From an uncultured Clostridium sp. (GTDB taxonomy: Bacteria; Bacillota_I; Bacilli_A; RF39; UBA660): a DNA stretch of 64,000 nt. The stretch is taken from contig CAJJPX010000001.1 in assembly GCA_905193755.1 (NCBI GenBank), positions 53,434 to 117,433 of the forward strand, written 5' to 3'. Positions 1 through 64,000 of the stretch are shown here, one piece after another. Each line of letters starts with the position of its first letter. Position 1 is the stretch's first letter. The notes beneath the pieces are model-generated. The model was not told the origin of the DNA. It saw only the letters and a list, made by a program, of their open reading frames with translations, and ran no database searches. Position numbers and translations under genes: made by a program.

Positions 1-1039
1 CATCAGTTCTCTCAGAATGACCTACACTATGTGTCATCTTTTCAACACTAATTAATAAATCTTGACTCTCTAAATCTTTAAGTAATTCTTCTCTACATTT
101 TTCACGAGACATTCCATTATATTTGCCAGTTTTCTCATTCATTGTAGCATCTTCATTCATAATTAGAATTCTCTCTAAATTATGTCTTTCACCTACTTCA
201 AAGTCATTAGGATCATGTGCTGGTGTAATCTTAACACATCCAGTACCAAACTCAGGATCAGCATGTTCATCACCTATAATTGGAATTAATTTATTAACAA
301 TTGGAAGTACTACATTCTTACCAATTAAATCTTTGTATCTTTCGTCTTTTGGGTTAACAGCAACAGCAGTATCTCCAAATAAAGTTTCAGGTCTTGTAGT
401 AGCTACATCTAAGTATTTATCACTTCCTTCAATAAAATATTTAATATGATAGAAAGCTCCTGGATCATCTTTATAAATAACTTCTTCATTTGAAAGAGCT
501 GTCTTAGCTACTGGATCCCAGTTAATAATCTTTTCACCACGATATATTAGTCCTTCATTATATAGTCTAATAAATACTTCATTAACTGCATCATTAAGAC
601 CTTCATCTAATGTAAATCTCTCACGTCTATAGTCCACACTAAGTCCTAAAGTTTCCCATTGTTTATGAATATTACTTCTATGTTCATCAGTCCATTTCCA
701 ACATTCTTTTAAGAATCCTTCACGACCAAGTTCATACTTATTAATACCGTTTTCTTTAAGTCTATTAACTACTTTAGCTTCAGTCGCAATAGCTGCATGA
801 TCCATTCCTGGAAGCCATAAAGTATCAAAACCCTTCATCTTTTTATATCTAATAATAACATCTTGAATACTACCATTAAGTGCATGACCTAAATGCAAAT
901 TACCTGTAACATTAGGTGGAGGTATAACTATAGTAAACGCATCTTTACTCTTATCTCCTGCATCAAAACAATGACTTTTAAGCCACATTTCATATTTTCC
1001 ATTTTCAACTTCTTTATGATTATATTTTTTATCAAGCAT
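1..1039 (-). CDS. valS: Valyl-tRNA synthetase, N-terminal ~346 aa; the gene continues past the window start
   Basis: Minus-strand translation from the ATG at 1037-1039 (RBS GGGAG upstream) gives [19 protein letters not shown]...[14 protein letters not shown]...[14 protein letters not shown], which are class I HIGH and ValRS signatures. The ORF runs off the window edge. Confidence 0.93.
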
Positions 1040-1778
1040 TATTTTCACACTCCCTTAAATACTTTTCTACCTCATCAAAATAAGGCTTAAATTTATCTTT
1101 ATTTTTTATATTTTCAAATATTCTATTATAATAACCTTTATCCAATAATAAACCTCTACTATAGTCATAATATAAATCAAAAGCAAATGATAATAAGAAT
1201 ATTATTTTGTCATTAACAGTTTTACAATTGACTCGTTTAACTGGTTCATGTAAATAAAACTCTTTCTTTACTTCTTCACTTATTTCACTATCATCTTCTT
1301 TAAGTTCTAAAAGTCTAATTGTAGAATTAGCATATATAATATCTAATTTATCAGCATCTCTTACTATCTTAGCATGCATCTTTTCACGTACAGTTAAATC
1401 ATCAGGTAATTCATATTTATTATGATATTTTATAGCTTTAGAAACTATATCATAGAATTCATCATCAAGTTTAAAGTTCTTAATTAAGCCTTTTTTAAAT
1501 AATAATTCTTCTCCTAAATCTCCATGATCAACTGTTTCAACATCACTAAATGATTTATATTTAGTCCATTGTTCAAATCTACCAAAATCATGAAGTAATC
1601 CAATTAAGCAAGTTAAGTAATTATCTTCTTCATCTAAATTTAATGTATATGATATCTCATCACATTGATGCATTACTCTATATGAATGATTGTATTTATA
1701 TGCAATCATATTCTCATTAAAATCAAAACCCATAACATACTTATCAAACTCATCAAAGTTTTCATTCATCTCATTCAT
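1032..1778 (-). CDS. HD-domain phosphohydrolase, co-transcribed with valS (8-nt overlap)
   Basis: HD motif (LLHDFGR ... RDADKLD). The likely ATG is at 1776-1778 with a GGAGG RBS 8 nt upstream. The ORF-track start at 1793 is a TTG alternative codon. Confidence 0.7.
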
Positions 1779-1795
1779 ACTTTTTTCCTCCAAAA

Positions 1796-2008
1796 TAAAA
1801 AGGTAATACCAAAGGACGAATTTATCGTGGTACCACCTTATTTTATACTCTATATATTTAACGCATATCTACGTAACTATTTACTTTATTCAATAGTTAA
1901 CTCCCAAGCTACCTTCATATATCTATCTTAAGAAAAGCTTTCACCCGATGACTTTTCATCTCTAATAATTAGTATATATTACTCCTCTTGTTCCTCGTTT
2001 TATAAAGT
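1796..2008 (-). promoter_or_regulatory. T-box riboswitch leader for the HD-valS operon
   Basis: Read on the minus strand it has an AGAGA...GUGAAAG stem I GA-motif and a candidate specifier region containing GUA (Val) followed by A. The conserved T-box AAGGUGGUACCACG (plus 1826-1837) overlaps an 11-bp terminator stem AAGGUGGUACC/GGUAUUACCUU followed by UUUUUAUUUU. Confidence 0.8.
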
Positions 2009-2010
2009 AG

Positions 2011-2039
2011 ATTATACAACCATATCTTTTATTTGTCAA
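2011..2039 (-). promoter_or_regulatory. Sigma-A-type promoter driving the T-box leader
   Basis: Minus strand TTGACA (2034-2039), 17-nt spacer, TATAAT (2011-2016). Confidence 0.7.
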
Positions 2040-2041
2040 CA

Positions 2042-2584
2042 TCAGTAGTTACTATCTTTAATATTGATAATACCACTAAATGTCTTTCCTTGATTATAAT
2101 TTTGGCTTTCATCTAAGTTTTTAAATGTTATCGTAATATTATATCTATGTTTTATACCTGGACTTATACTAACTTTACTTTTAATTGTTTCTTCACTTAC
2201 AGGCTGTTCTTCTATATTAGCACAACTTCCACTCATTATATCATTAGAATTCATACTATCACATATAGCACTAATAGTAAGTTCATCATTTGTTATTTCA
2301 TTATTATATTCTTTCCATATCAAATCATACACCGCATCTAATGTCCCTGTATTTTCTATAGTAACTGTTTTAGTGATAGTTTCACCTGGCTTAAAACCAT
2401 TTTTATAAATTAGAGGATTATCATCATTATATTTTAGTTCCAAAGTACCAGTAGTTACTTCTACTTCATCAGAATTATATGCAAATTCAGCACGAAAATA
2501 TCCATAAGTAAAGCCAACAGTGCCAATAAATATAAATAATAAAACAAAACCAAACATTATTTTCTCTTCTTTTTCCATTTTCAT
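2042..2584 (-). CDS. TasA/camelysin-like (M73-type) secreted protein, 180 aa
   Basis: N-terminal signal/TM with a SipW-type cleavage region (GFTYGYF). The segment TGTLELKYNDDNPL...NTGTLDAVYDL...NYNQGKTFSG is paralogous to the N-domain of the 7678-8958 protein. Confidence 0.6.
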   Translation of the reverse strand: MKMEKEEKIMFGFVLLFIFIGTVGFTYGYFRAEFAYNSDEVEVTTGTLELKYNDDNPLIYKNGFKPGETITKTVTIENTGTLDAVYDLIWKEYNNEITNDELTISAICDSMNSNDIMSGSCANIEEQPVSEETIKSKVSISPGIKHRYNITITFKNLDESQNYNQGKTFSGIINIKDSNY

Positions 2585-2869
2585 ATTATCACTATCTTCT
2601 ATATTTATAATAGCATACTTTATCGCTAATTAAAACATTTTTAAAAAGATATATAATTTAATTTTATAAAGAATTTATTCATCTATTCATTAATTTTCTC
2701 CTAGAAAAAAAAAGAATCTTAAGTATGTTTTATATACCAAAAATTCTATTTTACCTTTTTAACATAAATTTTAACATATGTTAAATTACTCATCGAAACG
2801 TTAAGGGCGTCATCTCAATATATTTAATTTAACTATTTTTTTAATTTTATTTTTTTATAAGGAGATGGT

Positions 2870-2968
2870 ATGTATATGAACAAGAAAAATGTATTAATTG
2901 CATCTTTGATTTTCATAATAATACTTTTAATTCTAGTTATTCTTATAATTACAATTAAAAACGCCTAA
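2870..2968 (+). CDS. Small hydrophobic single-TM peptide (32 aa), not in the ORF track
   Basis: An AAGGAG RBS lies 5 nt before the ATG. It encodes MYMNKKNVLIASLIFIIILLILVILIITIKNA and is followed immediately by a terminator hairpin. Confidence 0.35.
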   Translation: MYMNKKNVLIASLIFIIILLILVILIITIKNA

Positions 2969-2985
2969 CTCTCGTTAGGCCTCAC
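2963..2985. terminator. Bidirectional intrinsic terminator hairpin
   Basis: GCCTAAC-TCTC-GTTAGGC hairpin with T-runs on both strands. It ends the small peptide gene (+) and the 3096-3398 gene (-). Confidence 0.5.
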
Positions 2986-3095
2986 ACTTTTAAGTGATGG
3001 CGCCCTCAGGGGGTGCGTTTCACTAACAATAATATATCATATTTACAAGTCACAGTAAATATTTGAATAAGAAAAAATAACACTTATGTAAAGTG

Positions 3096-3398
3096 CTATT
3101 TTAATTCTCTCATATATGGCTTATCCATTATAGGTTTGTATTCTATTCTCTTTCCACAACAAGGACAATATTCTATAGGATAAAGTGTCTTTTTAACTTG
3201 AAAATTAACTTGATAATTTCCATCTAAGTCATAGTCCCCTTCATCAACTATTTCATCATTTACTAAACATAATTGTCCTTCTGTTACATCACTTGCGAAA
3301 TTAGAAAGAATAAAACCATCTCTATATTCACGAACAAAATCTATTATAAGAAATTTTGTCATACAATTACATAAATTCACATACTTAATTTTATCCAT
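3096..3398 (-). CDS. Hypothetical small protein with a C-terminal CPCCG zinc-ribbon-like motif
   Basis: 100-aa ORF immediately downstream of rbfA on the same strand. I recognise no family. Confidence 0.5.
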   Translation of the reverse strand: MDKIKYVNLCNCMTKFLIIDFVREYRDGFILSNFASDVTEGQLCLVNDEIVDEGDYDLDGNYQVNFQVKKTLYPIEYCPCCGKRIEYKPIMDKPYMRELK

Positions 3399-3409
3399 AA
3401 CCCACCTAA

Positions 3410-3754
3410 TTATTTATTATTTTCTTCTTCATGTAACTTTTCAATAATTTTTTCAATTTTTTGTCCATACTCTATAGATTCATCAAATATAAATCTAAGT
3501 TCTGGAGTATGTCTAATTTGTAATCTCTCAGCAAGTAAACTTCTAAAGAATCCTGCTGCATTATTTAAGTCTTTTTCTACTTTTTCTCTATCATCTGTAG
3601 TTGTAAAATATATTTTAGCAAAGCTTAAATCATTTGTTACATCACAATCAGTAATAGTTACATGCTTAAAGTCTTCATCTTTAGCTTCAAGAAGTAAAAT
3701 ATTACCAAGTTCTTTTTGCATTTCAGAAGCTACTCTCTCACCCTTTAAACTCAT
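3410..3754 (-). CDS. rbfA: Ribosome-binding factor A
   Basis: 114 aa. It sits after infB with a 4-nt overlap, and the sequence is typical of RbfA. Confidence 0.88.
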   Translation of the reverse strand: MSLKGERVASEMQKELGNILLLEAKDEDFKHVTITDCDVTNDLSFAKIYFTTTDDREKVEKDLNNAAGFFRSLLAERLQIRHTPELRFIFDESIEYGQKIEKIIEKLHEEENNK

Positions 3755-5874
3755 ATTCTCTTCACTTCCCTATTCTCAAATGCTTCAATAACATCTCCCT
3801 CTTTAATATCAGGGAATGATTCTATAGTCATACCACAATCATATCCAGATTTAACTTCATGAGCTTGATCTTTTTCTCTTTGAAGAGTAGCAATCTTAGA
3901 TGTAGCTATTACTATACCATCACGAATAATTCTACAAGGAGTTCCAACTTTAACAACTCCACTTGTTACATGAGAACCGGCTATATTTCCAACCTTAGAG
4001 AAATGGAATAATTGCCTTACTTCAGCTTCTCCAATAACTACTTCTTCATATTCAGGATCAAGCATACCTTTCATAGCAGCTTCTATTTCTTCTACTAATT
4101 TATAAATAATATTATAAAGTCTAATTTCAATACCATAATTTTTAGCAGTTTCTTTAGTAGCTTTAGAAGGACTAACATTAAATCCTATAATAATTGCATT
4201 AGATGCATTAGCAAGTACAACATCACTTTCAGTAATAGTACCTACACCACTTCTAATAACATTAATTTTAACACCATCTACATGTATCTTTAATAAAGCA
4301 TTCTTAACAGCTTCTTCGCTACCCTTAACATCAGTCTTAAGAACAATATTTATTTCTTTACGTCCTTCTTTAATTTGATCGAATAGTTCATCTAAACTTA
4401 ATGCTTTATGAGCAAATCTCTTACTCTTTTCATGTTCTTTTCTCTTTATAGCAACACTACGAGCTTCTTTTTCACCTTCAAATGCCATAAATTTATCTCC
4501 AGCAACTGGAACGTCTTCTAGTCCAGTAACTTCAACTGGTTTACTAGGTTCAGCACTTACTATTTCACGTCCAGTATCATCCTTTAATGTACGAACTTTA
4601 CCATAGCTTGTACCAACAACAATAGGATCTCCAAGTCTTAAAGTACCATTTTGTATTAATAATGTTACAACTGGTCCAATATTCTTATCAAGTCTAGCTT
4701 CTATAACAGAACCACTAGCATATCTGTTAGGATTTGCTTTTAAATCTAATAATTCACTTAAAGCATTAATATTATCTAAAAGTAAATCTACACCTTCACC
4801 AGTTTGAGCACTCATACGAACGAATATTGTGTCTCCTCCCCATTCTTCAGGAACAAGATTAAGTTCACTCATATCACTCATTATCTTATCTATATTAGTA
4901 TGTGGTTTATCAATTTTATTAATTGCAACTATAATTGGTACCCCTGCTGCTTTAGCATGATCAATTGCTTCTCTTGTTTGAGGCATAACTCCATCATCAG
5001 CAGCTACTATAATAATTACTATATCAGTAACACTAGCTCCTCTTGCTCTCATTTCAGTAAATGCAGCATGTCCTGGAGTATCTATAAATGTAATCTTACG
5101 ACCATTTCTTTCTACTTGATATGCACCTATTGCTTGAGTAATACCACCAGCTTCACCTTGAGCTACATGTGAATTACGAATATAATCAAGTAATGTAGTC
5201 TTACCATGATCAACATGACCCATAATAGTTACAACTGCAGGTCTAGGAAGTAAATCTTCTTCTTTATCATTTATTACATATTCTTCAAAATTAGTAATAT
5301 CAGTAGTTTCTTCTTTAACTAATTCTTTATTATATTCAAGTACTACTACACTAGCATCATCAAAAGAAATAGCTTGATTTGAAGATATCATAAGTCCCAT
5401 ACCTATTAACTTCTTAACTACATCTGATGCACTAACACCAATCGCAGTAGCTAAATCTGATACACTCATACCTTCTTTATATAAAACTACGTTACTTTCA
5501 ACTTCTTCTTTATTACTTTGTAATTTTGATTTATTCTTATAAATATTTTTCTTCTTTTGTGATAAATCATCATTACTTTGTTTGTTATTATCTTTCTTCT
5601 TTATTTTTTCCTTAACCTTAACTTCTTCATCTAATTCTATGTTGTATGCAAGAGCAGCTTCTTCAGCTCTATCCTCTAATTCAAACTTACTTGCTAATTC
5701 CTCAGTAAGATTATTTTCTTCTGTTCCAGCACTAAGTTCATTATCCAACATAATTATAGCTTCATCATCTAGAATATCTGTTTCATTATTATATTTAAAG
5801 CCAAGTTCTTTAAGCTTACTAATAACAGTTTTAGTATCTACTCCTAATTCTAAAGCGTAATCTTTTATACTCAT
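3751..5874 (-). CDS. infB: Translation initiation factor IF-2
   Basis: 707 aa with the [17 protein letters not shown] and NKIDK G-domain motifs and the N-terminal IF2_N segment. Confidence 0.97.
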
Positions 5875-5897
5875 ATTTATTTCCTCCTTTTCTTTAA

Positions 5898-6155
5898 TTA
5901 TATTTTACTAATTAATTCATCATAAATATTATCTTCTATTTTAACCTCTAAATGACGTTCAAGTGCTTTTGATTTACGAGCTTTTTCTATTACTTCTTTA
6001 TCTTTTTTAACATAAGCTCCGCGTCCATTAGCTTTACCTGTCTCGTCTACAAATACATTTCCTTCATTGTCTCTAACTACACGAAGTAAATCTCTTTTTT
6101 CTAATTTTTCATGTGTTATTACACAAATTCTCATAGGGACCTTTTTAACTTTCAT
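5898..6155 (-). CDS. ylxR: YlxR/RnpM family RNA-binding protein (DUF448)
   Basis: 85 aa, conserved position between nusA and infB, with the GRGAYV motif. Confidence 0.8.
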   Translation of the reverse strand: MKVKKVPMRICVITHEKLEKRDLLRVVRDNEGNVFVDETGKANGRGAYVKKDKEVIEKARKSKALERHLEVKIEDNIYDELISKI

Positions 6156-6174
6156 ACGTTTTCCCTCCTTATGA

Positions 6175-7317
6175 TTATTTATTTATTTCAGCATTTATAT
6201 CTGCTAAAGTCTTAATATTAATTGTATATTTAGTAAGTCTACTAGCTAATTTAATATTAATTCCTTTCTTACCAATTGCTAAACTTAAATTTTCATCATC
6301 AGCTATTACTAATGCTTCTTTTTTCTTTTCATCAGTAATACTTACGTTTAAGTTTTTAGCTGGACTTAATGCATTAGCAATAAATTCTTCCATATTATCA
6401 GAATAAGCTATTAAATCTACTTTTTCACCACCAAGTTCATTTATTATATTAGCAATTCTTCTTCCTTTTTCACCAATACAACTTCCAATTGGATCTACTT
6501 TTGGATTAGTTGAAGCAACAGCCACTTTACTTCTTACACCAGCTTCACGAGCAACTCCACGAAGTTCTAATGTTCCATCACTAAATTCAGGAATTTCATG
6601 TTCAAATAATCTTTTAACAAATCCATAGTTCTTTCTTGATGTCAAGATAAGTGGTCCCTTAGGTGTACTTTCTATTTTAGTAATATATACTTTTATAGAG
6701 TCTCCCATAGTTAATTTTTCACCTGGAATTAATTCAGTTTTAGGAAGTATACCACGTGCTTTACCTAAATCAACATAATAGTTTCTTGCATCTTCCATAG
6801 CAAGGAATCCTATCATTAACTCATCTTCTTTATCAGCGAAATCAGCCATAACTTTTTCACGTTCAGCTTCACGAATCTTTTGAAGAACTACTTGTTTAGC
6901 AACTGAAATAGCTACTCTACCAAAGTTTTTAGGAGTAACTTCTTCTAGTATTTCATCGCCTACTTGATAGTCACTATTTATTTCTTTAGCTTCGCTAATA
7001 GTCATTTCATTTAAGTAATCATGACTTACTTTAACTTCTCCAGTTTCTGGGTCTATATCATCATCATCATCTTTGTAATCATCTACTATAGTAGTAACTT
7101 TAAATACTTTAATTTCTCCAGTATTTCTATCTATTAATACACGACTATTATAATCAGCTTTTTCATTTTTCTTATATGCAGTACTTAAAGCAGTTTGCAT
7201 AGCTTCAATAACTACATCTTCATCTATTCCTTTTTCTTTTACTATAAACTCTAATGCTTTTTTAAATTCTTGAGCACTTGCTACTGCTGCATCTTCTTCT
7301 TTAACTTTCTTACTCAT
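6175..7317 (-). CDS. nusA: Transcription termination/antitermination factor NusA
   Basis: NusA N-domain, S1 and KH domains (FKKALEFIVKEKGI...). The likely start is MSKK at 7315-7317, after an AAGGAG RBS. The ORF-track extension to 7344 is probably not translated. Confidence 0.92.
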   Translation of the reverse strand: MSKKVKEEDAAVASAQEFKKALEFIVKEKGIDEDVVIEAMQTALSTAYKKNEKADYNSRVLIDRNTGEIKVFKVTTIVDDYKDDDDDIDPETGEVKVSHDYLNEMTISEAKEINSDYQVGDEILEEVTPKNFGRVAISVAKQVVLQKIREAEREKVMADFADKEDELMIGFLAMEDARNYYVDLGKARGILPKTELIPGEKLTMGDSIKVYITKIESTPKGPLILTSRKNYGFVKRLFEHEIPEFSDGTLELRGVAREAGVRSKVAVASTNPKVDPIGSCIGEKGRRIANIINELGGEKVDLIAYSDNMEEFIANALSPAKNLNVSITDEKKKEALVIADDENLSLAIGKKGINIKLASRLTKYTINIKTLADINAEINK

Positions 7318-7567
7318 TTTCATCTTCTCCTTTGCTTCCAACATCTAGTACATAATTTTCTAAATCTAAGTCTAGACTATCAATAATTGGATCAACTATT
7401 TTTGTAGCTTTAACACATAAATTTGTGTCTACTGGTTCACCATTAAAGTTTTCAATAGTTACAAATAATGTATTTTCACCATCTTCTTCTCCAAAGTGAA
7501 CACCTACTAATTTAATATTTTCTTTCTCAAGTGGTTCCCTAACAGCATCATAAATCTTCTCTTCCAT
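7310..7567 (-). CDS. rimP: Ribosome maturation factor RimP, short 85-aa form (N-terminal domain only)
   Basis: MEEKIYDAVREPLEKENIKLVGVHF...YVLDVGS aligns to the RimP N-domain up to the L-E-V-S-S-P-G region, then a stop. It overlaps the nusA start. RBS AAGGAGG. Confidence 0.7.
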   Translation of the reverse strand: MEEKIYDAVREPLEKENIKLVGVHFGEEDGENTLFVTIENFNGEPVDTNLCVKATKIVDPIIDSLDLDLENYVLDVGSKGEDENE

Positions 7568-7596
7568 AAGACCTCCTTATCATATCAATATAAAGA

Positions 7597-7620
7597 GTGG
7601 GTTTTAGGCCCACTCTTCGT
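7597..7620 (-). terminator. GC-rich hairpin between the camelysin-LRR gene and rimP
   Basis: AGAGTGGG-(loop)-CCCACTCT 8-bp stem. On the minus strand it is followed by a weak T-run. Confidence 0.4.
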
Positions 7621-7677
7621 TGTCAAATGTATTATAACATATTAAATTGTATGTATCAAGAATTATTTTATGATTAA

Positions 7678-8958
7678 CTACTTTTTAGTAAAGTATCCAG
7701 GTAAATCGGTTCCACCATCTATTCTAGCGTATGTTTTATCAACATAAGAACTATTATATTTAGTACCATTTCCACCAACTAAATTAGTTGCTTCCTCAAA
7801 CATACCTGTACTACTAGTAACATTAGCAGTTATGAAATTATTACTTGCATATATAGTTTTTACTTTAGAATTATAAAACATAGCATACATGTTAATTACA
7901 TTACTCGTATCAAAACTACTTAAATCAAGTGTAGTGAACAAAGTATTTCTAAACATACTCCACATTTGTATTACTTTTGAGGTGTCTAGTCCTTCTAAGT
8001 TAATACTAGTAGCATTTGAATGATAAAATAAACCACTCATATCAGTCACATTTGAAGTATCAAGATTACTTAAATCTAAAGTACTTGCCTGAGAATAGCC
8101 AAACATACCAGATATACTTATAACATTAGAAGTATTCAATCTAGATAAATCTATATTACTAGCTTGACTTAATGCAAACATTCCTCCCATGTATATAACA
8201 GGTACATCATTAATATATGTACATACATCTTTAGTACTAACGTCTTCAGTAGATAATGGATTTGTTAAGGCAACTCCCCAACCAAGATCATCCATGTTTT
8301 TCCAATTAACAGTAAGTGTTGATGTATTAGCATCACTTTTTTCCTGCATATATCTATACGTATATATTCCATTTACATACTCAACACCTTGCGTTACTTC
8401 TCCATCAAAAGTGCAATTAACAACTTCAGGAGCATTCTCCACTCCTAAGACTCCACCAAACTTCTTTCCCTGATTATAATTCTGATCAGCACCTGTATCT
8501 TTAAAAGTAATAGTTAAATCATATTTATGCATTATATTTGGTTCAATAGAAATACTTTTTTTAATCTTTAGACTATTAATTGGAGTACTTACTATATTTT
8601 CACAAGTTCCATCTACTTCTTCAGTTGTGCCATTTATTCTAGTACAAGTTCCTTCAATTAACATTTCATCATTAATAATTTCATTTGTTAATTCTTGCCA
8701 TATAATATTATATTCAACATCTAAAGAACCGGTATTTTTAACAGTTATTGTTTTATTTATTGTATTTCCTGGTTTAATATTTTGTACATTTATCTCTGGT
8801 CCATCGGTATATGTAAGTTGTAATGTACCAGTTTCTACTACTTGATCTTTTACTTCATTTTGTACTATCGAATTACTAAAGTATGCATATGAAAATCCTA
8901 CACTAGCTAGGAATATAAATGCTAAAGTTATTCCAAATATTATTTTTTTATCTTTCAT
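7678..8958 (-). CDS. TasA/camelysin-like N-domain fused to BspA-type leucine-rich repeats; secreted
   Basis: The true start is MKDKKIIFGITLAFIFLASVGFSYAYF at 8956-8958 (RBS AGGTGATGA). The N-domain resembles TasA/M73 (TGTLQLTYTDG...NTGSLDVEYNIIW). The C-terminal half has repeated ~22-aa DLSxLDTSNVTxMxxMF units typical of BspA/Treponema-type LRR_5. Confidence 0.65.
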   Translation of the reverse strand: MKDKKIIFGITLAFIFLASVGFSYAYFSNSIVQNEVKDQVVETGTLQLTYTDGPEINVQNIKPGNTINKTITVKNTGSLDVEYNIIWQELTNEIINDEMLIEGTCTRINGTTEEVDGTCENIVSTPINSLKIKKSISIEPNIMHKYDLTITFKDTGADQNYNQGKKFGGVLGVENAPEVVNCTFDGEVTQGVEYVNGIYTYRYMQEKSDANTSTLTVNWKNMDDLGWGVALTNPLSTEDVSTKDVCTYINDVPVIYMGGMFALSQASNIDLSRLNTSNVISISGMFGYSQASTLDLSNLDTSNVTDMSGLFYHSNATSINLEGLDTSKVIQMWSMFRNTLFTTLDLSSFDTSNVINMYAMFYNSKVKTIYASNNFITANVTSSTGMFEEATNLVGGNGTKYNSSYVDKTYARIDGGTDLPGYFTKK

Positions 8959-8973
8959 ATCATCACCTATTTT

Positions 8974-9002
8974 ATTATAAAACGTACCCCCACCCCAGTC
9001 AA
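8974..9002 (-). promoter_or_regulatory. Sigma-A-type promoter for the camelysin-LRR gene
   Basis: Minus strand TTGACT (8997-9002), 17-nt G-rich spacer, TATAAT (8974-8979). Confidence 0.55.
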
Positions 9003-9100
9003 GCAAAAAGATGTTCGTACGTGACTCAATCAAAAATTCATTTAGCATTTATTTTATATAAAAAAAGAAGCTACTTTTTAAATAACTTCAATTTAATGTA

Positions 9101-10237
9101 TTATGAATAAGCAACAGCATATATAAATCCACAACTTTTTTTATTACCACTTTTTGGACTTGAACATCGTTTACTATAATCTTTATATTTACTATAAACT
9201 TGTTCTATAGTATAAGTTCCATTATTATTCTTATTAGCCGGGTCATGAACAACTACATTAGTTCCATTACCACCTAGTGCTATATAGTGCCCTGGTATTA
9301 AAAGTACAACTAGTTTTCCTTGATTCAACGCATTTGTTATAAGAGATGATTCTTTTTGATGAGTTGCAGAACTCTCATCATTATCATTCCTACCAAATAG
9401 TTTTTGAATCGTAACTCCATATTTTGAAGCAACTCTTTGATCAACAAGTGCAGCATCTGTTATAGCTCCACCACCAGTATTATTAGATATTTTTTGTCCA
9501 TAAACATAATCATGTACAGTTGATGGAGTTATATTACTATCTCTCTTTAAACCACTAAGTACCATCGCAAGTGATGTATAACCACAACCTGCATGACATA
9601 AGTCAGTTCCCATATATTTCTTTTCACTCCATCTAGAATCACATTGAGCATAATAAGGAAAATCAGTACTAGATGTACCACTAGTATCATAACTGCTTCC
9701 CCCACCAGTACCATCAGTACCAGCATACTTACTACTTTCTTCAGCAGCCTTTAATTCTTCTTGTATAATTTCATACATCGCATCAAGCCTATCCATATAT
9801 TCTTTTTTTACATCTTTATCTTTTATCTTTGAAGCAGCAGCAACAGCAGCATAATAATCAGTTAAACTCATATTCTCATCAGCCCTTGCTAATAAACTCT
9901 CAGTTTGTTTCAAATATGCATTATCAATATTTTCAGGAGTAGCACTATTCAAACAATCAATATAATTATTTTCTTCAGTACTTGAAACCTTTACTATAAC
10001 ATTAACAAGAGTTGGAACTAAAAACACACATATTGCTGCTATACACATATTTACTAAAGATTTCTTAGATTTCGTAAGTAAATCTTCATCTCCCACCTTT
10101 ATAGCTTTCATAAATGCTAACATTCCAGAAACTATAAGAATTATAGGAACAACAATTTTAATAATTAATATTATTGTATTAATAACACTAAATAATTCTA
10201 ATATTTCACCATTATCACAAATACCCAAAATATACAT
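9101..10237 (-). CDS. Membrane protein: pilin-like 2-TM N-module fused to a C39-like (papain-fold) cysteine peptidase domain
   Basis: The N-terminal ~90 aa (ICDNGEILELFSVINTIILIIKIVVPIILIVSGMLAFMKAIKVGDEDLLTKSKKSLVNMCIAAICVFLVPTLVNVIV) is paralogous to the N-termini of 60514-61614 and 62307-63356. The C-terminus has a Peptidase_C39_2-like pattern (YYAQCDSRWS...CHAGCGYTSLAMVLSG...VVLLIPGHYIALGG...VVHDP). RBS GGTGGTGA. Confidence 0.6.
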   Translation of the reverse strand: MYILGICDNGEILELFSVINTIILIIKIVVPIILIVSGMLAFMKAIKVGDEDLLTKSKKSLVNMCIAAICVFLVPTLVNVIVKVSSTEENNYIDCLNSATPENIDNAYLKQTESLLARADENMSLTDYYAAVAAASKIKDKDVKKEYMDRLDAMYEIIQEELKAAEESSKYAGTDGTGGGSSYDTSGTSSTDFPYYAQCDSRWSEKKYMGTDLCHAGCGYTSLAMVLSGLKRDSNITPSTVHDYVYGQKISNNTGGGAITDAALVDQRVASKYGVTIQKLFGRNDNDESSATHQKESSLITNALNQGKLVVLLIPGHYIALGGNGTNVVVHDPANKNNNGTYTIEQVYSKYKDYSKRCSSPKSGNKKSCGFIYAVAYS

Positions 10238-10347
10238 AAGTTCACCACCATTATTAATTAAATTATAACAAAATATAACAAAATTTAAAATGTTTTATTG
10301 AAATTATAAAATGTTTTTGTTAGTATAAATAATCAAAGAGGTAACAA

Positions 10348-12216
10348 ATGACTAATTATGATTTATATGAAAGTGTCAACGATGAAACAAAAAAATATCT
10401 AGATATGGTATTTTCTTTATTAAGATATTTTAATGAGAATGGAGATAATATTGAAGATGATGAAATATTACCTTTTTCATTCTTCTTAGCTGGTCTTAAA
10501 ACTGATGAATTTGTGAAAGATACTTTTGAAAGATTTGGAATTACTTTTGATAATTGTTTTCACTATTTAGAAGATGAAAAAGTTCCTTTTGAACTTAGAA
10601 GTGCTCTTGAAACTGAAGAATTTACTACATACAATTTAGAAGATATTTATAGAATAATATTATCAGAAATTAAAAACGATTATTATTTAGAAGATAAAGA
10701 TATTAAATATTCAGATCTTGAACCATATCAATTATTTGATTATATGTTGACTATGTATAATGAAAAAGTATCTAACTTATTAAGAGATACTAATGATATA
10801 GATGATTTTACTGATACTAGTGATTTCTTTGAATACACTACTTATAGAGAAGACAAATTTATAGAGTTTGCTCATAAATTCGGAGTAGACATTGAAGAAC
10901 TTGCTCATAGTGAAAGTATCAAAGAATATCATAGTGATAGATTTAATATCATATATGATGATGGAAGAATGTATTTATTTTCAAACAATGGTAAAAAGCA
11001 AGATATAGCTACATATCAATTTGAAGATGGTATTATTACTCTAGGAAGAAACACTGAAATAATTAAGATAAATGATAAATTAATTACTAGAAAGAATTTT
11101 GAAGAATTATTAAGTATATTACAGGAAAGTAAAAAACCTATTAAATTTACCACTTATGATATAGATAAAAAATGTGAAAAATCATTTAAAGTATTAAGAG
11201 AAGAATTATTTGGAAGTGATAAAATGGAAGATGTAACAGAGAAATATAAAGACAATAAAGAAGTTATTTATAGTATGGATAGTAAAACACCTAATCTTGA
11301 TAAATATGGAAAAGATTTAACAAATATGTCTTATATAAAAGACCCCTCTATTGGAAGAAAAAATGAATTAGATAGAATTATGAAAATACTTTTATATCCT
11401 GAAAGAGATAAATCTATTATTATAACTGGTGTAGCTGGTTGTGGTAAAACTGCTTTAGTAAGAGGTCTTGCTTATAGAATTAAAAATGGTGATGTACCTG
11501 CTCCTTTAAAGAATTTAAGAATAATAAGTATAGATACTGCTACTATGGTAGCTGGTACTAAATATGTAGGAACTCTAGAAGAAAAAATGAAAAGGATTCT
11601 AGAAGAAGCAAGTGAAGACAAAAATATAATTTTATTTATAGATGAAATACACCAAGCTATATCTGGTGGTAAAAGTGAAGGAAATGATAATACAGTAGCT
11701 GAAATACTAAAACCATATTTAGATTATGGAAGTGTAAGAGTTATAGGTGCTACAACTGAAGAAGAATATGCTGAACATATAGAAAGTAACACTGCATTTA
11801 AAACAAGATTTAAAAAAGTTGCAATAAAAGAACCAGATTATAACACAACTTATCAAGTACTAGATGATCTAATTAACGCATATAACAAAATTAGTTATTC
11901 TAAACTTAACGTAAGTGACACTGAAAGACACATGATTATAGATTGGTTAATTAATTCAACAAATGCAAGTTTTAGAGATTATAGAGATAGAGCAAGTAAT
12001 CCAAGATTAGTATTAGATATATTAAAAGAAGCATATGCTATTGCAGCATTTAACGAAAGTGAAGATGTAACTATAGATCATATAATTGAAGCATTAAAAA
12101 ATGAAGATAGACTTTACGAAAGTTCTAGAGAAAGACAAGCACAAATCTTAAAAAATATGAAACCAAAACCAAGAAGTGAATGTAAAATATTAGAATTCAA
12201 ACCTAGAGCTAAATAA
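10348..12216 (+). CDS. Clp-family AAA+ ATPase with a single D1-type module and an unusual ~330-aa N-terminal region
   Basis: The C-terminal half matches ClpA/B/C D1: DPSIGRKNELDRI, Walker A GVAGCGKT, Walker B ILFIDEIH, sensor IGATT, ...AFKTRFKKVAIKEP. There is no D2 module. The N-terminus has possible degenerate Clp_N-like repeats. Confidence 0.7.
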   Translation: MTNYDLYESVNDETKKYLDMVFSLLRYFNENGDNIEDDEILPFSFFLAGLKTDEFVKDTFERFGITFDNCFHYLEDEKVPFELRSALETEEFTTYNLEDIYRIILSEIKNDYYLEDKDIKYSDLEPYQLFDYMLTMYNEKVSNLLRDTNDIDDFTDTSDFFEYTTYREDKFIEFAHKFGVDIEELAHSESIKEYHSDRFNIIYDDGRMYLFSNNGKKQDIATYQFEDGIITLGRNTEIIKINDKLITRKNFEELLSILQESKKPIKFTTYDIDKKCEKSFKVLREELFGSDKMEDVTEKYKDNKEVIYSMDSKTPNLDKYGKDLTNMSYIKDPSIGRKNELDRIMKILLYPERDKSIIITGVAGCGKTALVRGLAYRIKNGDVPAPLKNLRIISIDTATMVAGTKYVGTLEEKMKRILEEASEDKNIILFIDEIHQAISGGKSEGNDNTVAEILKPYLDYGSVRVIGATTEEEYAEHIESNTAFKTRFKKVAIKEPDYNTTYQVLDDLINAYNKISYSKLNVSDTERHMIIDWLINSTNASFRDYRDRASNPRLVLDILKEAYAIAAFNESEDVTIDHIIEALKNEDRLYESSRERQAQILKNMKPKPRSECKILEFKPRAK

Positions 12217-12228
12217 TAGCTCTTTTAT
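12205..12228 (+). terminator. Intrinsic terminator of the AAA+ gene
   Basis: AGAGCTA-AATAA-TAGCTCT hairpin with the stop codon in the loop, followed by TTTT. Confidence 0.6.
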
Positions 12229-12229
12229 A

Positions 12230-12257
12230 TTGACATAAAACATATATATGATACAAT
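12230..12257 (+). promoter_or_regulatory. Extended -10 sigma-A promoter for the Y-family polymerase gene
   Basis: TTGACA (12230-12235), 16-nt spacer, TGaTACAAT (-10 at 12252-12257). Confidence 0.55.
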
Positions 12258-12277
12258 TATTACGAAAAGGTGTTTGT

Positions 12278-13519
12278 ATGAAAGAAAAAGTAATAATGAG
12301 TATAGATTTAAAAAGCTTCTTTGCTTCTTGTGAATGTGTTAGTCGTGGGCTTGATCCATTCACTACTCCCTTAGTGGTCGCAGACATTTCACGTGGACAG
12401 GGTGCTATGACTTTAGCGGTCACTCCATATTTAAGAAGTAAAGGAGTAGATTCTAGAAGTAGAGTTTTTGAATTACCTAAGAATATTAAAATTATATTTG
12501 CTAAACCAAGAATGAAATTATATGAAACTTATAGTAATAAAGTAAGAGAAATATTTAAGAGTTTTATAAGTGAAGAAGATATACACATCTACTCTATTGA
12601 TGAAGTATTTATGGATGTAACAGACTATTTAAAATATTACAAAATGACTGACATAGAACTTGCTAAAACAATAATGAAAACCATTAAAGATAAAACAGGT
12701 CTTACTTCTACTTGTGGTATCGGACCAAATATATTCTTATCTAAAGTTGCTATGGACATAGAAGCAAAACATAATAAAGAATTTATTGCTAAATGGACCT
12801 ATAATGATATAGAAACAAAACTACAGAATTTAGAACCTTTAAGCTCTGTCTGGGGAATTGGAAAAAGAACTGAAAAGAAACTGAACAATCTTGGGATTAA
12901 AAAAATAAAAGATATAAACAACTACACAAGAGATTTCTATATAAAAAGATTTGGTAATGTAGCTGGTAATGATATATGGTGTAAAGCAAATGGAATAGAT
13001 TTTACTACTATAAAAGATTTAAATGAGCGTGAGAGAGAAAAATCTATAAGTATGAGTCAAATATTATATAGAGACTACACTGTAGATGAAGCAATACTAA
13101 TCGTAAAAGAAATGAATGACATGCTTAGTAATAAACTTAGAAGAATGAATAAAACCACTAAACTAGTATATTTAGGTATTAACTATTCAAGAGATTTATG
13201 TAAAAGATTTAAAGAAACAATTCTCTTAAATGAAAGTGAAGACATACCTGAAAGAATATATGAAGTTCTACAATACATCTATTATAAAAATGTAGAGAAT
13301 CTACCAATTAGAAAAGTAACAATAGCGTATTCTAGACTAAATGACAAAAGATGCACACAACTAAGTCTATTTGAAAACAACATAATTGAAACAGACGAAT
13401 ATCATAAAGCAATAGACAAAATAACTGAAAGGTTTGGAGGAACATCTATACTAAGAGCATCCTCTTTACTTAAAAATTCAACAATAAAAAATAGAGAAAA
13501 ATTTAAAAATATAATTTAA
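12278..13519 (+). CDS. Y-family (DinB/UmuC-type) translesion DNA polymerase
   Basis: SIDLKSFFASCE (catalytic Asp), IYSIDEVFMDVT, and STCGIGPNIFLSKVAMD...KHNKEFIAKW (GIG...K motifs). The likely start is MKEKVIM after an AAAGGTG RBS. Confidence 0.8.
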   Translation: MKEKVIMSIDLKSFFASCECVSRGLDPFTTPLVVADISRGQGAMTLAVTPYLRSKGVDSRSRVFELPKNIKIIFAKPRMKLYETYSNKVREIFKSFISEEDIHIYSIDEVFMDVTDYLKYYKMTDIELAKTIMKTIKDKTGLTSTCGIGPNIFLSKVAMDIEAKHNKEFIAKWTYNDIETKLQNLEPLSSVWGIGKRTEKKLNNLGIKKIKDINNYTRDFYIKRFGNVAGNDIWCKANGIDFTTIKDLNEREREKSISMSQILYRDYTVDEAILIVKEMNDMLSNKLRRMNKTTKLVYLGINYSRDLCKRFKETILLNESEDIPERIYEVLQYIYYKNVENLPIRKVTIAYSRLNDKRCTQLSLFENNIIETDEYHKAIDKITERFGGTSILRASSLLKNSTIKNREKFKNII

Positions 13520-14535
13520 ATTCTTCTCTTTTTAACATTATCTCTATAATAAGGCATTAAACCAATCTTATTCTTAGAAAACATTGGTAATTGAGCAAAT
13601 ATATAATCATCCCATAAATTAGCATTTATTAAATATACTTTTTTATCTGATATTACAAAATTCCATTCTATCTCAAGTGATTCATCAAATTCCTTAGCAC
13701 ATTCTTTAGCAATCTTTTTAATTTCTTCATAAAAAGGTATTTCTAAATTAACAAGCTTAACTTTACTAATTGGATGTTCATTATAAAGTTCATCTTCTCC
13801 ATATACAAGTTTATGTTTTATTACCCCACTCTTCACATCAACTAAACCAGTTAAATGCTTAACGGAATTAACATCATACTTATATTCTTTTTCAATACCA
13901 AATTTTACATAAGAAGAAACTATATCTACTTTATTACCACATAAAAGCGTAACAATACTAACAGTATTCATATTATATGGATTGATACTATCAAATAATT
14001 TATTTTGTTTTATACTTGGTTCAACAATATTTAAATTGTTTTTCTTAGCTTTATCAAGCAAAAATGCAGGACTTCTAAAATCTTTAACATTCAGTACTAA
14101 TGTATTACTTTCTCCTTTAAGATTATTACTTCTACAAGTAAGCTCTTTCTTTTTAAGCGCTAACTCTTCAAATTCTTTAAAACTAAGTTCTTTAATATTA
14201 TAGTATTCTCTATTCAAGCAATCATTAAATTTAATATAAAATTTAATTCTATTATTTAAAATAACTAAATGCTTAACATCACATAAATAATTTTCTAAGT
14301 TTTGATGTCTACACTTACTCATATAAGTATCTCTTTTAAAACCAGGTAATAAATAAAACTCAAATATTCTATATTCATCGTAGTCAACACCATATCTTAC
14401 ATAACTCCACCACATATCAAAAAACAATACTATTGAACTTTTATTGCATTTCTTTTTAATAAGATTGATACTACGATTAATACCCTTAATATTCTTTTTT
14501 AAATAATTTAAAAATTTATTTAACTCATTCTTCAT
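13516..14535 (-). CDS. ATP-grasp protein, TupA-like (sugar-transfer-associated ATP-grasp)
   Basis: N-terminal DMWWSYVRYGVDYDEYRIFEFY pattern characteristic of ATPgrasp_TupA, ~340 aa. Assigned by recalled motif only. Confidence 0.5.
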   Translation of the reverse strand: MKNELNKFLNYLKKNIKGINRSINLIKKKCNKSSIVLFFDMWWSYVRYGVDYDEYRIFEFYLLPGFKRDTYMSKCRHQNLENYLCDVKHLVILNNRIKFYIKFNDCLNREYYNIKELSFKEFEELALKKKELTCRSNNLKGESNTLVLNVKDFRSPAFLLDKAKKNNLNIVEPSIKQNKLFDSINPYNMNTVSIVTLLCGNKVDIVSSYVKFGIEKEYKYDVNSVKHLTGLVDVKSGVIKHKLVYGEDELYNEHPISKVKLVNLEIPFYEEIKKIAKECAKEFDESLEIEWNFVISDKKVYLINANLWDDYIFAQLPMFSKNKIGLMPYYRDNVKKRRI

Positions 14536-14660
14536 AATATCCCACTCGTGTTTATACCATAATTATATATTTTTTTTATTAAAATGGCAAGTTACTCGCT
14601 TGACTACAATAATTTGATACATTATAATAATATTTAAATCACATTTTAGGGGGATACATA

Positions 14661-16157
14661 ATGGAAAAAGAAGTTTTAGTATTTATATACAAAAGAAAAA
14701 GAGTTAAAGCAAACGATGAAGTTGAAAGTTATACATATGAACCATCAGAAATACTTCATGGAAAAGAAATAAATTATGATGGAAATAGAATATTTATGGA
14801 TGATTCAGAAAAATTTAATTATCCATTCATAGATGATATATATAATTTTGATGAAGAATATGTTTATGCATTTCCAGCATACTTAGAAAATTTATCAGAA
14901 GGACAAAAAGACAAACTAAAAAAAACATTAAAACGCGAAATAGAAGATTATGATAAACACTTATTATTCCAGTTATATACTCCAGGTGAAGCATCAGTTG
15001 AAACATTCGCATCAGATGATGGATTAGAAACTCAAATAAGCATAAATCCAGATAGTTATGAAGGCTTCGAAGAAATGGTTAATAGCGATTATACTAAAGA
15101 AGTTAAAAGACTTAAAGAAGAAATATCAATCACAGAAAAAGAATTAGACAAAAAACAAAAAACAAAAGTTCCTACCATAATAGTACCTAAAGTAATATAC
15201 GCAGATGAACTATACAAATCAGTAAGTAAAACAGTAATATGTCAAGATGAACAAATTAAAAAAATAGCTACTTCAGTAGCAAAAAATCAAAGATTACAAG
15301 ATACCAGTTTGAAATCAAACATGCTAGTATGTGGACCTACTGGTGTTGGTAAAACAGAAATATTTAGAACAATAAGTAAAAAGACAAATCTACCTATAAC
15401 CATAGAAGACTCAACAGAATATACAGCAGCAAGCTATAAAGGTAAAGATGTAAGCGAAATGCTACTTCATTTATACGAAAACTCAGGTAAAGATATAGAA
15501 AGAGCACAAAGAGGAATTGTAGTAGTAGATGAAATAGATAAAAAAGTATCTAAAGGAGATCATGCTACATTCACATCAGCTGTCATACAATCATTACTTA
15601 AAATGATGGAAGGACATAAATATCAATTAATATCACCAGATGACAAAGAAATAATAATATTTGATACATCAAAACTAACATTTGCATTCTTAGGAGCATT
15701 CTCAGGAATAGAAGAATATTCAAGAACTAAAAGAGGTATTGGATTTACTACTCCTAAAGATGAATCACAAGATAACAAAGAAATATTCAATAATGAAACA
15801 CTTAAGAAATTTGGATTACTCCCAGAATTCGTTGGTAGAAATGATAATATAGTAGTTATGAATAGTCTAGATACTAATGAATACATGAGAATCATAAAAG
15901 AATCAGATAAAAGTCAATTATTACTATATAAAAAGTTCTTTGAATCTATTGGAATAGACTTTAAATACGATGAAAAAACTATAGAAGAAATAGCTATAGA
16001 AGCTAAAAAACTAGGTATAGGTGCAAGAGGTATTAAAAGAATAGTAGAAAATGCTTTAGAAGTAGCAAACTACTATGCTTTGTCAGAAGGTCAACATAGA
16101 GAACTAATCATAAGTCCAGAAACAATACATGATAGTAAACAATACATACTAAAGTAA
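14661..16157 (+). CDS. ClpX-paralogous AAA+ unfoldase with a novel ~200-aa N-domain replacing the zinc-binding domain
   Basis: Walker A GPTGVGKT and Walker B GIVVVDEIDK. The pore and IGF loop region is LTFAFLGAFSGIEEY...RGIGFTTP, followed by LLPEFVGR and a GARGIKRIVENAL sensor II. RBS AGGGGGA. Confidence 0.8.
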   Translation: MEKEVLVFIYKRKRVKANDEVESYTYEPSEILHGKEINYDGNRIFMDDSEKFNYPFIDDIYNFDEEYVYAFPAYLENLSEGQKDKLKKTLKREIEDYDKHLLFQLYTPGEASVETFASDDGLETQISINPDSYEGFEEMVNSDYTKEVKRLKEEISITEKELDKKQKTKVPTIIVPKVIYADELYKSVSKTVICQDEQIKKIATSVAKNQRLQDTSLKSNMLVCGPTGVGKTEIFRTISKKTNLPITIEDSTEYTAASYKGKDVSEMLLHLYENSGKDIERAQRGIVVVDEIDKKVSKGDHATFTSAVIQSLLKMMEGHKYQLISPDDKEIIIFDTSKLTFAFLGAFSGIEEYSRTKRGIGFTTPKDESQDNKEIFNNETLKKFGLLPEFVGRNDNIVVMNSLDTNEYMRIIKESDKSQLLLYKKFFESIGIDFKYDEKTIEEIAIEAKKLGIGARGIKRIVENALEVANYYALSEGQHRELIISPETIHDSKQYILK

Positions 16158-16943
16158 TAAATCATTAATACTAACAATATTATATCCTCTACTCTTTATA
16201 TAATTTAAAGTCGCAGATAATTCATTTAAATTAAATTCATTTTCCTTGATAAATATGATAACACCTTTATCAAGGATTTTTTTTGTATTAATTAATAAAT
16301 CTTTATCAATATAATTAATAACATTTATACTACTTAATTTTTTATTTTTACATACCTCTATAATATCTCCATCTTTATTAGTACAATAAAATTCATCATG
16401 AAGTATCTTCATAAAATTATTAACATCCTCTTTATTCTTTCCTTTAAATAAAACATTACTATAATTACTTATATTATCTATATTAGAATTTAACATTTCA
16501 TAATTAAAAAGTAAATTCAAAGTATATCCCTTATTATCAGCTATTTTCATCATTTTTAAGAAGTTTTTACCATCATTTACATCTATTACTATACTAATAT
16601 TATTTAAATAGTTATTTCCTTTAATAATATACTTATCTAAATTATTACTTTTAGAAAGAATACACTCTTCATCATTATACTCTATCAACTCTTTTTTAAA
16701 CCCAATACCCTTCATATTAGAATAACTCTTGTTCTTATTAACACTAAGACCACTAAGTCCTAAAATTATACCATCAGAAGTAATTTCACCTTCTCTACAC
16801 TTATAATCATTATTAGATGCATATTCCACTATACTATTCATTATCACATTATTATGTTCACTCATAGTAATAATCTTATCAGTATAATAAAAACTAAATA
16901 AAACAAACATAGAAACTAATATATATTTATAATACTTTTTCAT
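16149..16943 (-). CDS. Hypothetical N-terminally membrane-anchored, N/K-rich protein
   Basis: 264-aa ORF with a TM helix near the N-terminus. I find no convincing family motif; a polysaccharide-deacetylase-like fold cannot be supported. Confidence 0.5.
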   Translation of the reverse strand: MKKYYKYILVSMFVLFSFYYTDKIITMSEHNNVIMNSIVEYASNNDYKCREGEITSDGIILGLSGLSVNKNKSYSNMKGIGFKKELIEYNDEECILSKSNNLDKYIIKGNNYLNNISIVIDVNDGKNFLKMMKIADNKGYTLNLLFNYEMLNSNIDNISNYSNVLFKGKNKEDVNNFMKILHDEFYCTNKDGDIIEVCKNKKLSSINVINYIDKDLLINTKKILDKGVIIFIKENEFNLNELSATLNYIKSRGYNIVSINDLLL

Positions 16944-16971
16944 AATAAATTATATATATAAAAAGAAAGAT

Positions 16972-18405
16972 TTATGATAAATCTTTCTTAATAAGAGCAA
17001 GAGCTCTAGTAGTTTTAACTTTATCTTCCCATTCTTTCTTTGGATTACCTTTTCTATCAATAAGTATTCTTACTCTATCTTTATTCTGAAGTATATAATC
17101 ATCTGCTACTTTTCTATCATTTACTATAGCTTGAGCCATACGACTAGCATTCATAGGATCAAGTCTATAAGCAAAATCTATAGGAGTAGAACCAACTGGT
17201 AGTTGAAGTACTTTCCCTTCAGTAGTATAAACATACACATTACCACTAAATAATTCTTTTTTAACTTGTTCCACAAATGATCTATTATCTTCATATTGCT
17301 CATTTATTTCAACTAAAGATTTAAAGAATTGACTTTTTTCTTCAACTGCTTCTAACATTCTCTTACTAGCATTTTCACCGTCAATATCCCAATAAGAAGC
17401 TACACCATAACTATCTATTTTATCCATTTCTATTGTTCTTATTTGAGCTTGTACAAGCATATTATTAGGTCCAAACATAGTAGTATGTAAACATTGATAC
17501 ATATTAGTTTTAGGATTACATATATAATCTTTAAATTTACCATTAATTGGTTTATATAAACTATGTATATATCCAAGAGAAGTATAACAATCACTCACTT
17601 CATCAACTATAACTTTAAGAGCAAATAAATCATGAATATTCTTAATATCTTGACCATCATACCTCTTTTTATAAATACCATATATATTTCTTATTCTTAA
17701 TTTTATTTCATTAGGAATATCATTTCTATTAAGTAAAATACTTATTTTATAAGCCATATCTTCAAGAATATTTTTACTACTTAATAGTAACTGATTAGCT
17801 TCATCACTTACTCTTTTATATTCATCCGGAAGTAAATACTTAAGCGATAAATCCTCTAATTCACATTTAAGTTGATAGACACCTAAGTTATATGCTAATG
17901 GAACAAATATTTCCATTGTTTCCATAGATATTTCTTTTTGTTTGTAATCTTTTTTATATTCAAGCGTTCTCATATTATGAAGTCTATCAGCTAGTTTTAT
18001 TAATATAACTCTAGCATCTTTAGTAACACTTGTTATTATTTTTCTTGTATTAGCATAATTTCTATCTTGTTTATTTGAAAAACTCATTTTAGATAGCTTA
18101 GTAACACCATCAACTAATTCTGCTACTGTAGGATTAAATAACCCTGCAATATCTTCTTTTTCTATATTAGTATCTTCTATAGTATCATGAAGTAATGCAG
18201 CACATAAAGTATCTTTGTCAGCTTTCATCTCTGATAAAATGTACGCCACAGTTATCGGGTGAGTAATATATTCTTCTCCACTTTCACGTACTTGACCACT
18301 ATGTAATTCTTTAGCATATTGATACGCTCTTAAAACATCAGGTATAATCATAGGATTATATTTTTCAATAGAATCTATTAATTCTTCTATAGTAGTACTT
18401 TTCAT
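16972..18405 (-). CDS. rel: Bifunctional (p)ppGpp synthetase/hydrolase Rel, short form with HD + synthetase + TGS and no ACT/zinc-finger C-terminus
   Basis: HD motif HSGQV...LLHDTIEDT, synthetase motifs (IYGIYKKRY; YQCLHTTMFGPNNMLVQAQIRTIEMDKIDSYGVASYW), and TGS (VYVYTTEGKVLQLPVGSTPIDFAY). It ends at 477 aa. Confidence 0.85.
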   Translation of the reverse strand: MKSTTIEELIDSIEKYNPMIIPDVLRAYQYAKELHSGQVRESGEEYITHPITVAYILSEMKADKDTLCAALLHDTIEDTNIEKEDIAGLFNPTVAELVDGVTKLSKMSFSNKQDRNYANTRKIITSVTKDARVILIKLADRLHNMRTLEYKKDYKQKEISMETMEIFVPLAYNLGVYQLKCELEDLSLKYLLPDEYKRVSDEANQLLLSSKNILEDMAYKISILLNRNDIPNEIKLRIRNIYGIYKKRYDGQDIKNIHDLFALKVIVDEVSDCYTSLGYIHSLYKPINGKFKDYICNPKTNMYQCLHTTMFGPNNMLVQAQIRTIEMDKIDSYGVASYWDIDGENASKRMLEAVEEKSQFFKSLVEINEQYEDNRSFVEQVKKELFSGNVYVYTTEGKVLQLPVGSTPIDFAYRLDPMNASRMAQAIVNDRKVADDYILQNKDRVRILIDRKGNPKKEWEDKVKTTRALALIKKDLS

Positions 18406-18597
18406 AACTCACCTCCATAAATAAAAAGTGACAACCAAAAAGTCATCACTTATAAGCATAAAGAAATATTGTTAGTCACACATCTAACATAATTATTAGA
18501 TTTAATTATACAGCAACATAAATACTTCTCCATAAACTACCTCAAATATAAATTTAATAATCATATTAAAGGTTTTTTATCTAAAAGTCAACACTTT

Positions 18598-19713
18598 TTA
18601 TAAATTAAATCTCTTTTTTAATGCTAAAGTATTTTCTTTTATTTTAGGAGTTGCTATTTTACCTTCTACATATTCATCAAAATTTATACCTAAACCTTCT
18701 ATTTCTTGTCTTGGTGTAGCTTCTCCCCTAGACATAACAAAATTATAAAAGTCTTTCATAAACTCTTTATAATTTCCATCTGCTAATTTATGCATACAAA
18801 ACGCTGTATAATATCCAAGACCATATAATAATTCATCTCTTAATTCAACCTTCGTTCCACTATCTAATAGAACATTACCTTCCAAATCAATATTTGTAGT
18901 TTGTCCATCAGCTTTTTCTTTCATAAGACTATGTATAGGAAAGAAACTATCACTTATCTTAAGAGCTAAATCATTAATTTGTATTCTTGCTCCATCAACA
19001 TCAATTTTATTTCTAAGTAAATAATCATATAATCCTAGCTCAAAAAACGCAGATGGAACTTCCAAAAATGCATCATTAAATAATGGCATTCTTTTATTCT
19101 GAGGAAACATGAATAATTCAGTATCTAACGCATGTCCAAGTTCATGAGCTATAACACTTTGAGTATTCGTATCGAATTTTTGATAAGATGTTATTATATA
19201 TCCAGACTTAATTATAGAACTACTAATATATAACCCATCAAAACCATCAAGCTCTATTCCAGTCTGTATTCTACCTTCATCAAAATATCTTTTTACTATT
19301 CTATATTCTTTATTACCGAATGTTGAAAAATAGCCAAGTAAGATATCTTTAAATTCTTTCTCAGAATATCTTCTAAAACATGATGAGAATGGAACATCTA
19401 CACACTCCATTTTTTCTAACTCATCACAATAATTATCAAAAAGTGTATACCAAGTATATAAGTATTCATCTAAATAATCACAAAATCTATCACAATTTCT
19501 ATATGCTTTAGAATCTATAAATTTTTGTACTCTATCTGGTCTTAAAAATAAATTTTCATCTTCTACTTCTATACCAGTAATTGATTCATATAAGCCAGTC
19601 AAATCTAAAAAACTAGCATAATCTTCTCTTAATGAATCTTTAGATGGATTCCTCATATAATATTTTTTTAATTTTTTTAAATCTTCACATAAACGATTTC
19701 TATCTATTTTCAT
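18598..19713 (-). CDS. HEXXH zinc metallopeptidase-like protein (paralogue of 24515-25558)
   Basis: IAHELGHAL motif. The likely start is MKIDRNR after a GGGGGAA RBS, so the ORF-track N-terminal extension is rejected. Confidence 0.55.
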   Translation of the reverse strand: MKIDRNRLCEDLKKLKKYYMRNPSKDSLREDYASFLDLTGLYESITGIEVEDENLFLRPDRVQKFIDSKAYRNCDRFCDYLDEYLYTWYTLFDNYCDELEKMECVDVPFSSCFRRYSEKEFKDILLGYFSTFGNKEYRIVKRYFDEGRIQTGIELDGFDGLYISSSIIKSGYIITSYQKFDTNTQSVIAHELGHALDTELFMFPQNKRMPLFNDAFLEVPSAFFELGLYDYLLRNKIDVDGARIQINDLALKISDSFFPIHSLMKEKADGQTTNIDLEGNVLLDSGTKVELRDELLYGLGYYTAFCMHKLADGNYKEFMKDFYNFVMSRGEATPRQEIEGLGINFDEYVEGKIATPKIKENTLALKKRFNL

Positions 19714-19811
19714 AAGTTCCCCCAGTATCATATATATATACATCATATCATATAATTATTTTTTATACACAAAAAAAACCAAAGTTTTAAAATTTTCTTT
19801 GGTTTAATTAT

Positions 19812-21104
19812 TTATTTTTTAATTGGTATTAATATTTCTTTACCACCCATGTATGGTCTTAATGCTTCTGGTACATTTACACTACCATCTTCATTATAAT
19901 TATTTTCTAAGAATGCTATTAACATTCTAGGTGGAGCAATAACTGTATTATTAAGTGTATGAGCAAATTCTTTTTCTCCATTTTCCTTTTTGTATCTGAT
20001 TTGTAGTCTACGTGCTTGAGCATCAGTTAAATTTGAACAAGAACATACTTCAAAGTATTTTTGTTGTCTTGGACTCCATGCTTCTATATCACAAGATCTA
20101 TATTTTAAATCAGCTAAATCTCCAGAACAACAAACTAATTTTCTAACTGGAATATTAAGTGTTCTAAATAACTCTACTGAATAATTCCACATCTTATCAT
20201 ACCATTTTTCACTATCTTCAGGTTTACATACAACTATCATTTCCTGTTTCTCAAATTGATGTATTCTATATACTCCTCTTTCTTCAATTCCATGAGCTCC
20301 AACTTCTTTTCTAAAACATGGTGAATATGAAGTCATAGTAATTGGTAATTCACTTTCTTTTAAAATTTGGCCTTGGAATTTAGCAATCATAGAGTGTTCA
20401 CTAGTACCTATTAAATATAAGTCTTCACCCTCTATTTTATACATCATATTTTCTTTTTCTGCAAATGACATAACACCATCAACAGCAGTACTATGTATCA
20501 TATATGGTGGAATACAATAAGTAAATCCTTTATCAATCATAAAGTCACGAGCATAAGCAAGTACTGCAGAATGAAGTCTAGCTATATCTCCCATTAAATA
20601 ATAAAATCCATTTCCACTTACTCTACCAGCTGCATCCTTATCAAGTCCATTAAATGTAGCCATTATATCTGAATGATATGGAATCTCATAATTAGGAACA
20701 ATAGGTTCCCCAAATCTCTTCTCTTCAACATTCTTACTATCATCTTCACCAATAGGTACATCAGGAGCAATCATATTAGGAATAACCATCATATCAGTTC
20801 TAATTAAAGCTTCAAGTTCTTCTTCACGTTTTTCTAAATTTTCTATCTCTTTACTCATTTCATTAACTTTAACTTTAATTTCATTTGCTTCCTGAATTTT
20901 CTTATCACGCATTAATTCACCAATTGAAGCACTTAACTTATTCTTTTCACTTCTTAATAAATCACCTTTAGATTTACATTCTCTATATTCAATATCATAA
21001 TTATAAACATCATCTACTAACGATAGTTTCTCATCCTGAAATTTCTTTTTAATGTTTTCTTTTACTAATTCTCTATTTTCCCTAATTAGTTTAATATCTA
21101 TCAT
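19812..21104 (-). CDS. serS: Seryl-tRNA synthetase
   Basis: 430 aa with an N-terminal coiled-coil arm and class II motifs (FRKEVG...GLYRIHQFEK). Confidence 0.95.
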   Translation of the reverse strand: MIDIKLIRENRELVKENIKKKFQDEKLSLVDDVYNYDIEYRECKSKGDLLRSEKNKLSASIGELMRDKKIQEANEIKVKVNEMSKEIENLEKREEELEALIRTDMMVIPNMIAPDVPIGEDDSKNVEEKRFGEPIVPNYEIPYHSDIMATFNGLDKDAAGRVSGNGFYYLMGDIARLHSAVLAYARDFMIDKGFTYCIPPYMIHSTAVDGVMSFAEKENMMYKIEGEDLYLIGTSEHSMIAKFQGQILKESELPITMTSYSPCFRKEVGAHGIEERGVYRIHQFEKQEMIVVCKPEDSEKWYDKMWNYSVELFRTLNIPVRKLVCCSGDLADLKYRSCDIEAWSPRQQKYFEVCSCSNLTDAQARRLQIRYKKENGEKEFAHTLNNTVIAPPRMLIAFLENNYNEDGSVNVPEALRPYMGGKEILIPIKK

Positions 21105-21167
21105 AGTACACCTCTTTCATATTTAATATAATAACATTATTTTACAAAAATAAAAAGAGAAAAATTA

Positions 21168-23048
21168 TTAATTTTTCTCTAAAAAGTATGTAACACTTAT
21201 TTTATCATCTGATTTGAATTTTTTAATATTTATTTCATATCTATTACCTTTATTAATGATATAACTTTCATTTAAAGCATCAGTATAACCTTTTTTAATT
21301 TCATATGGAGTTCCTTTTCCATTGTTAGGCGTAACTTCTATAACTATATTTCTAGATTTATCTAAGTTTCTTGATATAGCAAGTACTCCTTTAGTAGTTA
21401 TCTTAGATTTTTCATTCATCTTCTTAGCTATATTTTTAAATATTTCAGAAATATTATTAGATGTAGCATCTTGATAACAAACTTTCTCATATAAATTTGT
21501 ATTATTAGAACAATTTTTATTTTTAGCACAATATAGACACATGTCTCCTGGATAATTAGAATCAGCACTTGTCGTAGCTATATTTTTCAATGCTGTTGAA
21601 GCACTAGTACCAGTTTCAAATCCTATAGTGAAAAATACACTCTTATTTTTTATACTTGAAGCTTGTGCCTTGTATTCTGAAGGCCTAGGAGTACCACTCC
21701 ACCACCAACTATAATTTGCATAATAATCTTCATCGCTATCTCCATCTGACAAGAATAATGCATAATTTGAATTTAATTTATTTTCATCAATCATGGTTTG
21801 TAACATAGTATCAGATTTTCTAAATGTATTAGTAAATGGTGTTCCACCATATGCAAACAATGCATCCATAACTTTATTAGTAAAAGTTGTATAATCAGAA
21901 TAATCTTTAGAACAAAAAGTATTGATACTACTATCAGAAACACTATTTGATGAAGGCATTATAACTATACATACTTTATTGTTAGTATTAGAGTCAGGTC
22001 CAACCATTATATTTATAAATTCTTTAGTAGCTTTTTTTAATTGATTCATTTTAGTTCCGCTCATACTACCAGAGTTATCTAGTGCCATTACTACATTAAC
22101 ACCAACTTCAGCTACTTCATTATATTGAACTGTTTTTTCTACAGCAATTTTATTTAATTTACCTGGGTCTGCTTCTAGTCCATCCATTGTATAAAGAACT
22201 TGACTATTAACTACTTCACCAGCATTACCAATTATTTCTACCTTAAATACTATTTCAACTTCTTGACCAGGTACTATTGTAAAAGTATATCCATTATCAC
22301 TAAATAAATCTTGAATTGCTTTTTTAGCTTCAGCTAAGCTTAAATTTCTATTACCAAACTTAACAGTTGAAGTTTCAGGTAACATCTTTATTATTTTATT
22401 TACTTGACTTACCATAGCTATTTCACGTGTATTAACAACTGAATCTTTCAAACCATTATTCTTAAGTTTTAAACTATATGTAATAGTATCTCCATATTGA
22501 GCAATACCATCAGCAATTATCTTACCATCACGTTCAATAACTGTATTAAAATACTCAATTTCAACATAGAAACTAGGTTTAACAAATACCCAAGGATCCA
22601 CATAACTACCTTGACCGCTAACTTCAGTTTGATGAACAATATATTCCGTTGGTCTAACACCAGCAACACTCGCATTTTTATCAAATAAGCTAAACTTACC
22701 ATTTTCTACAGCATAATATTTAGAATCTTTAGAAGTCAAAGTCCAATAACTTCTAGGAGTCTTTAAATAAGATTGATTCTTATTAATAGAAATATTATAT
22801 TCGCTTTGATTAATAAGTCCTCCATAATCAAAACCACTTACAGTACTAAAATTTTTACCATCATATCCATATTTCTTCTTAGTATTTAAATCAATATACC
22901 ACCTATAATTTTTAAAATCAGTTATATAAGTATTTGCTCCCCACTTAGCATCATCAAAAACAACCCTAACACTTGCACTCACAAAAAAAGGAATTATAAA
23001 TAAAAATAAACTCAAAATAATTCTATAAGCACGTTTCATTTTTATCAC
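21168..23048 (-). CDS. Secreted von Willebrand factor A (vWA) domain protein
   Basis: Signal peptide, MIDAS motif VVMALDNSGSMSG, 626 aa. Confidence 0.7.
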   Translation of the reverse strand: MIKMKRAYRIILSLFLFIIPFFVSASVRVVFDDAKWGANTYITDFKNYRWYIDLNTKKKYGYDGKNFSTVSGFDYGGLINQSEYNISINKNQSYLKTPRSYWTLTSKDSKYYAVENGKFSLFDKNASVAGVRPTEYIVHQTEVSGQGSYVDPWVFVKPSFYVEIEYFNTVIERDGKIIADGIAQYGDTITYSLKLKNNGLKDSVVNTREIAMVSQVNKIIKMLPETSTVKFGNRNLSLAEAKKAIQDLFSDNGYTFTIVPGQEVEIVFKVEIIGNAGEVVNSQVLYTMDGLEADPGKLNKIAVEKTVQYNEVAEVGVNVVMALDNSGSMSGTKMNQLKKATKEFINIMVGPDSNTNNKVCIVIMPSSNSVSDSSINTFCSKDYSDYTTFTNKVMDALFAYGGTPFTNTFRKSDTMLQTMIDENKLNSNYALFLSDGDSDEDYYANYSWWWSGTPRPSEYKAQASSIKNKSVFFTIGFETGTSASTALKNIATTSADSNYPGDMCLYCAKNKNCSNNTNLYEKVCYQDATSNNISEIFKNIAKKMNEKSKITTKGVLAISRNLDKSRNIVIEVTPNNGKGTPYEIKKGYTDALNESYIINKGNRYEINIKKFKSDDKISVTYFLEKN

Positions 23049-23100
23049 CCACTCTTACTATTCTAAAGATATTATATCATATAAAAAAAACAATTCAAGT

Positions 23101-23128
23101 AAAAAAAGAGGTTTCCCTCTTTTAAAAA
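23101..23128. terminator. Bidirectional intrinsic terminator
   Basis: AAAGAGG-TTTC-CCTCTTT hairpin flanked by an A-run and a T-run. Confidence 0.6.
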
Positions 23129-23129
23129 A

Positions 23130-23225
23130 TTACCATCCTGTGCAAGTACCAAATATAATAGCTAAAAGGATGAATAAAATTAAAATTATAAAGAATATAT
23201 TAGATTGATTATTACAACAACCCAT
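23130..23225 (-). CDS. YjcZ-like small Cys-rich sporulation peptide (31 aa), missed by the ORF track
   Basis: GGAGGTG RBS. It encodes MGCCNNQSNIFFIILILFILLAIIFGTCTGW: a Cys-rich N-terminus plus a hydrophobic tail as in the Bacillus YjcZ family. Confidence 0.55.
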   Translation of the reverse strand: MGCCNNQSNIFFIILILFILLAIIFGTCTGW

Positions 23226-23243
23226 TCTGTTCACCTCCTTATA

Positions 23244-23354
23244 CTAGATAAAAGCACCTAATATGATTACTAATAGAATAAATAATACTAAAGCAAATGC
23301 TGCTCCTGAAATTCCGTTTCCTCTACCACATCCACATCCGCATCCTGTATTCAT
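23244..23354 (-). CDS. YjcZ-like small Cys/Gly-rich sporulation peptide (36 aa), missed by the ORF track
   Basis: AAAGGAGG RBS. It encodes MNTGCGCGCGRGNGISGAAFALVLFILLVIILGAFI. Confidence 0.6.
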   Translation of the reverse strand: MNTGCGCGCGRGNGISGAAFALVLFILLVIILGAFI

Positions 23355-23483
23355 AAAACATTCCTCCTTTTTTATCTTTACACTCTTATAGTATGTTATT
23401 TCCTAGTTTTTGTGTATGTTAATTACTTGTATTTTATAAATGTTTTTGCTATCATAATAAGAGTTAGGAGGATATTGAAAAAA

Positions 23484-24476
23484 ATGAAGAAAAAAACATT
23501 TTTAGTACTTGCTTGTGTATTCCTACTTGCTGGTTGTAATAGTGTAAAACTAACAAATGGTGAAAATGCAGTCGTAACATTTAATGAAGGAGGAATTAGT
23601 TCAGAAGAATTATATCAAAGCTTAAAAGAATCTTATGGAGCAGAAAAACTAATGAATTTAATAGATACTAAATTATTAAATGAAAAATATGAAACTGATG
23701 CTTCAGAAAAAGCGTACGTTAATCAAGCCGTTAAATCAACAAAAGAAGCCGCTAAAAAACTAAATGCTGACTTTGATTTATATTTACAATATTATTATGG
23801 AATAAAAAGTGAATCTGAATTTAGAGATTACTTATCATTAAATTATAAAAGAGATTTATGGACACAAGATTATGCTGAAGAAGAAGTAACTGAAAAACAA
23901 ATTCAACAATATTATGAAAAAGAAGTTGTTGGTGATATTGAAGCAAGTCATATTCTTATTACAGTAGATACTAAAGAAGATGCAACTGAAGAAGAAAAGA
24001 AAGAAGCTGAACAAAAGGCATATGACAAAGCTAAAAAAGTTATTGAAAAGCTAAAAAAAGGAGAAGACTTCTCTACGTTAGCTAAAGAATATTCTAAAGA
24101 TTCAACTACTGCTGATAAAGGTGGTTCTCTTGGTAAAATAAATACTGGAGACTATGCGGATGAAGTATTTGAAGCATTAAAGAATCTAAAAGACGGTAGT
24201 TACTCTACTTCACCAGTTAAATCAAGTTATGGATATCATATCGTATACAGAACTAGTCAAGACGAAAAAGCAGAACTTAATGATGAATTAACAAAAGAAA
24301 TCAGAACAACAATCGGAAAAGAAAAAGCTAGTGAATCTGGTTACTCAGTAAAAGCATTAAAAGCTCTAAGAGAAAAAAATGGTATGAAATTTGAAGATAC
24401 AGAACTTGAAAAAGCATTCGACAAACTAATTCTACAATATGAAAATCAAGCTAAATCAAGTAATTCAAGTAACTAA
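23484..24476 (+). CDS. prsA: Foldase lipoprotein PrsA (parvulin-type PPIase)
   Basis: Lipobox LLAGC after MKKKTFLVLACVF, and a parvulin domain (HILI...GGSLG...SPVKSSYGYHIV). The start is at 23484 after AGGAGG. Confidence 0.85.
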   Translation: MKKKTFLVLACVFLLAGCNSVKLTNGENAVVTFNEGGISSEELYQSLKESYGAEKLMNLIDTKLLNEKYETDASEKAYVNQAVKSTKEAAKKLNADFDLYLQYYYGIKSESEFRDYLSLNYKRDLWTQDYAEEEVTEKQIQQYYEKEVVGDIEASHILITVDTKEDATEEEKKEAEQKAYDKAKKVIEKLKKGEDFSTLAKEYSKDSTTADKGGSLGKINTGDYADEVFEALKNLKDGSYSTSPVKSSYGYHIVYRTSQDEKAELNDELTKEIRTTIGKEKASESGYSVKALKALREKNGMKFEDTELEKAFDKLILQYENQAKSSNSSN

Positions 24477-24485
24477 AATAAAATA

Positions 24486-24518
24486 AACATTGTCAAACTC
24501 AAGACAATGTTTTTTTAT
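24486..24518. terminator. Bidirectional intrinsic terminator
   Basis: AACATTGTC-loop-GACAATGTT hairpin followed by TTTTTTT, between two convergent genes. Confidence 0.7.
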
Positions 24519-25558
24519 TTTCTATAAAGTTTTATATAACTATTCAATACACTATTAGTACCACTAACCATATCATCTAACTTAAAACGTTTAAGCTTTT
24601 CTTCATCACTAGCATATTTATACATTTCAAAAAAAGTATTAATCTCTTTTATAAATTGTTTTCTATTATTTCTATATAAATCAACTAAATACATCGCAAG
24701 CATATTAGAAAGAACTAACTTAACAGCATATGTATCAGCAACCATTGAATCAAATAAATATAATTTTCCATCCCTAAGAGTCATATTCTCAAATAATAAT
24801 ACTATAGAATGAACATACTCAGTTATAGCTAAAAAAGAATCAAGCTTAGCATATTCTGCTTTAAAAGCACTTTTATGATACATAGTATCCTTTAAATAAT
24901 CATAAAATATCATTTCTAAAAATATAGAATACGCTTCAGAAAATAATGAACCATTCTTTGCTATAAAAGTATAAATATTATTAGAACCTTGATGTAAAAA
25001 AGAATGTCCTAGTTCATGAGGTATAATAGAAGACTTACCAATCTTATTATTAAATCTTGAGAAAATAAAAGACTCATCAGTACTCAATAAATGAATATCA
25101 AGTCCAAGAGAATCAACAGATAAATTATATTTTTTAGGATTCATTTCTATTCTCTCTTCACGCTTTAGTAGTTCATATATTTCTAATAATCTTATATCGT
25201 ACCCCTTCAAAAAATCTATTAATAATTTATCATACTCTTCATCAGATATATATTTATCTAAAGTTAATTTCCAAGGAAGTCTAGTGCCATTAGAATAACC
25301 ATATAATGATTTGTATATTTTTTTTGCGTTCTTGTTAAAGAAGTTCATTAATTTTTTATTTGACTCATTCATAATATCTGGAAATAATACATTTATGCTA
25401 TCTACTTCATAATTGGTTCCCTCAGTATAATTAAGCATCAATTTTAAAAGTCTTATATCACGAGAAAGTTCTAACTTTTTAACTTCATTAGCAGTACTAT
25501 TCATTAATTCTTCCAATCTTTTAATTCTACTATGTAAGTCACTATTATTAATACGCAT
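24515..25558 (-). CDS. HEXXH zinc metallopeptidase-like protein (paralogue of 18598-19713)
   Basis: IIPHELGHSF motif with a similar context (SSxI.HELGH) to the other paralogue. Confidence 0.55.
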   Translation of the reverse strand: MRINNSDLHSRIKRLEELMNSTANEVKKLELSRDIRLLKLMLNYTEGTNYEVDSINVLFPDIMNESNKKLMNFFNKNAKKIYKSLYGYSNGTRLPWKLTLDKYISDEEYDKLLIDFLKGYDIRLLEIYELLKREERIEMNPKKYNLSVDSLGLDIHLLSTDESFIFSRFNNKIGKSSIIPHELGHSFLHQGSNNIYTFIAKNGSLFSEAYSIFLEMIFYDYLKDTMYHKSAFKAEYAKLDSFLAITEYVHSIVLLFENMTLRDGKLYLFDSMVADTYAVKLVLSNMLAMYLVDLYRNNRKQFIKEINTFFEMYKYASDEEKLKRFKLDDMVSGTNSVLNSYIKLYRK

Positions 25559-25612
25559 AACTTCCTCCTTAATGACGCATATTATATCAAAAAAATAGTA
25601 CTTTTAAAAGTA

Positions 25613-26350
25613 CTACCTAAAATTACTATTTATTTCATCATAACTATAACCTTTTCTAAGTAAAGATGAAATTATTTTATTTTTATCACCCTTGAATTTC
25701 TTATTAGCTTTTTCAAAGTCTTTACTTAAAGCATCACTAGAATACTCTATATTAGAAAGTAATTCATCTATCATATATTTATCATACCCAAGATTATATA
25801 AATCATTTTTCATCTTAGTTATAAACATATAGTAACTCTTACTCTTCATAATGGATTTCTTCTTATTTATTAATTTTTCTAGTTTGCTCTTCCATACACT
25901 TTCATCTATCAAAGACAAGTATTCATCTACCACTTCTTCATCAATATCAGCATCAATTAATTGTTTACGTATCTTAAATGGTCCATCATTACTAAGAAGT
26001 ATCTTATCATTAACAAATGCTTCAGTGTATCTCTTATCATCAAGTAAATTCAATTTATCAAGTTTTTCTAATGCATAATCTATATACTTACTACTAAATT
26101 CCTTTTTCTTTAAATATTCTACTATTTCTTTTCTATTTCTAAGTTTTACTTCTATATAATTAAGAGATATATTATAAGCATCATAATAACTATTTTCATC
26201 TATTAATTTATCTATATCTTCTATACTTATATCTTTCTTTAATAATAAATCATACTTTAAAATAATATCTTCATAAAGAATTAATTCTGTTGTATCTAAA
26301 AATATCTTATATTTATTCTTACCAACTTTTTTAAATTTATTAATATGCAT
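25613..26350 (-). CDS. recX: RecA regulator RecX
   Basis: 245 aa. The repeat architecture is helical, and the N-terminal pattern (YKIFLD...LILYEDIILKY) is RecX-like. Confidence 0.7.
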   Translation of the reverse strand: MHINKFKKVGKNKYKIFLDTTELILYEDIILKYDLLLKKDISIEDIDKLIDENSYYDAYNISLNYIEVKLRNRKEIVEYLKKKEFSSKYIDYALEKLDKLNLLDDKRYTEAFVNDKILLSNDGPFKIRKQLIDADIDEEVVDEYLSLIDESVWKSKLEKLINKKKSIMKSKSYYMFITKMKNDLYNLGYDKYMIDELLSNIEYSSDALSKDFEKANKKFKGDKNKIISSLLRKGYSYDEINSNFR

Positions 26351-26380
26351 CTAAATCACCAAAATTATTCTAACATAAAA

Positions 26381-26405
26381 AAATAGTTTCGCATAGAAAC
26401 TATTT
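26381..26405 (-). terminator. Intrinsic terminator after the CofE-like gene
   Basis: AAATAGTTTC-GCATA-GAAACTATTT hairpin. The minus-strand T-run comes from the preceding A-run. Confidence 0.55.
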
Positions 26406-26412
26406 ATATATT

Positions 26413-27606
26413 TTATTCATTACTGTAGTTAGTAAAATATCTTTGAATTAGTATTACTGGAGTACCCTTATCTCCACTTCCACTTGTTAAATCACATAAA
26501 CTACCTAATAAATCTGTATAACGTCTTGGTGTAGTACCTTGTGTAGCCATTGAACCTTTAAGTTTAGAATCTTTAGTTCTAATTTCTTCTATCATTGCTT
26601 TCTTTAGTTCTTCACCATTTAAATCTTTAAATTTATTCTCACTAAAATATTTAAGTTTGATTTCATTTGGACTTCCCTCTAATCCACTAGTATAAGCAGG
26701 ACTTACTACTGGGTCTGCTAGTTCCCAAATCTTACCAACTGGATCTCTAAAAGCTCCATCTCCATAAACCATAACTTCTACTGTTTTACCAGTTTTCTCT
26801 TTTATTAATTCTTGTACTTTATTTACAAGAGTGTCCCCAGTTCTTGGAAATAACTTAACTCTTTCTTCAGTAGAACGGTTACTACCTAAAAGTCCATATG
26901 GAGAATATCCACTAGAATTAACACTATGATTTAATATTTCACTTAATGTAAGTACATGAGCTTCATTATCAGACTTTTCTATTCTAGCCTTAGTTTCAAT
27001 CCTAGAATGTATATCACATGCAATAACATCTTTAGTATATTTCAAAATATCTTCTGGCTTATTTGAGAAAACCATTTCAAACTCTGAGCCTTCTTTTAAT
27101 ACTAAATCACGATACACTTCATACATATTAACACCAGTAAATAGATGCTTAAAATGACCAAATTTCTCTTTATATTCATTTTCAGTTATTAAATCTGATG
27201 ATGGATTAACATTATATTTAATTAAATCCTCTCTATATAAAATATCATTTCCTACTTCATCAGATGGATAACTAGATAATAAAGTAATTTTCTTAGTACT
27301 ACGAGCAAAAGCACTTAACAATACAGCAAATCTATTTCTACTTAATATTGGAAATACAAGTCCTAAATGTTCACTATTATTAAATTTCTTCTTAACATCA
27401 GTAGCTATTTGATCAAGAGTAGCAAAATTACCTTCACTAATTCCTACGACTGCTTCAGTAATTCCAATAACATCTTTGTCTTCTAGTTCAAAGTTTTCAC
27501 TCTTACTTGCTTTAAGAACAGAATCAACTACTATACTAGCTAAATCATCACCTTCTTTTATGATAGGTGTTCTAATTCCTCTAACTACTGTTCCTACATC
27601 TCTCAT
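26413..27606 (-). CDS. F420-0:gamma-glutamyl ligase (CofE) family-like protein
   Basis: The N-terminus VVRGIRTPIIKEGDDLASIVVDS...DKDVIGITEAVVGISEG matches the CofE-family pattern (GDDL...KivSKaEG). Confidence 0.5.
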   Translation of the reverse strand: MRDVGTVVRGIRTPIIKEGDDLASIVVDSVLKASKSENFELEDKDVIGITEAVVGISEGNFATLDQIATDVKKKFNNSEHLGLVFPILSRNRFAVLLSAFARSTKKITLLSSYPSDEVGNDILYREDLIKYNVNPSSDLITENEYKEKFGHFKHLFTGVNMYEVYRDLVLKEGSEFEMVFSNKPEDILKYTKDVIACDIHSRIETKARIEKSDNEAHVLTLSEILNHSVNSSGYSPYGLLGSNRSTEERVKLFPRTGDTLVNKVQELIKEKTGKTVEVMVYGDGAFRDPVGKIWELADPVVSPAYTSGLEGSPNEIKLKYFSENKFKDLNGEELKKAMIEEIRTKDSKLKGSMATQGTTPRRYTDLLGSLCDLTSGSGDKGTPVILIQRYFTNYSNE

Positions 27607-27697
27607 AAATCACTCTCCTACTTTATAATCATATCATAGTTTCTAGTATTTTATATTCAAATTACACTTTCTTTACAAAACAAAAAGCACATAAGTG

Positions 27698-28315
27698 CTA
27701 TTTAAGAAATTTATATTTACCAATTATAGGTAAATCCTTAGACTTACCATTGCTTGTCCTATATAAACCAACTATAGTAATTACAATAGCAAGGCAATAT
27801 AATACGTATGTTATAAAGCTAACCCATCCAGGAGTTTCTTCACTCATCAAATATTTCTTAGTAAATAAAGTATATAAAACTCTAGAAATAACTATAGCAA
27901 ATATCCATAAAAGTGTTAAATTAGTACCCTCTTTAATATGATATTGCATATATTTAGATTTAGCATCTAATTTTTTAAAGAATTTAAAATATAATGCTAC
28001 AAGAGGTATATAACAAAGAGTCGCAAAATTCTTATATTGTTTTACTTCATTAGTACCAAAATAACTTGTATAATCAGTTGTATTTATTAATTTATTGACA
28101 GTGTTAATGGTTTTATCACTAAAATCATCTTGTGGTTTAGTAGTAGTGTCATCATTTAAAACACCTTTGCTTTCAGCAATATCATTAGAAAACTCTATCA
28201 TTTCCATAGAATTATTATTTGCTTGTGTATTATTTACAGGTGCTGTTTGATTAGTAGCCTGCATTGTTGGTTCATTTGTTTGTGGAGTTTGATTAGTATT
28301 TTGATTAGTATTCAT
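27698..28315 (-). CDS. Membrane protein with an N/Q/T-rich low-complexity N-terminus
   Basis: 205 aa with 3-4 predicted TM helices in the C-terminal half. Confidence 0.5.
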   Translation of the reverse strand: MNTNQNTNQTPQTNEPTMQATNQTAPVNNTQANNNSMEMIEFSNDIAESKGVLNDDTTTKPQDDFSDKTINTVNKLINTTDYTSYFGTNEVKQYKNFATLCYIPLVALYFKFFKKLDAKSKYMQYHIKEGTNLTLLWIFAIVISRVLYTLFTKKYLMSEETPGWVSFITYVLYCLAIVITIVGLYRTSNGKSKDLPIIGKYKFLK

Positions 28316-28455
28316 ATTAATTACCTTCCATTCTTATTAGATTATATCATATTTTTATAAAGAAAATAAATAATTATTTAACTATTATCAAGAACAAGTT
28401 TCTTGTAAATATATAATGAGTGATGTACAATATTATTTAAAGTGAGTGTGGTTAC

Positions 28456-29928
28456 ATGAATGCATTAAAATTCAATGAAAAATTTGATGATATTATAGAA
28501 GAACCAACTAGTTACTGGAAAACCATAGATGATATACCACATAATATAAAAGATTTTATTAATACGAAATCAGACTCAATTCCACTATTTAACGAAAACA
28601 ATAATAAATACTATTGTCCACTATGCAAAGAAGAACTTACAAAACAAAATAAATGTCCAAACTGTTTAAAAATATACACAACAAAAGATAAATTAAAAAA
28701 TTTAAGTGATTATATCTACTATTATGTATTTGATATTAATAACAATAATGTTCTTCTCTATTTACTATGTGAAAATATAAACTATCTAAATCCACTATCA
28801 TTTTACCCTTTTAAACAAAGCAAACTAAGTATTAAAACTATTTATCAAATCTTACCAGAAAAAATTATAAATTTTACAAAGAACAAACATATTAGATATA
28901 AAGAACTAGAAAAAACAATTATAAAATTCAGAAATGCAACAGAAGAAATAAATGATAAAGATTTTGATTTATTAGATGAGTATATTTTTAACACATATGA
29001 ACATCAATATTTATATACAGATAACTTAATAGATTTAAAAAAAACTACTCTATATAGATATAGTAATTTATGGACTTTAAAAGATTATCTTAATAATCAT
29101 TATTTTTGTTTATCAAGTCTTGCATTTTACCCAGTATACTATAAAGAATTTGAATATTTATTAAAAATAAAATTATATGAATTAGCTATAAATAGTAGTT
29201 CTGAAATTAAATATAAAGGTAGTTTCAAAAGTACATTCGGAGTTGAAAAGAAATATTATGAATTTATGAAAAAAATTAATATAGATTATCTAGAGTTAGA
29301 AGCATTAAAACTTTATCCAACAACTGATATAAATATATTAAATTTTATAAAGAATAATTTAAGTTTAATAGAATTAATACTAAAGTATACAAATTTAGAC
29401 AAAGTACTAGATTATTTTAAAAATCAAAATTTAACACTAAATAACTTACATGAATATGGAGATTATATAAGATGCAGCGAAGAAATGAAATTAAATCTAA
29501 AAAATCACAAAATTTTATTTCCAAAATACTTTACTCAAAGTCATGATAAAATTACAAGTGAAATGATAGTATCAAAAGATCCACAAACAAATAAACATAT
29601 TAAAGATTTATCAAATATTCTTATATTAAATAAATATGAAGATGATAAATATATTATATTTCCAGCTGATAGTATAAATAGTCTTATAGATGAAAGTAAC
29701 AAACAATCAAATTGTGTAAGAACATATTGTAATATGGTAAGCAATAATGAATGTCAAATATATTTTATGAGACATAAAGATGATATTGATAAATCATTTG
29801 TTACTATTGAGGTTAGAGATAATAAAGTTGTTCAAGCAAAAACAAGATTTAATAACGATGTACCACCTGAAATTATGAATATAATTAGTAAATGGGAACA
29901 AACATTAATTCCAATAATTAATGAATAA
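28456..29928 (+). CDS. PcfJ-like domain protein with an N-terminal CxxC...CxxC zinc ribbon
   Basis: The C-terminal ~120 aa (LIDESNKQSNCVRTYCNMVSNNECQIYFMR...FVTIEVRDNKVVQAKTRFNNDVPPE) resembles the PcfJ-like family known from conjugative plasmids and phages. The N-terminus has CPLCKEEL...CPNC. Confidence 0.55.
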   Translation: MNALKFNEKFDDIIEEPTSYWKTIDDIPHNIKDFINTKSDSIPLFNENNNKYYCPLCKEELTKQNKCPNCLKIYTTKDKLKNLSDYIYYYVFDINNNNVLLYLLCENINYLNPLSFYPFKQSKLSIKTIYQILPEKIINFTKNKHIRYKELEKTIIKFRNATEEINDKDFDLLDEYIFNTYEHQYLYTDNLIDLKKTTLYRYSNLWTLKDYLNNHYFCLSSLAFYPVYYKEFEYLLKIKLYELAINSSSEIKYKGSFKSTFGVEKKYYEFMKKINIDYLELEALKLYPTTDINILNFIKNNLSLIELILKYTNLDKVLDYFKNQNLTLNNLHEYGDYIRCSEEMKLNLKNHKILFPKYFTQSHDKITSEMIVSKDPQTNKHIKDLSNILILNKYEDDKYIIFPADSINSLIDESNKQSNCVRTYCNMVSNNECQIYFMRHKDDIDKSFVTIEVRDNKVVQAKTRFNNDVPPEIMNIISKWEQTLIPIINE

Positions 29929-29987
29929 TCTTGTAATTCTACTTTAAGTCTATTATAATAAAAAAATATATTAAAACGGAGGTAAAA

Positions 29988-30476
29988 ATGAAATTAAATA
30001 AAGAATATAATTTTGAAAATTTTAAAGTTAAGAAAGAAAATAAACAAGCATTTATTCTATCTCAAGATATAGTAAAAGAGCCTGGTAAAAAGTATTCACC
30101 ATTATTTATAAGTGGAAACCAACCAGAAAGAATTCACCTATTAAATGCAATAGCTAATGCACTAGAAGAATCTAATCATAAAGTAAGCAATAATATAAAT
30201 GAAATTTCTAATGACACTAATATATTAATAATTGATAAAATAGAAAATCTCTCAAGTAAAGATGAAAACAAATTAACAAAAATAATTAAAGATTTTATAT
30301 CTAATAAAAAACAAATCATTTTAGGAAGTGACAAACAACTTGGCGAACTAAATATAACTGAGAAATTAAAAGAAACTATTTTATGGGGAATATCAGCAAA
30401 TATTGAAGAAGAAAAGATTAAAACAAATAATGCAAAAACGGATATAGAACTAGTAAATTATGATTGGCTAAAATAA
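29988..30476 (+). CDS. Minimal DnaA/Hda-like domain III protein with a degenerate Walker A
   Basis: YNFENFKVKKENKQAF...YSPLFISGNQPERIHLLNAIANAL parallels DnaA TFDNFVVG..N..A...[23 protein letters not shown], but lacks the GK[T/S]. Further on, ILIIDKIENL...NKKQIILGSDKQLGELN...ILWGISANIEEE parallels LLIDDIQFL...GKQIVLTSDR.P.EL...SRFEWGL.ADI..P. Confidence 0.55.
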   Translation: MKLNKEYNFENFKVKKENKQAFILSQDIVKEPGKKYSPLFISGNQPERIHLLNAIANALEESNHKVSNNINEISNDTNILIIDKIENLSSKDENKLTKIIKDFISNKKQIILGSDKQLGELNITEKLKETILWGISANIEEEKIKTNNAKTDIELVNYDWLK

Positions 30477-30491
30477 TTTAAAGGAGAAAAA

Positions 30492-30935
30492 ATGAATAAA
30501 AAATTTTTTGAGATTAAAAATGATTTAAATAATATAGATAATTTAATCAACAAGTATATTATATATAATCAATACATTGATGATAAGTATTATGCTACTT
30601 TTCGTGGTAGATTATTAGATTTTAAAGATAATATTTTATATATTGATGTATTTAACGATGGTATGAAAGAAACTGAAGAAACACATGAAGTACTATATAA
30701 ACAAAAAATACCACTAAATATATTAAAAAACATTGAAGAATTTAAAAACTATTATAATAAAGACTTTGATAATTATTATCTAAATAAAGAATGTAAAATC
30801 ACAAATAAGAATAACGAATCTATAACAGGAATTATTATTGATTACCAACTAGGAAACTTAATGATAAGTATTAATAATGATCCAAATTATGAATATCCAT
30901 TATATTTTATTAAAGATATTGAAATTATTAAATAA
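30492..30935 (+). CDS. Hypothetical protein (147 aa)
   Basis: ORF with an AAAGGAG RBS. I recognise no family. Confidence 0.45.
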   Translation: MNKKFFEIKNDLNNIDNLINKYIIYNQYIDDKYYATFRGRLLDFKDNILYIDVFNDGMKETEETHEVLYKQKIPLNILKNIEEFKNYYNKDFDNYYLNKECKITNKNNESITGIIIDYQLGNLMISINNDPNYEYPLYFIKDIEIIK

Positions 30936-30994
30936 TTATTTGAGATTTATAATTAATTATGTTATACTTTATAAGGAATGCAAATGTAAATAAT

Positions 30995-31081
30995 GCTAGT
31001 GTGGCGGAATTGGTAGACGCAGCAGACTCAAAATCTGCCGGTAGCAATACCTTGAGGGTTCGATTCCCTTCTCTAGCACCA
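30995..31081 (+). tRNA. tRNA-Leu (anticodon CAA)
   Basis: Cloverleaf read by hand: acceptor GCUAGUG/CUCUAGC with one U6-U67 mismatch, D-arm GCGG-AAUUGGUAGA-CGC, anticodon stem-loop with CU-CAA-AA, a long variable arm, T-arm GAGGG-UUCGAUU-CCCUU, and an encoded CCA. Confidence 0.85.
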
Positions 31082-31092
31082 ATAAAACCATA

Positions 31093-31120
31093 AAAACCTT
31101 TATCATAAGGTTTTTTTATT
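31093..31120 (+). terminator. Intrinsic terminator after tRNA-Leu
   Basis: AAAACCTT-TATCAT-AAGGTTTT hairpin followed by a T-run. Confidence 0.6.
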
Positions 31121-31177
31121 ATATAAACTATGATAAAATATAAATCATTAAAAACTTATAAGAAAGGAATCAACAGT

Positions 31178-32143
31178 ATGTTTAACAATCTAAAATGTTA
31201 TATTTATGATAAGAAAATTGAGAGAAGATATAAAAAATTTAAAAATTGTAGTATTCCCTATTCCTTTTACGATAAGAAAAGAGATACTTTTGAATGGATA
31301 CGTTACTCAAATATTATTAATCAATATGAAACAAGTAATAATATTGTTGATGCTCTTACAAGTATTGGTAACATTGGAATGATATATCACTACAAAGCAA
31401 ACTTCTATAATTATGAAAAGAAAAAATATGAAAATATTATAAGTCATTGTCATAACTTTGATGAATTAATTAGTAAACTTTATAGATACCCAGAATCATT
31501 TGAAATACCCAAAGATTATATAGATGAATATAGTAAACAAGAATTAGAATATATTAGTAGTCTTCAAAAATATTTTAAATTAATTAATCTTAAAGATGAA
31601 AAATATAGTAAAGAAATAGAAGAATTTGATAATAAATGGGAAGAAATAAATAAGAAAAAACATAAATCATTAAAAGAAATTATATTTTTATACAACACTT
31701 ATGAAAAGAAATGGGACAAACTTACCGAAAAAGAAAAATTAGAAAGATGTAATAATAAAAAAGCATTAGAGTTTTATAGTTATCATCAAATATGTACCAA
31801 AACTGATAAAATAGCTGAAGCTATAATAGATGGTAAGAAAGATTATAAAATATTTATTAAGCATCCCTTTTCAACTTCAAAACTAAATGAAAAGTTTTTA
31901 GTAGTAAACAGTAAATATGAATATATAGGAATTGTAAAAGTAATTAAAGAAGAATATATAAAACTTAAAGATTTAAAAGAAGATATGGTAGATTATAAAC
32001 AAGCTGGATTCAAAAATTTCAAAGAATATAAAAATAGTTTATATAATAATTTTAAAGAAGAATGTGATGCATACGATGAAGAATTTAATAATGAATCTTT
32101 AATTATTTATACTAAACTTGAAGTAATAGAAAAATTTAATTAG
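31178..32143 (+). CDS. Hypothetical K/E/Y-rich protein
   Basis: The likely start is MFNNLKCYIY, 9 nt after an AAGGAA RBS. The ORF-track start at 31130 has no RBS. Confidence 0.5.
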   Translation: MFNNLKCYIYDKKIERRYKKFKNCSIPYSFYDKKRDTFEWIRYSNIINQYETSNNIVDALTSIGNIGMIYHYKANFYNYEKKKYENIISHCHNFDELISKLYRYPESFEIPKDYIDEYSKQELEYISSLQKYFKLINLKDEKYSKEIEEFDNKWEEINKKKHKSLKEIIFLYNTYEKKWDKLTEKEKLERCNNKKALEFYSYHQICTKTDKIAEAIIDGKKDYKIFIKHPFSTSKLNEKFLVVNSKYEYIGIVKVIKEEYIKLKDLKEDMVDYKQAGFKNFKEYKNSLYNNFKEECDAYDEEFNNESLIIYTKLEVIEKFN

Positions 32144-32157
32144 AAGGAGAAATTTAT

Positions 32158-32748
32158 ATGAAATTAGTAGATGAATTAAAAAAATTTAGAAATGCTTTAC
32201 TTGGAATTAGTAAAAGAGATTACGAATTTGATGCTGAACTTGAAGATCATGAAATATCAAATAGTAAATACTATAGACTTCATTATATAGAGTTTTACAG
32301 AAAAGATGAACAAACAAATCCACGCCCTGATAATATTGGAATTACAAACTGGCCTTGTAGTACATTTATGCTACCAGAAGGTATGACACGTGAAGAAGGA
32401 TTCAAAATTTTATCATATTTAACTGACTTTATCGAAAAACGAAAAGATACTGAAGTTGGATCATTAAAATCAGTAATGACATTAGATGGAGTACTTGATT
32501 TAGAAAGATTTGGATTTAAAAAAGTTAACACAGAACCTGAAGATGTAATTAATTTATTCACAGTAAATGGAAGAATTTTATTATTTAAGCAAAGCGAATT
32601 TTATGAAAAATATTTTGAATGGTATACTGAAAATGTAACAAGAAAAGAAATCGAAAAAATCTATGAAAAACACAATATGACATTTGAAGATATAATATGG
32701 CTAGATAAACCAACTCAAAGAACATTAAGAAAAAAAGATGAAAACTAA
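32158..32748 (+). CDS. Hypothetical protein (196 aa)
   Basis: AAGGAGA RBS. I recognise no family. Confidence 0.5.
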   Translation: MKLVDELKKFRNALLGISKRDYEFDAELEDHEISNSKYYRLHYIEFYRKDEQTNPRPDNIGITNWPCSTFMLPEGMTREEGFKILSYLTDFIEKRKDTEVGSLKSVMTLDGVLDLERFGFKKVNTEPEDVINLFTVNGRILLFKQSEFYEKYFEWYTENVTRKEIEKIYEKHNMTFEDIIWLDKPTQRTLRKKDEN

Positions 32749-32774
32749 AAGATCAAAATTTACATTTGATCTTT

Positions 32775-33431
32775 TTAATTACTCTTAAGTATCTTTTTAT
32801 ATTCTTCTTCCAGTCCGTTTACTTCTAAGAATCTTCTTTTAAACTCCTCTTTATTTGAAGCAAGAACAGTTATATCCTCTAAAAACTTTTTATAATCTTC
32901 ATCTTCAAAATACATTTTAGTAGTAGCATACCCTTTCTTACCAAACTTATCTAATAAGTGTTGTCTAGACTCCTCAATTATTTCATCTAACGTTGAATTA
33001 GGACTATGTGTTCTTCTATAAGAATATGTTCTTTTTAATGGAATTTCTATTAATACATTTCTATCTGCAGAAGACACTATTTTACCATATATACTTCTTG
33101 GTTCACTTTTAGAACTAGCTCTATGATCACACACAGCTTCTGACATAACTTTAATTTCTTCATCACTAAAGAACTTTTTTAAGTTTTTATCCTTTAATAA
33201 CATTTCTCCAGATACTTTTTCATGATTTTCTGCATCAATATAATGTCCAATATCATGATAAGCAGCTATAACATAAACCATTTCTAAGTTTATATCAGGT
33301 ACTCTACTCGCAAACATAAAACTTCTATCAATAACATACATAATATGATCAAGTTTATGTCCATCTTCATTTTTTTCATAACTTGTAAATATATTTTTTT
33401 CAATATACTTTCTTAATTCTTCTCTAATCAT
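32775..33431 (-). CDS. HD superfamily phosphohydrolase
   Basis: AAYHDIGHYID and VCDHRASS motifs, 218 aa. Confidence 0.65.
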   Translation of the reverse strand: MIREELRKYIEKNIFTSYEKNEDGHKLDHIMYVIDRSFMFASRVPDINLEMVYVIAAYHDIGHYIDAENHEKVSGEMLLKDKNLKKFFSDEEIKVMSEAVCDHRASSKSEPRSIYGKIVSSADRNVLIEIPLKRTYSYRRTHSPNSTLDEIIEESRQHLLDKFGKKGYATTKMYFEDEDYKKFLEDITVLASNKEEFKRRFLEVNGLEEEYKKILKSN

Positions 33432-33501
33432 AACATCGCCTATAAATATATTACTATATTTTTAAAAAATATGCTATAATAACGAACAAAAAGGAGTATT
33501 T

Positions 33502-34164
33502 ATGACAAAAGAAGAAAAAGTATTAAATTATTACATTCTTTGTAATAAACTAAAAAATGTAATTAGAACCGGTTGGAAAGATTGGAATGTTCAAAGAGAA
33601 AGAATAGAAAGTATTGCTGAACATGTTTTTGGAGTACAAATGCTTGCAATAGCTATGAAATCAGAATATGAATATGATATAGACTTAGAAAGAGTTATAT
33701 TTATGCTAGCTGTCCATGAACTTGGAGAAACAATAATTGGTGACTTAACACAATTTCAAATATCTAAAGGTGAAAAAGAAAAAATTGAACATGAAGCAGT
33801 ACATAATATATTACAAGGATTATTAGATGGAAAAATAATAGAAGAATTATTCTTAGAATTTGATGAAAGAAAAACAAAAGAATCACTATTTGCATATCAA
33901 TGTGATAAATTAGAATGTGACCTTCAATGCAAATTATATGACCAAGAACAATGTGTCGATTTAAATAATCAACCAAACAATAATGTAGTAGAAAATGAAA
34001 GAGTTAAAAAGCTACTTGAAACTGGAGAATCTTGGTCAAGTATGTGGCTACAATTTGGACAACAAACTTATCCATACGACGAAAACTTTAGAGCAGTTTC
34101 AAATTATGCATTAAATAACAATATTGAAAGTCAAACATTAAAACTAACTAAAAAAAATAAATAA
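33502..34164 (+). CDS. HD-domain 5'-deoxynucleotidase-like protein (YfbR-like)
   Basis: ESIAEHVFGVQMLAIAM...AVHELGETIIGDLT matches the YfbR-type HD hydrolase pattern. Confidence 0.65.
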   Translation: MTKEEKVLNYYILCNKLKNVIRTGWKDWNVQRERIESIAEHVFGVQMLAIAMKSEYEYDIDLERVIFMLAVHELGETIIGDLTQFQISKGEKEKIEHEAVHNILQGLLDGKIIEELFLEFDERKTKESLFAYQCDKLECDLQCKLYDQEQCVDLNNQPNNNVVENERVKKLLETGESWSSMWLQFGQQTYPYDENFRAVSNYALNNNIESQTLKLTKKNK

Positions 34165-34221
34165 TCTCATAATATTTAAATAAATATGTTATAATCATAC
34201 TAATGATAGGAAAGAAAATAT

Positions 34222-34731
34222 ATGTATGAAGTAAGCAAAAAAAATATAATTAAAAATCTACTTATAAATTTCACGATTTCAATAGTACTATTAGGTTTTC
34301 TAGCAATAGCATTAATAACAATTAAAAGTGGTGGCGCACTTTTTATGACTAGTCCATTCTTTGTAATTATAATGGCACTATTAATAATATTTGGAGCATT
34401 CAACATAAAAGAAATAGTTGGAAACATACGTAGATATAAAAATATAAACGATTTATCTAAAAATGCTAAACTAATAAAAAGAATACCATATCAACTAAAA
34501 AATAGTAATTTAGTAATTAATTCAACAAGCCTTAAAAAGATATATCTAAGATTTAAATCAGATAATGGAATTATATTAAATCTAGAAAGTGAACCACGTT
34601 TTGATACAAAAAATTTAGAAACAGAAGGATATGCTGACTTATTAATAGACGAAAAAGATCCAACTAAGTTTTATATAGATACAAATATAAATAGAATATC
34701 TGGTAATAAAGAAGAAGACTTTTATAAATAA
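34222..34731 (+). CDS. Hypothetical membrane protein with 2 N-terminal TM helices
   Basis: 169-aa ORF with a hydrophobic N-terminal half. Confidence 0.45.
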   Translation: MYEVSKKNIIKNLLINFTISIVLLGFLAIALITIKSGGALFMTSPFFVIIMALLIIFGAFNIKEIVGNIRRYKNINDLSKNAKLIKRIPYQLKNSNLVINSTSLKKIYLRFKSDNGIILNLESEPRFDTKNLETEGYADLLIDEKDPTKFYIDTNINRISGNKEEDFYK

Positions 34732-34754
34732 AAAAAGTAGTCAAACTACTTTTT

Positions 34755-35945
34755 TTATTGTTGAAATTTACTTATATCGTCAACTCTAACTGCAAAATAT
34801 GGTTTCTCTTTATTAGATTCTTTCAAGAATAAAGTAAATGTATCATTAACATAAAAATTTCTTCGTGTCACCATAGAACTTGCTTCATATTTTACATCCA
34901 TTCCTGCTTCACTTTTAACTTTACCACCCTTTTCATCTAGTGAAAACATAATACTTTGAATAGCTTTTTCAATTGTATAAGTACCATCTAATGTATTAAT
35001 TTCTTTATTTTCAAGTTCAGTATATTCTCTTAAAACATTAAAATCTATCTTAGGCATCATAAAGTTATCAGTATCGTAAAACTCATATTCTTTTTTATTT
35101 TCTACACTCTTATATATTTCATCAAATGTTTCACCTTTAGGATTCTTAATAACAATTATTTCATCATTATTTTTAGTTATTAATTTAACAGCAAAATCAT
35201 TTTCATCATTATAGTAATATACTTTTATTTGACTACGTATTTCATTATTATCTTTTATAATACCAAAATACTCCACATTTTCTTTATCTTTAAACTTATC
35301 ATTAAAAGTATCAAATTTCTTATTAAATTCAAATTCTCTATAAAGCATACTATATAAGAAATATCTATCTATCACTTCACTTCCACTATCAAGTTCTTCA
35401 CTACTCCAATCAAACTTATCAAGTATATCACTATTCTGATTAAATTTTTCTTTTATAGCATTTTCTATCTTACTCTTAAGTTCAAGATTCTTTCTTCCAT
35501 ATATTTTAAAGTAATAGCTATCGCTTATATCATTCAGAGTAAAACCTTCTTTATTTAAGTTGTCAAGCATATCTAACTTTTCTTCAAACTTAATATCTTC
35601 TTTTACTATATCATTTTTAAAGTCATTCCATATTAATTGAAATGTAGGACACCAACTAGTATCTTTACTTATCTTATCACTTAATGTTGGTACTACATCT
35701 ACCCCAACTGTTTCTTTTAATTCTTTTTTATCATAAAAACTTTTTACGTTATCAAATACCTTAATTCCAAGAATTCTTATTTCAGTACCTATATCAAAAC
35801 CATTATCTATAAGTCGATGTACTTTACTAACTTTATATAGAATACTCTTATATTCTACAGTACCACCATCTCTAAGTTGCAGTCTAATCGGTATTAACAT
35901 CAATACTAAAACAACACAAACAATAATTATTATTTTCTTTTTCAT
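34755..35945 (-). CDS. Serpin-like protein, membrane-anchored or secreted (tentative)
   Basis: N-terminal TM/signal. The C-terminal RNFYVNDTFTLFLKESNKEKPYFAVRVDD resembles the serpin C-terminal signature (F.vDrPFlF.I......ilF.GrV). A hinge-like EKGGKVKSEAGMDV lies upstream of it. Confidence 0.4.
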   Translation of the reverse strand: MKKKIIIIVCVVLVLMLIPIRLQLRDGGTVEYKSILYKVSKVHRLIDNGFDIGTEIRILGIKVFDNVKSFYDKKELKETVGVDVVPTLSDKISKDTSWCPTFQLIWNDFKNDIVKEDIKFEEKLDMLDNLNKEGFTLNDISDSYYFKIYGRKNLELKSKIENAIKEKFNQNSDILDKFDWSSEELDSGSEVIDRYFLYSMLYREFEFNKKFDTFNDKFKDKENVEYFGIIKDNNEIRSQIKVYYYNDENDFAVKLITKNNDEIIVIKNPKGETFDEIYKSVENKKEYEFYDTDNFMMPKIDFNVLREYTELENKEINTLDGTYTIEKAIQSIMFSLDEKGGKVKSEAGMDVKYEASSMVTRRNFYVNDTFTLFLKESNKEKPYFAVRVDDISKFQQ

Positions 35946-35995
35946 ACTCTCTCCTTAGTATCATTATAAACTATATTATTTATATTAACAATAAA

Positions 35996-36658
35996 TTACT
36001 TAATAATTAACTCTAGTATATTTCTAAATTCACTTATATCTACATTAGATGTCTCTATATCAAAATTCACTCCTTTATAACTAAACACTGTCATATAACT
36101 ATTTTCATAACTATATATCTTAATATTTTCTCCATTAATAGTTGTATATTTATCACCCTTATCATCAAAGAAATAATCTCTCAATGGTAGATTATCTTTT
36201 GAAAATGCTATCATAATACTCTTATCTTCTATGTAACTACTAACCACATAATTATTAAGTTTATTATATTTTTGATTAGAGTTTTTAATATATATTCCTT
36301 CAATAGTATAATCTTTTAATAAATCAGATTTAACTAAGTCTTTGTAAAAAACAAATTCATTTTTAAGTTTATTTTCATCTACACTTTTACTAACAGCATC
36401 TAATTTACAACTAGCAACACCATCTAACTCATTAATACTAAAACTACTCTTTCCATAACTTTCAGTTTTAACATCATTAGTTTTATTACTATCAAAAATA
36501 AATATTCCGATCATTAAAACTAAAACACAAGTACATAATCCATATCTTAAATATTTTATATTATCCCTTCTTTTATTAACTATATTATTTCTTATATCTT
36601 CTTTATTTATTTTTTCAAATATAATATTTTTTATTTGTTTATTTGACACACTAATCAC
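35996..36658 (-). CDS. Putative anti-sigma factor / membrane protein partner of the upstream sigma factor
   Basis: Single TM helix after a ~35-aa cytoplasmic N-terminus. It overlaps the stop of the sigma gene by 8 nt. Confidence 0.45.
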   Translation of the reverse strand: MISVSNKQIKNIIFEKINKEDIRNNIVNKRRDNIKYLRYGLCTCVLVLMIGIFIFDSNKTNDVKTESYGKSSFSINELDGVASCKLDAVSKSVDENKLKNEFVFYKDLVKSDLLKDYTIEGIYIKNSNQKYNKLNNYVVSSYIEDKSIMIAFSKDNLPLRDYFFDDKGDKYTTINGENIKIYSYENSYMTVFSYKGVNFDIETSNVDISEFRNILELIIK

Positions 36659-37166
36659 CCACCTTTATTTTTAATTCTTTAAGTGTTCTATACAAATAAT
36701 TTTTAACATTAGATAAAGGTATACTTAAACACTTAGATATTTCTTTTAAATTCATTCCTTCATAATAATAAAGATATACTATTTTAGATATAATAACAGG
36801 TTTTCTTTTTAAATATTTCCATACTTCATCAGTATCAAATTTAAGAAAACAACTTTTTTCTAGATTATAATTAGATGGTATATTCTCATACACATCATCA
36901 TCATTCCTAAAAAAGTCTATTATCTTTTGCTTATAATTAAATCTATAATATTTATATATCTTATTTTTAGCTATTCCAATTATATATTTTTTATCTTCAA
37001 TAGAATCTATTTTCTTATACACTTCCATATATATATTTTGAAGTATATCTTTAACATCATCTATATTAGAACAATTGCAAACAACATAACGAGAAATATC
37101 TTTATAAGTTTCATTATATAACTTATCAAATTTTTTAAGGCTTTTTTGATCGACCATTTTATTCAC
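36651..37166 (-). CDS. Sigma-70 family (ECF-like) RNA polymerase sigma factor
   Basis: Region 2-like DVKDILQNIYMEVYKK and region 4 HTH LKEISKCLSIPLSNVKNYLYRTLKELK. Confidence 0.7.
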   Translation of the reverse strand: MNKMVDQKSLKKFDKLYNETYKDISRYVVCNCSNIDDVKDILQNIYMEVYKKIDSIEDKKYIIGIAKNKIYKYYRFNYKQKIIDFFRNDDDVYENIPSNYNLEKSCFLKFDTDEVWKYLKRKPVIISKIVYLYYYEGMNLKEISKCLSIPLSNVKNYLYRTLKELKIKVGD

Positions 37167-37251
37167 CTCAATAATATAGTTCCTAAAAAGTATTATTTAG
37201 TTTCAAATATTTTTATATTTTAAAAGATAGTGATTACACTATCTTATTTTT

Positions 37252-37569
37252 CTAAAGATAGACTCTTGGATAACCTCTTCTACCTTCACTAATTAAATAA
37301 CTAGCATCTTTTTGAATACAAGTTTCAATTTTCTCTTTAGTCCATATCTTATTTTCACTTAAACTAACTGGAGCCCCTACTACATTTATATCACTTAAAG
37401 GTACACCATATTTATTCATAGTATCAGCAATAAATATAACCATGTCTTTAACTTCTTCTTCCTTTACAAAGAAATCAAATCCTAAGAATACAGGTCCTCC
37501 ACATCTAACATCAACTGGATCATTATAAACTGAATCAACTGATATTTTTCTACATATAAAATTTGTCAT
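37252..37569 (-). CDS. Possible GerW/YtfJ-family sporulation protein
   Basis: 105 aa immediately downstream of scpB. There are weak motif matches (GGPV...VVGAPVSL). Confidence 0.35.
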   Translation of the reverse strand: MTNFICRKISVDSVYNDPVDVRCGGPVFLGFDFFVKEEEVKDMVIFIADTMNKYGVPLSDINVVGAPVSLSENKIWTKEKIETCIQKDASYLISEGRRGYPRVYL

Positions 37570-37614
37570 AAATCCTCCCTTGGGCCATATTATATCATAA
37601 TAATTAAAAAGAAT

Positions 37615-38184
37615 CTAATTTTCTTTATAATTAGATTCATATAAATCAGAATTATCATCTTCTTCTTGTTCTTTAAATACTATTTCAGGTAAATCATTCT
37701 TAGAAGAAAGACCAAAATAATCCAAGAATTCATTAGTTGTTTTATATAAATTTGGTTTACCAATAGAGTCATCCTTACCACATATTTTTATAAAACCACG
37801 AGCAAGTAAACGTCTAACTATTTGAGCACTATTTACCCCTCTTATTTCATCTACTTTAAGTCTTGTTATTGGTTCATTATAAGCTATAACAGCAAGTACT
37901 TCTAAAGCAGCATTAGATAGTCCACTACTTTTAGTATCAGTAACTAACTTTTCATAATATTCCCTATGTTCTTCTTTAGTAGTAAGTTTAAATCTATTAC
38001 CTAAATATGATATTCTAAGCCCTCTATCAGGTTTCTCATAGTCTTTTTTAAGTTCCATAAATATTTGTTTAATTTCTTCGTTGTCAACATCAAGAATATC
38101 TTTAATCTCATCTACTGTGACACCTTCGTCACCTACTATAAATAATATTCCTTCTAATATTGCTTTTTTATTCACATCAATCAA
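37615..38184 (-). CDS. scpB: Segregation and condensation protein B
   Basis: ILEGILFIVGDEGVTVDEI..., 189 aa, downstream of scpA with an 8-nt overlap. Confidence 0.88.
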   Translation of the reverse strand: MIDVNKKAILEGILFIVGDEGVTVDEIKDILDVDNEEIKQIFMELKKDYEKPDRGLRISYLGNRFKLTTKEEHREYYEKLVTDTKSSGLSNAALEVLAVIAYNEPITRLKVDEIRGVNSAQIVRRLLARGFIKICGKDDSIGKPNLYKTTNEFLDYFGLSSKNDLPEIVFKEQEEDDNSDLYESNYKEN

Positions 38185-38893
38185 CTCTTTCTAAGTATAT
38201 ATCACTGAAATTATTATCTTGTTTAATATTAATCTCCCTATTTTTAACCATTTCTAATACTGATAAGAAAGTAACTACTACATAAGGTTTACTAAAATCA
38301 TCAAAAAGCTCTATAAAATTAAGTTTTTTATGAACTTTAAGAATATCTCTTATTTTAGCAACTCTTTCTTTAACTGACAACTCTTTTCTAGTAATTTTAG
38401 TGTTTTTAGGTTTATTATACTCCTGTCTTTCTAGTAATTTTTGAAAAGCATCTAATAAATCAAATATACCAACACTACCATCATTCTCTAATTTTTCACT
38501 AGAATATTGTTTTAAAGATTCAGGAGCCTTAGTATAATAGTTAGCTCTATTTTCTTCAAGACTTCTAAATACTTCTGTACTTTCTTTATATTTTTTATAT
38601 TCAACAAGTCTACGTTTTAATTCTTCTTCAGGATTTTCTTCAGTTACCTCTTCTTCTTCATCTTTTTTATTTGGAAGTAACTTTCTACTTTTCATTTCTA
38701 TTAATTCAGCAGCCATTACTAAATATTCACTTGCTATATCTAAATTCATATCAGTCATTTCTTCTATATAATTTAAATACATACGAGTTATTTCTGATAT
38801 TTCAATATCAAATATTTCCATCTTAGATTTTTTTATAAGATGTAGTAGTAAATCAAGTGGACCTTCAAAATCCCCTATTAATAAATTATCCAT
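38177..38893 (-). CDS. scpA: Segregation and condensation protein A
   Basis: 238-aa kleisin with the LLIGDFEGPLDLLLHLI N-terminus. Confidence 0.88.
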   Translation of the reverse strand: MDNLLIGDFEGPLDLLLHLIKKSKMEIFDIEISEITRMYLNYIEEMTDMNLDIASEYLVMAAELIEMKSRKLLPNKKDEEEEVTEENPEEELKRRLVEYKKYKESTEVFRSLEENRANYYTKAPESLKQYSSEKLENDGSVGIFDLLDAFQKLLERQEYNKPKNTKITRKELSVKERVAKIRDILKVHKKLNFIELFDDFSKPYVVVTFLSVLEMVKNREINIKQDNNFSDIYLERVD

Positions 38894-40383
38894 TATTTAC
38901 ATTCCCATTTCTTTAAATTTTCTTTTTTAATAATCATTGTTTTAGTAGAAGTACCTTTATATAAAGGAATAAAACCATCTGGTAACTTATTTAAATTAAT
39001 ATTATAGAATAGTTTATTATCTTTATAATCAGTTTTTATTCCTACACCACTTATTTTTTCATTCTCATTATCAAGTTCAGCCTTATATTTTTTACTTGTT
39101 TCAGTTTCTTCTTCTGGTAAAGTATAATCTTTAGTTATTGAATATGACACTAATAAATCATTCTCAAAACTATATATATTTTCATATTTTAATTTAATTT
39201 TTCCATCTTCTTCATCTCTAGTATAAGTACAAGTAATTTTATATTTCTTTTGTAATTCTTCATCACTATACTTAATTACTTTACCATACTTAGAATCTTG
39301 ATATACATCAGCATCAATACTTATTTTATATTGGTTAACTTCTTCTTTTTCTACTGAGTTATTAACATTAAATAATTCTTTATAAGTTATTTCTTTATCT
39401 TTATTATAAAGTACTATGTAATAACCTAAAGAACCAGTTGAATCCAATTTCTTATCTGTAATATAACTAAATATTATTTTATTTTGTTCACTTGTAGTAA
39501 AATTATAAAATTTAATTCCACCCATTTTCATAAATGATGATGAATCACCTAACTTTATATATCCATCAATCAAGTTTCCACTAGTATCTTCTTCTTTTGT
39601 ATTATTCTTTATTGTAGGAATAAATGTTGTAGTGAAAAAAGACATAATATCATCCATAAAATAAATACATACAGCTATTACTAATAATATAATAACAATT
39701 ATCAAATTACTTGTTTTGCTTTTTTGAGTATTTACTTCTGTTTGTGTAGTCATTTCTTCAATTGTTTGTGTTTCTTGAGTAGGATTTGCTTCAGTAACAT
39801 TAGTTGAATCAATTGTAGGTACTCCCTCCATAGCAACACTCATATCTAATTTAACTTCTTCACGAATACCATCATCAACTGGTGTATCTCCTGTAGTAGT
39901 ATTTTCTTCAGCAACTGGTGCAGTTTCCGGTTCTTGAGCCATACCCTCTATATTTTCAGTTATCGTAGTTTGCTCAACTTTTGAAGGAGCAGCTACTGTA
40001 TTAACAACTGGTGTTTGCACAGGTGCAGATAAATCTGGCATAACCTCTATAGACTCATTATTTTGAACATTGTCATTTGATGCCATAATAGGTTCATTAG
40101 GTTGTAAAGCCTCAGTTGAAGCTTGTTCCTGAGTTGAAGAAACTACAGGTTCAATAGTTGCTTGCAAAGTTGCCGTTTGATCTATTGTTTGAGTTTGAAC
40201 AGTTGGTTCTATTACAGGTTGTACAACAGTTTGAGTATTTGTATTCTCTAATGAAACTACTTCCACAGGTTGTGATACTTCACTTACTGGAGTTTCAGTT
40301 ACTGGCGCAGAAGAAGTTACAACATTATTCATTTCATTACTACCTACATTTTGATTATTTGTTTCTGGATTCATTAACATCAC
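38893..40383 (-). CDS. Membrane protein with a T/Q/V-rich low-complexity N-terminal region and a large extracytoplasmic domain
   Basis: 496 aa with ~220 aa of Q/T/V/E repeats, one TM helix and a C-terminal globular domain. It is translationally coupled upstream of scpA. Confidence 0.55.
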   Translation of the reverse strand: MMLMNPETNNQNVGSNEMNNVVTSSAPVTETPVSEVSQPVEVVSLENTNTQTVVQPVIEPTVQTQTIDQTATLQATIEPVVSSTQEQASTEALQPNEPIMASNDNVQNNESIEVMPDLSAPVQTPVVNTVAAPSKVEQTTITENIEGMAQEPETAPVAEENTTTGDTPVDDGIREEVKLDMSVAMEGVPTIDSTNVTEANPTQETQTIEEMTTQTEVNTQKSKTSNLIIVIILLVIAVCIYFMDDIMSFFTTTFIPTIKNNTKEEDTSGNLIDGYIKLGDSSSFMKMGGIKFYNFTTSEQNKIIFSYITDKKLDSTGSLGYYIVLYNKDKEITYKELFNVNNSVEKEEVNQYKISIDADVYQDSKYGKVIKYSDEELQKKYKITCTYTRDEEDGKIKLKYENIYSFENDLLVSYSITKDYTLPEEETETSKKYKAELDNENEKISGVGIKTDYKDNKLFYNINLNKLPDGFIPLYKGTSTKTMIIKKENLKKWECK

Positions 40384-40445
40384 CCTTATTCTTATTTCTA
40401 TAAAAAATTATATCAAAAAAAATAAGAAATGTCATTCTTTTAGAA

Positions 40446-40796
40446 CTAATCTCTTATTTTAAATATTAAAGTAACAATAAAAGCACAAACTATTGCTATA
40501 CTAATACCTCCAGAAGAATTAACTAGTATGCCCTTAAAGAGTCCCATAAAACCACCTTCTAAGTATCCATCACTTGCTCCAGTAACAAGTAAATGTCCAA
40601 AATTCATAATTGGTATACTTGCCCCACCTTTAAAAATATCTAATAATTTATCATAAATTCCAAATCCAGATAAAACACAACCAGTTATAACAAGTATTGT
40701 ATTCATGTGTCCTGGAGTAAATTTTGTTTTTTCTAAAATATATTGAGACATAGCACAAACAAAACCACAAAATAAGAATGCTAGTAAATATGTCAC
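40446..40796 (-). CDS. spoVAEb: Stage V sporulation protein AEb
   Basis: 116-aa membrane protein and the last gene of the spoVAC-AD-AEb unit. Confidence 0.8.
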   Translation of the reverse strand: MTYLLAFLFCGFVCAMSQYILEKTKFTPGHMNTILVITGCVLSGFGIYDKLLDIFKGGASIPIMNFGHLLVTGASDGYLEGGFMGLFKGILVNSSGGISIAIVCAFIVTLIFKIRD

Positions 40797-41764
40797 TCTA
40801 ACACCTCCAAACTTACAGCATGACTAACTCCTGGCATAGCTACTTTTTGATTTGAACTTATAACCGAATGTAAAGAACCTGTACCAACAACTAATATTTT
40901 TTTATATTTATTTAAAGGTAAAATGTAATCAAAAAGTGTTAAAGGTAAACATAAAGGTCCACTTCCACCAGCATATATATTATCTTCAGTATATATTATA
41001 CTTCCAGAGTCTATAACATTATCTAAGTTTACTTTATATTTCTTCTTATAATACATCTGCATAATCTTAGTTCCATAAATACCTAAGTCGCCAGTAAGTA
41101 TTAAATCATAATATTTATAATTTCTTCCAGTGCTTTCTAAATGAGCATGTATAACTTCTGCACAAGAAGGTGCCATAGCACTACCCATATCATTAGCATC
41201 TTTATGATTAGTTTGAGTAACATATCCAAAAGTACCACTTTCTACTCTTAAATTACTTTTTTCATTACTTAAAAGTACACTTATGCTTCCACTTAATGTA
41301 CAAGTATTAACCATCTTACGAAGTGCACCATATTCAATAGGAAATCTAAACTGTTTTTCACTTACTAAGTTATGACCAGAAACTGTAACAATAGTACTTT
41401 TATTTTTATTATCTATTATGTTAGCACCTATAATTATTCCTTCTACAAACGTAGCACAAGCACTATAAATAGTACAACTAGGAATCTTAAATTTACATGA
41501 TGCAAGACTACTCGCAAGACATTGATTTTGTAAGTCACCACTAATAAGTAAATCAACTTCTTTAGTAAGTTTCTTACTCTTCATAAGTAACCCCTTAATA
41601 GTAGTTTCTTGATACTTACATTCAGCAAGCTCTATACTTTTTTCATTAACATAATAGTCATCAACCACTTTATCAGGATTATTCATAACTATAGGTTTAT
41701 ATTTAGTAGATGCAAGAAGTGAAAATTTATCATTGATATATACATTATTAAAATAGTATGTCAT
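40793..41764 (-). CDS. spoVAD: Stage V sporulation protein AD (thiolase-like fold)
   Basis: 323 aa with the characteristic SpoVAD sequence (GLLMKSKKL...ISGDLQNQ...CATFVEGIIIGANII). Confidence 0.88.
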   Translation of the reverse strand: MTYYFNNVYINDKFSLLASTKYKPIVMNNPDKVVDDYYVNEKSIELAECKYQETTIKGLLMKSKKLTKEVDLLISGDLQNQCLASSLASCKFKIPSCTIYSACATFVEGIIIGANIIDNKNKSTIVTVSGHNLVSEKQFRFPIEYGALRKMVNTCTLSGSISVLLSNEKSNLRVESGTFGYVTQTNHKDANDMGSAMAPSCAEVIHAHLESTGRNYKYYDLILTGDLGIYGTKIMQMYYKKKYKVNLDNVIDSGSIIYTEDNIYAGGSGPLCLPLTLFDYILPLNKYKKILVVGTGSLHSVISSNQKVAMPGVSHAVSLEVLE

Positions 41765-42222
41765 AGTATCACACTCCTTACAAATCCAAATATTATTCCA
41801 AAAAGTACTCCATATAATATAATACTTCCCGTAAGCTTGAATATCGAAGCACCTATTCCCTTTATAAATCCTTCACTCTTAGCATCCATTGCACTACTTG
41901 TCATTGTATTCGCAAACCCTGTAGCTGGCACAATAAGTCCACATTTGAATACACTAAGTACTTTATCAAAAATACCAAATCCAGTAAGTACTGAACCTAT
42001 CACTATAAATGTTGAAAAAGTATAAAAGCTCGCATCACTTAAAGTAATATTAAATACTTTAAAATAAAATTCACACATAACTTCAGCAATTATACCAACC
42101 ACTCCACCACTAAAAAAAGCAATCATTACATTTTTTAATATACTTTCTTTTCCTATAACACTACTAACTAACTTGTCATATTCTTTATTATTCATTTTGT
42201 CACCTACACTTATTTTTACCAT
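41761..42222 (-). CDS. spoVAC: Stage V sporulation protein AC
   Basis: 153-aa polytopic membrane protein with a typical SpoVAC sequence. Confidence 0.85.
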   Translation of the reverse strand: MVKISVGDKMNNKEYDKLVSSVIGKESILKNVMIAFFSGGVVGIIAEVMCEFYFKVFNITLSDASFYTFSTFIVIGSVLTGFGIFDKVLSVFKCGLIVPATGFANTMTSSAMDAKSEGFIKGIGASIFKLTGSIILYGVLFGIIFGFVRSVIL

Positions 42223-42287
42223 TTTTATATTTTAAATACATAATTGTTGTCAAAACGATAAAGTTATGTTAAAATTAACATTGTTAT

Positions 42288-42363
42288 GGCTCATTGGTGA
42301 AATGGTTAACACATCGCCCTCTCAAGGCGACATTCATGGGTTCAAATCCCATATGAGTCACCA
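42288..42363 (+). tRNA. tRNA-Glu (anticodon CUC)
   Basis: 76 nt. Acceptor GGCUCAU/AUGAGUC with G2-U71; anticodon stem UCGCC/GGCGA with loop CU-CUC-AA; T-arm AUGGG-UUCAAAU-CCCAU; encoded CCA. The A73 discriminator is unusual for Glu. Confidence 0.7.
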
Positions 42364-42496
42364 GTATGAAATCTAATCCCTGATAAAGGGATTTTTATTT
42401 TGATGTTAGAATAAGAGACTTTTCATTTACACTTGTATTTACGCCAAACTTTATAAATATATGAAAATGTTATATAATATAGATAGGTGATTAAAT

Positions 42497-43831
42497 ATGT
42501 GGAGATTTATTGTTATTCTTGCATGCAAACTTACAAACAAACTTAGTAAAATAACTGGACATGAAGGAAGTGTTATTGGAGGAAAAGTAGCTCGTAAACT
42601 TGATAAAAATATACTTAAGAAAATCAAGCTTCCTAAATATGTAATTGGTATAACAGGTTCAAGTGGTAAAAGTAGTTCAACTGAACTTACTTATAATATA
42701 CTAACTAAAAACGGATATACTGTTGTTTACAACAAAGAAGGGAGTAACACTATTAATGGTATAACTTCTCTAATACTAAATAACTCATCGTTATCTGGAA
42801 AACTTAAAAAAGATGTTTTATTAATGGAACTTGATGAACAATTCATGAAATATATATTTGAGTATATAACACCTACTCATTTAATGATTACAAATATTAC
42901 AAGAGACCAACCACCAAGAAACTCTCACCCAGAAAAAATATATAATGCTATTAAAAATGCAATACCTGCTGGAACTCATTTAATACTTAATGTAGACGAT
43001 CCATTCGTAAATAGAATTAGAATCAATCACAAAGGTGAAGTTACTACATATGGTATGACAGAAAATAACTATTCAAGAAAAAGCAATCTTAATAATTTAG
43101 ATGCAGCTTACTGCCCTATTTGTAATTCTAAACTTGAATATGATTTTTATCACTATGGACACATTGGATCATACCACTGTCCTAAATATCATTTCAATCG
43201 TGGTAAACCAAATTATGAAGCAAAAGAAATAGACGTAGATAATGAACAAATTAAAATAAATGATAATATTATTCACCTACCATCAAACTTCTTATATACA
43301 GTATACTTTGTAACTGGTTGTTATGCCTTAGCTCATGAAATAGGAATTAAAGAAGAAGATATATTAAAAGTATTAAATGATGAAAATATTAAGACTAAAA
43401 GAATGGAAATATATGACTTTGATAATAGAAAATGGCAAATGTTAGTAAGTAAAAACGAAAATAACTTAAGCTACAAACAATCACTAGATTATATATTACA
43501 TCAAGAAGGAGACAAAACAATAATACTTGGTTTTGACTCCTCAAGTAGAAGATATAAAGAAAATGATATATCATGGATATGGGATATAGACTTTGAGTCT
43601 CTAAACGACTCAAGTATCAAAAATATAATATTGATTGGTAAATTCTGTTATGATATGAAAGTTCGTATGGAGTACGCTGGTATACAAAAAGATAAAATAA
43701 TTTTAGTAGAAAACTTAGATAATTTAAGTAAAACAATTAAAACTAAAACAACTGGTAAAATATTCTCAATGGTATGTTTTGATAAAGAAATTGAACTTAA
43801 AAAGATTATAAAGGAGGAAAATAATGATTAA
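42497..43831 (+). CDS. murT: Lipid II isoglutaminyl synthase, Mur-ligase-like subunit MurT
   Basis: Mur ligase P-loop GITGSSGKSS, and the MurT-specific Cys cluster CPICNSKLEYDFYHYGHIGSYHCPKYHF. The partner gatD is downstream. Confidence 0.88.
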   Translation: MWRFIVILACKLTNKLSKITGHEGSVIGGKVARKLDKNILKKIKLPKYVIGITGSSGKSSSTELTYNILTKNGYTVVYNKEGSNTINGITSLILNNSSLSGKLKKDVLLMELDEQFMKYIFEYITPTHLMITNITRDQPPRNSHPEKIYNAIKNAIPAGTHLILNVDDPFVNRIRINHKGEVTTYGMTENNYSRKSNLNNLDAAYCPICNSKLEYDFYHYGHIGSYHCPKYHFNRGKPNYEAKEIDVDNEQIKINDNIIHLPSNFLYTVYFVTGCYALAHEIGIKEEDILKVLNDENIKTKRMEIYDFDNRKWQMLVSKNENNLSYKQSLDYILHQEGDKTIILGFDSSSRRYKENDISWIWDIDFESLNDSSIKNIILIGKFCYDMKVRMEYAGIQKDKIILVENLDNLSKTIKTKTTGKIFSMVCFDKEIELKKIIKEENND

Positions 43832-44549
43832 TGTATTACACTTATATTATGACCTTCTAAATCTATATGGAGAAAATGCTAATACAAGATGTATAAAAGA
43901 AGAACTAACAAGAAGCAATATAAAAGTAAAAGTAGATTTAAAAAGTATAAATGATAAAATAGACTTTGAAAAATATGATATTATTTATATTGGAAGTGGC
44001 TCTGAAGAATCATTAGAACTAGCTCTATCTGATATATTAAAAAGAAAAAATGATTTTAAAAAATATATAGAAGCAAATAAATACTTAATATTAACTGGAA
44101 ACTCAATGTGTATGTTTGGTTCTTATATAGAAACAAAAGATAAAAAATTAGATGCTTTAGATATATTTAAATACTACACTAAATACATAGATGAAGTAAC
44201 ATTTAAAAATGCATCAGCTGATAGAATTGTCGGGGAAATTAAAGGAAAAACAAAATTAATTAAAGAAACAATAATTGGATTTCAAAATAGATGCGATTAT
44301 ATTTACAATATTAAAACTTCTTTACTAGAAGTAGATACTAAATATTCAAATGATGGAACAAATAATAATGAAGGATTCACTTATAAAAATGTATATGCAA
44401 CTCATACAATAGGTCCCCTACTTATTAGAAATCCATACTTAACAGATTACTTATTAAAAAATATTTGTAAATCTAAAAATTTAAAATATAAAATAGAAGA
44501 AACCACTTCTAAAGAAGCATATAAAAAGTACTTAGAAAACTTTAACTAA
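43824..44549 (+). CDS. gatD: Lipid II isoglutaminyl synthase glutaminase subunit GatD (CobB/CobQ-like GATase)
   Basis: It overlaps the murT stop, is 241 aa, and has the typical GatD N-terminus INVLHLYYDLLNLYGENAN. Confidence 0.8.
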   Translation: MINVLHLYYDLLNLYGENANTRCIKEELTRSNIKVKVDLKSINDKIDFEKYDIIYIGSGSEESLELALSDILKRKNDFKKYIEANKYLILTGNSMCMFGSYIETKDKKLDALDIFKYYTKYIDEVTFKNASADRIVGEIKGKTKLIKETIIGFQNRCDYIYNIKTSLLEVDTKYSNDGTNNNEGFTYKNVYATHTIGPLLIRNPYLTDYLLKNICKSKNLKYKIEETTSKEAYKKYLENFN

Positions 44550-44557
44550 GTACTTTT

Positions 44558-45310
44558 TTATAATATTCTCATATACTCTCTCCAATGTTCCTCATCTTGA
44601 ACATCTTTTGCATCTCCAAGAGTAGTTATTTCCTTGCCAACTCTCTCAGATAAAGCCTTTCTATATTTTTTTAAAAAAGGTAATAAATCTCCTTCATTAT
44701 ATAATTTTACTAATTCTGGATAATCTTTTATAAAATTATCAAAATAGCCATCAACTAAAAAGGTTTTTATAGAATATGATAACTGTCTAACATTATCTTC
44801 ATATATTTTTTTAGGATCTTTGTCAACTATATGATAATCATCAGTATCAACCATATGAAATCTTTTACCTAAACTTGAATATAATGTGTTATATGGTAAA
44901 TCATCAGATAATATTCCTTTTTTAGATATAGTTCTAATATCCCATAAAGCAGCAACATAACCTTCTCTAATAGAATCTAAATTAACACTCAAAGGATCTA
45001 TTTTATATAAAGATCTTCCTCTAGCTAAAGCAGTTATATATCCAACTACTCTTCCATCTAATATAATTTCTTCAAAAGGAAAAATATAAGTATTGTTTAA
45101 AGCATCAGAAAATCTTAAAAAATCTAAATCTTTATATTCAAAATACATAAATTCTTTATCACTCAAAGCCATATCAAATAACTTAATAACTGTTTTAGTT
45201 TTTCTATCATAATATGCACTACCCTTTGAACCAAAATTAATAAATGAACAATTATTATGTATATACTGATTTAATTCATGTCTATTTTTAAATATCATAC
45301 TAGCCCCCAT
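44558..45310 (-). CDS. Hypothetical protein (250 aa), possibly kinase-like
   Basis: ORF with a GGGGG RBS and an HMVDTDDYH motif reminiscent of a kinase catalytic loop. Unsupported beyond that. Confidence 0.45.
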   Translation of the reverse strand: MGASMIFKNRHELNQYIHNNCSFINFGSKGSAYYDRKTKTVIKLFDMALSDKEFMYFEYKDLDFLRFSDALNNTYIFPFEEIILDGRVVGYITALARGRSLYKIDPLSVNLDSIREGYVAALWDIRTISKKGILSDDLPYNTLYSSLGKRFHMVDTDDYHIVDKDPKKIYEDNVRQLSYSIKTFLVDGYFDNFIKDYPELVKLYNEGDLLPFLKKYRKALSERVGKEITTLGDAKDVQDEEHWREYMRIL

Positions 45311-45351
45311 TAGTAGACCATATTATATCACATAAATACCAAAAAAGGAAG

Positions 45352-46215
45352 TTATTTTTTACTTCCTATTTTTTCACCATATTTAACATTAGTTTCTATG
45401 TTTTCTAAACTATTATTATAAATATCTTCATCTATTATAACCATATCTTTTTTTATAAGTAATACTATCGTAGAACCACCAAATTCAAAGTATCCCTTCT
45501 CTTCACCTTTTTTAAAGTTATATTCTTCATGATTATTAACAATCTTTCCAATTCCCATAGCTCCAATTTCTACTTCAATAACTTTATCAAAATTATTAGT
45601 ATTCAAAACTGTATATTCACGAGTATTAGTTTTATAAAAATTATAATGTTTTAAAGCTAAAGGTTGTACAGTATGAAAAACACCATCTATATGTATGTTT
45701 TTACCCTTACTACCACTATCTATGTAACAATATCTATGATAATTATCAGTAGATAATCTAAATACTAAAGCATACCCATCTTTATATTCATTCATAATTT
45801 CTTTATCAACTAAAGTATCAACTGAATAATAAGAATCTTTTATTTTAAGAGTTAAGTCATCATTTATTTTATATACAGTAAGTTTGCTATCACAAGGCGA
45901 AATAAACACATTTTTATGAGCATTTATAGGTCTTTTACCCTGAGCAACCTTTCTTATAAAGAAATCATTATACGAAGTGTATTTTTGTTTAGAATATTCA
46001 TATACATTAATATCATTATTATCAATAAATTTATCAACTCTTTTTAAAGAATATTTACTATTCATATATTTAGCCATAAGATTATTAAATCTTTTACTTA
46101 TAAAAGGTTTTAAAATTATTCTCCCAATTAATGTATCGTAAAAAAAATTAAGAGTTTTACTAGACTCTATAATTATATTTTCTTTACTATTTCTATCTCT
46201 AACTATATATTTCAT
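45352..46215 (-). CDS. psd: Phosphatidylserine decarboxylase proenzyme
   Basis: FRLSTDNYHRY..., and the self-cleavage motif FEFGGSTIVLL. Confidence 0.85.
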   Translation of the reverse strand: MKYIVRDRNSKENIIIESSKTLNFFYDTLIGRIILKPFISKRFNNLMAKYMNSKYSLKRVDKFIDNNDINVYEYSKQKYTSYNDFFIRKVAQGKRPINAHKNVFISPCDSKLTVYKINDDLTLKIKDSYYSVDTLVDKEIMNEYKDGYALVFRLSTDNYHRYCYIDSGSKGKNIHIDGVFHTVQPLALKHYNFYKTNTREYTVLNTNNFDKVIEVEIGAMGIGKIVNNHEEYNFKKGEEKGYFEFGGSTIVLLIKKDMVIIDEDIYNNSLENIETNVKYGEKIGSKK

Positions 46216-46829
46216 AGAAACTTACCAGCCAGTATTAATAGTATTTCAATAACACCTATAATAATAAATGCTATCATAACTTTAATACCAGGTTTCTTAA
46301 TTTTTATTTTACTAACGAATAATACAGCAACTACAAATAATAAAATACCATAAACAAGTACAAAGTATTTTCCTAAAAATCTTCTGAATATATATAGGAA
46401 TGGAAATAATAATGCAGAAGAAGTAACTGGAAGACCTGTATATTCTTTTACAGGAGTATTACTATTTCTAGTTATTTCAAGTACATTAAAATATGCTAAT
46501 CTTATCAAAGCAGCTAATGGATATATAATTATTAATGGAACTAAATATGTACATTTGATTCCTAAAGAATATCCTATAACCGCAGGTAAAACACCAAAAC
46601 AAACTAAATCAGATAAACTATCTAACTGAATACCATAATGTCTTTCTTCAATTGTTCTCTTCTTTTTAGTTCTAGCAACCTTACCATCAAACATATCACA
46701 AAGTCCAGAAAACATCAAACACATAACAGCCCAAAATGAATTTCCTGTAATTGCTAAAAAAATACCAACCATACCAGAAGAAAACCCTAAATATGTTAGT
46801 ATAACTGTATAATCGTAAAACCCTATCAT
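46212..46829 (-). CDS. pssA: CDP-diacylglycerol--serine O-phosphatidyltransferase (CDP-alcohol phosphatidyltransferase family)
   Basis: DMFDGKVAR...GIQLDSLSDLVCFG motif. It overlaps the psd start. Confidence 0.85.
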   Translation of the reverse strand: MIGFYDYTVILTYLGFSSGMVGIFLAITGNSFWAVMCLMFSGLCDMFDGKVARTKKKRTIEERHYGIQLDSLSDLVCFGVLPAVIGYSLGIKCTYLVPLIIIYPLAALIRLAYFNVLEITRNSNTPVKEYTGLPVTSSALLFPFLYIFRRFLGKYFVLVYGILLFVVAVLFVSKIKIKKPGIKVMIAFIIIGVIEILLILAGKFL

Positions 46830-46917
46830 AAAACACCTCTATTAACATTATACAAATATTTCACTTAAAAATCAAACTTAATAAACATTTTAGACAATAA
46901 TATGTTATATTAATTAT

Positions 46918-47916
46918 ATGAGAAATAAAGTAGAGAAAAATAAAAAAATTATTGGATTAGATATTATAAGAGTAATAGCGGTTATATCAGTACTTTGTGT
47001 ACACTTTTTCCTAAATACTAAATATTATCAAACAAGTGTAAATGGTATAGGAATGAAATTACAATATATAGTAAGAAACATATTTATGATATGTGTCCCA
47101 TTATTTATAATATTGACTGGTTACTTAAATAAGAAAAAAGAATACAATAAAGAATTTTTTAAAGGATTAATTGAAGTACTAATAATATGGTTATTTTATA
47201 GTATTATAGAATTCTTTGTATCAAATATAAATAATGTTATAACTATAAAAGATTTTATATTTCAAATAACCGACTTTAAAGCAAGTTACTACTCTTGGTA
47301 CATTGAAATGTATATAGGATTATATCTATTAAGTCCTATCATAAATAATGGATATGACAATTTAAAAGAAAAAGATAAAAAGACTGCATTAATTTTATTC
47401 TTAATTATATTTATATTGCCTGGAATTGTAAATGAGTTATTAATAGATGTAGTACACATACCAGATTGGTGGTATAACGTATACCCATTAGGCTATTATT
47501 TAACTGGCAAATACATAAAAGATAAAAAACCAAACTACAATAAGATAAAACTAATAATAATATTTATTTTAATACAAGCATTATCATTTATACTTATTGG
47601 AAAAACACGTATAGAATTTGAAAGTTTAAATGTATATATTAGTTCTATAACAATATTCTTATTAGCCTATAATATAGATATTAAAAATAAAATATTGACT
47701 AAAATAATACAAATAATTTCTGTTTTAAGTTTAGATATATATTTAGCATCAGGACTAACCGATCAAATAGTTTATAAAATATTTAATAATAAATTAGCTC
47801 TTTATAATATTCCACAATCAAGATGTGTATTATATGCTCCGATTGTTGTAACAACTTCATTTATATTAGCAACACTTTATGCTTATATAAGGAAGAAACT
47901 AATTAAAGTAAGATAA
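46918..47916 (+). CDS. Acyltransferase family 3 (OafA/YrhL-like) membrane protein
   Basis: IIGLDIIRVIAVISVLCVHF N-terminus with ~10 TM helices. Confidence 0.7.
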   Translation: MRNKVEKNKKIIGLDIIRVIAVISVLCVHFFLNTKYYQTSVNGIGMKLQYIVRNIFMICVPLFIILTGYLNKKKEYNKEFFKGLIEVLIIWLFYSIIEFFVSNINNVITIKDFIFQITDFKASYYSWYIEMYIGLYLLSPIINNGYDNLKEKDKKTALILFLIIFILPGIVNELLIDVVHIPDWWYNVYPLGYYLTGKYIKDKKPNYNKIKLIIIFILIQALSFILIGKTRIEFESLNVYISSITIFLLAYNIDIKNKILTKIIQIISVLSLDIYLASGLTDQIVYKIFNNKLALYNIPQSRCVLYAPIVVTTSFILATLYAYIRKKLIKVR

Positions 47917-47944
47917 AAGGTATAATTTGAAATTATACCCTTTT

Positions 47945-48733
47945 TTATTGAACATCTACATTATCATTAGTAATCATCTTAGCAACTAATCTATCACCAT
48001 CATTATATACATCATACACACCCATTACTCTCCACATAGCTCCACCATATTTTAAGTAATTATTTGTTTCATCACCTGATATGATACATGCACTAACTTT
48101 ATTAGCACTATCAGTACTTACTACATATAAACCATCTTGTTTTTCTAACTTTCCAGTACTTGCATTCTTAACTAATTTATATAGCCCACTTGGTTTTCCA
48201 TCTTTATAAGCACATCCACAATAATCAGATTCTCCAGTTCCATATTTTCCAACAAACATACCAGACATAAATCGTTTACATACTTGGTCTACTAAAGTAC
48301 CATTAGTTATAGTAGTTGTTTGACCTTCGAATGTTGCAGTAACGCCAACCGCTTCTTTCTTCAATATAACATAATTATCATTCATAGATTTTTTATTAAC
48401 AGGATCTACTACACACCCTTTATCGCTTTTAAATTCATCACTTGATACATTTTGACATAATGCATCATCAGCACTCTTATCTACAGATAAAAAGCCCCCA
48501 TTAATAAGTTCATAAACATATACTTTAACTTCAGTTCTTCCATTAAATATATCTGGATTATTAGTACCATACAATTCAGCACTGGCTAAAATATCTTCTA
48601 CTTTAGTCTTATATACTCTTTGATTTATTTTCTTATTAATAGAAATTATACTCGGAATAGCTATAACAACTATAATAGCAATCAAAGCGATTACTACCAA
48701 TAACTCAGTCAATGTAAAACCTTTTTTATTCAT
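47945..48733 (-). CDS. Type IV pilin / pseudopilin-like protein with a prepilin (class III) N-terminus
   Basis: MNKKGFTLTELLVVIALIAIIVVIAIP is a prepilin peptidase site followed by a hydrophobic helix. It is 262 aa. Confidence 0.65.
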   Translation of the reverse strand: MNKKGFTLTELLVVIALIAIIVVIAIPSIISINKKINQRVYKTKVEDILASAELYGTNNPDIFNGRTEVKVYVYELINGGFLSVDKSADDALCQNVSSDEFKSDKGCVVDPVNKKSMNDNYVILKKEAVGVTATFEGQTTTITNGTLVDQVCKRFMSGMFVGKYGTGESDYCGCAYKDGKPSGLYKLVKNASTGKLEKQDGLYVVSTDSANKVSACIISGDETNNYLKYGGAMWRVMGVYDVYNDGDRLVAKMITNDNVDVQ

Positions 48734-48786
48734 ATTAAAAACCTCTATTCTATATACATTATAATAGAATAAAGGTTTCTTTTCAA

Positions 48787-49389
48787 CTATTTTTCAAAAT
48801 AATTTTCTATAATCTCATAAACTCTTTCTTTACCAATTTTAGTCACACTTGAAAAATTTATTATTTCATCACCTAGTGCTGGATTTAATGTGTTTTTAAT
48901 TAAATCATCCTGTTTAGCTCTAAGTGATCTATTAACTTTATCATATTTAGTAGCAACTATTGTAACTGGCAAATTATAGTATTTTAAAAATTTATACATA
49001 AGAACATCATCTTCAGTTGGTTTATGTCTATAATCTATAAGCAAGAACACATGTTTTAAGTATTGTCTTTGCTTTAAATATTCTTCTATCATTACTCCAA
49101 ATTTTTCAATTTGTTTCTTACTAGTAGCAGCATATCCATACCCAGGCACATCGACTATATAGAAGCTATCATTTACTTTATAAAAATTTAATGTAGTAGT
49201 TTTACCAGGTTTTGAACTTGTTCTAGCCAAATTTTTTCTATTAATTATAGTATTTATAAAACTACTCTTACCAACATTACTTCTTCCTAAACATAGAAAT
49301 TCATTTTTCTTATCTTCAGGATATTGACTAATTCTAACAGCAATAATTGGTTCATCTACTTTAGTAATTTCCATATTATTTCTTCTCAC
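48787..49389 (-). CDS. engB: Ribosome biogenesis GTP-binding protein EngB/YsxC
   Basis: G1 GRSNVGKSS, G3 DVPGYG, G4 TKYDK. Confidence 0.9.
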   Translation of the reverse strand: MRRNNMEITKVDEPIIAVRISQYPEDKKNEFLCLGRSNVGKSSFINTIINRKNLARTSSKPGKTTTLNFYKVNDSFYIVDVPGYGYAATSKKQIEKFGVMIEEYLKQRQYLKHVFLLIDYRHKPTEDDVLMYKFLKYYNLPVTIVATKYDKVNRSLRAKQDDLIKNTLNPALGDEIINFSSVTKIGKERVYEIIENYFEK

Positions 49390-50338
49390 TTTCTATATAT
49401 TCTTTACAAGTCTTTGATAAATCTTTCATTAAGGCATCAACAACTTCTTTAGAATCTGTTCTAACACCACTTGCGAATTTATGTCCACCACCATTGTATT
49501 TAGCAGCAACTTCATTTATTACTGGACCCCTACTTCTAATATTAACTCTATACATATTATTTTTAGCATCATGTGATGAGAATGCCCAAACAACTACTTC
49601 ATTAATATTATTAAAGTCATTTATCATATTAGATGCAGCAGATATATCAGAATTAAGTGACTGTATAACATCATCTTCTAGTTCTATAGAAGCAAATCCA
49701 TATTTATCTACTTTCATAGTAGAAGCAATATAACCCATAAGTCTAACTTCACTAAGTGGTTTTGCATATACAAGTCTATATAATTTTTCTATATCTAATT
49801 TATATTTCTTAATTATTTCAGCGACACTTTCAAATGTCTTATAGTTTACATTAAATAAGAATCTATTTGAATCACTTACTATACCAATATATATTTTACC
49901 AGCAATACTTTCATTCATCTTAAGTTTAGTATTATTTATAAGTTCTAAGACTAATTCAGAAGCACTACTTGCATCTTCACGAATTAACTCAATATCACTA
50001 TATTTATCTACTAAAGGATGATGATCTATCTTAATAATATGCTTAAAAGATAAAAAATTATCTATATCAACGCGTCTATTATCAGGAGTATCAACTACTA
50101 TCAATAAAGCATTTTCATAATCATAATTATTTACTTTATCAACTTTACCAAAATATTTAAATCTTGATACAGTGGTTCCAACAGCATACACTTCCTTACT
50201 TGGAAATGTAAGTAATATAGAGTCTTTTAGGGCCATCTGACTACCAAAAGCATCAGGATCTGGCCCAATATGTCTAGCAATATAAATCTTCTTAAACTTC
50301 TTTATTTCATTATATATTGATTTATAAATATTATTCAT
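49376..50338 (-). CDS. nrnA: DHH-family phosphoesterase (NrnA-like nanoRNase / pAp phosphatase)
   Basis: ARHIGPDPDAFGS DHH motif and a DHHA1-like C-terminus (GGGHKFASG). Confidence 0.75.
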   Translation of the reverse strand: MNNIYKSIYNEIKKFKKIYIARHIGPDPDAFGSQMALKDSILLTFPSKEVYAVGTTVSRFKYFGKVDKVNNYDYENALLIVVDTPDNRRVDIDNFLSFKHIIKIDHHPLVDKYSDIELIREDASSASELVLELINNTKLKMNESIAGKIYIGIVSDSNRFLFNVNYKTFESVAEIIKKYKLDIEKLYRLVYAKPLSEVRLMGYIASTMKVDKYGFASIELEDDVIQSLNSDISAASNMINDFNNINEVVVWAFSSHDAKNNMYRVNIRSRGPVINEVAAKYNGGGHKFASGVRTDSKEVVDALMKDLSKTCKEYIESEKK

Positions 50339-50351
50339 TAATTACTTCTTT

Positions 50352-51545
50352 CTATTTAACTAAATTATAAGTATCTTTTATAATCATAATTTCTTCATTA
50401 GTTGGAAGAACCCAAACTACAACACTAGAGTCATCAGAAGAAATAATACCTTCTGTTTCATCTTTATATCCAGCTATTTTAGAATTCTTTTCACTATCTA
50501 ATTTGATACCTAAAGCTTCTAATCTACTTACAATTTCTTCTCTAGCAGCAATACCATTTTCACCAACTCCAGCAGTAAATACAATAGCATCAACATTACC
50601 ATTTAATTTAATATAGTATTCAGCTATATATTTAGCAATACGATCATTATACATATCTAATGCTAAACGAGCGTTTTCATCACCATTTTCACGAGCATTT
50701 TCAACATCACGACTATCAGAATATCCAGAAATTCCAAGAAGTCCACTTTTCTTATTTAAATCATTAGTAATTTGTTCAATATCTTCTCCACTTTCACGAG
50801 AAACATATTCTATAATTGAAGGGTCAATAGCACCACTACGAGTACCCATCATAAGTCCATCAAGTGGACTAATACCCATAGAAGTATCAAAACATTTACC
50901 ATCTTTAATAGCACTAATACTTGCTCCACTACCAATATGGCAAACAATTAGATTAACATCATCCTTACCTAATTTTTCTTTCATCTTAAGCGTAATATAT
51001 TTATGACTAGTTCCATGGAAACCATATTTACGAACACCATATTTAGTATACCATTCCATTGGTACTGGATACATATAATTCACTTTAGGCATAGTTTGAT
51101 GGAATGCAGTATCATATACAGCAACCATTGGTACACCAGGTAAAGCTTCACTAATTGCTTCAATACCAGCTAAATTACCTGGATGATGAAGACGAGCTAA
51201 CTTAGTAAAAGCATGAATATCATTTAATACTTCTTCATTGATAAGTACTGAATCACTATACTTTTCTCCACCATGTACAACTCTATGTCCTACACCTTTA
51301 ATTTCATCTAAACTTTCAACTGCTTTATATTTTAATAATTCATCAATTAAAACCTTAGCTGCAGCTTTATGATCTTTCAAATATTTAGCTTCTTTAAACT
51401 TCTTACCATTTACTTTAGTAGTCCAAAAACTATCTTTAAGACCAATTTTTTCAAAATAACCGCTAATAATTAACTTCTCTTCAGGCATTTCAACTAATTG
51501 AAATTTTAAAGAAGAACTACCAGCATTAACACATAATATTTTCAT
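50352..51545 (-). CDS. ackA: Acetate kinase
   Basis: MKILCVNAGSSSLKFQL..., VHGG, HLGSGAS-like motifs; 397 aa. Confidence 0.95.
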   Translation of the reverse strand: MKILCVNAGSSSLKFQLVEMPEEKLIISGYFEKIGLKDSFWTTKVNGKKFKEAKYLKDHKAAAKVLIDELLKYKAVESLDEIKGVGHRVVHGGEKYSDSVLINEEVLNDIHAFTKLARLHHPGNLAGIEAISEALPGVPMVAVYDTAFHQTMPKVNYMYPVPMEWYTKYGVRKYGFHGTSHKYITLKMKEKLGKDDVNLIVCHIGSGASISAIKDGKCFDTSMGISPLDGLMMGTRSGAIDPSIIEYVSRESGEDIEQITNDLNKKSGLLGISGYSDSRDVENARENGDENARLALDMYNDRIAKYIAEYYIKLNGNVDAIVFTAGVGENGIAAREEIVSRLEALGIKLDSEKNSKIAGYKDETEGIISSDDSSVVVWVLPTNEEIMIIKDTYNLVK

Positions 51546-51622
51546 CTAATATTTCCTTCTTTCTTTTCTTTTATATTATAACAAAGAATAAAAGAAAAGT
51601 GAAACATAATTTCACTCATATA

Positions 51623-51778
51623 TTAGATTTTATTTTTAATTGTTTTTTTATCATTATATTTTTCTATTCTATCAAATTGATATTTATAGTCACTCTCATA
51701 TTCCTGATTTTTACTATTCATTATTTTCATTTTATATAGTAGTTTATTTTTCTTACTAAAATAATTATTTAAAAGCAT
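51623..51778 (-). CDS. Possible small Lys-rich ORF (51 aa) upstream of ackA
   Basis: A GGAGGAA RBS lies 5 nt before the ATG. It is not in the ORF track and there is no homology evidence. Confidence 0.2.
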   Translation of the reverse strand: MLLNNYFSKKNKLLYKMKIMNSKNQEYESDYKYQFDRIEKYNDKKTIKNKI

Positions 51779-51857
51779 ATTTTCCTCCATTAAATAGTAT
51801 GTCTAATTTACAAAAAATAATACTTATGTTATAATTTAACCAAAGAAAGGGATTTAT

Positions 51858-52808
51858 ATGGAAAAGAAAGAAACTACAAAAAAAGTTATTATTAGAGGTG
51901 TAATAGTAGTATGTTCTGCTATTATATTATTGATTGCTATTGATTTACTTAATGTTTTAGCGTTCAAAGGAAAACCAATGTTTCTAATAAGTGAAAGTGA
52001 TACTAAACAAAGTTCTATACTTTATGATATTTATGAATGTAATGGCAAAAGAATATTCAAAGTTAAAGGTACTAAGTTTAATTGTCCAGTAGAAAAAAAT
52101 AAGAAAGTAATTACTATTACTGATAGAAGTGAAGGGCAATATTGTGCAGATGCTATAGAGTATTATTATCAAGATTATTATTTTACCTGCGTTAAGAGTC
52201 ATAATGTTATAGTTACTGTTAACGGAAAAGAATATACTATTAAAGAAGCTTTAAATAATGGTATTGTTACAATGGATGAACTAATAGCTGTAGGTTTTAA
52301 ACCACTTAAAAAGAGTGTAACTGATGATGATAAAACTCCAGAGAAACCAACTACTCCAACTGAACCAACCACTCCAACAGAACCTACTGAACCAAGCAAA
52401 CCAGAAAATCCAACAACACCTACTGAACCAACTAAACCAACTGAGCCTACAACACCTTCCGAACCAGTAACACCTACTGACCCTAAACCAGTTAAGCCAG
52501 TCACTCCAACAAAACCAACAAAACCAACTAAACCAATAACACCAACTAAACCAATAACACCAACAAAACCACCAGAAGATTTAAAGAAAATAACTATTAC
52601 TGATACAAGTGCTGGTAAAAATTGTGCTCAAGCTATTGAATACTATTATCAAAGATATTATTTCAACTGTATAAAGAGTCAATATGTTATAGTTACTGTT
52701 AATGGTAAAAAATATAACATAAAAGAAGCATTAAATAATGGTATTGTTACAATGGACGAACTAATTAAAGCAGGATTCAAACCTCAAACTGACGCAGTTG
52801 ATAGATAA
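51858..52808 (+). CDS. Membrane-anchored protein with an internally duplicated ~65-aa domain separated by a Pro/Thr-rich linker
   Basis: N-terminal TM helix. The two ~75%-identical copies are ITITDRSEGQYCADAIEYYYQDYYF...NGIVTMDELIAVGFKP and ITITDTSAGKNCAQAIEYYYQRYYF...NGIVTMDELIKAGFKP. Confidence 0.6.
   Translation: MEKKETTKKVIIRGVIVVCSAIILLIAIDLLNVLAFKGKPMFLISESDTKQSSILYDIYECNGKRIFKVKGTKFNCPVEKNKKVITITDRSEGQYCADAIEYYYQDYYFTCVKSHNVIVTVNGKEYTIKEALNNGIVTMDELIAVGFKPLKKSVTDDDKTPEKPTTPTEPTTPTEPTEPSKPENPTTPTEPTKPTEPTTPSEPVTPTDPKPVKPVTPTKPTKPTKPITPTKPITPTKPPEDLKKITITDTSAGKNCAQAIEYYYQRYYFNCIKSQYVIVTVNGKKYNIKEALNNGIVTMDELIKAGFKPQTDAVDR
52320..52570 (+). repeat. Imperfect tandem 9/18-nt repeats encoding a (T/K)P(T/E)-rich linker
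   Basis: Units such as ccaactaaaccaataaca are reiterated and encode TPTEPTKPTEP...KPTKPITPTKPITPTKP. Confidence 0.5.
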
Positions 52809-52813
52809 AACAA

Positions 52814-52840
52814 AAAACCTGGGTTTCCAGGTTTTATTTT
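52814..52840. terminator. Bidirectional intrinsic terminator
   Basis: AACCTGG-GTTT-CCAGGTT hairpin followed by TTTTATTTT, between convergent genes. Confidence 0.6.
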
Positions 52841-52841
52841 G

Positions 52842-54017
52842 CTATAAATATTCACTTTTTACTTTTTTTAAATCTACTACTTCTATAGTATCAACGGCTT
52901 CTTTTAATAATGGATCAAAATCAATCTTTGATTCTTCTTCATAAATAAATTTAAGATTTGGATTTATTACTGGATGTTTAGGAACAAACACAGTACAACA
53001 GTCTTCATATGGAAGTATAGATGTTTCATAAGTATCTATTTTCTTAGATATTTCAATTATATCTAATTTATCAAAAGAACATAAAGGTCTCAAGATTGGA
53101 TAATTAGTAACATCATTAACAGCTACCATACTAGATAATGTTTGACTTGCTACTTGTCCTACACTTTCACCATTTACTATAGCTAAACATTTATTCTTCT
53201 TAGCTACTCTTTCAGCTATTCTATACATCATTCTTCTCATAATAGTTATTAAGTATGTAGTATCCAAATTCTTATATATTGTTTCTTGTATCTTAGTAAA
53301 ATTTACTACCATTAATTTACCATTAGAGTTATATTTTTCTAGTTTTCTAGCAAGCTCTATTACTTTATTACGAGCTTCTATACTTGTATGAGGTCTACTT
53401 TCAAAATATAAATAGTATAACTCTACTCCTCTTTTAATAGTCATATATCCAGCAACTGGAGAATCTATTCCACCACTTAACATTAGTAGTCCTCGTCCAA
53501 GAGTACTAACAGGGTACCCTCCAAGTCCAGAAACACCTTTAGTATAATAATAAACAGCATTACTTCTTATTTCTATATTTAAATAAACATCAGGATTATG
53601 AACATCAACTTTACAATCTATATTCTTAAGAATATGTCCACCTACTATATTATTCATATCCATTGATTTAATTGGAAACTTCTTATCACTTCTATTAGTT
53701 ACAACTTTAAAAGTCTTAAATTCTTCCGTTTTCATAACTTCTAAAGAACACTTTAGTATTTCATCTTCAGTGACTACTTCACTCATATAAGCAACTACTA
53801 TTTCATGAATACCAAATATATTTTTAAGAATATTAACAATTCCATCAATGTCTTCTTCATTTGGAATTATAAACATTCTATAATAGTCATCTTGTATCTC
53901 AAAACTATAATCACTTATCTTATCAAATATATTATTTTTAAGTTTTTTTATAAAGAAATTTCTATTATCTTTTTTAGTAGTTAATTCACCATATTTTATT
54001 AATATTACTTTTTTCAT
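52842..54017 (-). CDS. thiI: tRNA 4-thiouridine(8) synthase ThiI
   Basis: THUMP region plus the PP-loop SGGIDSPVAG. Confidence 0.9.
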   Translation of the reverse strand: MKKVILIKYGELTTKKDNRNFFIKKLKNNIFDKISDYSFEIQDDYYRMFIIPNEEDIDGIVNILKNIFGIHEIVVAYMSEVVTEDEILKCSLEVMKTEEFKTFKVVTNRSDKKFPIKSMDMNNIVGGHILKNIDCKVDVHNPDVYLNIEIRSNAVYYYTKGVSGLGGYPVSTLGRGLLMLSGGIDSPVAGYMTIKRGVELYYLYFESRPHTSIEARNKVIELARKLEKYNSNGKLMVVNFTKIQETIYKNLDTTYLITIMRRMMYRIAERVAKKNKCLAIVNGESVGQVASQTLSSMVAVNDVTNYPILRPLCSFDKLDIIEISKKIDTYETSILPYEDCCTVFVPKHPVINPNLKFIYEEESKIDFDPLLKEAVDTIEVVDLKKVKSEYL

Positions 54018-55138
54018 TTTAATAATAACTCATTCCATATTTTATCAAATACTTCTAAGAATTTATGTACTTCTTCCATAGTAGTTAAATGACTTAGACT
54101 TACTCTTATTGATGTAGTACTTACATCTTTATTACCATGACTTAATGCCTTTAATACAGTACTTTCTTCTAAGCTAGAACAAGCAGTAGTAGTAGATACA
54201 TATATTTCATATCTTTCAAGCGCATGTACAAAAGTTTCAGATTTAATCTTTAATAAACTAAAATTAACTATTTGAGGTACACATAAATCATTAGAATTAA
54301 TTTGTATTGGATATTTAGAAAGTCCTTTCAATAATTCTGCTTTTAATTTTTCACATTTCTTTATATTAGATTCTAATTTATCATTAATAAGTCTCATAGC
54401 CTTAGAAAATGATACCACTAGTGGTAATGCAGGAGTTCCACCTCTAAATGGACAATTCTCTGTAGTACCATATATCAATGTATCTATTTGTAAATCACGT
54501 CTCTTATATAAAATTCCTATTCCCTTAGGAGAATATATCTTATGACTTGAAAAACTAGCTAAATCTAAATCACTTAGATAAAATCTTGTTTTACCTAAAG
54601 CTTGAGTTAAATCACTATGGAATATAACATTAGGATTCTTCTTATTAATAACTTGTCTAATAGTCTTAAGGGGTTGTTTGAAACCAGTTTCAGAATTAAC
54701 AGCACATATACTTACAAGGATAGTATCTTCTCTTATAAGTTCTTCTAAATGCTTTAAATCTATTTGTCCATTAGGCTGTATATCAACAAAATCTACTTCG
54801 TATCCTATATTACTTAAGTATCCCATAACTTCTAAAACACTCTTATGTTCAAGTTTACTAGTTATAATATGTTTACCACGTTTACAATATTTAAATGCTA
54901 CACCCTTAATAGCAGTAGTATTACTTTCACTTGCTCCACTAGTAAATATTAATTCCTTTGGATGACAATTAAGTATCTCAGCTATTTGATTAGTAGCTTG
55001 CATTAATAATTCTTTAGACTTAACACCAAGAGTATGAATACTATTAGCATTTCCAATAAATTCACGAGTAACTTTGCAATAAGAATCAAGTACTCTCTCG
55101 TCTACTGGTGTAGTCGCACTATAATCTAAATATATCAT
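54014..55138 (-). CDS. Cysteine desulfurase (NifS/IscS class V aminotransferase)
   Basis: 374 aa with a PLP-lysine context (SFSSHKIYSPKGIG) and an active-site Cys loop. It is translationally coupled to thiI. Confidence 0.88.
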   Translation of the reverse strand: MIYLDYSATTPVDERVLDSYCKVTREFIGNANSIHTLGVKSKELLMQATNQIAEILNCHPKELIFTSGASESNTTAIKGVAFKYCKRGKHIITSKLEHKSVLEVMGYLSNIGYEVDFVDIQPNGQIDLKHLEELIREDTILVSICAVNSETGFKQPLKTIRQVINKKNPNVIFHSDLTQALGKTRFYLSDLDLASFSSHKIYSPKGIGILYKRRDLQIDTLIYGTTENCPFRGGTPALPLVVSFSKAMRLINDKLESNIKKCEKLKAELLKGLSKYPIQINSNDLCVPQIVNFSLLKIKSETFVHALERYEIYVSTTTACSSLEESTVLKALSHGNKDVSTTSIRVSLSHLTTMEEVHKFLEVFDKIWNELLLK

Positions 55139-55147
55139 TCTTTCCTC

Positions 55148-56800
55148 CTATATTTCTTGAATAACTGTTAAAATCACTGGTTTACATTGAGTTTCTTTAT
55201 ATAAGTATTGACCAACTAACTCACGTATTTCATTTCTTATCTTAACATAATCCGCATACTTATTAGAGAAAGTATTATTTCTAATAATCTCCATACTAAG
55301 TTTCTTAACTTCATTTATAACATCATTATTATCTTTAGAATATATAAATCCACGAGTAATTATCTCTGGCTCTATAATTATTGATTTATCTTTTTTACTT
55401 AATGTTGATGATATTACTACAAGACCATTATTACTTAATAATTCTCTATCTTTTAAAACTACATCTCCAACATCTTCACTAAAATTACCATCTATTAATA
55501 TATCATCTACAAATACTCTTTCGAAGTTATCTTTTAATTCACCATTTTCAAAAGTAACAACATCTCCATTTTCTTTAAGTAATATGTTTTCTTTTGGCAT
55601 ACCTACACTATATGCAAGATTTCCATTTTGTACTTGATATCTATATTCGCCCTTTATAGGCATATAGTATTTTGGATTAAATAATTTAACAAGAAGCATT
55701 AAGTCTTCACTAGATGCATGATGTCGTACACTCTTATCTTTAGGTATTTGTACTATATTAACACCTTTAATAGCTAAATCATTAAGTATTCTTACAAGTA
55801 ACTTTTCATAAGCATCATAACTTGGTTCAGCAAAACATACTGTATCAGTCTTTTCTAAAGTAATAAATTTATCATGACCATTTAATATTCTATTTATATT
55901 AGAATATGGTGTCTCTCTATCATTACTAATAAGTATAACAGTATTTTCAAGTTTTAAATCAGTTAGATTACCTATCATATCTTCTTCTATATCTAAGTAT
56001 CCATTCTTGGCACACAAAGAAACTATGTTATGTAACTCTTTACCCATTATTACCACTTTTCTATTCTTTCCTTTTATTGAATTAAAAATTTCTTGAATAG
56101 TATAAATATGAAGTGGTAACACTGTAAATATGATTCTACCTTTATTTTTATCAACTACGTTTTTAAAAAATCCTTCTAATTTATGATTAGGGCTAGTATG
56201 TCCCTTCTTTTCAGCAAATACACTTTCTGCCATTAAGCAAAGTACACCTTGTTTACCAATATAAGCAAGTTTACCTAAGTCCATATCATAGTATCCATTC
56301 ATAGTAGGATCTATTATAAAGTCAGCCATATATATAACTGCTCCATCATCAGTATTAACAGCAAATCCAAGTGTTTCAGGACTACTATGTGTAACACTAA
56401 ATGGAAATATACTTATATTCTTAGTTATATCTATTTTTTTATGTGCCTTTATAGTATGTAAATTCTTAATTTCTACTTTGTCTACTGAACACTCATATTT
56501 AATTATTTCACTTGTGTAATTTGATGCATACACATTTAAATTTGGTAATACTTTTAATAAATCAGTAAGTGCTCCCATATTCTCACGATGAGGATGGCTA
56601 ATAAATAATCCTACTATTTCTTTTTCATGTTCTACTAAATATGAAAAATCAGGTATTACATAATCTACACCATACATTTTATCAGGTGCATATTTCATAC
56701 CACAATCAAAAATAAATAGATGTCCATCTACATTTACTGTATATAAATTCTTACCATTTTCGTTTAATCCACCTAAACTCATTATATTAATTTTACTCAT
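55148..56800 (-). CDS. rnj: Ribonuclease J (metallo-beta-lactamase / beta-CASP)
   Basis: HxHxDH-type motif (ISHPHRENMGAL) and a beta-CASP domain; 550 aa. Confidence 0.92.
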   Translation of the reverse strand: MSKINIMSLGGLNENGKNLYTVNVDGHLFIFDCGMKYAPDKMYGVDYVIPDFSYLVEHEKEIVGLFISHPHRENMGALTDLLKVLPNLNVYASNYTSEIIKYECSVDKVEIKNLHTIKAHKKIDITKNISIFPFSVTHSSPETLGFAVNTDDGAVIYMADFIIDPTMNGYYDMDLGKLAYIGKQGVLCLMAESVFAEKKGHTSPNHKLEGFFKNVVDKNKGRIIFTVLPLHIYTIQEIFNSIKGKNRKVVIMGKELHNIVSLCAKNGYLDIEEDMIGNLTDLKLENTVILISNDRETPYSNINRILNGHDKFITLEKTDTVCFAEPSYDAYEKLLVRILNDLAIKGVNIVQIPKDKSVRHHASSEDLMLLVKLFNPKYYMPIKGEYRYQVQNGNLAYSVGMPKENILLKENGDVVTFENGELKDNFERVFVDDILIDGNFSEDVGDVVLKDRELLSNNGLVVISSTLSKKDKSIIIEPEIITRGFIYSKDNNDVINEVKKLSMEIIRNNTFSNKYADYVKIRNEIRELVGQYLYKETQCKPVILTVIQEI

Positions 56801-56896
56801 AATATCACTCCCTTTAAAAGTTTAAATGCTAAAAGTATTTTACCACATTTTATAAAAAATTACTAGTATTCTAATATTTATAATTATTAGATAAAA

Positions 56897-56920
56897 TAAA
56901 AAGACTATTTCTAGTCTAAA
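56897..56920 (-). terminator. Intrinsic terminator after rpoZ
   Basis: AGACTA-TTTC-TAGTCT hairpin followed by TTTTT on the minus strand. Confidence 0.55.
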
Positions 56921-56936
56921 TATTATAAGAAAAGAA

Positions 56937-57137
56937 TTAATTATTCTTAATAGTAATTAACCCTCTATCTACTTCTTCTAATGCCCTTCCAATTTCTTTT
57001 TTTGACACATACTCACTCTCAGGCATTTGAAAATGTTTATGTTCTTTCATAACTTTGGCTCTATCAGCAGCTATATGTACTAACTTATATTTAGAGTCAA
57101 CAATATTTAATAATCTGTCTATTGAAGGATATATCAC
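56937..57137 (-). CDS. rpoZ: DNA-directed RNA polymerase subunit omega
   Basis: MIYPSIDRLLNIVDSKYKLVHIAADRAKVM...GRALEEVDRGLI parallels B. subtilis RpoZ [20 protein letters not shown]...GKALEEIDAGLL. Confidence 0.75.
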   Translation of the reverse strand: MIYPSIDRLLNIVDSKYKLVHIAADRAKVMKEHKHFQMPESEYVSKKEIGRALEEVDRGLITIKNN

Positions 57138-57224
57138 TTTCCACCATCTCCCTACACTAATAATATAACCAATTATAAAACTCTATACAACAAATATACA
57201 CATTTTTTTACATTAAATTTACAA

Positions 57225-57746
57225 TTAATTAAAACTTACTAAATGATATACTTTTTTAATATCATCATCATAAGACATAAGTATAGTCTTTTTACTTTCA
57301 TTTATATAGTCTATTTCTACATTTCTAAAACAATATAATAACTTATCATTAGTTCTTTCTATATCCTTATTATAGTCAAGTTTAGTAATATTTTTACTAT
57401 CACTTATCAAAGTAAAATTAAAGTCTTTTATGTCACTACTTATATCTTCATCATCAAGCATTATAAAGTATAAGTTATCACTAGTAAGTAATGTTACACT
57501 TATATAGCTTTCATCCATAGTACATCCTGGTATTATGACTAACTCTTTAGTAGTTCCTTCATAATTACTTAGATTAAATACTTTATCTTGATATGTAATT
57601 TCTATATATTTTTCTTTTTCTTCTACTTTAAAATCACTTTTATCATCACTTATTTTAATATTCATTTCTTCTTTACCACAAGCAGTAAGCATTATAGTTA
57701 TAAGTGTTAAACCAAGTATTTTTTTAATTTTCATTTGAAACTCCAC
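57225..57746 (-). CDS. Hypothetical lipoprotein
   Basis: Lipobox LTAC after a hydrophobic signal; ~170 aa. Confidence 0.5.
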   Translation of the reverse strand: MEFQMKIKKILGLTLITIMLTACGKEEMNIKISDDKSDFKVEEKEKYIEITYQDKVFNLSNYEGTTKELVIIPGCTMDESYISVTLLTSDNLYFIMLDDEDISSDIKDFNFTLISDSKNITKLDYNKDIERTNDKLLYCFRNVEIDYINESKKTILMSYDDDIKKVYHLVSFN

Positions 57747-58074
57747 ATTCTTCTAAATCAGTAGTTTTAAATGTATTTCCTGCTTCTACTTTAGTATCTT
57801 TCTTAATACACTTTCCAACTACTTCATTAATATTCATAACTATACCATCTGTACTATCAAGAATCATTTCTTTATTTTCAACCATTTCAATTGTTATCAT
57901 AGTTCCATCAATAATTAAATACTTAGATACTGGTACATTAAATTTATGAGTAGTATCATCAAGTTTATTATTATAATCTCTATATAAATAACCAATTACA
58001 GCAGCTAACAATACTAATACAAATACTATAATAAATATAATAATAAAAGTTTTTCTATTCATTCTTTCTTTCAT
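57724..58074 (-). CDS. Hypothetical single-TM membrane protein
   Basis: 116-aa ORF with an N-terminal TM helix. It overlaps the start of the downstream lipoprotein gene. Confidence 0.45.
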   Translation of the reverse strand: MKERMNRKTFIIIFIIVFVLVLLAAVIGYLYRDYNNKLDDTTHKFNVPVSKYLIIDGTMITIEMVENKEMILDSTDGIVMNINEVVGKCIKKDTKVEAGNTFKTTDLEECGVSNEN

Positions 58075-58111
58075 AAATAAATCATATCACACTTTCATTT
58101 ATAAATCTTAA

Positions 58112-59968
58112 TTATTCTTTTTCATTTACAAGTTTTCGTAAAGCATCTAATATTACAACCATAGCCCAAGTATCTTGCTTACAATAAATTCTTAAATTCT
58201 TTTTGGCTCTTTCTAAATCATCAGGCGTCATATCATCATATAAAGAATATGTCACTAATGCTTCAGTACCATTCTTAACTTCAAGATTTTTATATGTTAA
58301 ATCACTAAGTACAGGTAAAGTCTTTTTAATTGAGTAACTCCCACTTAAATTTTTATGATAAAAATTCACTAGTTTACATCTCTCTTCATCAAAACCTAAT
58401 TCTTCATATATACTTTGATTATTCTTAATGAAATATAATAAGTCAGTAGACTTCTCTACAATCTTAAGTAGATGTTCCTTATATTCAGGAAAAATATAAG
58501 CTAATTCTTTTAAACGGCTTCTTTCAAAAGTAACATTTTGAGCAAACATAGTACCCTCACTTGGATCTATTCTTTTAACTATTTCTTTTACCATTTCAAG
58601 TCTTTCATCACTAAGAGTTTCAGCTAAAAATACATAATTATCTTTATCCTTATCACAAACTCCAGGTTCACTCTCAATATGTAAACTAAATTCAAAACAT
58701 GATTGAGTATATGGTCTTTCACCTTTAAATCTAGGCATTGGACATGGAAAACTTTCAAAATCTAAGTGATATATAGGATACTCTAAAGTATCAAACATAG
58801 CTCTAATCTTTTCTTTATCTAAGTATGTTTTATCATTATCATAACAATCTCTTTCAATCAACATATTAGGTTTATTTTTGATCCACTCCATAGGTACATC
58901 ATCTAATTTATAATACCCATTATTTATTAAATCATACTTATTATATTTATCAGGCCCAAGACCAATCCTATCAGTAAAGCCTATATAATTAAAGCTAGCA
59001 TTATATTCAGGTAAATTCTTATAACAAATACTCCTATATTTACATTCACACTTTTCTTTATATGAACAATGGACTCCTACATTACAAGGACTAGGATCAG
59101 GATTATAAATATTATTTTCAAGATTTTTGACCATAGACTCTATAATAGACATATATTCTTTAGTAACTTCATTCATATCAAAGAAACTAACTATATCTTC
59201 ACCATTTATTGTTCTATATATTCGCTTTTCTCCAACCATATAACCATCATATACATAATTATGATTAAGTACTGATAAATAATAGTTAACTCTTTTCTTA
59301 ATATTATGACTCTTTAAATCATTCTCTATTATATATCTTTGAACAGCTAAATCAAAAACATAACGTCCAACGTCACTATATCTATCAAATAATTTTTTAT
59401 ATTTTTCATTAAATTTCTTTATTAATTTTTCACTACCACTATTAGGTTTATTAAGTCTATATATTCCATCTTCAAGTATAAACATATCTATTTTTTCTTT
59501 AGAATTTTCACCATACTTTAGTCCTTCAATATAATTTCTACTAGTAGTACTCTTAACTTCAATAATATTTATTTCATCATCATTTTCATTATAAATATCT
59601 ACATAACACAAGTATCTTATACCATTATGAACAAAATCAAAAGATTCTTGATTATATGTATTCTCACTATAAACAAACTTTCCATTAAATATTCTTTTAG
59701 CCTTAAAAGCACTTTCAAGTTCTACTTCCTTATAATATTTCATCATCGCAGATAATTCTTTATCTTCTTTTTTAGTTAAATCATTTTCTCCTTCATCAGT
59801 ACATTCAAACATAGATCCTAAAAGTTCTCTATACTCTTCTTTTTCATTCTCTCTCATATATTCTTCTATAGTCATTTTAGAATCTAACTTATCTTTTCTA
59901 ATATTTTCAAGAGCACTATATCTTCTACATCTAGTATAATCTATAAAATTAGTTTTTGTAATTGCCAT
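58112..59968 (-). CDS. DUF2779-like protein: N-terminal PD-(D/E)xK (RecB/Cas4-like) nuclease motifs plus a Cys cluster
   Basis: DYTRCRR, YVDIYNE...IIEVKSTT (D / E-x-K), Cys cluster CNVGVHCSYKEKCECKYRSIC, and a DUF2779-type core PIYHLDFESFPCPMPRFKGERPYTQSCFEFSLH. Confidence 0.6.
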   Translation of the reverse strand: MAITKTNFIDYTRCRRYSALENIRKDKLDSKMTIEEYMRENEKEEYRELLGSMFECTDEGENDLTKKEDKELSAMMKYYKEVELESAFKAKRIFNGKFVYSENTYNQESFDFVHNGIRYLCYVDIYNENDDEINIIEVKSTTSRNYIEGLKYGENSKEKIDMFILEDGIYRLNKPNSGSEKLIKKFNEKYKKLFDRYSDVGRYVFDLAVQRYIIENDLKSHNIKKRVNYYLSVLNHNYVYDGYMVGEKRIYRTINGEDIVSFFDMNEVTKEYMSIIESMVKNLENNIYNPDPSPCNVGVHCSYKEKCECKYRSICYKNLPEYNASFNYIGFTDRIGLGPDKYNKYDLINNGYYKLDDVPMEWIKNKPNMLIERDCYDNDKTYLDKEKIRAMFDTLEYPIYHLDFESFPCPMPRFKGERPYTQSCFEFSLHIESEPGVCDKDKDNYVFLAETLSDERLEMVKEIVKRIDPSEGTMFAQNVTFERSRLKELAYIFPEYKEHLLKIVEKSTDLLYFIKNNQSIYEELGFDEERCKLVNFYHKNLSGSYSIKKTLPVLSDLTYKNLEVKNGTEALVTYSLYDDMTPDDLERAKKNLRIYCKQDTWAMVVILDALRKLVNEKE

Positions 59969-59992
59969 AGTTTTCCTCCAAATAAAAAGTGA

Positions 59993-60505
59993 TTACTCAC
60001 TTTCTTCTATAAAATTTTTACTTTTATGTGGTTCATCAAATAACAAACCTGGATACCCTTGTTGTCTTAATGCTTCATATGTCATTATAGCTACTGTATT
60101 GGATAAATTAAGTGCTCTAACATTATCAGTCATAGGCATTCTCATACATCTATCTATATATGGTTTTAATATATGAGGTGGTATACCAGTACTTTCTTTT
60201 CCAAAAAAGAAATAATAATTTTTATCTCTATCGCTATAATCAAAACTAGTATGTGGTTTATGTCCATATCTAGTTAAGAAATAATATTCACCTTTATTCT
60301 TTTCAAAGAATTCATCCATATTTTCATATACTGTATATATACACTTATCTATATAATTAACACCAGCTCTTTTAATATATTTTTCTTCAAGACTAAATCC
60401 TAAAGGTTTTATTAAATGTAAATGACTATTAGTAGCCACACATGTTCTCATAATATTACCAGTATTTTCAGGTATCTCTGGTTCAAATAAAACTATATTT
60501 ATCAT
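59993..60505 (-). CDS. trmL: tRNA (cytidine/uridine-2'-O-)-methyltransferase TrmL (SpoU family)
   Basis: MINIVLFEPEIPENTGNIMRTC... The start is at the second ATG after an AGGGGGA RBS, so the ORF-track extension MHRIGGF is rejected. Confidence 0.85.
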   Translation of the reverse strand: MINIVLFEPEIPENTGNIMRTCVATNSHLHLIKPLGFSLEEKYIKRAGVNYIDKCIYTVYENMDEFFEKNKGEYYFLTRYGHKPHTSFDYSDRDKNYYFFFGKESTGIPPHILKPYIDRCMRMPMTDNVRALNLSNTVAIMTYEALRQQGYPGLLFDEPHKSKNFIEESE

Positions 60506-60513
60506 AAATCCCC

Positions 60514-61614
60514 CTATCCTATGCAATCTTTTATTTTAGAATATATAAATTCATACCCTTTTTTATTATAATGAATTGAATCTGTACTTATATATGAACT
60601 ACTCCATTTATCTAATGTTGCTTTAGAATAAACATCACAATACTTAGTATTTTCAAGTCCAGATATACAAGAACTAATTTGTTTATTAAATGTTTCTATA
60701 TTAGCATTTTTAGCATAAAGGCTTCCACTATCACGAACTGGATTAACACTAACTACATAAACTTTATTTTTAGAGTTAACACTATTTATAAATGATTTAT
60801 ACTTTTCACAATATTTGCTTAAATTTCCCATGTCATTAACTCCATAATTTAAAACTATATTATAACTTTTACCATCACTTAAATAACCATTAACTGTACT
60901 TATGTGACTTACAAAATCATTATATCCCCCACCATCTTTAGCAACAACTTTATCACTAGATGGTAGTCCTGAATTATTTTTTAAACCATTAGTTCTAGAA
61001 TCTCCCATAAATATGGTACCAGCTACAGTACCAACATTAGTACTACTATCATTTGTATTGTTCGTATTATTACTATTGTTATCACCACTAGTATTTTCAC
61101 TACCATTAGTACTAGAATTATTATCAGAAGAATTTCCTTTACTTTCTATTTCCTTAATTAAAGAATCTAATCTACTTTGATACCCTTTCTTTTTTTCTGT
61201 ATCTTTAACTGCATTAACAGCATTCACTGCATTTGAATAATCCTCAATTTTCTTAGAAGTTTCAGCCTTAGACAACAATTCTTCAGCTCTCTTTTCATAA
61301 GAATCATCAATGGTAGAACTAGAAGTACTCAAACAATCTCTATATTCATTATTAGGATCAGAAATTGTAACAAGAACATTAACAAGAGTAGGAATCATAA
61401 ACACACATATTGCAGCTATACATTTAGTTATAAAAGACTTCTTTGCTTTTGAAAGTAAATCTTCATCACCAACTTTAATAGATTGCATAAAAGTAATCAT
61501 ACCAGTAAGAATAAGAATAATTGGCACAACTATTTTAATAATTAGTATTACTATATTTATAACTCTCATAAGTTCTAACACTTCAGGTACAGAACAAATA
61601 GATTGAATTAACAC
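60514..61614 (-). CDS. Membrane protein: pilin-like 2-TM N-module + N/S-rich linker + SGNH/GDSL hydrolase domain
   Basis: The N-terminus (VINIVILIIKIVVPIILILTGMITFMQSIKVGDEDLLSKAKKSFITKCIAAICVFMIPTLVNVLV) is paralogous to 9101-10237 and 62307-63356. The C-terminus has SGNH blocks (IFMGDSRT ... NYGVND ... DSIHYN). Confidence 0.6.
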   Translation of the reverse strand: MLIQSICSVPEVLELMRVINIVILIIKIVVPIILILTGMITFMQSIKVGDEDLLSKAKKSFITKCIAAICVFMIPTLVNVLVTISDPNNEYRDCLSTSSSTIDDSYEKRAEELLSKAETSKKIEDYSNAVNAVNAVKDTEKKKGYQSRLDSLIKEIESKGNSSDNNSSTNGSENTSGDNNSNNTNNTNDSSTNVGTVAGTIFMGDSRTNGLKNNSGLPSSDKVVAKDGGGYNDFVSHISTVNGYLSDGKSYNIVLNYGVNDMGNLSKYCEKYKSFINSVNSKNKVYVVSVNPVRDSGSLYAKNANIETFNKQISSCISGLENTKYCDVYSKATLDKWSSSYISTDSIHYNKKGYEFIYSKIKDCIG

Positions 61615-61625
61615 TATATCATCCC

Positions 61626-62297
61626 CTATCTCTTTTTAAAATGCATATATGCATACACACCACAACCAGCAACAACAACTAAAACTGAAATTATAGTTAT
61701 TAAAGTATAATTAAAATTATCTTCATTTATAGTATTTTTTCTTAATTCATTTTTAGACATTTGAAAAACTATATTAACATTATTTCTATTATTATCATCA
61801 ATCTTCCATATATAAGTACCATTTTCTACACTATCAGCATTATTACTTATTACTTTATATTTAGTATTAATTTTAATATTAGTTTTATCATAATAGCAAC
61901 TAAAACTACCATATGCTTTTATATAATAATAATCTTTCTCGTTAAGAACAACATAATTTTCAAAACAATTATTTATTAAGTATGACTTACTAAAATTAAT
62001 ATAATCATAATCATAAGAATATTCTAAATCTAAACCATTATTTATTTTATTAGATATTTTTTTATGAACGGTACTATAATCATTAATAAAAACAAGTATA
62101 TGTTGTTCTTCAAAAACTTCATATAAGTCCTCGGTTAGTTTTTCTTCTTGATTGTCATTATAATTGTTATAATCTCGTTCAGTTACATTAAATTTTATAT
62201 TTTCTTTAATATTTTTTTCATCAATATCTAAATTATAATTAATTTCACAACCAGAACATAAAATAAGTATTAAGACTAATAAAATATATTTTTTCAT
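61626..62297 (-). CDS. Lipoprotein with a C-terminal TM anchor, encoded between the two hydrolase-fusion genes
   Basis: Lipobox LILCSGC, 223 aa, C-terminal hydrophobic helix LITIISVLVVVAGCGVYAY followed by HFKKR. It is tightly spaced (9-11 nt) from both neighbours. Confidence 0.55.
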   Translation of the reverse strand: MKKYILLVLILILCSGCEINYNLDIDEKNIKENIKFNVTERDYNNYNDNQEEKLTEDLYEVFEEQHILVFINDYSTVHKKISNKINNGLDLEYSYDYDYINFSKSYLINNCFENYVVLNEKDYYYIKAYGSFSCYYDKTNIKINTKYKVISNNADSVENGTYIWKIDDNNRNNVNIVFQMSKNELRKNTINEDNFNYTLITIISVLVVVAGCGVYAYMHFKKR

Positions 62298-62306
62298 ACT
62301 CTTCTC

Positions 62307-63356
62307 CTAACAACTAACATTACAAGAACCAAAGTGTCCACCTTCTACTTTATCAGGTTCTATATGCCATGCTTCATATGACAATCTAAATTTTAAATTA
62401 TATTTAGATGCATTACTGTGTGCCCAAGTTGCAGCACTGTTGCAGTTCCATCCTCCTTTACAGGATGTTCCATCAAATGATAAATCAGCAGCAATACCAA
62501 AGTTATGTCTTGAACCACCAGGACAAGCAACCCATTTATTTCTTTCACTACATGCTCTAGTGGAATTTATCCAAAGATTATATTGATGACTGTAAGCTCT
62601 ATATCCAGATGTTATTGTAATTTTATACCCATTAGCTTGAGCATCATTTAAAAAAGCTTGTAATCTTCTACTGAATTCGGGATGTGTACCAGATATACCA
62701 CTCAATCTAGGAGCTTCTGCATCACTCTTAACTCTAGTGTTTGGTAAATAAAATACACCATCTCTATATTCAACTTTATAAACACCAGTAGCTGCTATAT
62801 TATCAGCACCATATCCACCATAACTAGATCCAGCACTCTGTAATGCCTCTGCTTTAGCAGCCTCATCCATTCTAGTTTGTATAACTTTATATACGGCATC
62901 TAATCTTGCAGTGTATTTCTCTCTTTCATCATTACTTAATTTATGAACTTCACTATATGCTTGATAGTACGCAGTATAATTATTATCAGCTTCAGCCTTA
63001 TCAATTAACTCACTTATTCTTTTATCATAAACACTAGCTATAGCTTCATCATTACCTAATCTCAAACATTCTCTATATTCATTATTAGAATCAGAAATAG
63101 TTACAAGAACATTAACAAGAGTCGGTACCATAAATACACATATCGCAGCTATACTCTTATTTAAAAAAGACTTCTTAGCTTTAGAAAGTAAATCTTCATC
63201 ACCAACTTTAATTGCCTTTAAAAAATCTAACATACCAACTACAATCAACATAATTGGTACAACTATTTTAATAATTGTAATAACAATATTAACTATTCTA
63301 AGTAATGATAATACATCTCCATTATCACATATAGAAACAATACTCATAATAATCAC
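62307..63356 (-). CDS. Membrane protein: pilin-like 2-TM N-module fused to a peptidase M15 (VanY / DD- or LD-carboxypeptidase-like) domain
   Basis: Same N-module as above (ICDNGDVLSLLRIVNIVITIIKIVVPIMLIVVGMLDFLKAIKVGDEDLLSKAKKSF...). The C-terminus has ITITSGYRAYSHQYNLW ... GGSRHNFGIAADL ... EAWHIEP, which are M15 zinc-ligand blocks (H / D / H). Confidence 0.65.
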   Translation of the reverse strand: MIIMSIVSICDNGDVLSLLRIVNIVITIIKIVVPIMLIVVGMLDFLKAIKVGDEDLLSKAKKSFLNKSIAAICVFMVPTLVNVLVTISDSNNEYRECLRLGNDEAIASVYDKRISELIDKAEADNNYTAYYQAYSEVHKLSNDEREKYTARLDAVYKVIQTRMDEAAKAEALQSAGSSYGGYGADNIAATGVYKVEYRDGVFYLPNTRVKSDAEAPRLSGISGTHPEFSRRLQAFLNDAQANGYKITITSGYRAYSHQYNLWINSTRACSERNKWVACPGGSRHNFGIAADLSFDGTSCKGGWNCNSAATWAHSNASKYNLKFRLSYEAWHIEPDKVEGGHFGSCNVSC

Positions 63357-63413
63357 TCCACTATTTTTATTTTAACATAAAAGATATAAGTAATCTATAC
63401 CTACATCTAATTT

Positions 63414-63794
63414 TTAATAGTTCCAAAGGCCAAGTTTTCCTTTACACGGAATTGGTTTTTCATACTTAACTATATCTTCAAGTTTCCAAGCATATGTTTC
63501 GGCATGATTACTTCTTCCATATACAATTGGGTCTATAGCTCTAAGCTCTTTATTAAAATTTTCATCAACAAGTATACAATCAGTAAGAGTAGCTTCTCCT
63601 ATAATATATCCAGGTTTTATAGAAATATCATAATCTTTAAATCTCTGCATCATATCTTTTTCAACACTAAGACCAGCATGTATAAGTATTTTACCTCTAT
63701 ATTTAGTTTTCCAACTACGAAATTCATACTTTTTATATTTTTCAATTATTAATGAAGCCCAAGGCTCTTTTATTGTTAACGCTTTCATATACAC
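63414..63794 (-). CDS. ASCH domain protein
   Basis: MKALTIKEPWASLIIEKYKKYEFRSWKTKYRGKILIHA matches the ASCH/YqfB-like pattern. Confidence 0.65.
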   Translation of the reverse strand: MYMKALTIKEPWASLIIEKYKKYEFRSWKTKYRGKILIHAGLSVEKDMMQRFKDYDISIKPGYIIGEATLTDCILVDENFNKELRAIDPIVYGRSNHAETYAWKLEDIVKYEKPIPCKGKLGLWNY

Positions 63795-63795
63795 C

Positions 63796-64000
63796 TCACA
63801 TCTTTATAATAACAACACCTAATATAATAAGTATAGACGCTATAACTTTTTGTAAGAATTTACTCTTATTATTACATACAAAATATTCATACATAGTATT
63901 TAGTATTGATGTTAATGTAAGAAGTGGTGCTATCAAAGTAACATTACCTAATTGATATGCACGAACAGATGCTATTAACATCAAACACCAAGTAAATGCA
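63796..64000 (-). CDS. Partial membrane (possibly EamA/DMT-like) protein; the gene starts beyond the window end
   Basis: Hydrophobic C-terminal helices (LIAPLLTLTSILNT..., ILIILGVVIIKM). The ORF is open to the window edge. Confidence 0.4.
   Translation of the reverse strand, partial: AFTWCLMLIASVRAYQLGNVTLIAPLLTLTSILNTMYEYFVCNNKSKFLQKVIASILIILGVVIIKM

Follow-up and report, generated by a model that had tools for sequence, protein, structure and literature searches.

The gene at 9101..10237 on the minus strand of the 64-kb window (the whole stretch of DNA that was analysed) probably codes for a membrane-tethered, outward-facing cysteine peptidase that cuts an amide bond of peptidoglycan, either in the stem peptide or in a cross-link. 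We put the probability of this reading at about 0.55. The anchor of the protein is, judging from sequence homology, a divergent T4SS pilin hairpin (VirB2-like, PF18895) and not a type IV pilin, so that the "pilin-like" N-module of the sequence-only reading can now be named more specifically. The gene belongs to what is apparently a large, undescribed family of pilin-anchored hydrolases in uncultured gut Bacilli. Five parts can be distinguished in the protein: a conserved N-tail of 15 residues, a two-helix hairpin, a helical stalk of about 85 residues, a 20-residue linker and the C39_2 head. The features are as follows.

9101..10237, minus strand: whole gene, an intact ORF of 378 aa with the stop codon included, coding for pilin module, stalk, linker and C39_2 peptidase
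9983..10237, minus strand: T4SS/VirB2-like pilin module, residues 1–85 (N-tail MxILxIC and two-helix membrane hairpin)
9725..9982, minus strand: predicted extracytoplasmic helical stalk, residues 86–171 (helices of the predicted model, family conservation)
9665..9724, minus strand: Gly/Ser/Thr-rich flexible linker, residues 172–191 (sequence and model)
9104..9664, minus strand: Peptidase_C39_2 catalytic head with a predicted papain fold, residues 192–378 (Pfam, fold matches)
10217..10219, minus strand: codon of Cys7, invariant, predicted outside the membrane
9953..9955, minus strand: codon of Cys95, invariant, just C-terminal to TM2
9644..9646, minus strand: codon CAA of Gln198, predicted oxyanion-hole residue, invariant
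9584..9586, minus strand: codon TGT of Cys218, predicted catalytic nucleophile in GCGYTSLAM, invariant
9287..9289, minus strand: codon CAC of His317, predicted catalytic base in PGHYIAL, invariant
9242..9244, minus strand: codon GAC of Asp332, predicted third member of the triad in VHDP, invariant
10262..10289, minus strand: promoter-like site 5' of the gene (TTTAAA, 16-nt spacer, TG-extended TATAAT; 10 of 12 consensus matches)

The ORF starts with ATG, and GGTGGTGA stands directly before it. The promoter-like site is weak evidence, as a consensus scan in this 26% GC genome found 27 such sites against 22 expected. All the motifs that had been picked out from the sequence (QCDSRWS, CHAGCGYTSLAMVLSG, GHYIALGG and VVHDP) are present in the translation. 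An identical protein is found on contigs of up to 475 kb. Most members listed in the 90% cluster have the full length of 378 aa and a few have 392 or 315 aa; the gene is thus intact in relatives and not a pseudogene there.

The limits of the hairpin are approximately residues 16–42 for TM1, 43–63 for a K-rich loop and 64–83 for TM2, and the predicted model has helices at 10–48 and 51–85. The net charge is −3 in the N-tail, +2 in the loop and −3 after TM2, and from this distribution an N-out/C-out topology is predicted. The T4SS_pilin profile (PF18895) matches residues 16–81 with 20 bits, under its cut-off of 26.6, and sub-threshold matches are found in 22 of 34 family members (best E 1.3e-5). 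A search with the HMM of the module finds stand-alone proteins of 97–190 aa at E 1e-13 to 1e-25, two of which exceed the PF18895 cut-off (31.6 and 26.7 bits), and about 20 matches of the module profile carry precomputed PF18895 annotation. In the opposite direction, phmmer with stand-alone pilins from T4SS clusters as queries finds the C39 protein at E 2e-15, 4e-12 and 3e-10. The window protein itself lies below the PF18895 cut-off, and its pilin homology is supported transitively, since the stand-alone homologues match the profile. These homologues occur in sister lineages, in tandem arrays directly upstream of TrbL/VirB6-like, split VirB4, VirD4-like, CHAP and SpoIID+C39_2 genes, and are linked to T4SS genes in at least 16 loci. 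SpoIID+CHAP enzymes are encoded in these T4SS clusters as well. They carry Sec-type leaders, which are absent from the fusions; the C39 protein begins straight with the conserved tail MYILGIC.

Cys7 is invariant in five family alignments, and Cys95 is invariant in the family alignments including that of 93 representatives. Stand-alone T4SS pilins also have one Cys before TM1 and one after TM2, and we infer a Cys7–Cys95 disulfide. The stalk, with predicted helices at 91–98, 101–122, 125–136 and 141–171, is common to the whole fusion family, whereas stand-alone pilins lack it and end soon after the post-TM2 Cys. Its residues I104, A131 and L151 show a conservation of 90% or higher among the 93 representatives. 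The linker, also noticed from the sequence alone, is predicted to be disordered (pLDDT about 31–32), and its length differs between orthologues in an alignment of 22 homologues. Entropy is 1.4–1.5 bits in the N-tail and TM helices as compared to 2.3–2.4 bits in the loop and stalk. The N-tail and TM helices are therefore the best-conserved parts of the family, beyond the need of a plain anchor, which may reflect a specific partner or self-assembly.

Regarding the head, Pfam Peptidase_C39_2 (PF13529) matches residues 192–334 over profile positions 2–143 of 143 (E 7.4e-10, 40 bits, cut-off 24). The same profile matches 15 of 34 and 9 of 93 family members in two sample sets. The papain-fold assignment with a Cys/His pair, as proposed in the sequence-only reading, is supported, and the pair extends to a Gln–Cys–His–Asp set: Q198, C218, H317 and D332, as well as P333, are invariant in the alignment of 22 homologues with identity down to 26%. 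Additional conserved Cys residues, typical of exported proteins, are seen in the same alignment. Cys218 corresponds in alignments to the Cys in GCEVTSLAMML of 3ERV and in HGCGPSSMAI of the C39_2 domain of T4SS-cluster proteins; His317 aligns with GGHYIVL of the latter domain, and D332–P333 align with VADP and IRDP of 3ERV and the T4SS-cluster domain. When the head is compared by hhalign to the C39_2 domain of the SpoIID-C39 proteins from T4SS clusters, the probability is 91% (E 1e-6). The predicted model of the head has a pLDDT of mostly 85–95. Similarity to solved structures is weak: Foldseek gives staphopain 1pxv (E 0.02, probability 0.99), Josephin deubiquitinases and the C39 domain of PCAT1 as top matches, and a PDB sequence search with the family profile yields nothing better than 3ERV at E 0.24.

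Two further copies of the N-module lie at the other end of the window, together with a gene of a different kind between them.

62307..63356, minus strand: VanY paralogue, the same N-module with a VanY (M15) head (PF02557, 65.7 bits)
61626..62297, minus strand: LppM-like lipoprotein with a C-terminal TM helix, between the two paralogues (phmmer)
60514..61614, minus strand: SGNH paralogue, the same N-module with an SGNH/GDSL_2 head (PF13472, 30.3 bits, just under the cut-off of 32.9)

A tblastn search with the N-module finds exactly three copies in the window, and the E values of 6e-39 and 8e-33 are far beyond chance. The C39 gene is indeed the third paralogue, with a head of its own on the shared N-module. 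Over the first 96 aligned codons it is 63–72% identical to the two paralogues in protein and 73–77% in DNA. The nucleotide alignments proposed for dating the duplication show that it is old. Third codon positions are near saturation (55–66% identity at 26% GC), no identical run exceeds 29 nt, and the N-modules group first with their same-head orthologues. A recent duplication or gene conversion was rejected on the basis of the third-position identity and the short identical runs.

In the whole family, the module profile search finds 9,766 cluster representatives. Heads on this anchor include C39_2, M23, CHAP, NlpC/P60, M15_4, VanY, glucosaminidase, Amidase_5, NAGPA, SGNH and alpha/beta-hydrolases. 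The suggested modular shuffling is true family-wide, with at least 10 head types, and ancient in this genome. The C39 orthologue is the most conserved family member (43 sequences). Outside the main fusion-bearing group, too, the pilin is fused to GDSL_2 (L055) and to NlpC/P60 (L060), in genomes that were retrieved with the stand-alone-pilin loci. The LppM-like protein is homologous to the gene following the hydrolases in T4SS-like clusters (phmmer E 7.8e-18 to p229 of L075 and 5e-18 to p249 of L083), and a paralogue in L075 matches PF21946 (LppM). Pairs of a hydrolase and an LppM-like gene recur: they are seen in the VanY/LppM/SGNH cluster of the window, in L018, L047, L053 and L056, twice in L082, and in the T4SS clusters. 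In the literature on PF18895/T4SS_pilin, on VirB2-like proteins and peptidoglycan hydrolases of monoderms and on type IV secretion in RF39, we found no account of a pilin–hydrolase fusion.

Downstream of the C39 gene lies a neighbour that had been noticed as a TasA/camelysin surface protein, and its domains agree with this description.

7678..8958, minus strand: surface protein with a TasA/camelysin N-domain and DUF285/PARCEL repeats (PF12389, PF03382 and a TIGR02167 match)

Translation of this gene probably begins at Met31 of the ORF (position 8958); AGGAG precedes this codon, and a promoter-like site (TTGACT-17-TATAAT) is located at 9002..8974. Beyond it follow rimP-nusA-ylxR-infB-rbfA, and the C39 gene is thus located at the edge of the nusA-infB operon, as was claimed. 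The order AAA – C39 – (TasA-DUF285) – rimP-nusA-infB is kept in 8 genomes with identity down to 54%. TasA-DUF285 is beside the C39 gene in 5 of these 8, and the adjacency is thus not obligatory. Inheritance of the C39 gene is vertical, at a fixed position among housekeeping genes. The window also contains MurT and SpoVA genes, which indicates that the host has a cell wall.

If the proposed reading is correct, the hairpin would have both ends outside (N-out/C-out) and its Lys-rich loop on the cytoplasmic side, and Cys7 and Cys95 would staple the two external ends together. Stalk and linker would project the head into a thin wall, where Cys218 would attack the scissile carbonyl with His317 and Asp332 acting as the base, while Gln198 would provide the oxyanion hole. 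The enzyme and its paralogues may remodel the cell's own wall during growth or septation, or make room for surface fibres. The anchor would have been taken over from T4SS pilins, and the secretion machine would no longer be needed. A role on peptidoglycan is supported by the fact that the same anchor bears the classical catalogue of wall-hydrolase heads. Catalogues of lysin domains include C39_2 among the catalytic domains of Gram-positive phage lysins (PMC8223927) and as domain N5 of mycobacteriophage LysA (PMC3314691). It speaks against such a role that we found no well-characterised peptidoglycan-cleaving PF13529 member. In the ancestor of RFN20, RF39 and ML615J-28 most lyt/cwl endopeptidases are predicted to be lost (PMC10868615). 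This would leave room for a replacement set of hydrolases if the host belongs to these orders, as we suspect.

It is possible, but doubtful, that the C39 protein continues to work as a pilin-like subunit, or as a client, of a T4SS-like machine whose genes lie at another place in the genome. VirB6 and VirB4 would then recruit the hairpin, or it would co-assemble with stand-alone pilins, and the head would make way for the apparatus through the wall of the producer itself, or would breach that of a contacted cell. Homology of the hairpin to pilins arrayed directly upstream of VirB6 and VirB4 fits such a role, as do the hydrolases encoded in the same clusters (CHAP, and SpoIID+C39_2 that aligns with the head), the high conservation of N-tail and TM helices, and the GDSL_2 and NlpC/P60 fusions found outside the main group. 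Moreover, the presence of an LppM-like homologue of a T4SS-cluster gene between the other two paralogues suggests that a functional tie to a T4SS-like machine may persist. However, VirB4, VirB6 and other T4SS genes are missing from the window and from the 10-kb surroundings of about 47 fusion loci, the C39 gene occupies a housekeeping locus in 8 genomes, and the fusions lack the signal peptide present on stand-alone pilins. In addition, a C-terminal load of 290 residues would be hard to pack in a tight pilus, as inferred from the known structures of F and T pili. It is unlikely that the fusions are VirB2-type subunits which are inserted into, or passed on by, a T4SS-derived apparatus of these reduced-genome gut Bacilli, i.e. 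an enzyme-studded filament or channel which breaches contacted bacteria while LppM-like lipoproteins protect the producer. If this is true, its purpose would be acquisition of DNA or muropeptides, or killing, and it would be a Gram-positive counterpart, with enzyme-armed pilins, of the T4SS with pilins that is essential to epibiotic Patescibacteria.

The enzyme could also act outward on foreign peptidoglycan, either for muropeptide scavenging by a reduced-genome host deficient in wall synthesis or for antagonism, with LppM-like proteins as immunity-like partners. The head repertoire of peptidases, glycosidases, SGNH and alpha/beta esterases does resemble that of antibacterial effectors and lysins, and the recurrent pairs with LppM-like genes point the same way. 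RF39, ML615J-28 and the RFN20 family CAG-631 are predicted to have incomplete synthesis of peptidoglycan precursors and may need scavenged muropeptides (PMC10868615), which would favour scavenging if the host is one of them. We nevertheless consider action on foreign walls improbable: the C39 gene of the window has no LppM-like partner, one LppM-like family stands beside many unrelated heads, unlike specific immunity proteins, the reach of a tethered enzyme is about one stalk from the cell, and the C39 locus, with the best-conserved orthologue of the family, has no variability of the polymorphic-toxin style. Still less likely is a processing protease like true C39, cleaving the leader or pro-peptide of a secreted protein such as the TasA-DUF285 neighbour. 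In favour of it, the head is a member of the C39 clan with its papain fold, weak matches to PF03412 (true C39) are seen in 3 of 34 family members, and TasA-like genes directly adjoin fusions in about four different arrangements. But such genes are also found beside heads that are not proteases or not cysteine enzymes (M15_4, alpha/beta-hydrolase), TasA-DUF285 is missing beside the C39 gene in 3 of the 8 syntenic genomes, and it has an ordinary SipW-type signal peptide. A Gly-Gly leader in TasA-DUF285 was rejected, as the "WGGG" is upstream of Met31 in the non-coding promoter-like region. No ABC domain is found in the C39 protein or its neighbours, and none of the nearby genes is bacteriocin-like. 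The order of two TM helices and then a lysin-type catalytic domain, together with the known occurrence of C39_2 in phage lysins, would suit what is left of a prophage lysis cassette (a holin-like two-TM module fused to an endolysin, or a signal-anchor-release lysin). This explanation is effectively refuted: no relative was found in 2.9 million viral contigs of IMG/VR, the flanks of the C39 gene contain no phage genes, housekeeping synteny is kept in 8 genomes, and the hairpin is homologous to T4SS-cluster pilins and not to holins. No relatives were found in plasmids either, and both a phage-lysin/holin origin and plasmid carriage were rejected on these grounds.

The tethered wall peptidase proposed here shares features with several known systems. 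As in PF13529 proteins, e.g. the putative C39-like peptidase 3ERV of B. anthracis, its residues have the order Gln...Cys...His...Asp, and the 3ERV alignment shares the motifs GC-x-x-TSLAM and H-x-x-x-L...DP in spite of the very low sequence similarity. Compared to these references the head has a 20-residue Gln–Cys spacing and an extra conserved Cys pair, and it is fused to a pilin-like hairpin and stalk. 3ERV and LysA N5 are themselves without a demonstrated substrate. The C39 domains of PCAT ABC transporters (PF03412) share the papain fold predicted for the head, a Cys/His/Asp triad and an upstream Gln. They are cytoplasmic, fused to ABC exporters and cut Gly-Gly leaders, whereas our case lacks both a transporter and a Gly-Gly substrate gene, and the head is predicted to lie outside the cell. 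The two-helix hairpin with a charged, predicted cytoplasmic loop is shared with T4SS_pilin (PF18895) of Patescibacteria, where tandem arrays of divergent copies are also described, and with the "Mbov_0395 pilin-like conjugal transfer protein" of the Mycoplasma ICE (NF045849). The pilin-type topology, with two helices, a charged loop and both ends outside, is likewise predicted for our protein, and its hairpin is homologous to stand-alone pilins beside VirB6/VirB4 at E 1e-10 to 1e-25. Unlike VirB2-like pilins, it is 378 aa long and not about 70–190 aa, has no signal peptide, adds a helical stalk and an enzyme, and has no linkage to T4SS genes.

The genes of VirB1-type hydrolases are located inside transfer operons; the enzymes are held by one TM or signal anchor and have SLT, CHAP or NlpC/P60 domains. 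Similarly to these enzymes (PrgK of pCF10, cited in PMC12857230, TcpG, CwlT and TraG of pIP501), the C39 protein would be membrane-anchored, outward-facing, modular and evolutionarily linked to T4SS. Its gene, in contrast, is chromosomal and housekeeping-linked (AAA to rimP-nusA-infB, 8 genomes) and codes for a pilin hairpin with a C39_2 head. Phage endolysins and bacterial autolysins have the same mix-and-match design and share catalytic domains with the family (M23, CHAP, NlpC/P60, M15_4, glucosaminidase, Amidase_5, C39_2). The constant module here is, however, a membrane hairpin with a stalk and not a wall-binding domain (LysM, SH3, CW_7), and no viral relatives of the fusion were found in IMG/VR.

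For the ancestor of RFN20, RF39 and ML615J-28, the possible host orders, a loss of most classical autolysins is predicted (PMC10868615). A family of thousands of clusters with every major type of wall hydrolase on one conserved anchor is the obvious candidate for the wall cutters of such gut Bacilli. Annotation of the family would be useful for abundant bacteria of the human and animal gut, and the family is a practical starting point for finding out the role of VirB2-like proteins in monoderm bacteria. According to a 2025 review, VirB2 pilins are absent from Gram-positive T4SSs except in Patescibacteria (PMC12857230). In contrast to this, arrays of pilins stand beside VirB6, VirB4 and VirD4 in many uncultured Bacilli, and the hairpin is reused as an enzyme anchor.

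The C39 gene encodes 378 residues from an ATG start with GGTGGTGA before it. As the sequence-only reading had proposed, it shares its N-module with two other genes; exactly three copies of the module, and one of the C39 head, are found by tblastn in the 64-kb window. The genes concerned are:

9101..10237(-): C39 gene, with N-module, stalk, linker and Peptidase_C39_2 head
60514..61614(-): paralogue with a GDSL_2/SGNH head
61626..62297(-): 223-aa LppM-like lipoprotein with a C-terminal TM helix, between the two paralogues
62307..63356(-): paralogue with a VanY head (Pfam, 65.7 bits)

Peptidase_C39_2 covers residues 192-334 of the window protein (Pfam, E 7.4e-10, 40 bits; curated cut-off 24), in agreement with the C39-like head recognized earlier. 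In the alignment of 22 homologues, the most distant at 26% identity, Q198, C218 (GCGYTSLAM), H317 (PGHYIAL) and D332 (HDP) never vary, and no loss of the Cys/His dyad is seen. Nor does the gene appear as a pseudogene in relatives: most listed members of its 90% cluster are full length at 378 aa, a few having 392 or 315. When aligned, these residues match the equivalent motifs of 3ERV, the sole solved relative, and of the C39_2 domain from T4SS clusters. Fold matches are weak and all within the papain clan (staphopain with E 0.02 and probability 0.99, Josephin deubiquitinases, the PCAT1 C39 domain). The head belongs to PF13529 rather than to the true bacteriocin-processing C39 domains.

The AlphaFold2 model of the window protein, built from 22 homologues (mean pLDDT 77.7), contains a hairpin of two long helices (10-48 and 51-85), additional helices reaching residue 171, a disordered segment (168-191, pLDDT about 31), which coincides with the Gly/Ser/Thr linker noticed earlier, and a compact alpha/beta head at 192-378, most blocks having pLDDT 85-95. 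Charges are -3 in the N-tail, +2 in the inter-helix loop and -3 in the segment after helix 2. By the positive-inside rule this distribution predicts both ends outside and the loop in the cytoplasm, so that the head would be extracytoplasmic. Cys7 and Cys95, on the outer flanks of the hairpin, are invariant in every alignment, also in that of the 93 representatives obtained at 50% clustering, and may form a stapling disulfide. In the same 93 representatives I104, A131 and L151 of the helical stalk of about 85 residues are conserved in at least 90% of sequences.

Pfam places T4SS_pilin on residues 16-81 of the window protein below threshold (20 bits against 26.6), and matches to this family (PF18895) are likewise sub-threshold in 22 of 34 family members. 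The whole-protein search gave 65 relatives, none of them named, in which the module is joined to C39_2, M23, GDSL_2, VanY, M15_4 or glucosaminidase heads, or to others without a Pfam match. A genome scan with one genome per species yielded 139 relatives, and 75 loci were kept, all from uncultured gut MAGs, with several module copies per genome. The labels are mostly Bacilli, Tenericutes, Mollicutes, Erysipelotrichaceae and "Clostridium sp. CAG:1000", besides a few other or uninformative bin labels, which suggests the uncultured orders RF39, RFN20 and ML615J-28. An HMM of residues 1-165, applied to every ORF of the scanned loci, separated two groups: close relatives are module-plus-head proteins of 330-700 aa, and in distant loci short proteins (97-190 aa) stand alone, three to five of them forming a tandem array. 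With 31.6 and 26.7 bits, two of these exceed the T4SS_pilin cut-off. The module profile brings up about 100 short proteins, about 20 of them with PF18895, and single stand-alone pilins match the window protein with E 2e-15, 4e-12 and 3e-10. Common to fusions and stand-alone pilins are the IIKIVVPILLI helix, an acidic/basic loop, Pro75 and the Cys pair. Because of these shared features, and because the stand-alone homologues lie in T4SS clusters, two of them above the cut-off, we conclude that the anchor, though divergent, is a genuine pilin hairpin of the VirB2-like T4SS type. It descends from such pilins and would work like them, but departs from them in score, size, leader and gene linkage; the fusions lack a signal peptide and carry the extra stalk. 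According to a 2025 review, VirB2 is not found in Gram-positive T4SSs except in Patescibacteria (PMC12857230). An NCBIfam model "pilin-like conjugal transfer protein" exists for Mycoplasma ICEs.

The stand-alone pilin arrays stand directly upstream of a conserved gene set.

Genes accompanying the stand-alone pilin arrays
Downstream: TrbL/VirB6-like protein (MMCAP2_0566 / Mbov_0396 / pLS20_p028 family)
Downstream: VirB4 ATPase in two ORFs (best match Mycoplasma ICE "VirB4_plasma", 347 bits)
Downstream: CHAP or SpoIID+CHAP hydrolase
Downstream: LppM-like lipoprotein
Downstream: SpoIID+Peptidase_C39_2 protein
In the L083 cluster: VirD4-like coupling protein
Upstream of the whole set: VirB11/TadA-like ATPase

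This T4SS-like cluster is kept in many uncultured gut Bacilli (loci L050, L054, L057, L059, L061-L068, L070, L072-L075, L083 and L084; for example L075 1542..20029 and L083 4253..20294). Its order is VirB11/TadA-like ATPase, two membrane proteins, p324, 2-5 divergent VirB2-like pilins and TrbL/VirB6-like protein, followed by split VirB4, CHAP or SpoIID+CHAP, LppM-like, SpoIID+C39_2 and, in L083, VirD4-like. No relaxase was seen in the cluster stretches examined, and the L083 cluster is flanked by the housekeeping genes rpmE, rpiB, spoIID and mreB. VirB4 is split in L075 (12807..13406 and 13403..15190) and laid out in the same way in 16 loci, the parts (about 180-210 and 594-595 aa) overlapping in each. 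The larger ORF is both abundant and very strongly conserved, with more than 7,225 database proteins at E < 1e-30; the best 120 of these are nearly all 594-597 aa long and 81-100% identical. A thioredoxin/PedC-like gene at the cluster edge (L083 4253..4684(-), L084 356..787(-)) is compatible with disulfide formation in Cys-bearing pilins.

The module profile, run with HMMER over all 1.84 billion cluster representatives, matched 9,766 proteins at E <= 0.001, of which 3,696 reached E <= 1e-10. In all of the best 150 matches, proteins of 94-674 aa, the module is N-terminal.

Heads in 93 of the best 150 module matches, those of at least 300 aa
M23: 11 of 93
C39_2: 9 of 93
Alpha/beta-hydrolase heads (S9 / BD-FAE / Esterase): about 8-14 of 93
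GDSL: 7-10 of 93
CHAP: 6 of 93
M15_4: 5 of 93
NlpC/P60: 4 of 93
NAGPA: 4 of 93
Glucosaminidase: 2 of 93
VanY: 1 of 93
Amidase_5: 1 of 93

Clustering of 130 proteins gave at least ten head types, C39_2 being the commonest (43 sequences). The head set is essentially a catalogue of cell-wall lytic domains; C39_2, too, is listed among the catalytic domains of Gram-positive phage lysins (PMC8223927) and for domain N5 of mycobacteriophage LysA (PMC3314691). The company of these heads on the same anchor is our main argument that the C39 head would act on the wall. Full-text literature searches found no description of pilin-hydrolase fusions. Modular lysins and the VirB1-type hydrolases that Gram-positive conjugation systems anchor in the membrane come closest in function, but none of them has a pilin hairpin as its constant module. 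Fusion genes also occur in tandem (L026 999..6931, L031 734..3234, L081 10001..13214, L082 10001..15697), which echoes the pilin arrays. L026 has four in a row, with esterase and esterase+NlpC/P60 heads among them, and in L082 three are interleaved with LppM-like genes. About 8 kb from the latter three, a type IV prepilin-like gene (MKKGFTLVELV...) adjoins a T2SSE ATPase and DUF87 ATPase gene (L082 220..621(-) and 752..2335(+)).

Judging from sequence, predicted structure and gene context, the C39 protein is probably a membrane-tethered peptidoglycan amide hydrolase (probability about 0.55). The hairpin would be inserted N-out/C-out, stalk and flexible linker would position the head within a thin wall or a little above it, and Cys218, His317 and Asp332 with Gln198 would hydrolyse an amide bond of peptidoglycan. 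The enzyme and its paralogues would thereby serve remodelling of the cell's own wall. It is also conceivable, though rather unlikely, that a T4SS-like machine still uses the protein as client or subunit. The LppM-like gene between the paralogues is homologous to the gene that follows the hydrolases in T4SS clusters (E 8e-18, 5e-18), and hhalign pairs the C39 head with the C39_2 domain of the SpoIID-C39 protein from T4SS clusters (probability 91%, E 1e-6), the catalytic motifs being in register. N-tail and both helices have an entropy of 1.4-1.5 bits against 2.3-2.4 bits in loop and stalk (93 representatives), a conservation that exceeds the need of a passive anchor. However, VirB4, VirB6 and other T4SS genes are absent from the 64-kb window and from within 10 kb of about 47 fusion loci.

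Hydrolase and LppM-like pairs recur with at least five head types, also inside T4SS clusters, where an LppM-like lipoprotein follows every hydrolase.

LppM-like lipoproteins immediately after fusions in other genomes
L018 11105..11746
L047 9684..10304
L053 11230..11904
L056 11185..11799
L082 11031..11750 and 14035..14715

The LppM-like protein could be an inhibitor, an immunity protein or a scaffold. That the hydrolases attack foreign peptidoglycan, with LppM-like proteins as protectors, is doubtful, since the C39 gene of the window has no such partner. We consider it improbable that the enzyme processes secreted proteins such as the neighbouring TasA-DUF285 protein: this gene adjoins the C39 gene in only five of eight syntenic genomes, TasA-like genes also adjoin non-protease heads, and the TasA-DUF285 signal peptide is ordinary. 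A phage remnant is hardly credible, as no relatives of the window protein were found in the viral contigs or plasmids searched and the synteny is that of housekeeping genes.

MurT and SpoVAC, SpoVAD and SpoVAEB-like genes are present in the window (40446..42222(-), 42497..43831(+)), and therefore this low-GC (26.3%) uncultured member of Bacilli is walled and probably spore-forming. Field et al. predicted that the common ancestor of RF39, RFN20 and ML615J-28 lost most PBPs and lyt/cwl endopeptidases, and that RF39, ML615J-28 and the RFN20 family CAG-631 possibly depend on scavenged muropeptides (PMC10868615). These predictions are compatible with wall hydrolases forming a replacement set specific to the lineage.

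The gene neighbourhood was also described correctly in the sequence-only reading, all of whose factual statements were borne out. Downstream of the C39 gene lies a gene with a TasA/camelysin domain and DUF285/PARCEL repeats, and then rimP-nusA-ylxR-infB-rbfA. The C39 gene keeps its place between a 622-aa ClpA/B-like AAA gene and rimP-nusA-infB in eight genomes, with identities as low as 54%. The AAA gene (10348..12216(+)), divergent from the C39 gene and kept in position in all eight, has a single ClpA/ClpB-type AAA module and a 300-residue N-terminal region without assignment. The 456-aa TasA-DUF285 ORF probably has 30 surplus codons (8958..9048(-)): Met31 is preceded by AGGAG and begins a typical signal peptide, and a promoter-like site, TTGACT-17-TATAAT, is found at 9002..8974 inside the extension. 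Other family members show turnover. The site after rbfA is variable, with a TasA-like 180-aa gene alone (window 1793..3400; L001), TasA180 with an M15_4 pilin fusion and a 250-aa gene in five genomes (L002-L005, L076 16839..20041), or a second C39-like fusion with TasA181 (L023 10559..13249).

The age of the duplication was addressed by the nucleotide-level comparison of the three N-modules that had been suggested earlier. Over the first 96 aligned codons the C39 gene and its paralogues are 63-72% identical in protein and 73-77% in DNA. In this genome of 26.3% GC the three copies agree at 55-66% of third codon positions, and the longest stretch of identity measures 29 nt. N-modules are closest to orthologues with the same head (70-73%), paralogues coming second (62-71%). 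Grouping by head, third-codon divergence and short identical runs indicate that the fusions are older than the sampled species, and no trace of recent gene conversion is seen among the window copies. In a relative of 68% identity, L022, a headless 126-aa module (10001..10381), lying between a 491-aa ORF and trmL, takes the place of the VanY/LppM-like/SGNH cluster (window 60514..63356), and in L041 the module and an M23-like head are two separate ORFs.

Follow-up and report, generated by a model that had tools for sequence, protein, structure and literature searches.

Substrate choice by the ClpX unfoldase is attributed to three elements regarded as specific to the family: a zinc-binding N-terminal domain, which docks adaptors and substrates, and the RKH and pore-2 loops, which read C-terminal degrons of the ssrA type. 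Recognition of ssrA requires R228/H230, T199/V202 and Y153/V154, and human ClpX, with changes in these loops, cannot recognise ssrA, yet its IGF loops continue to dock ClpP (reviewed in PMC9035409). The pore-2 loop also contacts the N-terminal loops of ClpP (PMC7547079).

Here we examine a ClpX-like gene in a window of 64,000 nucleotides, the whole stretch of DNA analysed, from an uncultured member of the Bacilli. An earlier note on this DNA had proposed a ClpX paralogue that keeps the ClpP-docking loop and carries a novel N-terminal domain. Our preferred explanation, held with moderate confidence, is an active ClpX-family unfoldase whose new N-domain would feed different clients to ClpP.

Gene and predicted promoter

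14661–16157, + strand: complete open reading frame (ORF listing) for the ClpX-like AAA+ unfoldase, 498 residues plus stop
14600–14628, + strand: sigma-A-type promoter, TTGACT–17 nt–TATAAT, matching the consensus at 11 of 12 positions
14648–14654, + strand: Shine–Dalgarno sequence AGGGGGA, read from the sequence 6 nt 5′ of the ATG

The reading frame is genuine; an identical protein occurs on at least 21 metagenome or genome contigs, and full-length homologues form more than 120 clusters. Across six lineages the −35 element TTGACT is invariant and the −10 element nearly so, amid an otherwise divergent intergenic region, and a search for CtsR operators gave chance-level matches only, all far from the gene. 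The gene has its own conserved promoter, which we read as constitutive; its conserved neighbours are a matter of synteny across the lineage and not of an operon.

A ClpX-type motor with altered pore and RKH loops

15201–16154, + strand: ClpX-type AAA+ module, large and small subdomains, residues 181–498 (Pfam AAA_2 and ClpB_D2-small)
15333–15356, + strand: Walker A GPTGVGKT, residues 225–232; the pattern GPTGxGK[TS] is kept by almost all 123 family members
15516–15542, + strand: Walker B IVVVDEIDK, residues 286–294; DEIDK (290–294) conserved in the family
15825–15839, + strand: EFVGR with the arginine finger R393, aligning on E. coli EFIGR (R307); EF[LVI]GR in 112 of the 123
16020–16028, + strand: GAR with the sensor-2 arginine R456, aligning on E. 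coli GAR (R370); GAR in 112 of the 123

The best match of the protein is NCBIfam ClpX (E 2.5e-58), PDB ClpX chains are matched over residues ~190–492 (E 5e-44), and Foldseek superposes the model on the ClpX chains of ClpXP cryo-EM complexes (TM 0.76–0.86, rmsd ~3.2 Å). There is a single HCLR-clade AAA+ module with Walker A and B motifs, arginine finger and sensor-2. Because the catalytic residues are kept across the 123 members and pairwise dN/dS in the module is 0.08, the ATPase is predicted to be functional. In the P0111 group the sensor-2 arginine is lost (GAS) and the arginine-finger motif is changed (EFLRR), which may point to decay of function in some members.

The claim that the C-terminal part matches ClpX motif for motif holds for GPTGVGKT, DEIDK, RGIGFTTP, LLPEFVGR (residues 386–393) and GARGIKRI (454–461), but is overstated for the pore region.

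15426–15443, + strand: pore-1 loop AASYKG, aligned with EAGYVG of canonical ClpX
15543–15584, + strand: shortened pore-2 region (KVSKGDHATFTSAV), without the canonical SITRDVSGEGVQQ; alignment gap of 4–6 residues
15612–15653, + strand: position at which the RKH loop is deleted (GHKYQLISPDDKEI; GT..VPPQGGRKHPQQE in canonical ClpX); 5–7 residues deleted

E. coli ClpX and four ClpX proteins from other phyla all keep the RKH loop and canonical pore-2 (SITRDVSGEGVQQ) unchanged; compared with them, the ClpX-like protein lacks RDVSGEGVQQ in its pore-2. All family members examined have the RKH loop deleted and pore-2 truncated, and GGRKHP occurs in none of those examined in the alignment. Pore-1, a low-pLDDT loop in the model, varies within the family (SYK, GYV, SFK, SFQ, GYK and others), with GYV in 23 of the 123. 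This loss of RKH and remodelling of pore-2 and pore-1, which the earlier note does not mention, lend further support to an altered, N-domain-driven choice of substrates.

Scores against the ClpX equivalogs fall short of their cutoffs (NF003745, 197.9 versus 359 bits; TIGR00382, 170.3 versus 370.75), and Pfam finds no PF06689 zinc-binding domain in the protein, whereas the canonical comparators carry the CSFCG...CDEC zinc-binding motif. By these sequence measures, the protein is not a canonical ClpX. Nor does it belong with the class I Clp/Hsp100 proteins (ClpA, ClpB, ClpC and ClpE): it has one AAA+ module and no Clp_N, and its matches to them cover D2 only (E 1e-8 to 1e-14), far under the cutoffs. 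It is likewise not an HslU, to which its matches are only partial (TIGR00390, 74.6 bits versus a cutoff of 362).

The putative ClpP-docking loop

15714–15776, + strand: loop of the ClpP-docking type, residues 352–372, with I360-G361-F362 at 15738–15746, aligned with E. coli I268-G269-F270

The tripeptide, residues 360–362 within RGIGFTTP, lies at the correct loop position by alignment. In the structural model it likewise sits in a flexible, low-pLDDT loop (residues 358–368 unstructured, pLDDT <50), which upholds the earlier statement that the loop is kept. Across the 123 members the glycine is present in 100% and the phenylalanine in 99%, with I, L, M or V at the first position in 117, whereas the flanks of this Φ-G-F are only 20–40% conserved, a pattern of strong selection on the tripeptide itself. 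With the IGF loop retained, correctly placed and strongly selected, ClpP docking is the most reasonable reading of the sequence and model. The shortened pore-2 could weaken coupling to ClpP, since canonical pore-2 also touches it.

A new N-terminal domain

14661–15056, + strand: core of the N-terminal domain, residues 1–132, acidic, cysteine-free, β-rich α/β (AlphaFold2 pLDDT 88.5, pTM 0.75)
15057–15200, + strand: charged helical linker, residues 133–180, variable in length and sequence (helix 143–168 in the domain-only model)

In place of the zinc-binding domain, the earlier note saw an unrelated acidic domain of ~200 residues. The replacement, its acidity (pI 4.47 for residues 1–132) and its lack of relatives stand, but its size is revised to ~130 residues followed by a helical linker of ~50. 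Residues 1–180 contain no cysteine. The linker has low pLDDT in the full-length model, is rich in indels in the family alignment and has a dN/dS of 0.54, compared with a pairwise value of 0.21 for the N-domain.

We found no match to the N-domain in Pfam, PDB sequences, PHROG or Foldseek searches of PDB and BFVD, and an exhaustive phmmer search of 1.84 billion representatives returned only family members and fragments. The domain occurs only in the ~500-residue architecture of this family; short matches consisting of the N-domain alone proved to be fragments or chimeras, and a phage origin was discarded because PHROG and BFVD gave no match. Sequence and structure searches revealed no substrate, adaptor or structural analogue pointing to a ligand.

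In the explanation that we prefer, the protein would assemble as a hexamer, expressed from its own constitutive promoter, and its conserved Φ-G-F loops would dock a ClpP that these genomes presumably encode. Substrates would be translocated through the central pore, where an aromatic pore-1 residue is still present. With the zinc-binding N-domain, the RKH loop and canonical pore-2 all lost, the ~130-residue acidic α/β domain on its flexible ~50-residue helical linker would act as their replacement: it would capture an adaptor or a set of clients that differs from the usual one and is probably narrow, and pass clients to the pore for ClpP-dependent degradation. The adaptor-free degradation suggested in the earlier note is speculative.

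Divergence of the family and the question of a second clpX

Members of the family come only from one group of uncultured, low-GC bacteria, Tenericutes-like MAGs of the Bacilli that are closely related to one another. Between the same pairs of genomes the ClpX-like protein shows 39–56% identity, versus 85–91% for NusA, and it diverges 4–5 times faster than NusA, SerRS or IF2; dN in its AAA+ module is 2–4 times that of these three proteins. Such fast divergence suits a specialised function better than a core one. The family is under purifying selection. Positive selection was not supported: pairwise dN/dS is 0.08–0.21 in the folded domains and reaches 0.54 in the linker only. Many singleton 90% clusters gave an impression of hypervariability within species, but this arose from incomplete clustering; the ClpX-like gene has a median pairwise identity of 99%, and the D1-type AAA+ gene described below one of 96%.

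Rapid divergence inside a conserved backbone could also mark part of a conflict or defence system or of a mobile element. Pointing the same way are weak PADLOC matches to two ATPases, IetA and DolB, and a match to a ClpX-like PHROG of phages. We consider this reading highly improbable. The PADLOC matches (IetA, DolB and mad8) cover the generic P-loop region only, at E 7e-8 or worse, and the neighbouring genes have none; the N-domain has no PHROG match, and both folded domains have a pairwise dN/dS under 0.25. The gene keeps a fixed chromosomal position between housekeeping genes in all relatives examined, and its locus shows neither an integrase nor repeats nor a shift in composition.

A more serious rival is that this is the lineage's sole ClpX: a housekeeping orthologue that moved away from the tig–clpX–engB locus and was remodelled in a reduced genome, with ssrA-type quality control passed to another protease, as has reportedly happened in mycoplasmas. 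As the earlier note stated, the gene is not beside clpP: none lies in the window, in the related loci or in the 10 kb past each window end. Within the ~84 kb inspected, from a genome no smaller than 1.29 Mb, we found neither clpP nor a second clpX, and tig and lon were also absent from the 10 kb added on each side. Searching the window and 15 related loci by tblastn, with ClpP of B. subtilis and ClpX of E. coli as queries, recovered only the ClpX-like gene itself, and among the matches listed from a profile scan of genome contigs with generic Walker A/B patterns there were only unrelated ClpX, HslU and ClpB loci.

Besides this lack of a second clpX, the sole-copy alternative gains from the gene's constant location in all relatives examined, from its conserved, constitutive-looking promoter without a CtsR box, and from ysxC/engB in the window, which is preceded by nrnA and ackA rather than by clpX or lon. 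Redundant paralogues would also be less expected in genomes this small (longest contigs 1.0–1.3 Mb). Set against it, divergence 4–5 times faster than that of NusA, SerRS or IF2 is atypical of a sole, essential-type ClpX and speaks against an ordinary housekeeping one, although it does not prove a second copy, and the seeming universality of the gene comes from sampling only gene-bearing genomes. The organism moreover retains sporulation genes, and sporulation in model Firmicutes depends on canonical ClpXP and ClpCP. We regard a sole, relocated ClpX as possible but doubtful, and lean slightly towards a canonical ClpX coexisting in the same genomes, as the earlier note presumed. Literature searches found no description of the family, and the supplement of a paper on reduced Bacilli genomes does not tabulate clp genes.

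Gene neighbourhood

Pfam and NCBIfam matches bear out the neighbours named earlier (D1-type AAA+ protein, Y-family polymerase, ATP-grasp protein), but these deserve less functional weight than was implied, given mixed strands, separate promoters and synteny across the lineage. Conserved synteny extends to rimP–nusA–infB and serS, and the remote relative P0287 has an unrelated gene context. One related locus, L098, was considered as a gene block surviving changed flanks; since serS follows on its right and its organism is as close as the others or closer, we rejected it as ordinary synteny.

The D1-only AAA+ gene (10348–12216, same strand) lies 2.4 kb upstream of the ClpX-like gene and suggests a further alternative, a ClpP-independent remodeller built from two genes as a two-tier Clp machine. 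Here the N-domain would serve as an inter-ring adaptor. In a further version, also improbable, the ClpX-like hexamer with its ClpP-docking loops would stack under the D1-only ATPase, rebuilding a double-ring protease activator like ClpC or ClpA from two co-evolving polypeptides in a lineage whose canonical Clp ATPases would have been dismantled. The two genes lie on the same contigs, their proteins diverge almost equally (76/52/41/39/40% versus 78/56/49/39/39%), and ClpX and the D2 ring of ClpA, ClpB and ClpC fall in one AAA+ clade. The rate match carries little weight, however, because the poorly constrained proteins of this region all saturate at ~36–40% identity. Between the two genes lie an unrelated polymerase gene and, on the opposite strand, the ATP-grasp gene, both under promoters of their own; the D1 gene is absent from the locus beside P0116, and remote relatives such as P0287 have no D1 neighbour. 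ClpP docking offers the simplest account of the invariant Φ-G-F. We think such a two-tier machine improbable.

Significance and comparison with known systems

This is a conserved natural subfamily in which all three specificity elements have been dropped while motor and docking loop remain tightly selected. If our preferred reading of an unfoldase retargeted by its new N-domain is correct, it would provide a compact natural case of a ClpXP-type protease redirected by N-domain exchange and a new, structurally unmatched recognition domain of ~130 residues. It could also help to explain proteolysis in reduced-genome uncultured kin of Mycoplasmatales and Erysipelotrichales, including any re-routing of ssrA-tag clearance, as in mycoplasmas. 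Interest is moderate, because N-domain swapping is already familiar among AAA+ unfoldases and no long-standing question is opened.

Among the metagenome ClpX-like proteins without a zinc-binding domain, P0286, P0287 and P0294 are similar in size (~480–530 residues), in lacking PF06689, in keeping Φ-G-F and in coming from low-GC organisms. They differ in their AAA+ part (~34–37% identical), in keeping a GYVG or GYIG pore-1 (and, in P0286, the DVSGRGV pore-2) and in their unrelated neighbourhoods (sortase/pilin, UvrD). The N-terminus of P0287 aligns to the first ~70 residues of the N-domain (hhalign 78%, E 2e-5), whereas homology to P0286 and P0294 is weak or unproven. HslU (ClpY) is likewise a single-ring HCLR-clade AAA+ protein with a GYVG-type pore loop, and gives partial NCBIfam and PDB matches (E ~1e-20). 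It has an I-domain insertion, however, and docks HslV by its C-terminus rather than by an IGF loop; aligned HslU sequences lack the entire IGF-loop segment present in the ClpX-like protein.

Bacterial ClpX (TIGR00382/PRK05342; E. coli, PDB 6WRF and 6PO1) shares the AAA+ fold (TM ~0.8, ~31–34% identity), an IGF docking loop of similar length and position, and an aromatic pore-1 residue. In contrast, the ClpX-like protein has a 130-residue acidic domain and linker instead of the C4 zinc-binding domain, a deleted RKH loop, a short pore-2, SYKG in pore-1 and about half the equivalog cutoff score, and its fast-evolving gene does not adjoin tig, clpP, lon or engB. Mitochondrial (human) CLPX (PDB 9DVY and 9YKX) also matches structurally and has diverged RKH and pore-2 loops; it is eukaryotic and keeps its zinc-binding domain, and the ClpX-like protein is closer to bacterial ClpX (E 1e-44 versus 1e-28).

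A ClpX-type motor with a conserved docking-type loop

The gene lies as follows, with Pfam domains given by residue of its product.
14661-16157, + strand: ClpX-like ORF, product of 498 aa
Residues 218-396: AAA_2
Residues 419-478: ClpB_D2-small domain

The ORF and the motifs quoted in an earlier sequence-only note, which had called the product a ClpX paralogue with an IGF loop, are all found where that note placed them. Two ClpX equivalogs are the top NCBIfam models, scoring 198 and 170 bits where the curated cutoffs are 359 and 371, and by four tested criteria the protein is not a member of this equivalog family. Searching PDB sequences with phmmer matched ClpX chains (E 5e-44 to 1e-36) over residues ~190-492 only, followed by HslU (~1e-20) and then ClpC/ClpB D2 (~1e-8). 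A full-length AlphaFold model, built from an alignment of 25 members of the ClpX-like family (~500-aa relatives lacking the zinc-binding domain, ZBD), superposed on ClpX subunits of ClpXP cryo-EM complexes (TM 0.76-0.86, rmsd ~3.2 Å). These matches and the superposition establish beyond reasonable doubt that the C-terminal two thirds form a ClpX-type AAA+ module. Walker A/B, R393 of the Arg finger and R456 of sensor-2 are kept; the motor is intact, and the protein is an AAA+ unfoldase derived from ClpX that is predicted to work as ClpX does.

The tripeptide I360-G361-F362 aligns on E. coli I268-G269-F270 in both HMMER and MAFFT alignments and, in the AlphaFold model, sits within a low-confidence, unstructured segment (358-368) flanked by two large-subdomain helices, which in the model behaves as a flexible docking loop would. 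Alignment and model thus favour the docking-loop position proposed earlier. Across 123 family sequences the G and F of this Phi-G-F motif are 100% and 99% conserved and 117 have I, L, M or V as the leading residue, whereas flanking loop residues reach only 20-40%; such an island of constraint in an otherwise variable loop is strong indirect evidence that a docking partner exists. The sole partner known for the IGF motif is ClpP (PMC7547079, PMC9035409).

Elsewhere in the family, the abundant P0111 clade (L090/L091; 409 member sequences) has GAS in place of sensor-2 GAR and EFLRR in place of EF[LVI]GR, substitutions that suggest altered or decaying ATPase function there. In another homologue, P0285 (491 aa, on a 2.7-kb ENA contig), a Clp_N repeat of the kind present in ClpC is fused to the family's AAA+ module together with the C-terminal half of its N-domain, and Walker B is disrupted (DGLDK); the sequence is an assembly chimera or else a recombinant that has decayed.

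A family-exclusive N-terminal domain

Residues 1-180 matched 15 proteins in an exhaustive phmmer search of 1.84 billion cluster representatives, each of them either a family member of ~500 aa or a chimera or contig-edge fragment of one. A 50-sequence N-domain profile had no match among PDB sequences (best E 0.6), and no family member searched gave a consistent Pfam or PHROG match to this domain. Because these searches found only family members, the N-domain is novel as far as they extend. Its core is acidic (pI 4.5), in agreement with the unrelated acidic domain described in the earlier note. AlphaFold with a domain alignment predicted a compact fold at ~1-132 (pLDDT 88.5, pTM 0.75), with a long N-terminal beta-hairpin, more strands and a 20-residue helix, followed by a charged helix (143-168) that forms a low-confidence tether in the full-length model. 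Profile comparison gives a weak match (hhalign 78%, E 2e-5) between the first ~70 residues of the N-domain and the N-terminus of P0287, a ZBD-less ClpX-like protein that is more distantly related; the link to P0294 and P0286 is weaker still. As all three belong to other low-GC bacteria, in which the surrounding genes are unrelated, the architecture may be older than the window lineage.

A syntenic locus without an operon

The gene occupies the same chromosomal frame in all relatives examined: rimP-nusA-ylxR-infB, a D1-type AAA+ gene (+), a Y-family polymerase gene (+), an ATP-grasp gene (-), the ClpX-like gene (+), a membrane-protein gene (-), an M3-like peptidase gene (-) and serS (-). This frame includes every neighbour named previously (D1 ATPase, Y-family polymerase, ATP-grasp).
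10348-12216, + strand: single-ring D1-type AAA+ protein, 622 aa; TIGR02639 at residues 167-572, KYVG pore loop
16149-16943, - strand: membrane protein, 264-265 aa; weak YlxY/polysaccharide-deacetylase-like match
16972-18405 (L096 16643-18772), - strand: RelA/SpoT homologue (RSH), 477 aa; HD, synthetase and TGS domains, no ACT/RIS
18598-19746 (L098 12376-14855), - strand: HELGH metallopeptidase, 382 aa; distant relative of PepF/M3

The genes lie on both strands, and their arrangement is synteny across the lineage rather than an operon. Upstream of the ClpX-like gene are a sigma-A promoter of its own (TTGACT-17-TATAAT) and a Shine-Dalgarno sequence; six lineages share an unchanged -35 hexamer and an almost unchanged -10, in a spacer that otherwise diverges. 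No CtsR box was found at the gene, nor did PADLOC report a known defence-system signature there. The convergent membrane-protein gene overlaps its 3' end by ~9 nt, across the stop codon, in all relatives examined. The 477-aa RSH gene, two genes downstream, is present in the closest relatives only and is a second, truncated copy, since a full-length 709-aa RelA lies ~8 kb outside the left window end. The metallopeptidase gene is the fastest-diverging of the region (28-49% identity among close relatives, dN/dS 0.46) and is tandemly duplicated in L098.

The D1-type protein has a ClpA/B/C D1-type ATPase module with no D2 ring, no Clp_N Pfam match and a ~300-aa N-terminal region without assignment. 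In most relatives its gene precedes the ClpX-like gene, and it diverges as fast (76/52/41/39%). A two-polypeptide, two-tier Clp machine formed by the two proteins is weakly supported, and is partly contradicted by the absence of a D1 gene beside the homologue P0116 and in remote relatives.

Evolutionary rate

Identity (%) with the window protein at five related loci from close relatives (L085/L094/L088/L090/L092)
NusA: 97/85/86/91/91
SerRS: 95/74/71/71/89
ClpX-like, full length: 78/56/49/39/40
ClpX-like, AAA+ module: 87/66/64/46/49
ClpX-like, N-domain: 62/40/25/28/undetectable

Against the closest relative (L085), pairwise dN/dS was 0.08 for the AAA+ module, 0.21 for the N-domain core and 0.54 for the linker, compared with 0.05 for NusA and 0.07 for SerRS; dS of the gene (0.85) is typical for the non-ribosomal genes around it. 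The protein is under purifying selection. Its low dN/dS, combined with fast divergence relative to NusA and SerRS, indicates that it is functional yet far less constrained than expected of a housekeeping ClpX. Synonymous divergence from L085 is 0.22-0.32 for infB, nusA and an M73/DUF285 gene (3751-10237) and rises to 0.7-1.0 in the C39-peptidase gene and those after it (10348-19746); this jump near 9-10 kb could reflect codon-bias constraint or a recombination boundary.

Distribution and other features of the window

Identical ClpX-like proteins occur on >20 metagenome or genome contigs, and identity falls to ~37% among full-length homologues (480-540 aa), the few named ones being 'Tenericutes / Mycoplasmatota / Bacilli bacterium' MAGs. 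The GC content (~26%) and the presence of spoVAC/AD, murT/gatD and vanY in the window are in keeping with the Bacilli orders of reduced genome size treated in PMC10868615.

The lowest-GC stretch (~28000-32200; 21%) may be an integrated element, and also holds two ORFs without Pfam match around the tRNA. Features here and further downstream are:
28456-29928: PcfJ-like protein
29988-30476: DnaA-ATPase fragment, 162 aa
30995-31081: tRNA-Leu(CAA)
48787-49389, - strand: YsxC/EngB, ribosome-biogenesis GTPase (213 bits, cutoff 124)
51858-52808, + strand: 316-aa ORF, weak Cas_APE2256 (CARF-like) match

Neither a CRISPR array nor further cas genes were noticed near the 316-aa ORF.

Specialised copy or sole ClpX

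Neither the window extended by 10 kb on each side (~84 kb) nor any of 15 related loci yielded clpP, a second clpX, tig or lon. In Firmicutes, ysxC/engB usually follows clpX or lon; here it comes after nrnA and ackA. Scanning a species-genome collection with the family alignment gave generic AAA+ loci only, among the matches listed. Genomes with the gene are at least 1.29 Mb. A remodelled sole ClpX of the lineage is compatible with these data, as small genome, fixed position and constitutive promoter all agree with it, but a specialised copy is favoured by the rapid divergence and by the canonical specificity loops having been lost, and we lean slightly towards coexistence with a canonical ClpX in the genome. 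With its strongly conserved ClpP-docking-type loop, remodelled axial loops and new, confidently folded, family-exclusive N-domain on a flexible tether, the protein would most likely deliver a non-canonical client set to ClpP.

Comparison with canonical ClpX

In canonical ClpX from E. coli and four unrelated phyla (L001, L002, L018, L036), pore-1 (TEAGYVGEDVEN), pore-2 (SITRDVSGEGVQQALLK) and the RKH loop (PPQGGRKHPQQE) are near-invariant, and each protein carries a CxxC...CxxC zinc ribbon. In contrast, the ClpX-like family has lost 5-7 residues comprising the RKH loop, its pore-2 is 4-6 residues shorter without the RDVSGEGVQQ motif, and pore-1 is variable (SYKG in the window protein; SFKG, SLQG or GYKG in others, GYVG being kept in a minority). 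The family also lacks the zinc ribbon, and residues 1-180 contain no Cys, bearing out the reported loss of the canonical N-domain. The 'motif for motif' match to ClpX asserted in the earlier note holds for Walker A/B, Arg finger, sensor-2 and IGF, and is overstated for the deleted RKH, shortened pore-2 and altered pore-1. Another non-canonical ClpX (L074 ~10001-10786, Lachnospiraceae bacterium 62-26; 472 aa) carries a long extension at the N-terminus, its zinc motif is degenerate (CFVCRRPE) and GANSKNAM stands in place of the RKH loop; it keeps IGF and most of pore-2.

Structures and mutagenesis assign ssrA-degron recognition to R228/H230 (RKH), T199/V202 (pore-2) and Y153/V154 (pore-1), and human ClpX is blind to ssrA, which has been put down to changes in these same loops (PMC9035409). 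Set against these residues, the loop comparison indicates that the ClpX-like protein has retained motor and docking loop and has lost every element defining canonical ClpX specificity.

Follow-up and report, generated by a model that had tools for sequence, protein, structure and literature searches.

Pilin-like membrane hairpins fused to putative cell-wall hydrolases in an uncultured Clostridium

Why should enzymes with the appearance of cell-wall hydrolases begin with a membrane hairpin that resembles a conjugation pilin, and on whose wall would they act? The question is raised by a 64,000-nucleotide stretch of DNA from an uncultured Clostridium sp. (the window), in which two genes of this design enclose a lipoprotein gene and a third paralogue is found at 9.1 kb. 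A first-pass annotation had proposed a polymorphic effector or toxin system and, as an alternative, a set of membrane-tethered wall-remodelling enzymes. The alternative fits best, given that the genes occupy housekeeping sites and that syntenic orthologues retain the same catalytic head.

Gene layout, catalytic heads and the enclosed lipoprotein

The three minus-strand reading frames first placed at 9101-10237, 60514-61614 and 62307-63356 all exist (Table 1), and only the start of the VanY-type gene has been moved. As listed, this frame extends to 63356 through an upstream GTG; the start is most likely the ATG at 63347, because it begins 8 nt after a GGAG and all database orthologues are 346 aa long (one of them, P0004, with 99% identity). 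The GTG of the SGNH gene follows a GGGGA ribosome-binding site at 6 nt. The lipoprotein gene is enclosed by the pair at the 9-11 nt spacing originally reported, with 9 nt between the VanY-type and lipoprotein genes and 11 nt between the lipoprotein and SGNH genes. The trio is bounded by an ASCH-domain gene and by trmL, which follows the SGNH gene after ~8 nt if its start is placed at the ATG used by 170-aa orthologues. No terminator-like site was found between the SGNH gene and trmL, and the two are probably on one transcript; the 170-aa orthologues lie directly 3' of a family gene in four other loci (L001, L008, L038 and L041). The C39 gene is flanked by an AAA ATPase gene and by TasA-like/rimP/nusA genes.

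Table 1. Positions of the genes and module parts in the window.
Feature	Coordinates	Strand	Length	Remarks
C39 gene: N-module and Peptidase_C39_2-type cysteine peptidase	9101..10237	-	378 aa	third paralogue
trmL-like SpoU methylase gene	59993..60505	-		SpoU_methylase E = 4e-28; context only
SGNH gene: N-module, Ser/Asn-rich linker and SGNH/GDSL esterase	60514..61614	-	366 aa	GTG start
Lipoprotein gene	61626..62297	-	223 aa	C-terminal TM helix, LppM-like beta fold
VanY-type gene: N-module and VanY/LdcB-type (M15B) zinc peptidase	62307..63347	-	346 aa	
Part coding for the helical stalk, VanY-type protein	62823..63062	-		residues ~96-175, then low-complexity linker
Part coding for the TM hairpin, VanY-type protein	63063..63347	-		residues 1-95

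The three assignments of catalytic heads hold, that of SGNH as a probable one: C39_2 and VanY score above their Pfam cut-offs, GDSL_2 just below its own with the sequence blocks present. Pfam VanY matches the VanY-type head at E = 5e-18 (65.7 bits, cut-off 25), the PDB match is B. subtilis YodJ (4ox3, E = 3.8e-8), and reading the sequence yields the motifs SGYR, SRHNFGIAAD and EAWH, with the M15B zinc ligands H-x6-D and a distal H. Lipase_GDSL_2 covers residues 202-355 of the SGNH protein (E = 7e-7, 30.3 bits against 32.9), the blocks GDS, GVND (GxND) and DSIH (DxxH) can be read, and the match in the PDB is weak (1yzf, E = 0.021). For the C39 head, Peptidase_C39_2 aligns over residues 192-334 (E = 7e-10; 40 bits, cut-off 24), GCGYTS would hold the catalytic Cys and PGHY the His, and no PDB relative was found by sequence. 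In all three heads the catalytic motifs are intact. A role as wall enzymes is plausible for the SGNH and C39_2 heads, C39_2 domains not being proven wall hydrolases.

The middle gene does encode, as first described, a lipoprotein with a C-terminal TM anchor: its lipobox ends in LCSGC, with G16 and C17 invariant, and a TM helix spans residues 192-222. Pfam matched no family to it at the sequence level, and its fold is LppM-like. The same layout, with a lipobox at the start and a TM helix at the C-terminus, is seen in LppM of M. tuberculosis (Rv2171), a protein that binds PIM glycolipids (PMC5217060). The two proteins share only 6% identity and come from different phyla, and unlike LppM the protein described here is paired with wall hydrolases, also in T4SS loci. 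Its homologues lie directly 3' of wall hydrolase genes in three such loci (L035, L037 and L046), and in L037 and L046 the hydrolase and lipoprotein genes come after VirB4. Since one lipoprotein family accompanies VanY, CHAP and M23 enzymes, its partners in L037 and L046 being of different classes, it is not a head-specific immunity protein, one of the roles first suggested for it, and most family genes have no such neighbour. The downstream 'lipoproteins' of L004-L006 and the gene of L025 showed no homology to the window lipoprotein beyond the signal peptide.

The shared module and its kinship with T4SS pilins

What the three proteins share is a module of ~160 aa, formed by a two-helix membrane hairpin and a helical stalk. 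The first-pass annotation had described ~90 aa at ~60-70% identity; the sharing stands (65-73% over the first ~94 aa), but the length does not, as the module continues for another ~70 aa at 30-32% identity. Past the module the proteins are unrelated (10-27% identity). When the window's 370 six-frame ORFs were searched with a profile of the module, only these three stood out (E = 1e-76 to 1e-78, the next-best ORF reaching E = 0.12), and the similarity is far above chance.

The proposed architecture of two TM helices and a charged loop is borne out by hydrophobic segments at ~15-42 and ~65-84 around a net-positive turn (KAIKVGDEDLLSKAKKS) and by the helices of the AF2 model. In the VanY-type protein the hairpin comprises a short N-tail with Cys7, TM1 with Pro31, the charged turn, TM2 with Pro75, and Cys94; these four residues are invariant in alignment columns over 150 and 111 family representatives, among which Y127, A130 and L149 of the stalk are almost invariant. 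AF2 predicts hairpin helices at 10-48 and 51-85 (pLDDT > 90) and stalk helices at 90-96, 100-121, 124-134 and 139-174, with pLDDT > 90 up to residue ~170. By the positive-inside rule, the loop would be cytoplasmic and the N and C termini outside. Within one genome the paralogue hairpins are more alike than the paralogue stalks, a hint of a shared partner or of co-assembly.

The resemblance to TrbC/VirB2-type pilins seen at first holds as a remote but consistent similarity in sequence, on the strength of profile matches and gene linkage. No Pfam or NCBIfam model reached its cut-off with the N-module. T4SS_pilin (PF18895) scored 14.8-20.9 bits (E = 4e-4 to 0.03) against the three window proteins, below its cut-off of 26.6 bits, and for the VanY-type hairpin the match spans positions 8-71 of the 71 in the profile (E = 4e-4). 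The same profile matches 23 of 34 N-modules at E ≤ 0.1 (best 1.3e-4), compared with 5 of 34 for the runner-up Pfam family, and its best match among full-length family members is 5e-6. The top NCBIfam families for the modules (Mbov_0395 pilin-like, MMCAP2_0566, Mbov_0396 and pLS20_p028) are all conjugation pilin-like or TM families. A stand-alone homologue of the hairpin, ~120 aa long (family range 105-157 aa), aligns by hhalign over residues 6-99 (99.5%, E = 2e-23), and its gene adjoins VirB6/VirB3/VirB4-like genes in L035 and L046; in L044 and L045 it adjoins Tad-like genes, without VirB4. Between the stand-alone hairpin gene and the VirB6/VirB3/VirB4-like genes of L035 lies an N-module-VanY gene, whose product matches the window VanY-type protein along its full length with 39% identity (E = 1e-75). 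A lipoprotein homologue comes next, and the VanY-lipoprotein pair is thereby matched directly within a T4SS locus. An hhalign comparison of the hairpin with PrgF gave no similarity.

In design, the hairpin is like T4SS_pilin, Mbov_0395, MMCAP2_0566 and PrgF in its predicted two long TM helices, short charged cytoplasmic turn and outward-facing ends. VirB2-like hairpin proteins of Gram-positive conjugation, recognised only very recently, have the same two TM helices and charged loop and lie near virB6 (10.64898/2025.12.18.695078). Unlike such pilins, which are small and stand alone (about 50-150 aa), the window proteins are enzymes of 346-378 aa that the hairpin opens at the N-terminus and that continue with the conserved three-helix stalk; they score below the family cut-offs, and their genes are chromosomal and far from T4SS genes, closeness to virB6/virB4 being confined to their homologues in L035 and L046. 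Homology and linkage support the conclusion that the hairpin descends from a pilin-like (VirB2-type) hairpin of monoderm T4SS loci.

A large family at housekeeping sites

An exhaustive search with the module profile returned 7,961 cluster representatives with E ≤ 1e-3, of which 2,096 reached E ≤ 1e-10. In the best 150 representatives, all from uncultured gut Bacilli, the module occupies residues 1-160, is always N-terminal and is followed by M23, CHAP, NlpC/P60, M15, GDSL, alpha/beta-esterase or NAGPA domains. Heads among 111 members were esterase (11), M23 (10), GDSL (9), CHAP (8), C39_2 (8), M15_4 (6), VanY (3), NAGPA (3), NlpC/P60 (3) and glucosaminidase (1); Metallophos, EEP, S9 and alpha/beta esterases are not obvious wall enzymes. 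The MAG CAMIXH01 carries at least nine paralogues, whose heads are of the CHAP, esterase, NAGPA and NlpC/P60 types. The idea of a conserved module with swapped heads is true across thousands of proteins, and the earlier remark that no such family had been described seems right, the clusters looked up being unnamed and no Pfam or NCBIfam model reaching its cut-off with the module.

Syntenic orthologues of the C39 protein occur at full length in L003, L007 and L012 (54-68% identity), those of the SGNH protein, also full length and all adjoining trmL, in L008 (66%), L041 (63%) and L009 (44%), and those of the VanY-type protein show 62-77% identity over the full length. Across these orthologues (44-77% identity overall) the head type is unchanged. 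Family genes have nusA/infB, trmL, RNase J, pgk, tuf/fusA, uvrC, ruvAB, lysS and valS as neighbours, and the window genes are stable core-genome genes at fixed housekeeping sites in this lineage. The window carries MurT (E = 3e-23) and GatD, so the host makes peptidoglycan, and also SpoVAD (E = 3e-79); L020 and L026 each have a MurJ-like flippase next to a family gene.

The reported absence of VirB4, VirD4 and relaxase is upheld by Pfam scans that covered about 50 ORFs of the window, in which a PcfJ-like protein at 28456-29928 was the only conjugation-related match. No T4SS gene was found within 10 kb at 33 of 35 genome loci, and the window showed no apparatus for secretion or delivery linked to the genes. 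An active conjugation system is not the reading favoured here.

Whose wall, and why a hairpin

Could the proteins nevertheless be accessory subunits of a T4SS or pilus? The hairpin would then let each fusion attach to a VirB6-type platform or polymerise together with a stand-alone pilin whose gene lies elsewhere in the genome. Acting in effect as VirB2-VirB1 fusions, the proteins would bring the hydrolase to where the channel or pilus has to cross the wall of the donor or the recipient. We consider this fairly unlikely, since the family has at least nine paralogues per genome, scattered among housekeeping genes in conserved synteny, with no T4SS gene in the window or near most loci, and many of its heads, esterases and NAGPA among them, are not of the hole-punching kind. 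To our knowledge no polymerising VirB2 carries a C-terminal load of 250 aa, and both the lack of hhalign similarity to PrgF and the Tad-like neighbourhoods of L044 and L045, where VirB4 is absent, weigh on the same side. What speaks for such subunits is the homology of the hairpin to pilin-like conjugation proteins, the VanY-lipoprotein pair among the T4SS genes of L035, the lipoprotein homologues right behind hydrolases and after VirB4 in L037 and L046, the apparent co-adaptation of hairpins within a genome, and the design shared with the Gram-positive VirB2-like proteins near virB6. VirB1-like hydrolases (PrgK of pCF10, TraG of pIP501, CwlT of ICEBs1 and TcpG of pCW3) are likewise peptidoglycan hydrolases anchored in the membrane, and their heads are modular (M23, CHAP, NlpC/P60, lysozyme); a hydrolase domain with a membrane anchor is also present here (VanY above its cut-off, and the TM hairpin), and relatives of the window VanY-type gene and lipoprotein are found inside T4SS loci. 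The known ones, however, have a single N-terminal TM helix or signal peptide and no pilin-like hairpin, and they are encoded in the transfer operon, whereas the window genes lie at housekeeping sites outside any such operon and carry VanY, SGNH and C39_2 heads.

One N-module with many lytic or hydrolytic heads, small membrane or lipoprotein genes 3' of a subset of family genes, and tandem arrays such as the four genes in L019 also recall polymorphic antibacterial effectors, in which a delivery module would bear interchangeable lytic heads against competitors and the lipoprotein would be the producer's immunity protein. The polymorphic toxins (CDI, Rhs, LXG/T7SS) similarly combine a conserved N-terminal module with alternative C-terminal enzymes and sometimes a small downstream gene. 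Such a system, the main proposal of the first-pass annotation, is highly improbable and does not survive the comparison across genomes, in which the head is constant at each locus and kept at full length in syntenic orthologues among housekeeping genes, with no locus-level swapping. The proteins are integral to the membrane with no export, contact or secretion apparatus linked, and their heads are wall or ester hydrolases, classic toxin heads being absent among the 111 members (no deaminases, no ARTs, one EEP). Nor is there a head-specific immunity partner: a single lipoprotein family is paired with VanY, CHAP and M23, the genes downstream in L004-L006 and L025 resemble it only in the signal peptide, and most loci have no lipoprotein-like neighbour. 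Wall enzymes of sporulation or germination (engulfment, cortex maturation or lysis), tethered to the mother-cell or forespore membrane, are very unlikely too. The host has spoVAD, with an adjacent 153-aa gene at the expected place of spoVAC, engulfment typically uses membrane-tethered hydrolases, and LD/DD-carboxypeptidases and esterases function in Bacillus cortex maturation, all of which would agree with such a role; yet the family genes adjoin no sporulation gene, their neighbours being constitutive translation and RNA genes, no homology to SpoIID, SpoIIP, CwlD, SleB or CwlJ-type families was found, and at least nine paralogues with very diverse heads are more than known sporulation needs.

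We hypothesise, with about an even chance of being right, that these are surface-tethered wall hydrolases, a large lineage-specific family with a T4SS-pilin-derived anchor that acts on the cell's own wall. The N-module would be a stable membrane anchor in which TM1 and TM2 pair as a long helical hairpin whose charged turn lies on the cytoplasmic side. With KAKKS ahead of it, TM2 would act as an uncleaved signal-anchor and lead to export of the stalk, the linker and the enzyme. Cys7 and Cys94, the invariant cysteines, would both lie just outside the membrane and may staple the two ends together; the three-helix stalk and its flexible linker would position the catalytic head against the wall's inner face. 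There the VanY/LdcB-type peptidase would presumably trim peptidoglycan stem peptides, and the SGNH esterase would, as a guess at its substrate, strip wall polymers of O-acetyl groups or similar esters, while the 9.1-kb paralogue would contribute a papain-clan (C39_2) peptidase. The LppM-fold lipoprotein, anchored at both ends, could be a general partner that serves as scaffold or regulator, or that binds wall material attached to lipids. As fixed chromosomal genes, the family members would be expressed with their housekeeping neighbours. A functional analogy is offered by the autolysins SagB-SpdC of S. aureus, CwlO-FtsEX of B. subtilis and PcsB-FtsEX of S. pneumoniae, in which a helical segment keeps the wall hydrolase at the membrane and the hydrolase works with a membrane partner; they have no sequence relationship to the proteins described here (the only match is the insignificant 6u0o_B, deposited as an LYZ2 domain-containing protein, E = 0.45), and the partner here would be an LppM-fold lipoprotein rather than FtsEX or SpdC.

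For tethering alone, one plain TM helix would suffice, and the anchor reading would leave unexplained both the hairpin with its invariant Pro and Cys and the greater likeness of hairpins than of stalks among the paralogues of a genome. It is conceivable, if unlikely, that the co-evolving, Cys-stapled, pilin-derived hairpins of one genome's paralogues co-assemble with one another or on a VirB6-like platform. The scaffold formed in this way, either spanning the wall or organised in the membrane, would present a range of hydrolases and amount to the domestication of a T4SS pilus module for work on the cell wall. An equivalent view would make the proteins 'minor pilins' that bear enzymes on a conjugative pilus of Gram-positive type. 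Hairpins that still assemble like pilins would directly tie T4SS pilus biogenesis to wall breaching. If instead the hairpins of these surface-tethered hydrolases serve as anchors only, they would represent a new lineage-wide way to tether, and probably control, autolysins, and would allow a large group of 'hypothetical' proteins of the gut microbiome to be named. The LppM-fold lipoprotein is a new candidate T4SS-associated component in Firmicutes. In thousands of proteins of uncultured gut Bacilli, the same kind of hairpin is fused to nearly the whole wall-hydrolase repertoire, and these fusions are spread through the core genome.

Three proteins with a common N-terminal module

The three minus-strand ORFs that the first-pass annotation had claimed are present in the window as described, each joining an N-module (an N-terminal transmembrane hairpin and a helical stalk) to a hydrolase head. 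The same annotation had proposed a shared part of about 90 aa, and here the sharing holds but the length does not, because the stalk, some 70 aa beyond the first ~94 residues, is shared as well: identity among the three proteins is 65-73% from residue 1 to ~94 and 30-32% over the following ~70 aa, and beyond that the proteins are unrelated. An N-module profile run against the six-frame translation of the window matched the three ORFs at E ~1e-77 and the next candidate at E = 0.12, a similarity far exceeding chance. Residues C7, P31, P75 and C94 are invariant, and a disulfide may form. The AF2 model places residues 10-170 at pLDDT >90, with two long helices (10-48 and 51-85) forming a hairpin that turns at G49-D50 and four more helices within 90-174; its head region is poorly predicted, because the alignment behind the model combined different heads. 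Since charged residues with a net positive charge flank the turn, it should be cytoplasmic by the positive-inside rule, with both ends and the enzyme outside.

In Pfam, the VanY head scores 65.7 bits (cut-off 25) and the Peptidase_C39_2 head of the C39 paralogue 40 bits (cut-off 24); the SGNH head falls below, with 30.3 bits for Lipase_GDSL_2 against a cut-off of 32.9. Catalytic motifs can be read from the sequence of each (see table), and the VanY head is similar to B. subtilis YodJ (PDB 4ox3, E = 3.8e-8). For the VanY gene, the ATG at 63347, 8 nt past a GGAG, is the most likely start and gives 346 aa, as in all database orthologues. The intergenic gaps of the operon are 9 nt and 11 nt, and since only ~8 nt separate the SGNH gene from a downstream trmL-like gene, the transcription unit probably reaches on into housekeeping genes; a promoter and terminator scan of this DNA (26% GC) was uninformative. 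A blastn search of the locus against phages gave a sole match, of 99 nt on the trmL side. In a near-identical Logan contig (L001, SRR24884128) the SGNH gene is broken into ORFs of 210 aa and 105 aa, perhaps through a frameshift or faulty assembly, the rest of the locus being 99% identical. The window also encodes a membrane acyltransferase (Acyl_transf_3) of the class that O-acetylates wall polymers, which could make the substrate of the SGNH esterase, though it lies 13 kb away.

Coordinates of features in the window and in loci of other genomes or contigs (L-numbers)
Location	Position (strand)	Feature	Detail
Window	1032-1793	253-aa ORF	downstream of T-box leader
Window	1809-2004 (-)	T-box leader	103.8 bits
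Window	7678-9048 (-)	456-aa TasA-like protein	immediately downstream of C39 paralogue
Window	9101-10237 (-)	C39 paralogue	motifs GCGYTS, PGHY
Window	28456-29928 (+)	PcfJ-like protein	E = 5e-23
Window	30995-31078	tRNA
Window	40793-42222 (-)	SpoVAD and adjoining 153-aa gene	SpoVAD E = 3e-79
Window	42497-44549 (+)	MurT/GatD	next to SpoVAD; MurT_C E = 3e-23
Window	46918-47916 (+)	Acyl_transf_3 acyltransferase	E = 5e-29
Window	59993-60505 (-)	trmL
Window	60514-61614 (-)	SGNH gene	motifs GDS, GVND, DSIH
Window	61626-62297 (-)	lipoprotein gene
Window	62307-63347 (-)	VanY gene	motifs SGYR, SRHNFGIAAD, EAWH
L001	5953-7052	split SGNH gene
L019	999-6931	four tandem family genes	rumen Erysipelotrichaceae
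L025	3314-7772	two tandem family genes	rumen Erysipelotrichaceae
L028	9167-11329	protein with internal hairpin
L029	9155-11275	protein with internal hairpin
L035	3534-4889	protein with terminal hairpin	T4SS locus
L044	10001-10372	stand-alone hairpin gene
L045	8677-9048	stand-alone hairpin gene
L046	4438-9922	Tad-like block
L046	10689-12017	protein with terminal hairpin	T4SS locus

A multi-paralogue family at conserved chromosomal sites

An exhaustive profile search found 7,961 cluster representatives at E <= 1e-3, 2,096 at <= 1e-10 and 153 at <= 1e-30; in all of the best 150 the N-module occupies residues ~1-160, within total lengths of 126-877 aa. A word-indexed protein search with the N-module returned 3 matches only, tblastn of the module against plasmids returned zero, and none of the 10 family clusters looked up carried a source name. 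Heads are diverse. Of 111 full-length members scanned with Pfam, 11 were assigned to esterases or alpha-beta hydrolases, 10 each to Peptidase_M23 and BD-FAE, 9 to GDSL_2, 8 each to CHAP, C39_2 and S9, 6 to M15_4, 3 each to VanY, NAGPA and NlpC/P60, and a single member each to Glucosaminidase, Metallophos and EEP. The genome scan gave 35 loci, biased towards close relatives by its use of a less diverse alignment, nearly all of them in gut or rumen MAGs labelled uncultured Bacilli, 'Tenericutes', Mollicutes or Erysipelotrichaceae. Paralogues per genome are many, with at least 9 loci in CAMIXH01 (heads including CHAP, esterase, NAGPA and NlpC/P60, and five without a Pfam match) and at least 7 in CAMKMS01.

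Some members depart from the usual layout. The proteins of 706-720 aa in L028 and L029 consist of a signal peptide, an N-terminal domain (NlpC/P60 by Pfam in L029), the hairpin and a second domain, and those listed for L035 and L046 carry a signal peptide and a ~370-aa outside domain with the hairpin at the end. Downstream of both tandem arrays by a few genes, and beyond a large gene of ~850 aa (valS-like in L019), there is a type IV pilin-like gene with the motif FTLVELL at its N-terminus.

The first-pass annotation had seen swapped heads as a sign of polymorphism, and synteny speaks otherwise, as orthologues of all three heads align across genomes. The C39 paralogue adjoins TasA-like, rimP and nusA genes in the window, and its orthologues in L003, L007 and L012 stand immediately beside rimP/nusA (54-68% identity, full length). 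The SGNH paralogue lies 5' of trmL in L008, L009 and L041 (44-66% identity), and the VanY protein is 62-77% identical to its orthologues in L038 and L041. Because the trmL site holds the SGNH gene alone in L008 and L009, and VanY with the lipoprotein alone in L038-L040, the VanY-lipoprotein pair behaves like a cassette gained or lost at a site where a family gene already stood. Further family genes adjoin pgk, tuf/fusA, uvrC, ruvAB, lysS, valS and a MurJ-like flippase; in this lineage they are stable genes rather than swapping cassettes.

Several neighbours are of interest in themselves. The 456-aa protein beside the C39 paralogue resembles camelysin/TasA at its N-terminus (Peptidase_M73 E = 1.5e-13; BsaA/TasA SipW-dependent models) and also contains DUF285/PARCEL repeats, which are characteristic of surface proteins in Mollicutes. 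In L002, L003, L007, L012 and L027, a second family gene has a shorter TasA-like gene (~180 aa) just 5' of it. ORFs of ~250 aa comparable to the one behind the T-box leader are found 5' of a valS-like gene in related loci, where a second family gene stands just before that point; the window genome is without it.

The two parts of the N-module have diverged differently. Hairpins of the window-genome paralogues are 63-73% identical, which equals or exceeds the 49-74% of orthologous hairpins in other genomes. Stalks have diverged much further, with 34-40% identity for paralogues and 43-69% for orthologues. In a nearest-neighbour test of 45 modules, several modules had their nearest hairpin in a paralogue of the same genome but their nearest stalk in an orthologue elsewhere; the L020 and L030 modules are 95% identical in the hairpin and 66% in the stalk. 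A hairpin more alike than the stalk was also noted for L019/L023/L033. This suggests concerted evolution of the transmembrane hairpin within genomes, and points to either gene conversion or co-adaptation to a shared partner. Very recent gene conversion among the window paralogues was not seen in the DNA comparison, with third codon positions 56-65% identical and a longest identical run of 29 nt. It is mainly this divergence pattern that leads us to retain the possibility that hairpins co-assemble.

Kinship with T4SS pilin-like proteins

The likeness of the N-terminus to pilins proposed in the first-pass annotation stood as homology to T4SS-associated pilin-like proteins, and failed for one tested pilin, PrgF of pCF10, to which hhalign found no similarity from either the N-module or the stand-alone family (~120-aa homologues of the hairpin without a head). 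Judged by sequence, the similarity to Pfam T4SS_pilin is weak yet specific: the window proteins score E = 4e-4 to 0.03, below the cut-off, over nearly the whole 71-position profile, and 23 of 34 diverse N-modules scanned alone matched it, the runner-up family matching 5. The top NCBIfam families for these 34 were all conjugation proteins, namely MMCAP2_0566 (9 modules), Mbov_0395 'pilin-like conjugal transfer protein' (6, best 9.3e-5), Mbov_0396 (6) and pLS20_p028 (3, best 4.8e-8); the last model could not be matched to any described pLS20 gene, gene 28 of the literature being ConAn1, a different protein. A PDB sequence search with the N-module profile gave nothing significant.

The stand-alone family (105-157 aa) aligns with module residues 6-99 at a probability of 99.5% (hhalign, E = 2e-23), and its members bring in the linkage to secretion genes. 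In L035, a stand-alone hairpin protein of 116 aa is followed by an N-module-VanY gene, a homologue of the window lipoprotein, the signal-peptide protein with a terminal hairpin, a 636-aa polytopic protein, a 101-aa 2-TM protein with a weak TcpE match and a split VirB4-type ATPase (AAA_10 E = 1e-11, P-loop_TraG E = 8e-14); the window VanY protein is 39% identical to its L035 relative over the full length (E = 1e-75). In L046, the stand-alone hairpin gene precedes VirB6-, VirB3- and VirB4-like genes. Both agree with the Gram-positive VirB2-like proteins, which are small, have 2 TM segments and a charged loop and are encoded near virB6 (10.64898/2025.12.18.695078). We conclude that the N-module hairpin is a homologue of T4SS-associated pilin-like proteins, which does not imply pilin behaviour. 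The stand-alone gene always has a Tad-like block 5' of it in L044, L045 and L046 (an RcpC-like protein, a T2SSE ATPase, two polytopic proteins, an 89-aa and a ~330-aa protein), and since in L044 and L045 LtaS and LytR genes follow instead of a T4SS, with no VirB4 nearby, the hairpin may belong to a Tad-like unit as much as to a T4SS.

Putative partner lipoprotein, host wall and proposed function

The lipoprotein family is small (11 matches); its G-C lipobox is invariant, two cysteines are conserved and a TM helix lies at the C-terminus. LppM, which binds PIM glycolipids (PMC5217060), has this lipobox and TM layout too. Homologues of the window lipoprotein occupy one and the same position on the chromosome of related genomes (pyruvate kinase - VanY - lipoprotein - (SGNH) - trmL) and recur in three T4SS loci: directly after N-module-VanY in L035, between a CHAP and an M23 protein in L037 (VirB4 end - CHAP - lipoprotein - M23 - two small proteins - coupling protein), and after VirB4 and an M23+CHAP protein in L046 (lipoprotein E = 2.9e-22). 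That one lipoprotein family stands alongside three different enzyme classes suggests that it partners wall hydrolases in general, and speaks against an immunity protein specific to one head. Polymorphic effectors with immunity, for which the variety of heads would speak, are very improbable. Two other candidates proved not to be homologues: the downstream proteins of L004-L006 have a like architecture (lipobox and C-terminal TM), and hhalign of the L005 protein matched the lipoprotein family in the signal peptide only; the L025 gene between two family genes gave no match.

The window is chromosomal, and in Pfam scans of about 50 of its ORFs most identified genes are housekeeping (RNase J, IscS-like, ThiI, SerS, RelA/SpoT, ScpA/B, acetate kinase, tRNAs, a T-box). 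MurT and GatD, for lipid II amidation, and SpoVAD are encoded as well, so the host, although related MAGs are labelled 'Tenericutes', builds peptidoglycan and has genes for spores; on these grounds we reject the idea of a wall-less host attacking other bacteria. A 153-aa gene adjoins SpoVAD at the spot expected for SpoVAC. That the enzymes are specific to sporulation would suit the spore genes and is improbable for a family set among housekeeping genes. A role as accessory subunits of a T4SS or pilus, unlikely in our judgement, would draw on the hairpin homology and the three linked loci; T4SS genes were found only at L035, L037 and L046 among the loci examined, and the scans bore out the first-pass annotation that VirB4, VirD4 and relaxase are absent from the window. 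The sole conjugation-related match there is the PcfJ-like protein, of a family known from conjugative plasmids, which lies near a tRNA and could be left over from an element that once integrated there.

Autolysins with a membrane anchor and wall hydrolases of T4SSs are both known kinds of protein. Our literature search for VirB2-hydrolase fusions found none, the hairpin plus stalk has no Pfam or NCBIfam model, and a pilin-type hairpin and stalk as the common N-terminus of a core-genome, multi-paralogue hydrolase set is undescribed in the literature searched. The analysis establishes the architecture, the family, the domain identities, the wall genes of the host, the synteny, and the homology and linkage to T4SS loci, while topology, substrates, the disulfide, the role of the lipoprotein and action on the cell's own wall are inferences. 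We hypothesise, giving it about an even chance, that the proteins are exported hydrolases which stay tethered to the membrane and act on the wall of the cell that makes them. From the operon would come a carboxypeptidase for stem peptides, an esterase and a partner with an LppM fold, and the hydrolases would hang from an anchor and stalk descended from a T4SS pilin-like hairpin.
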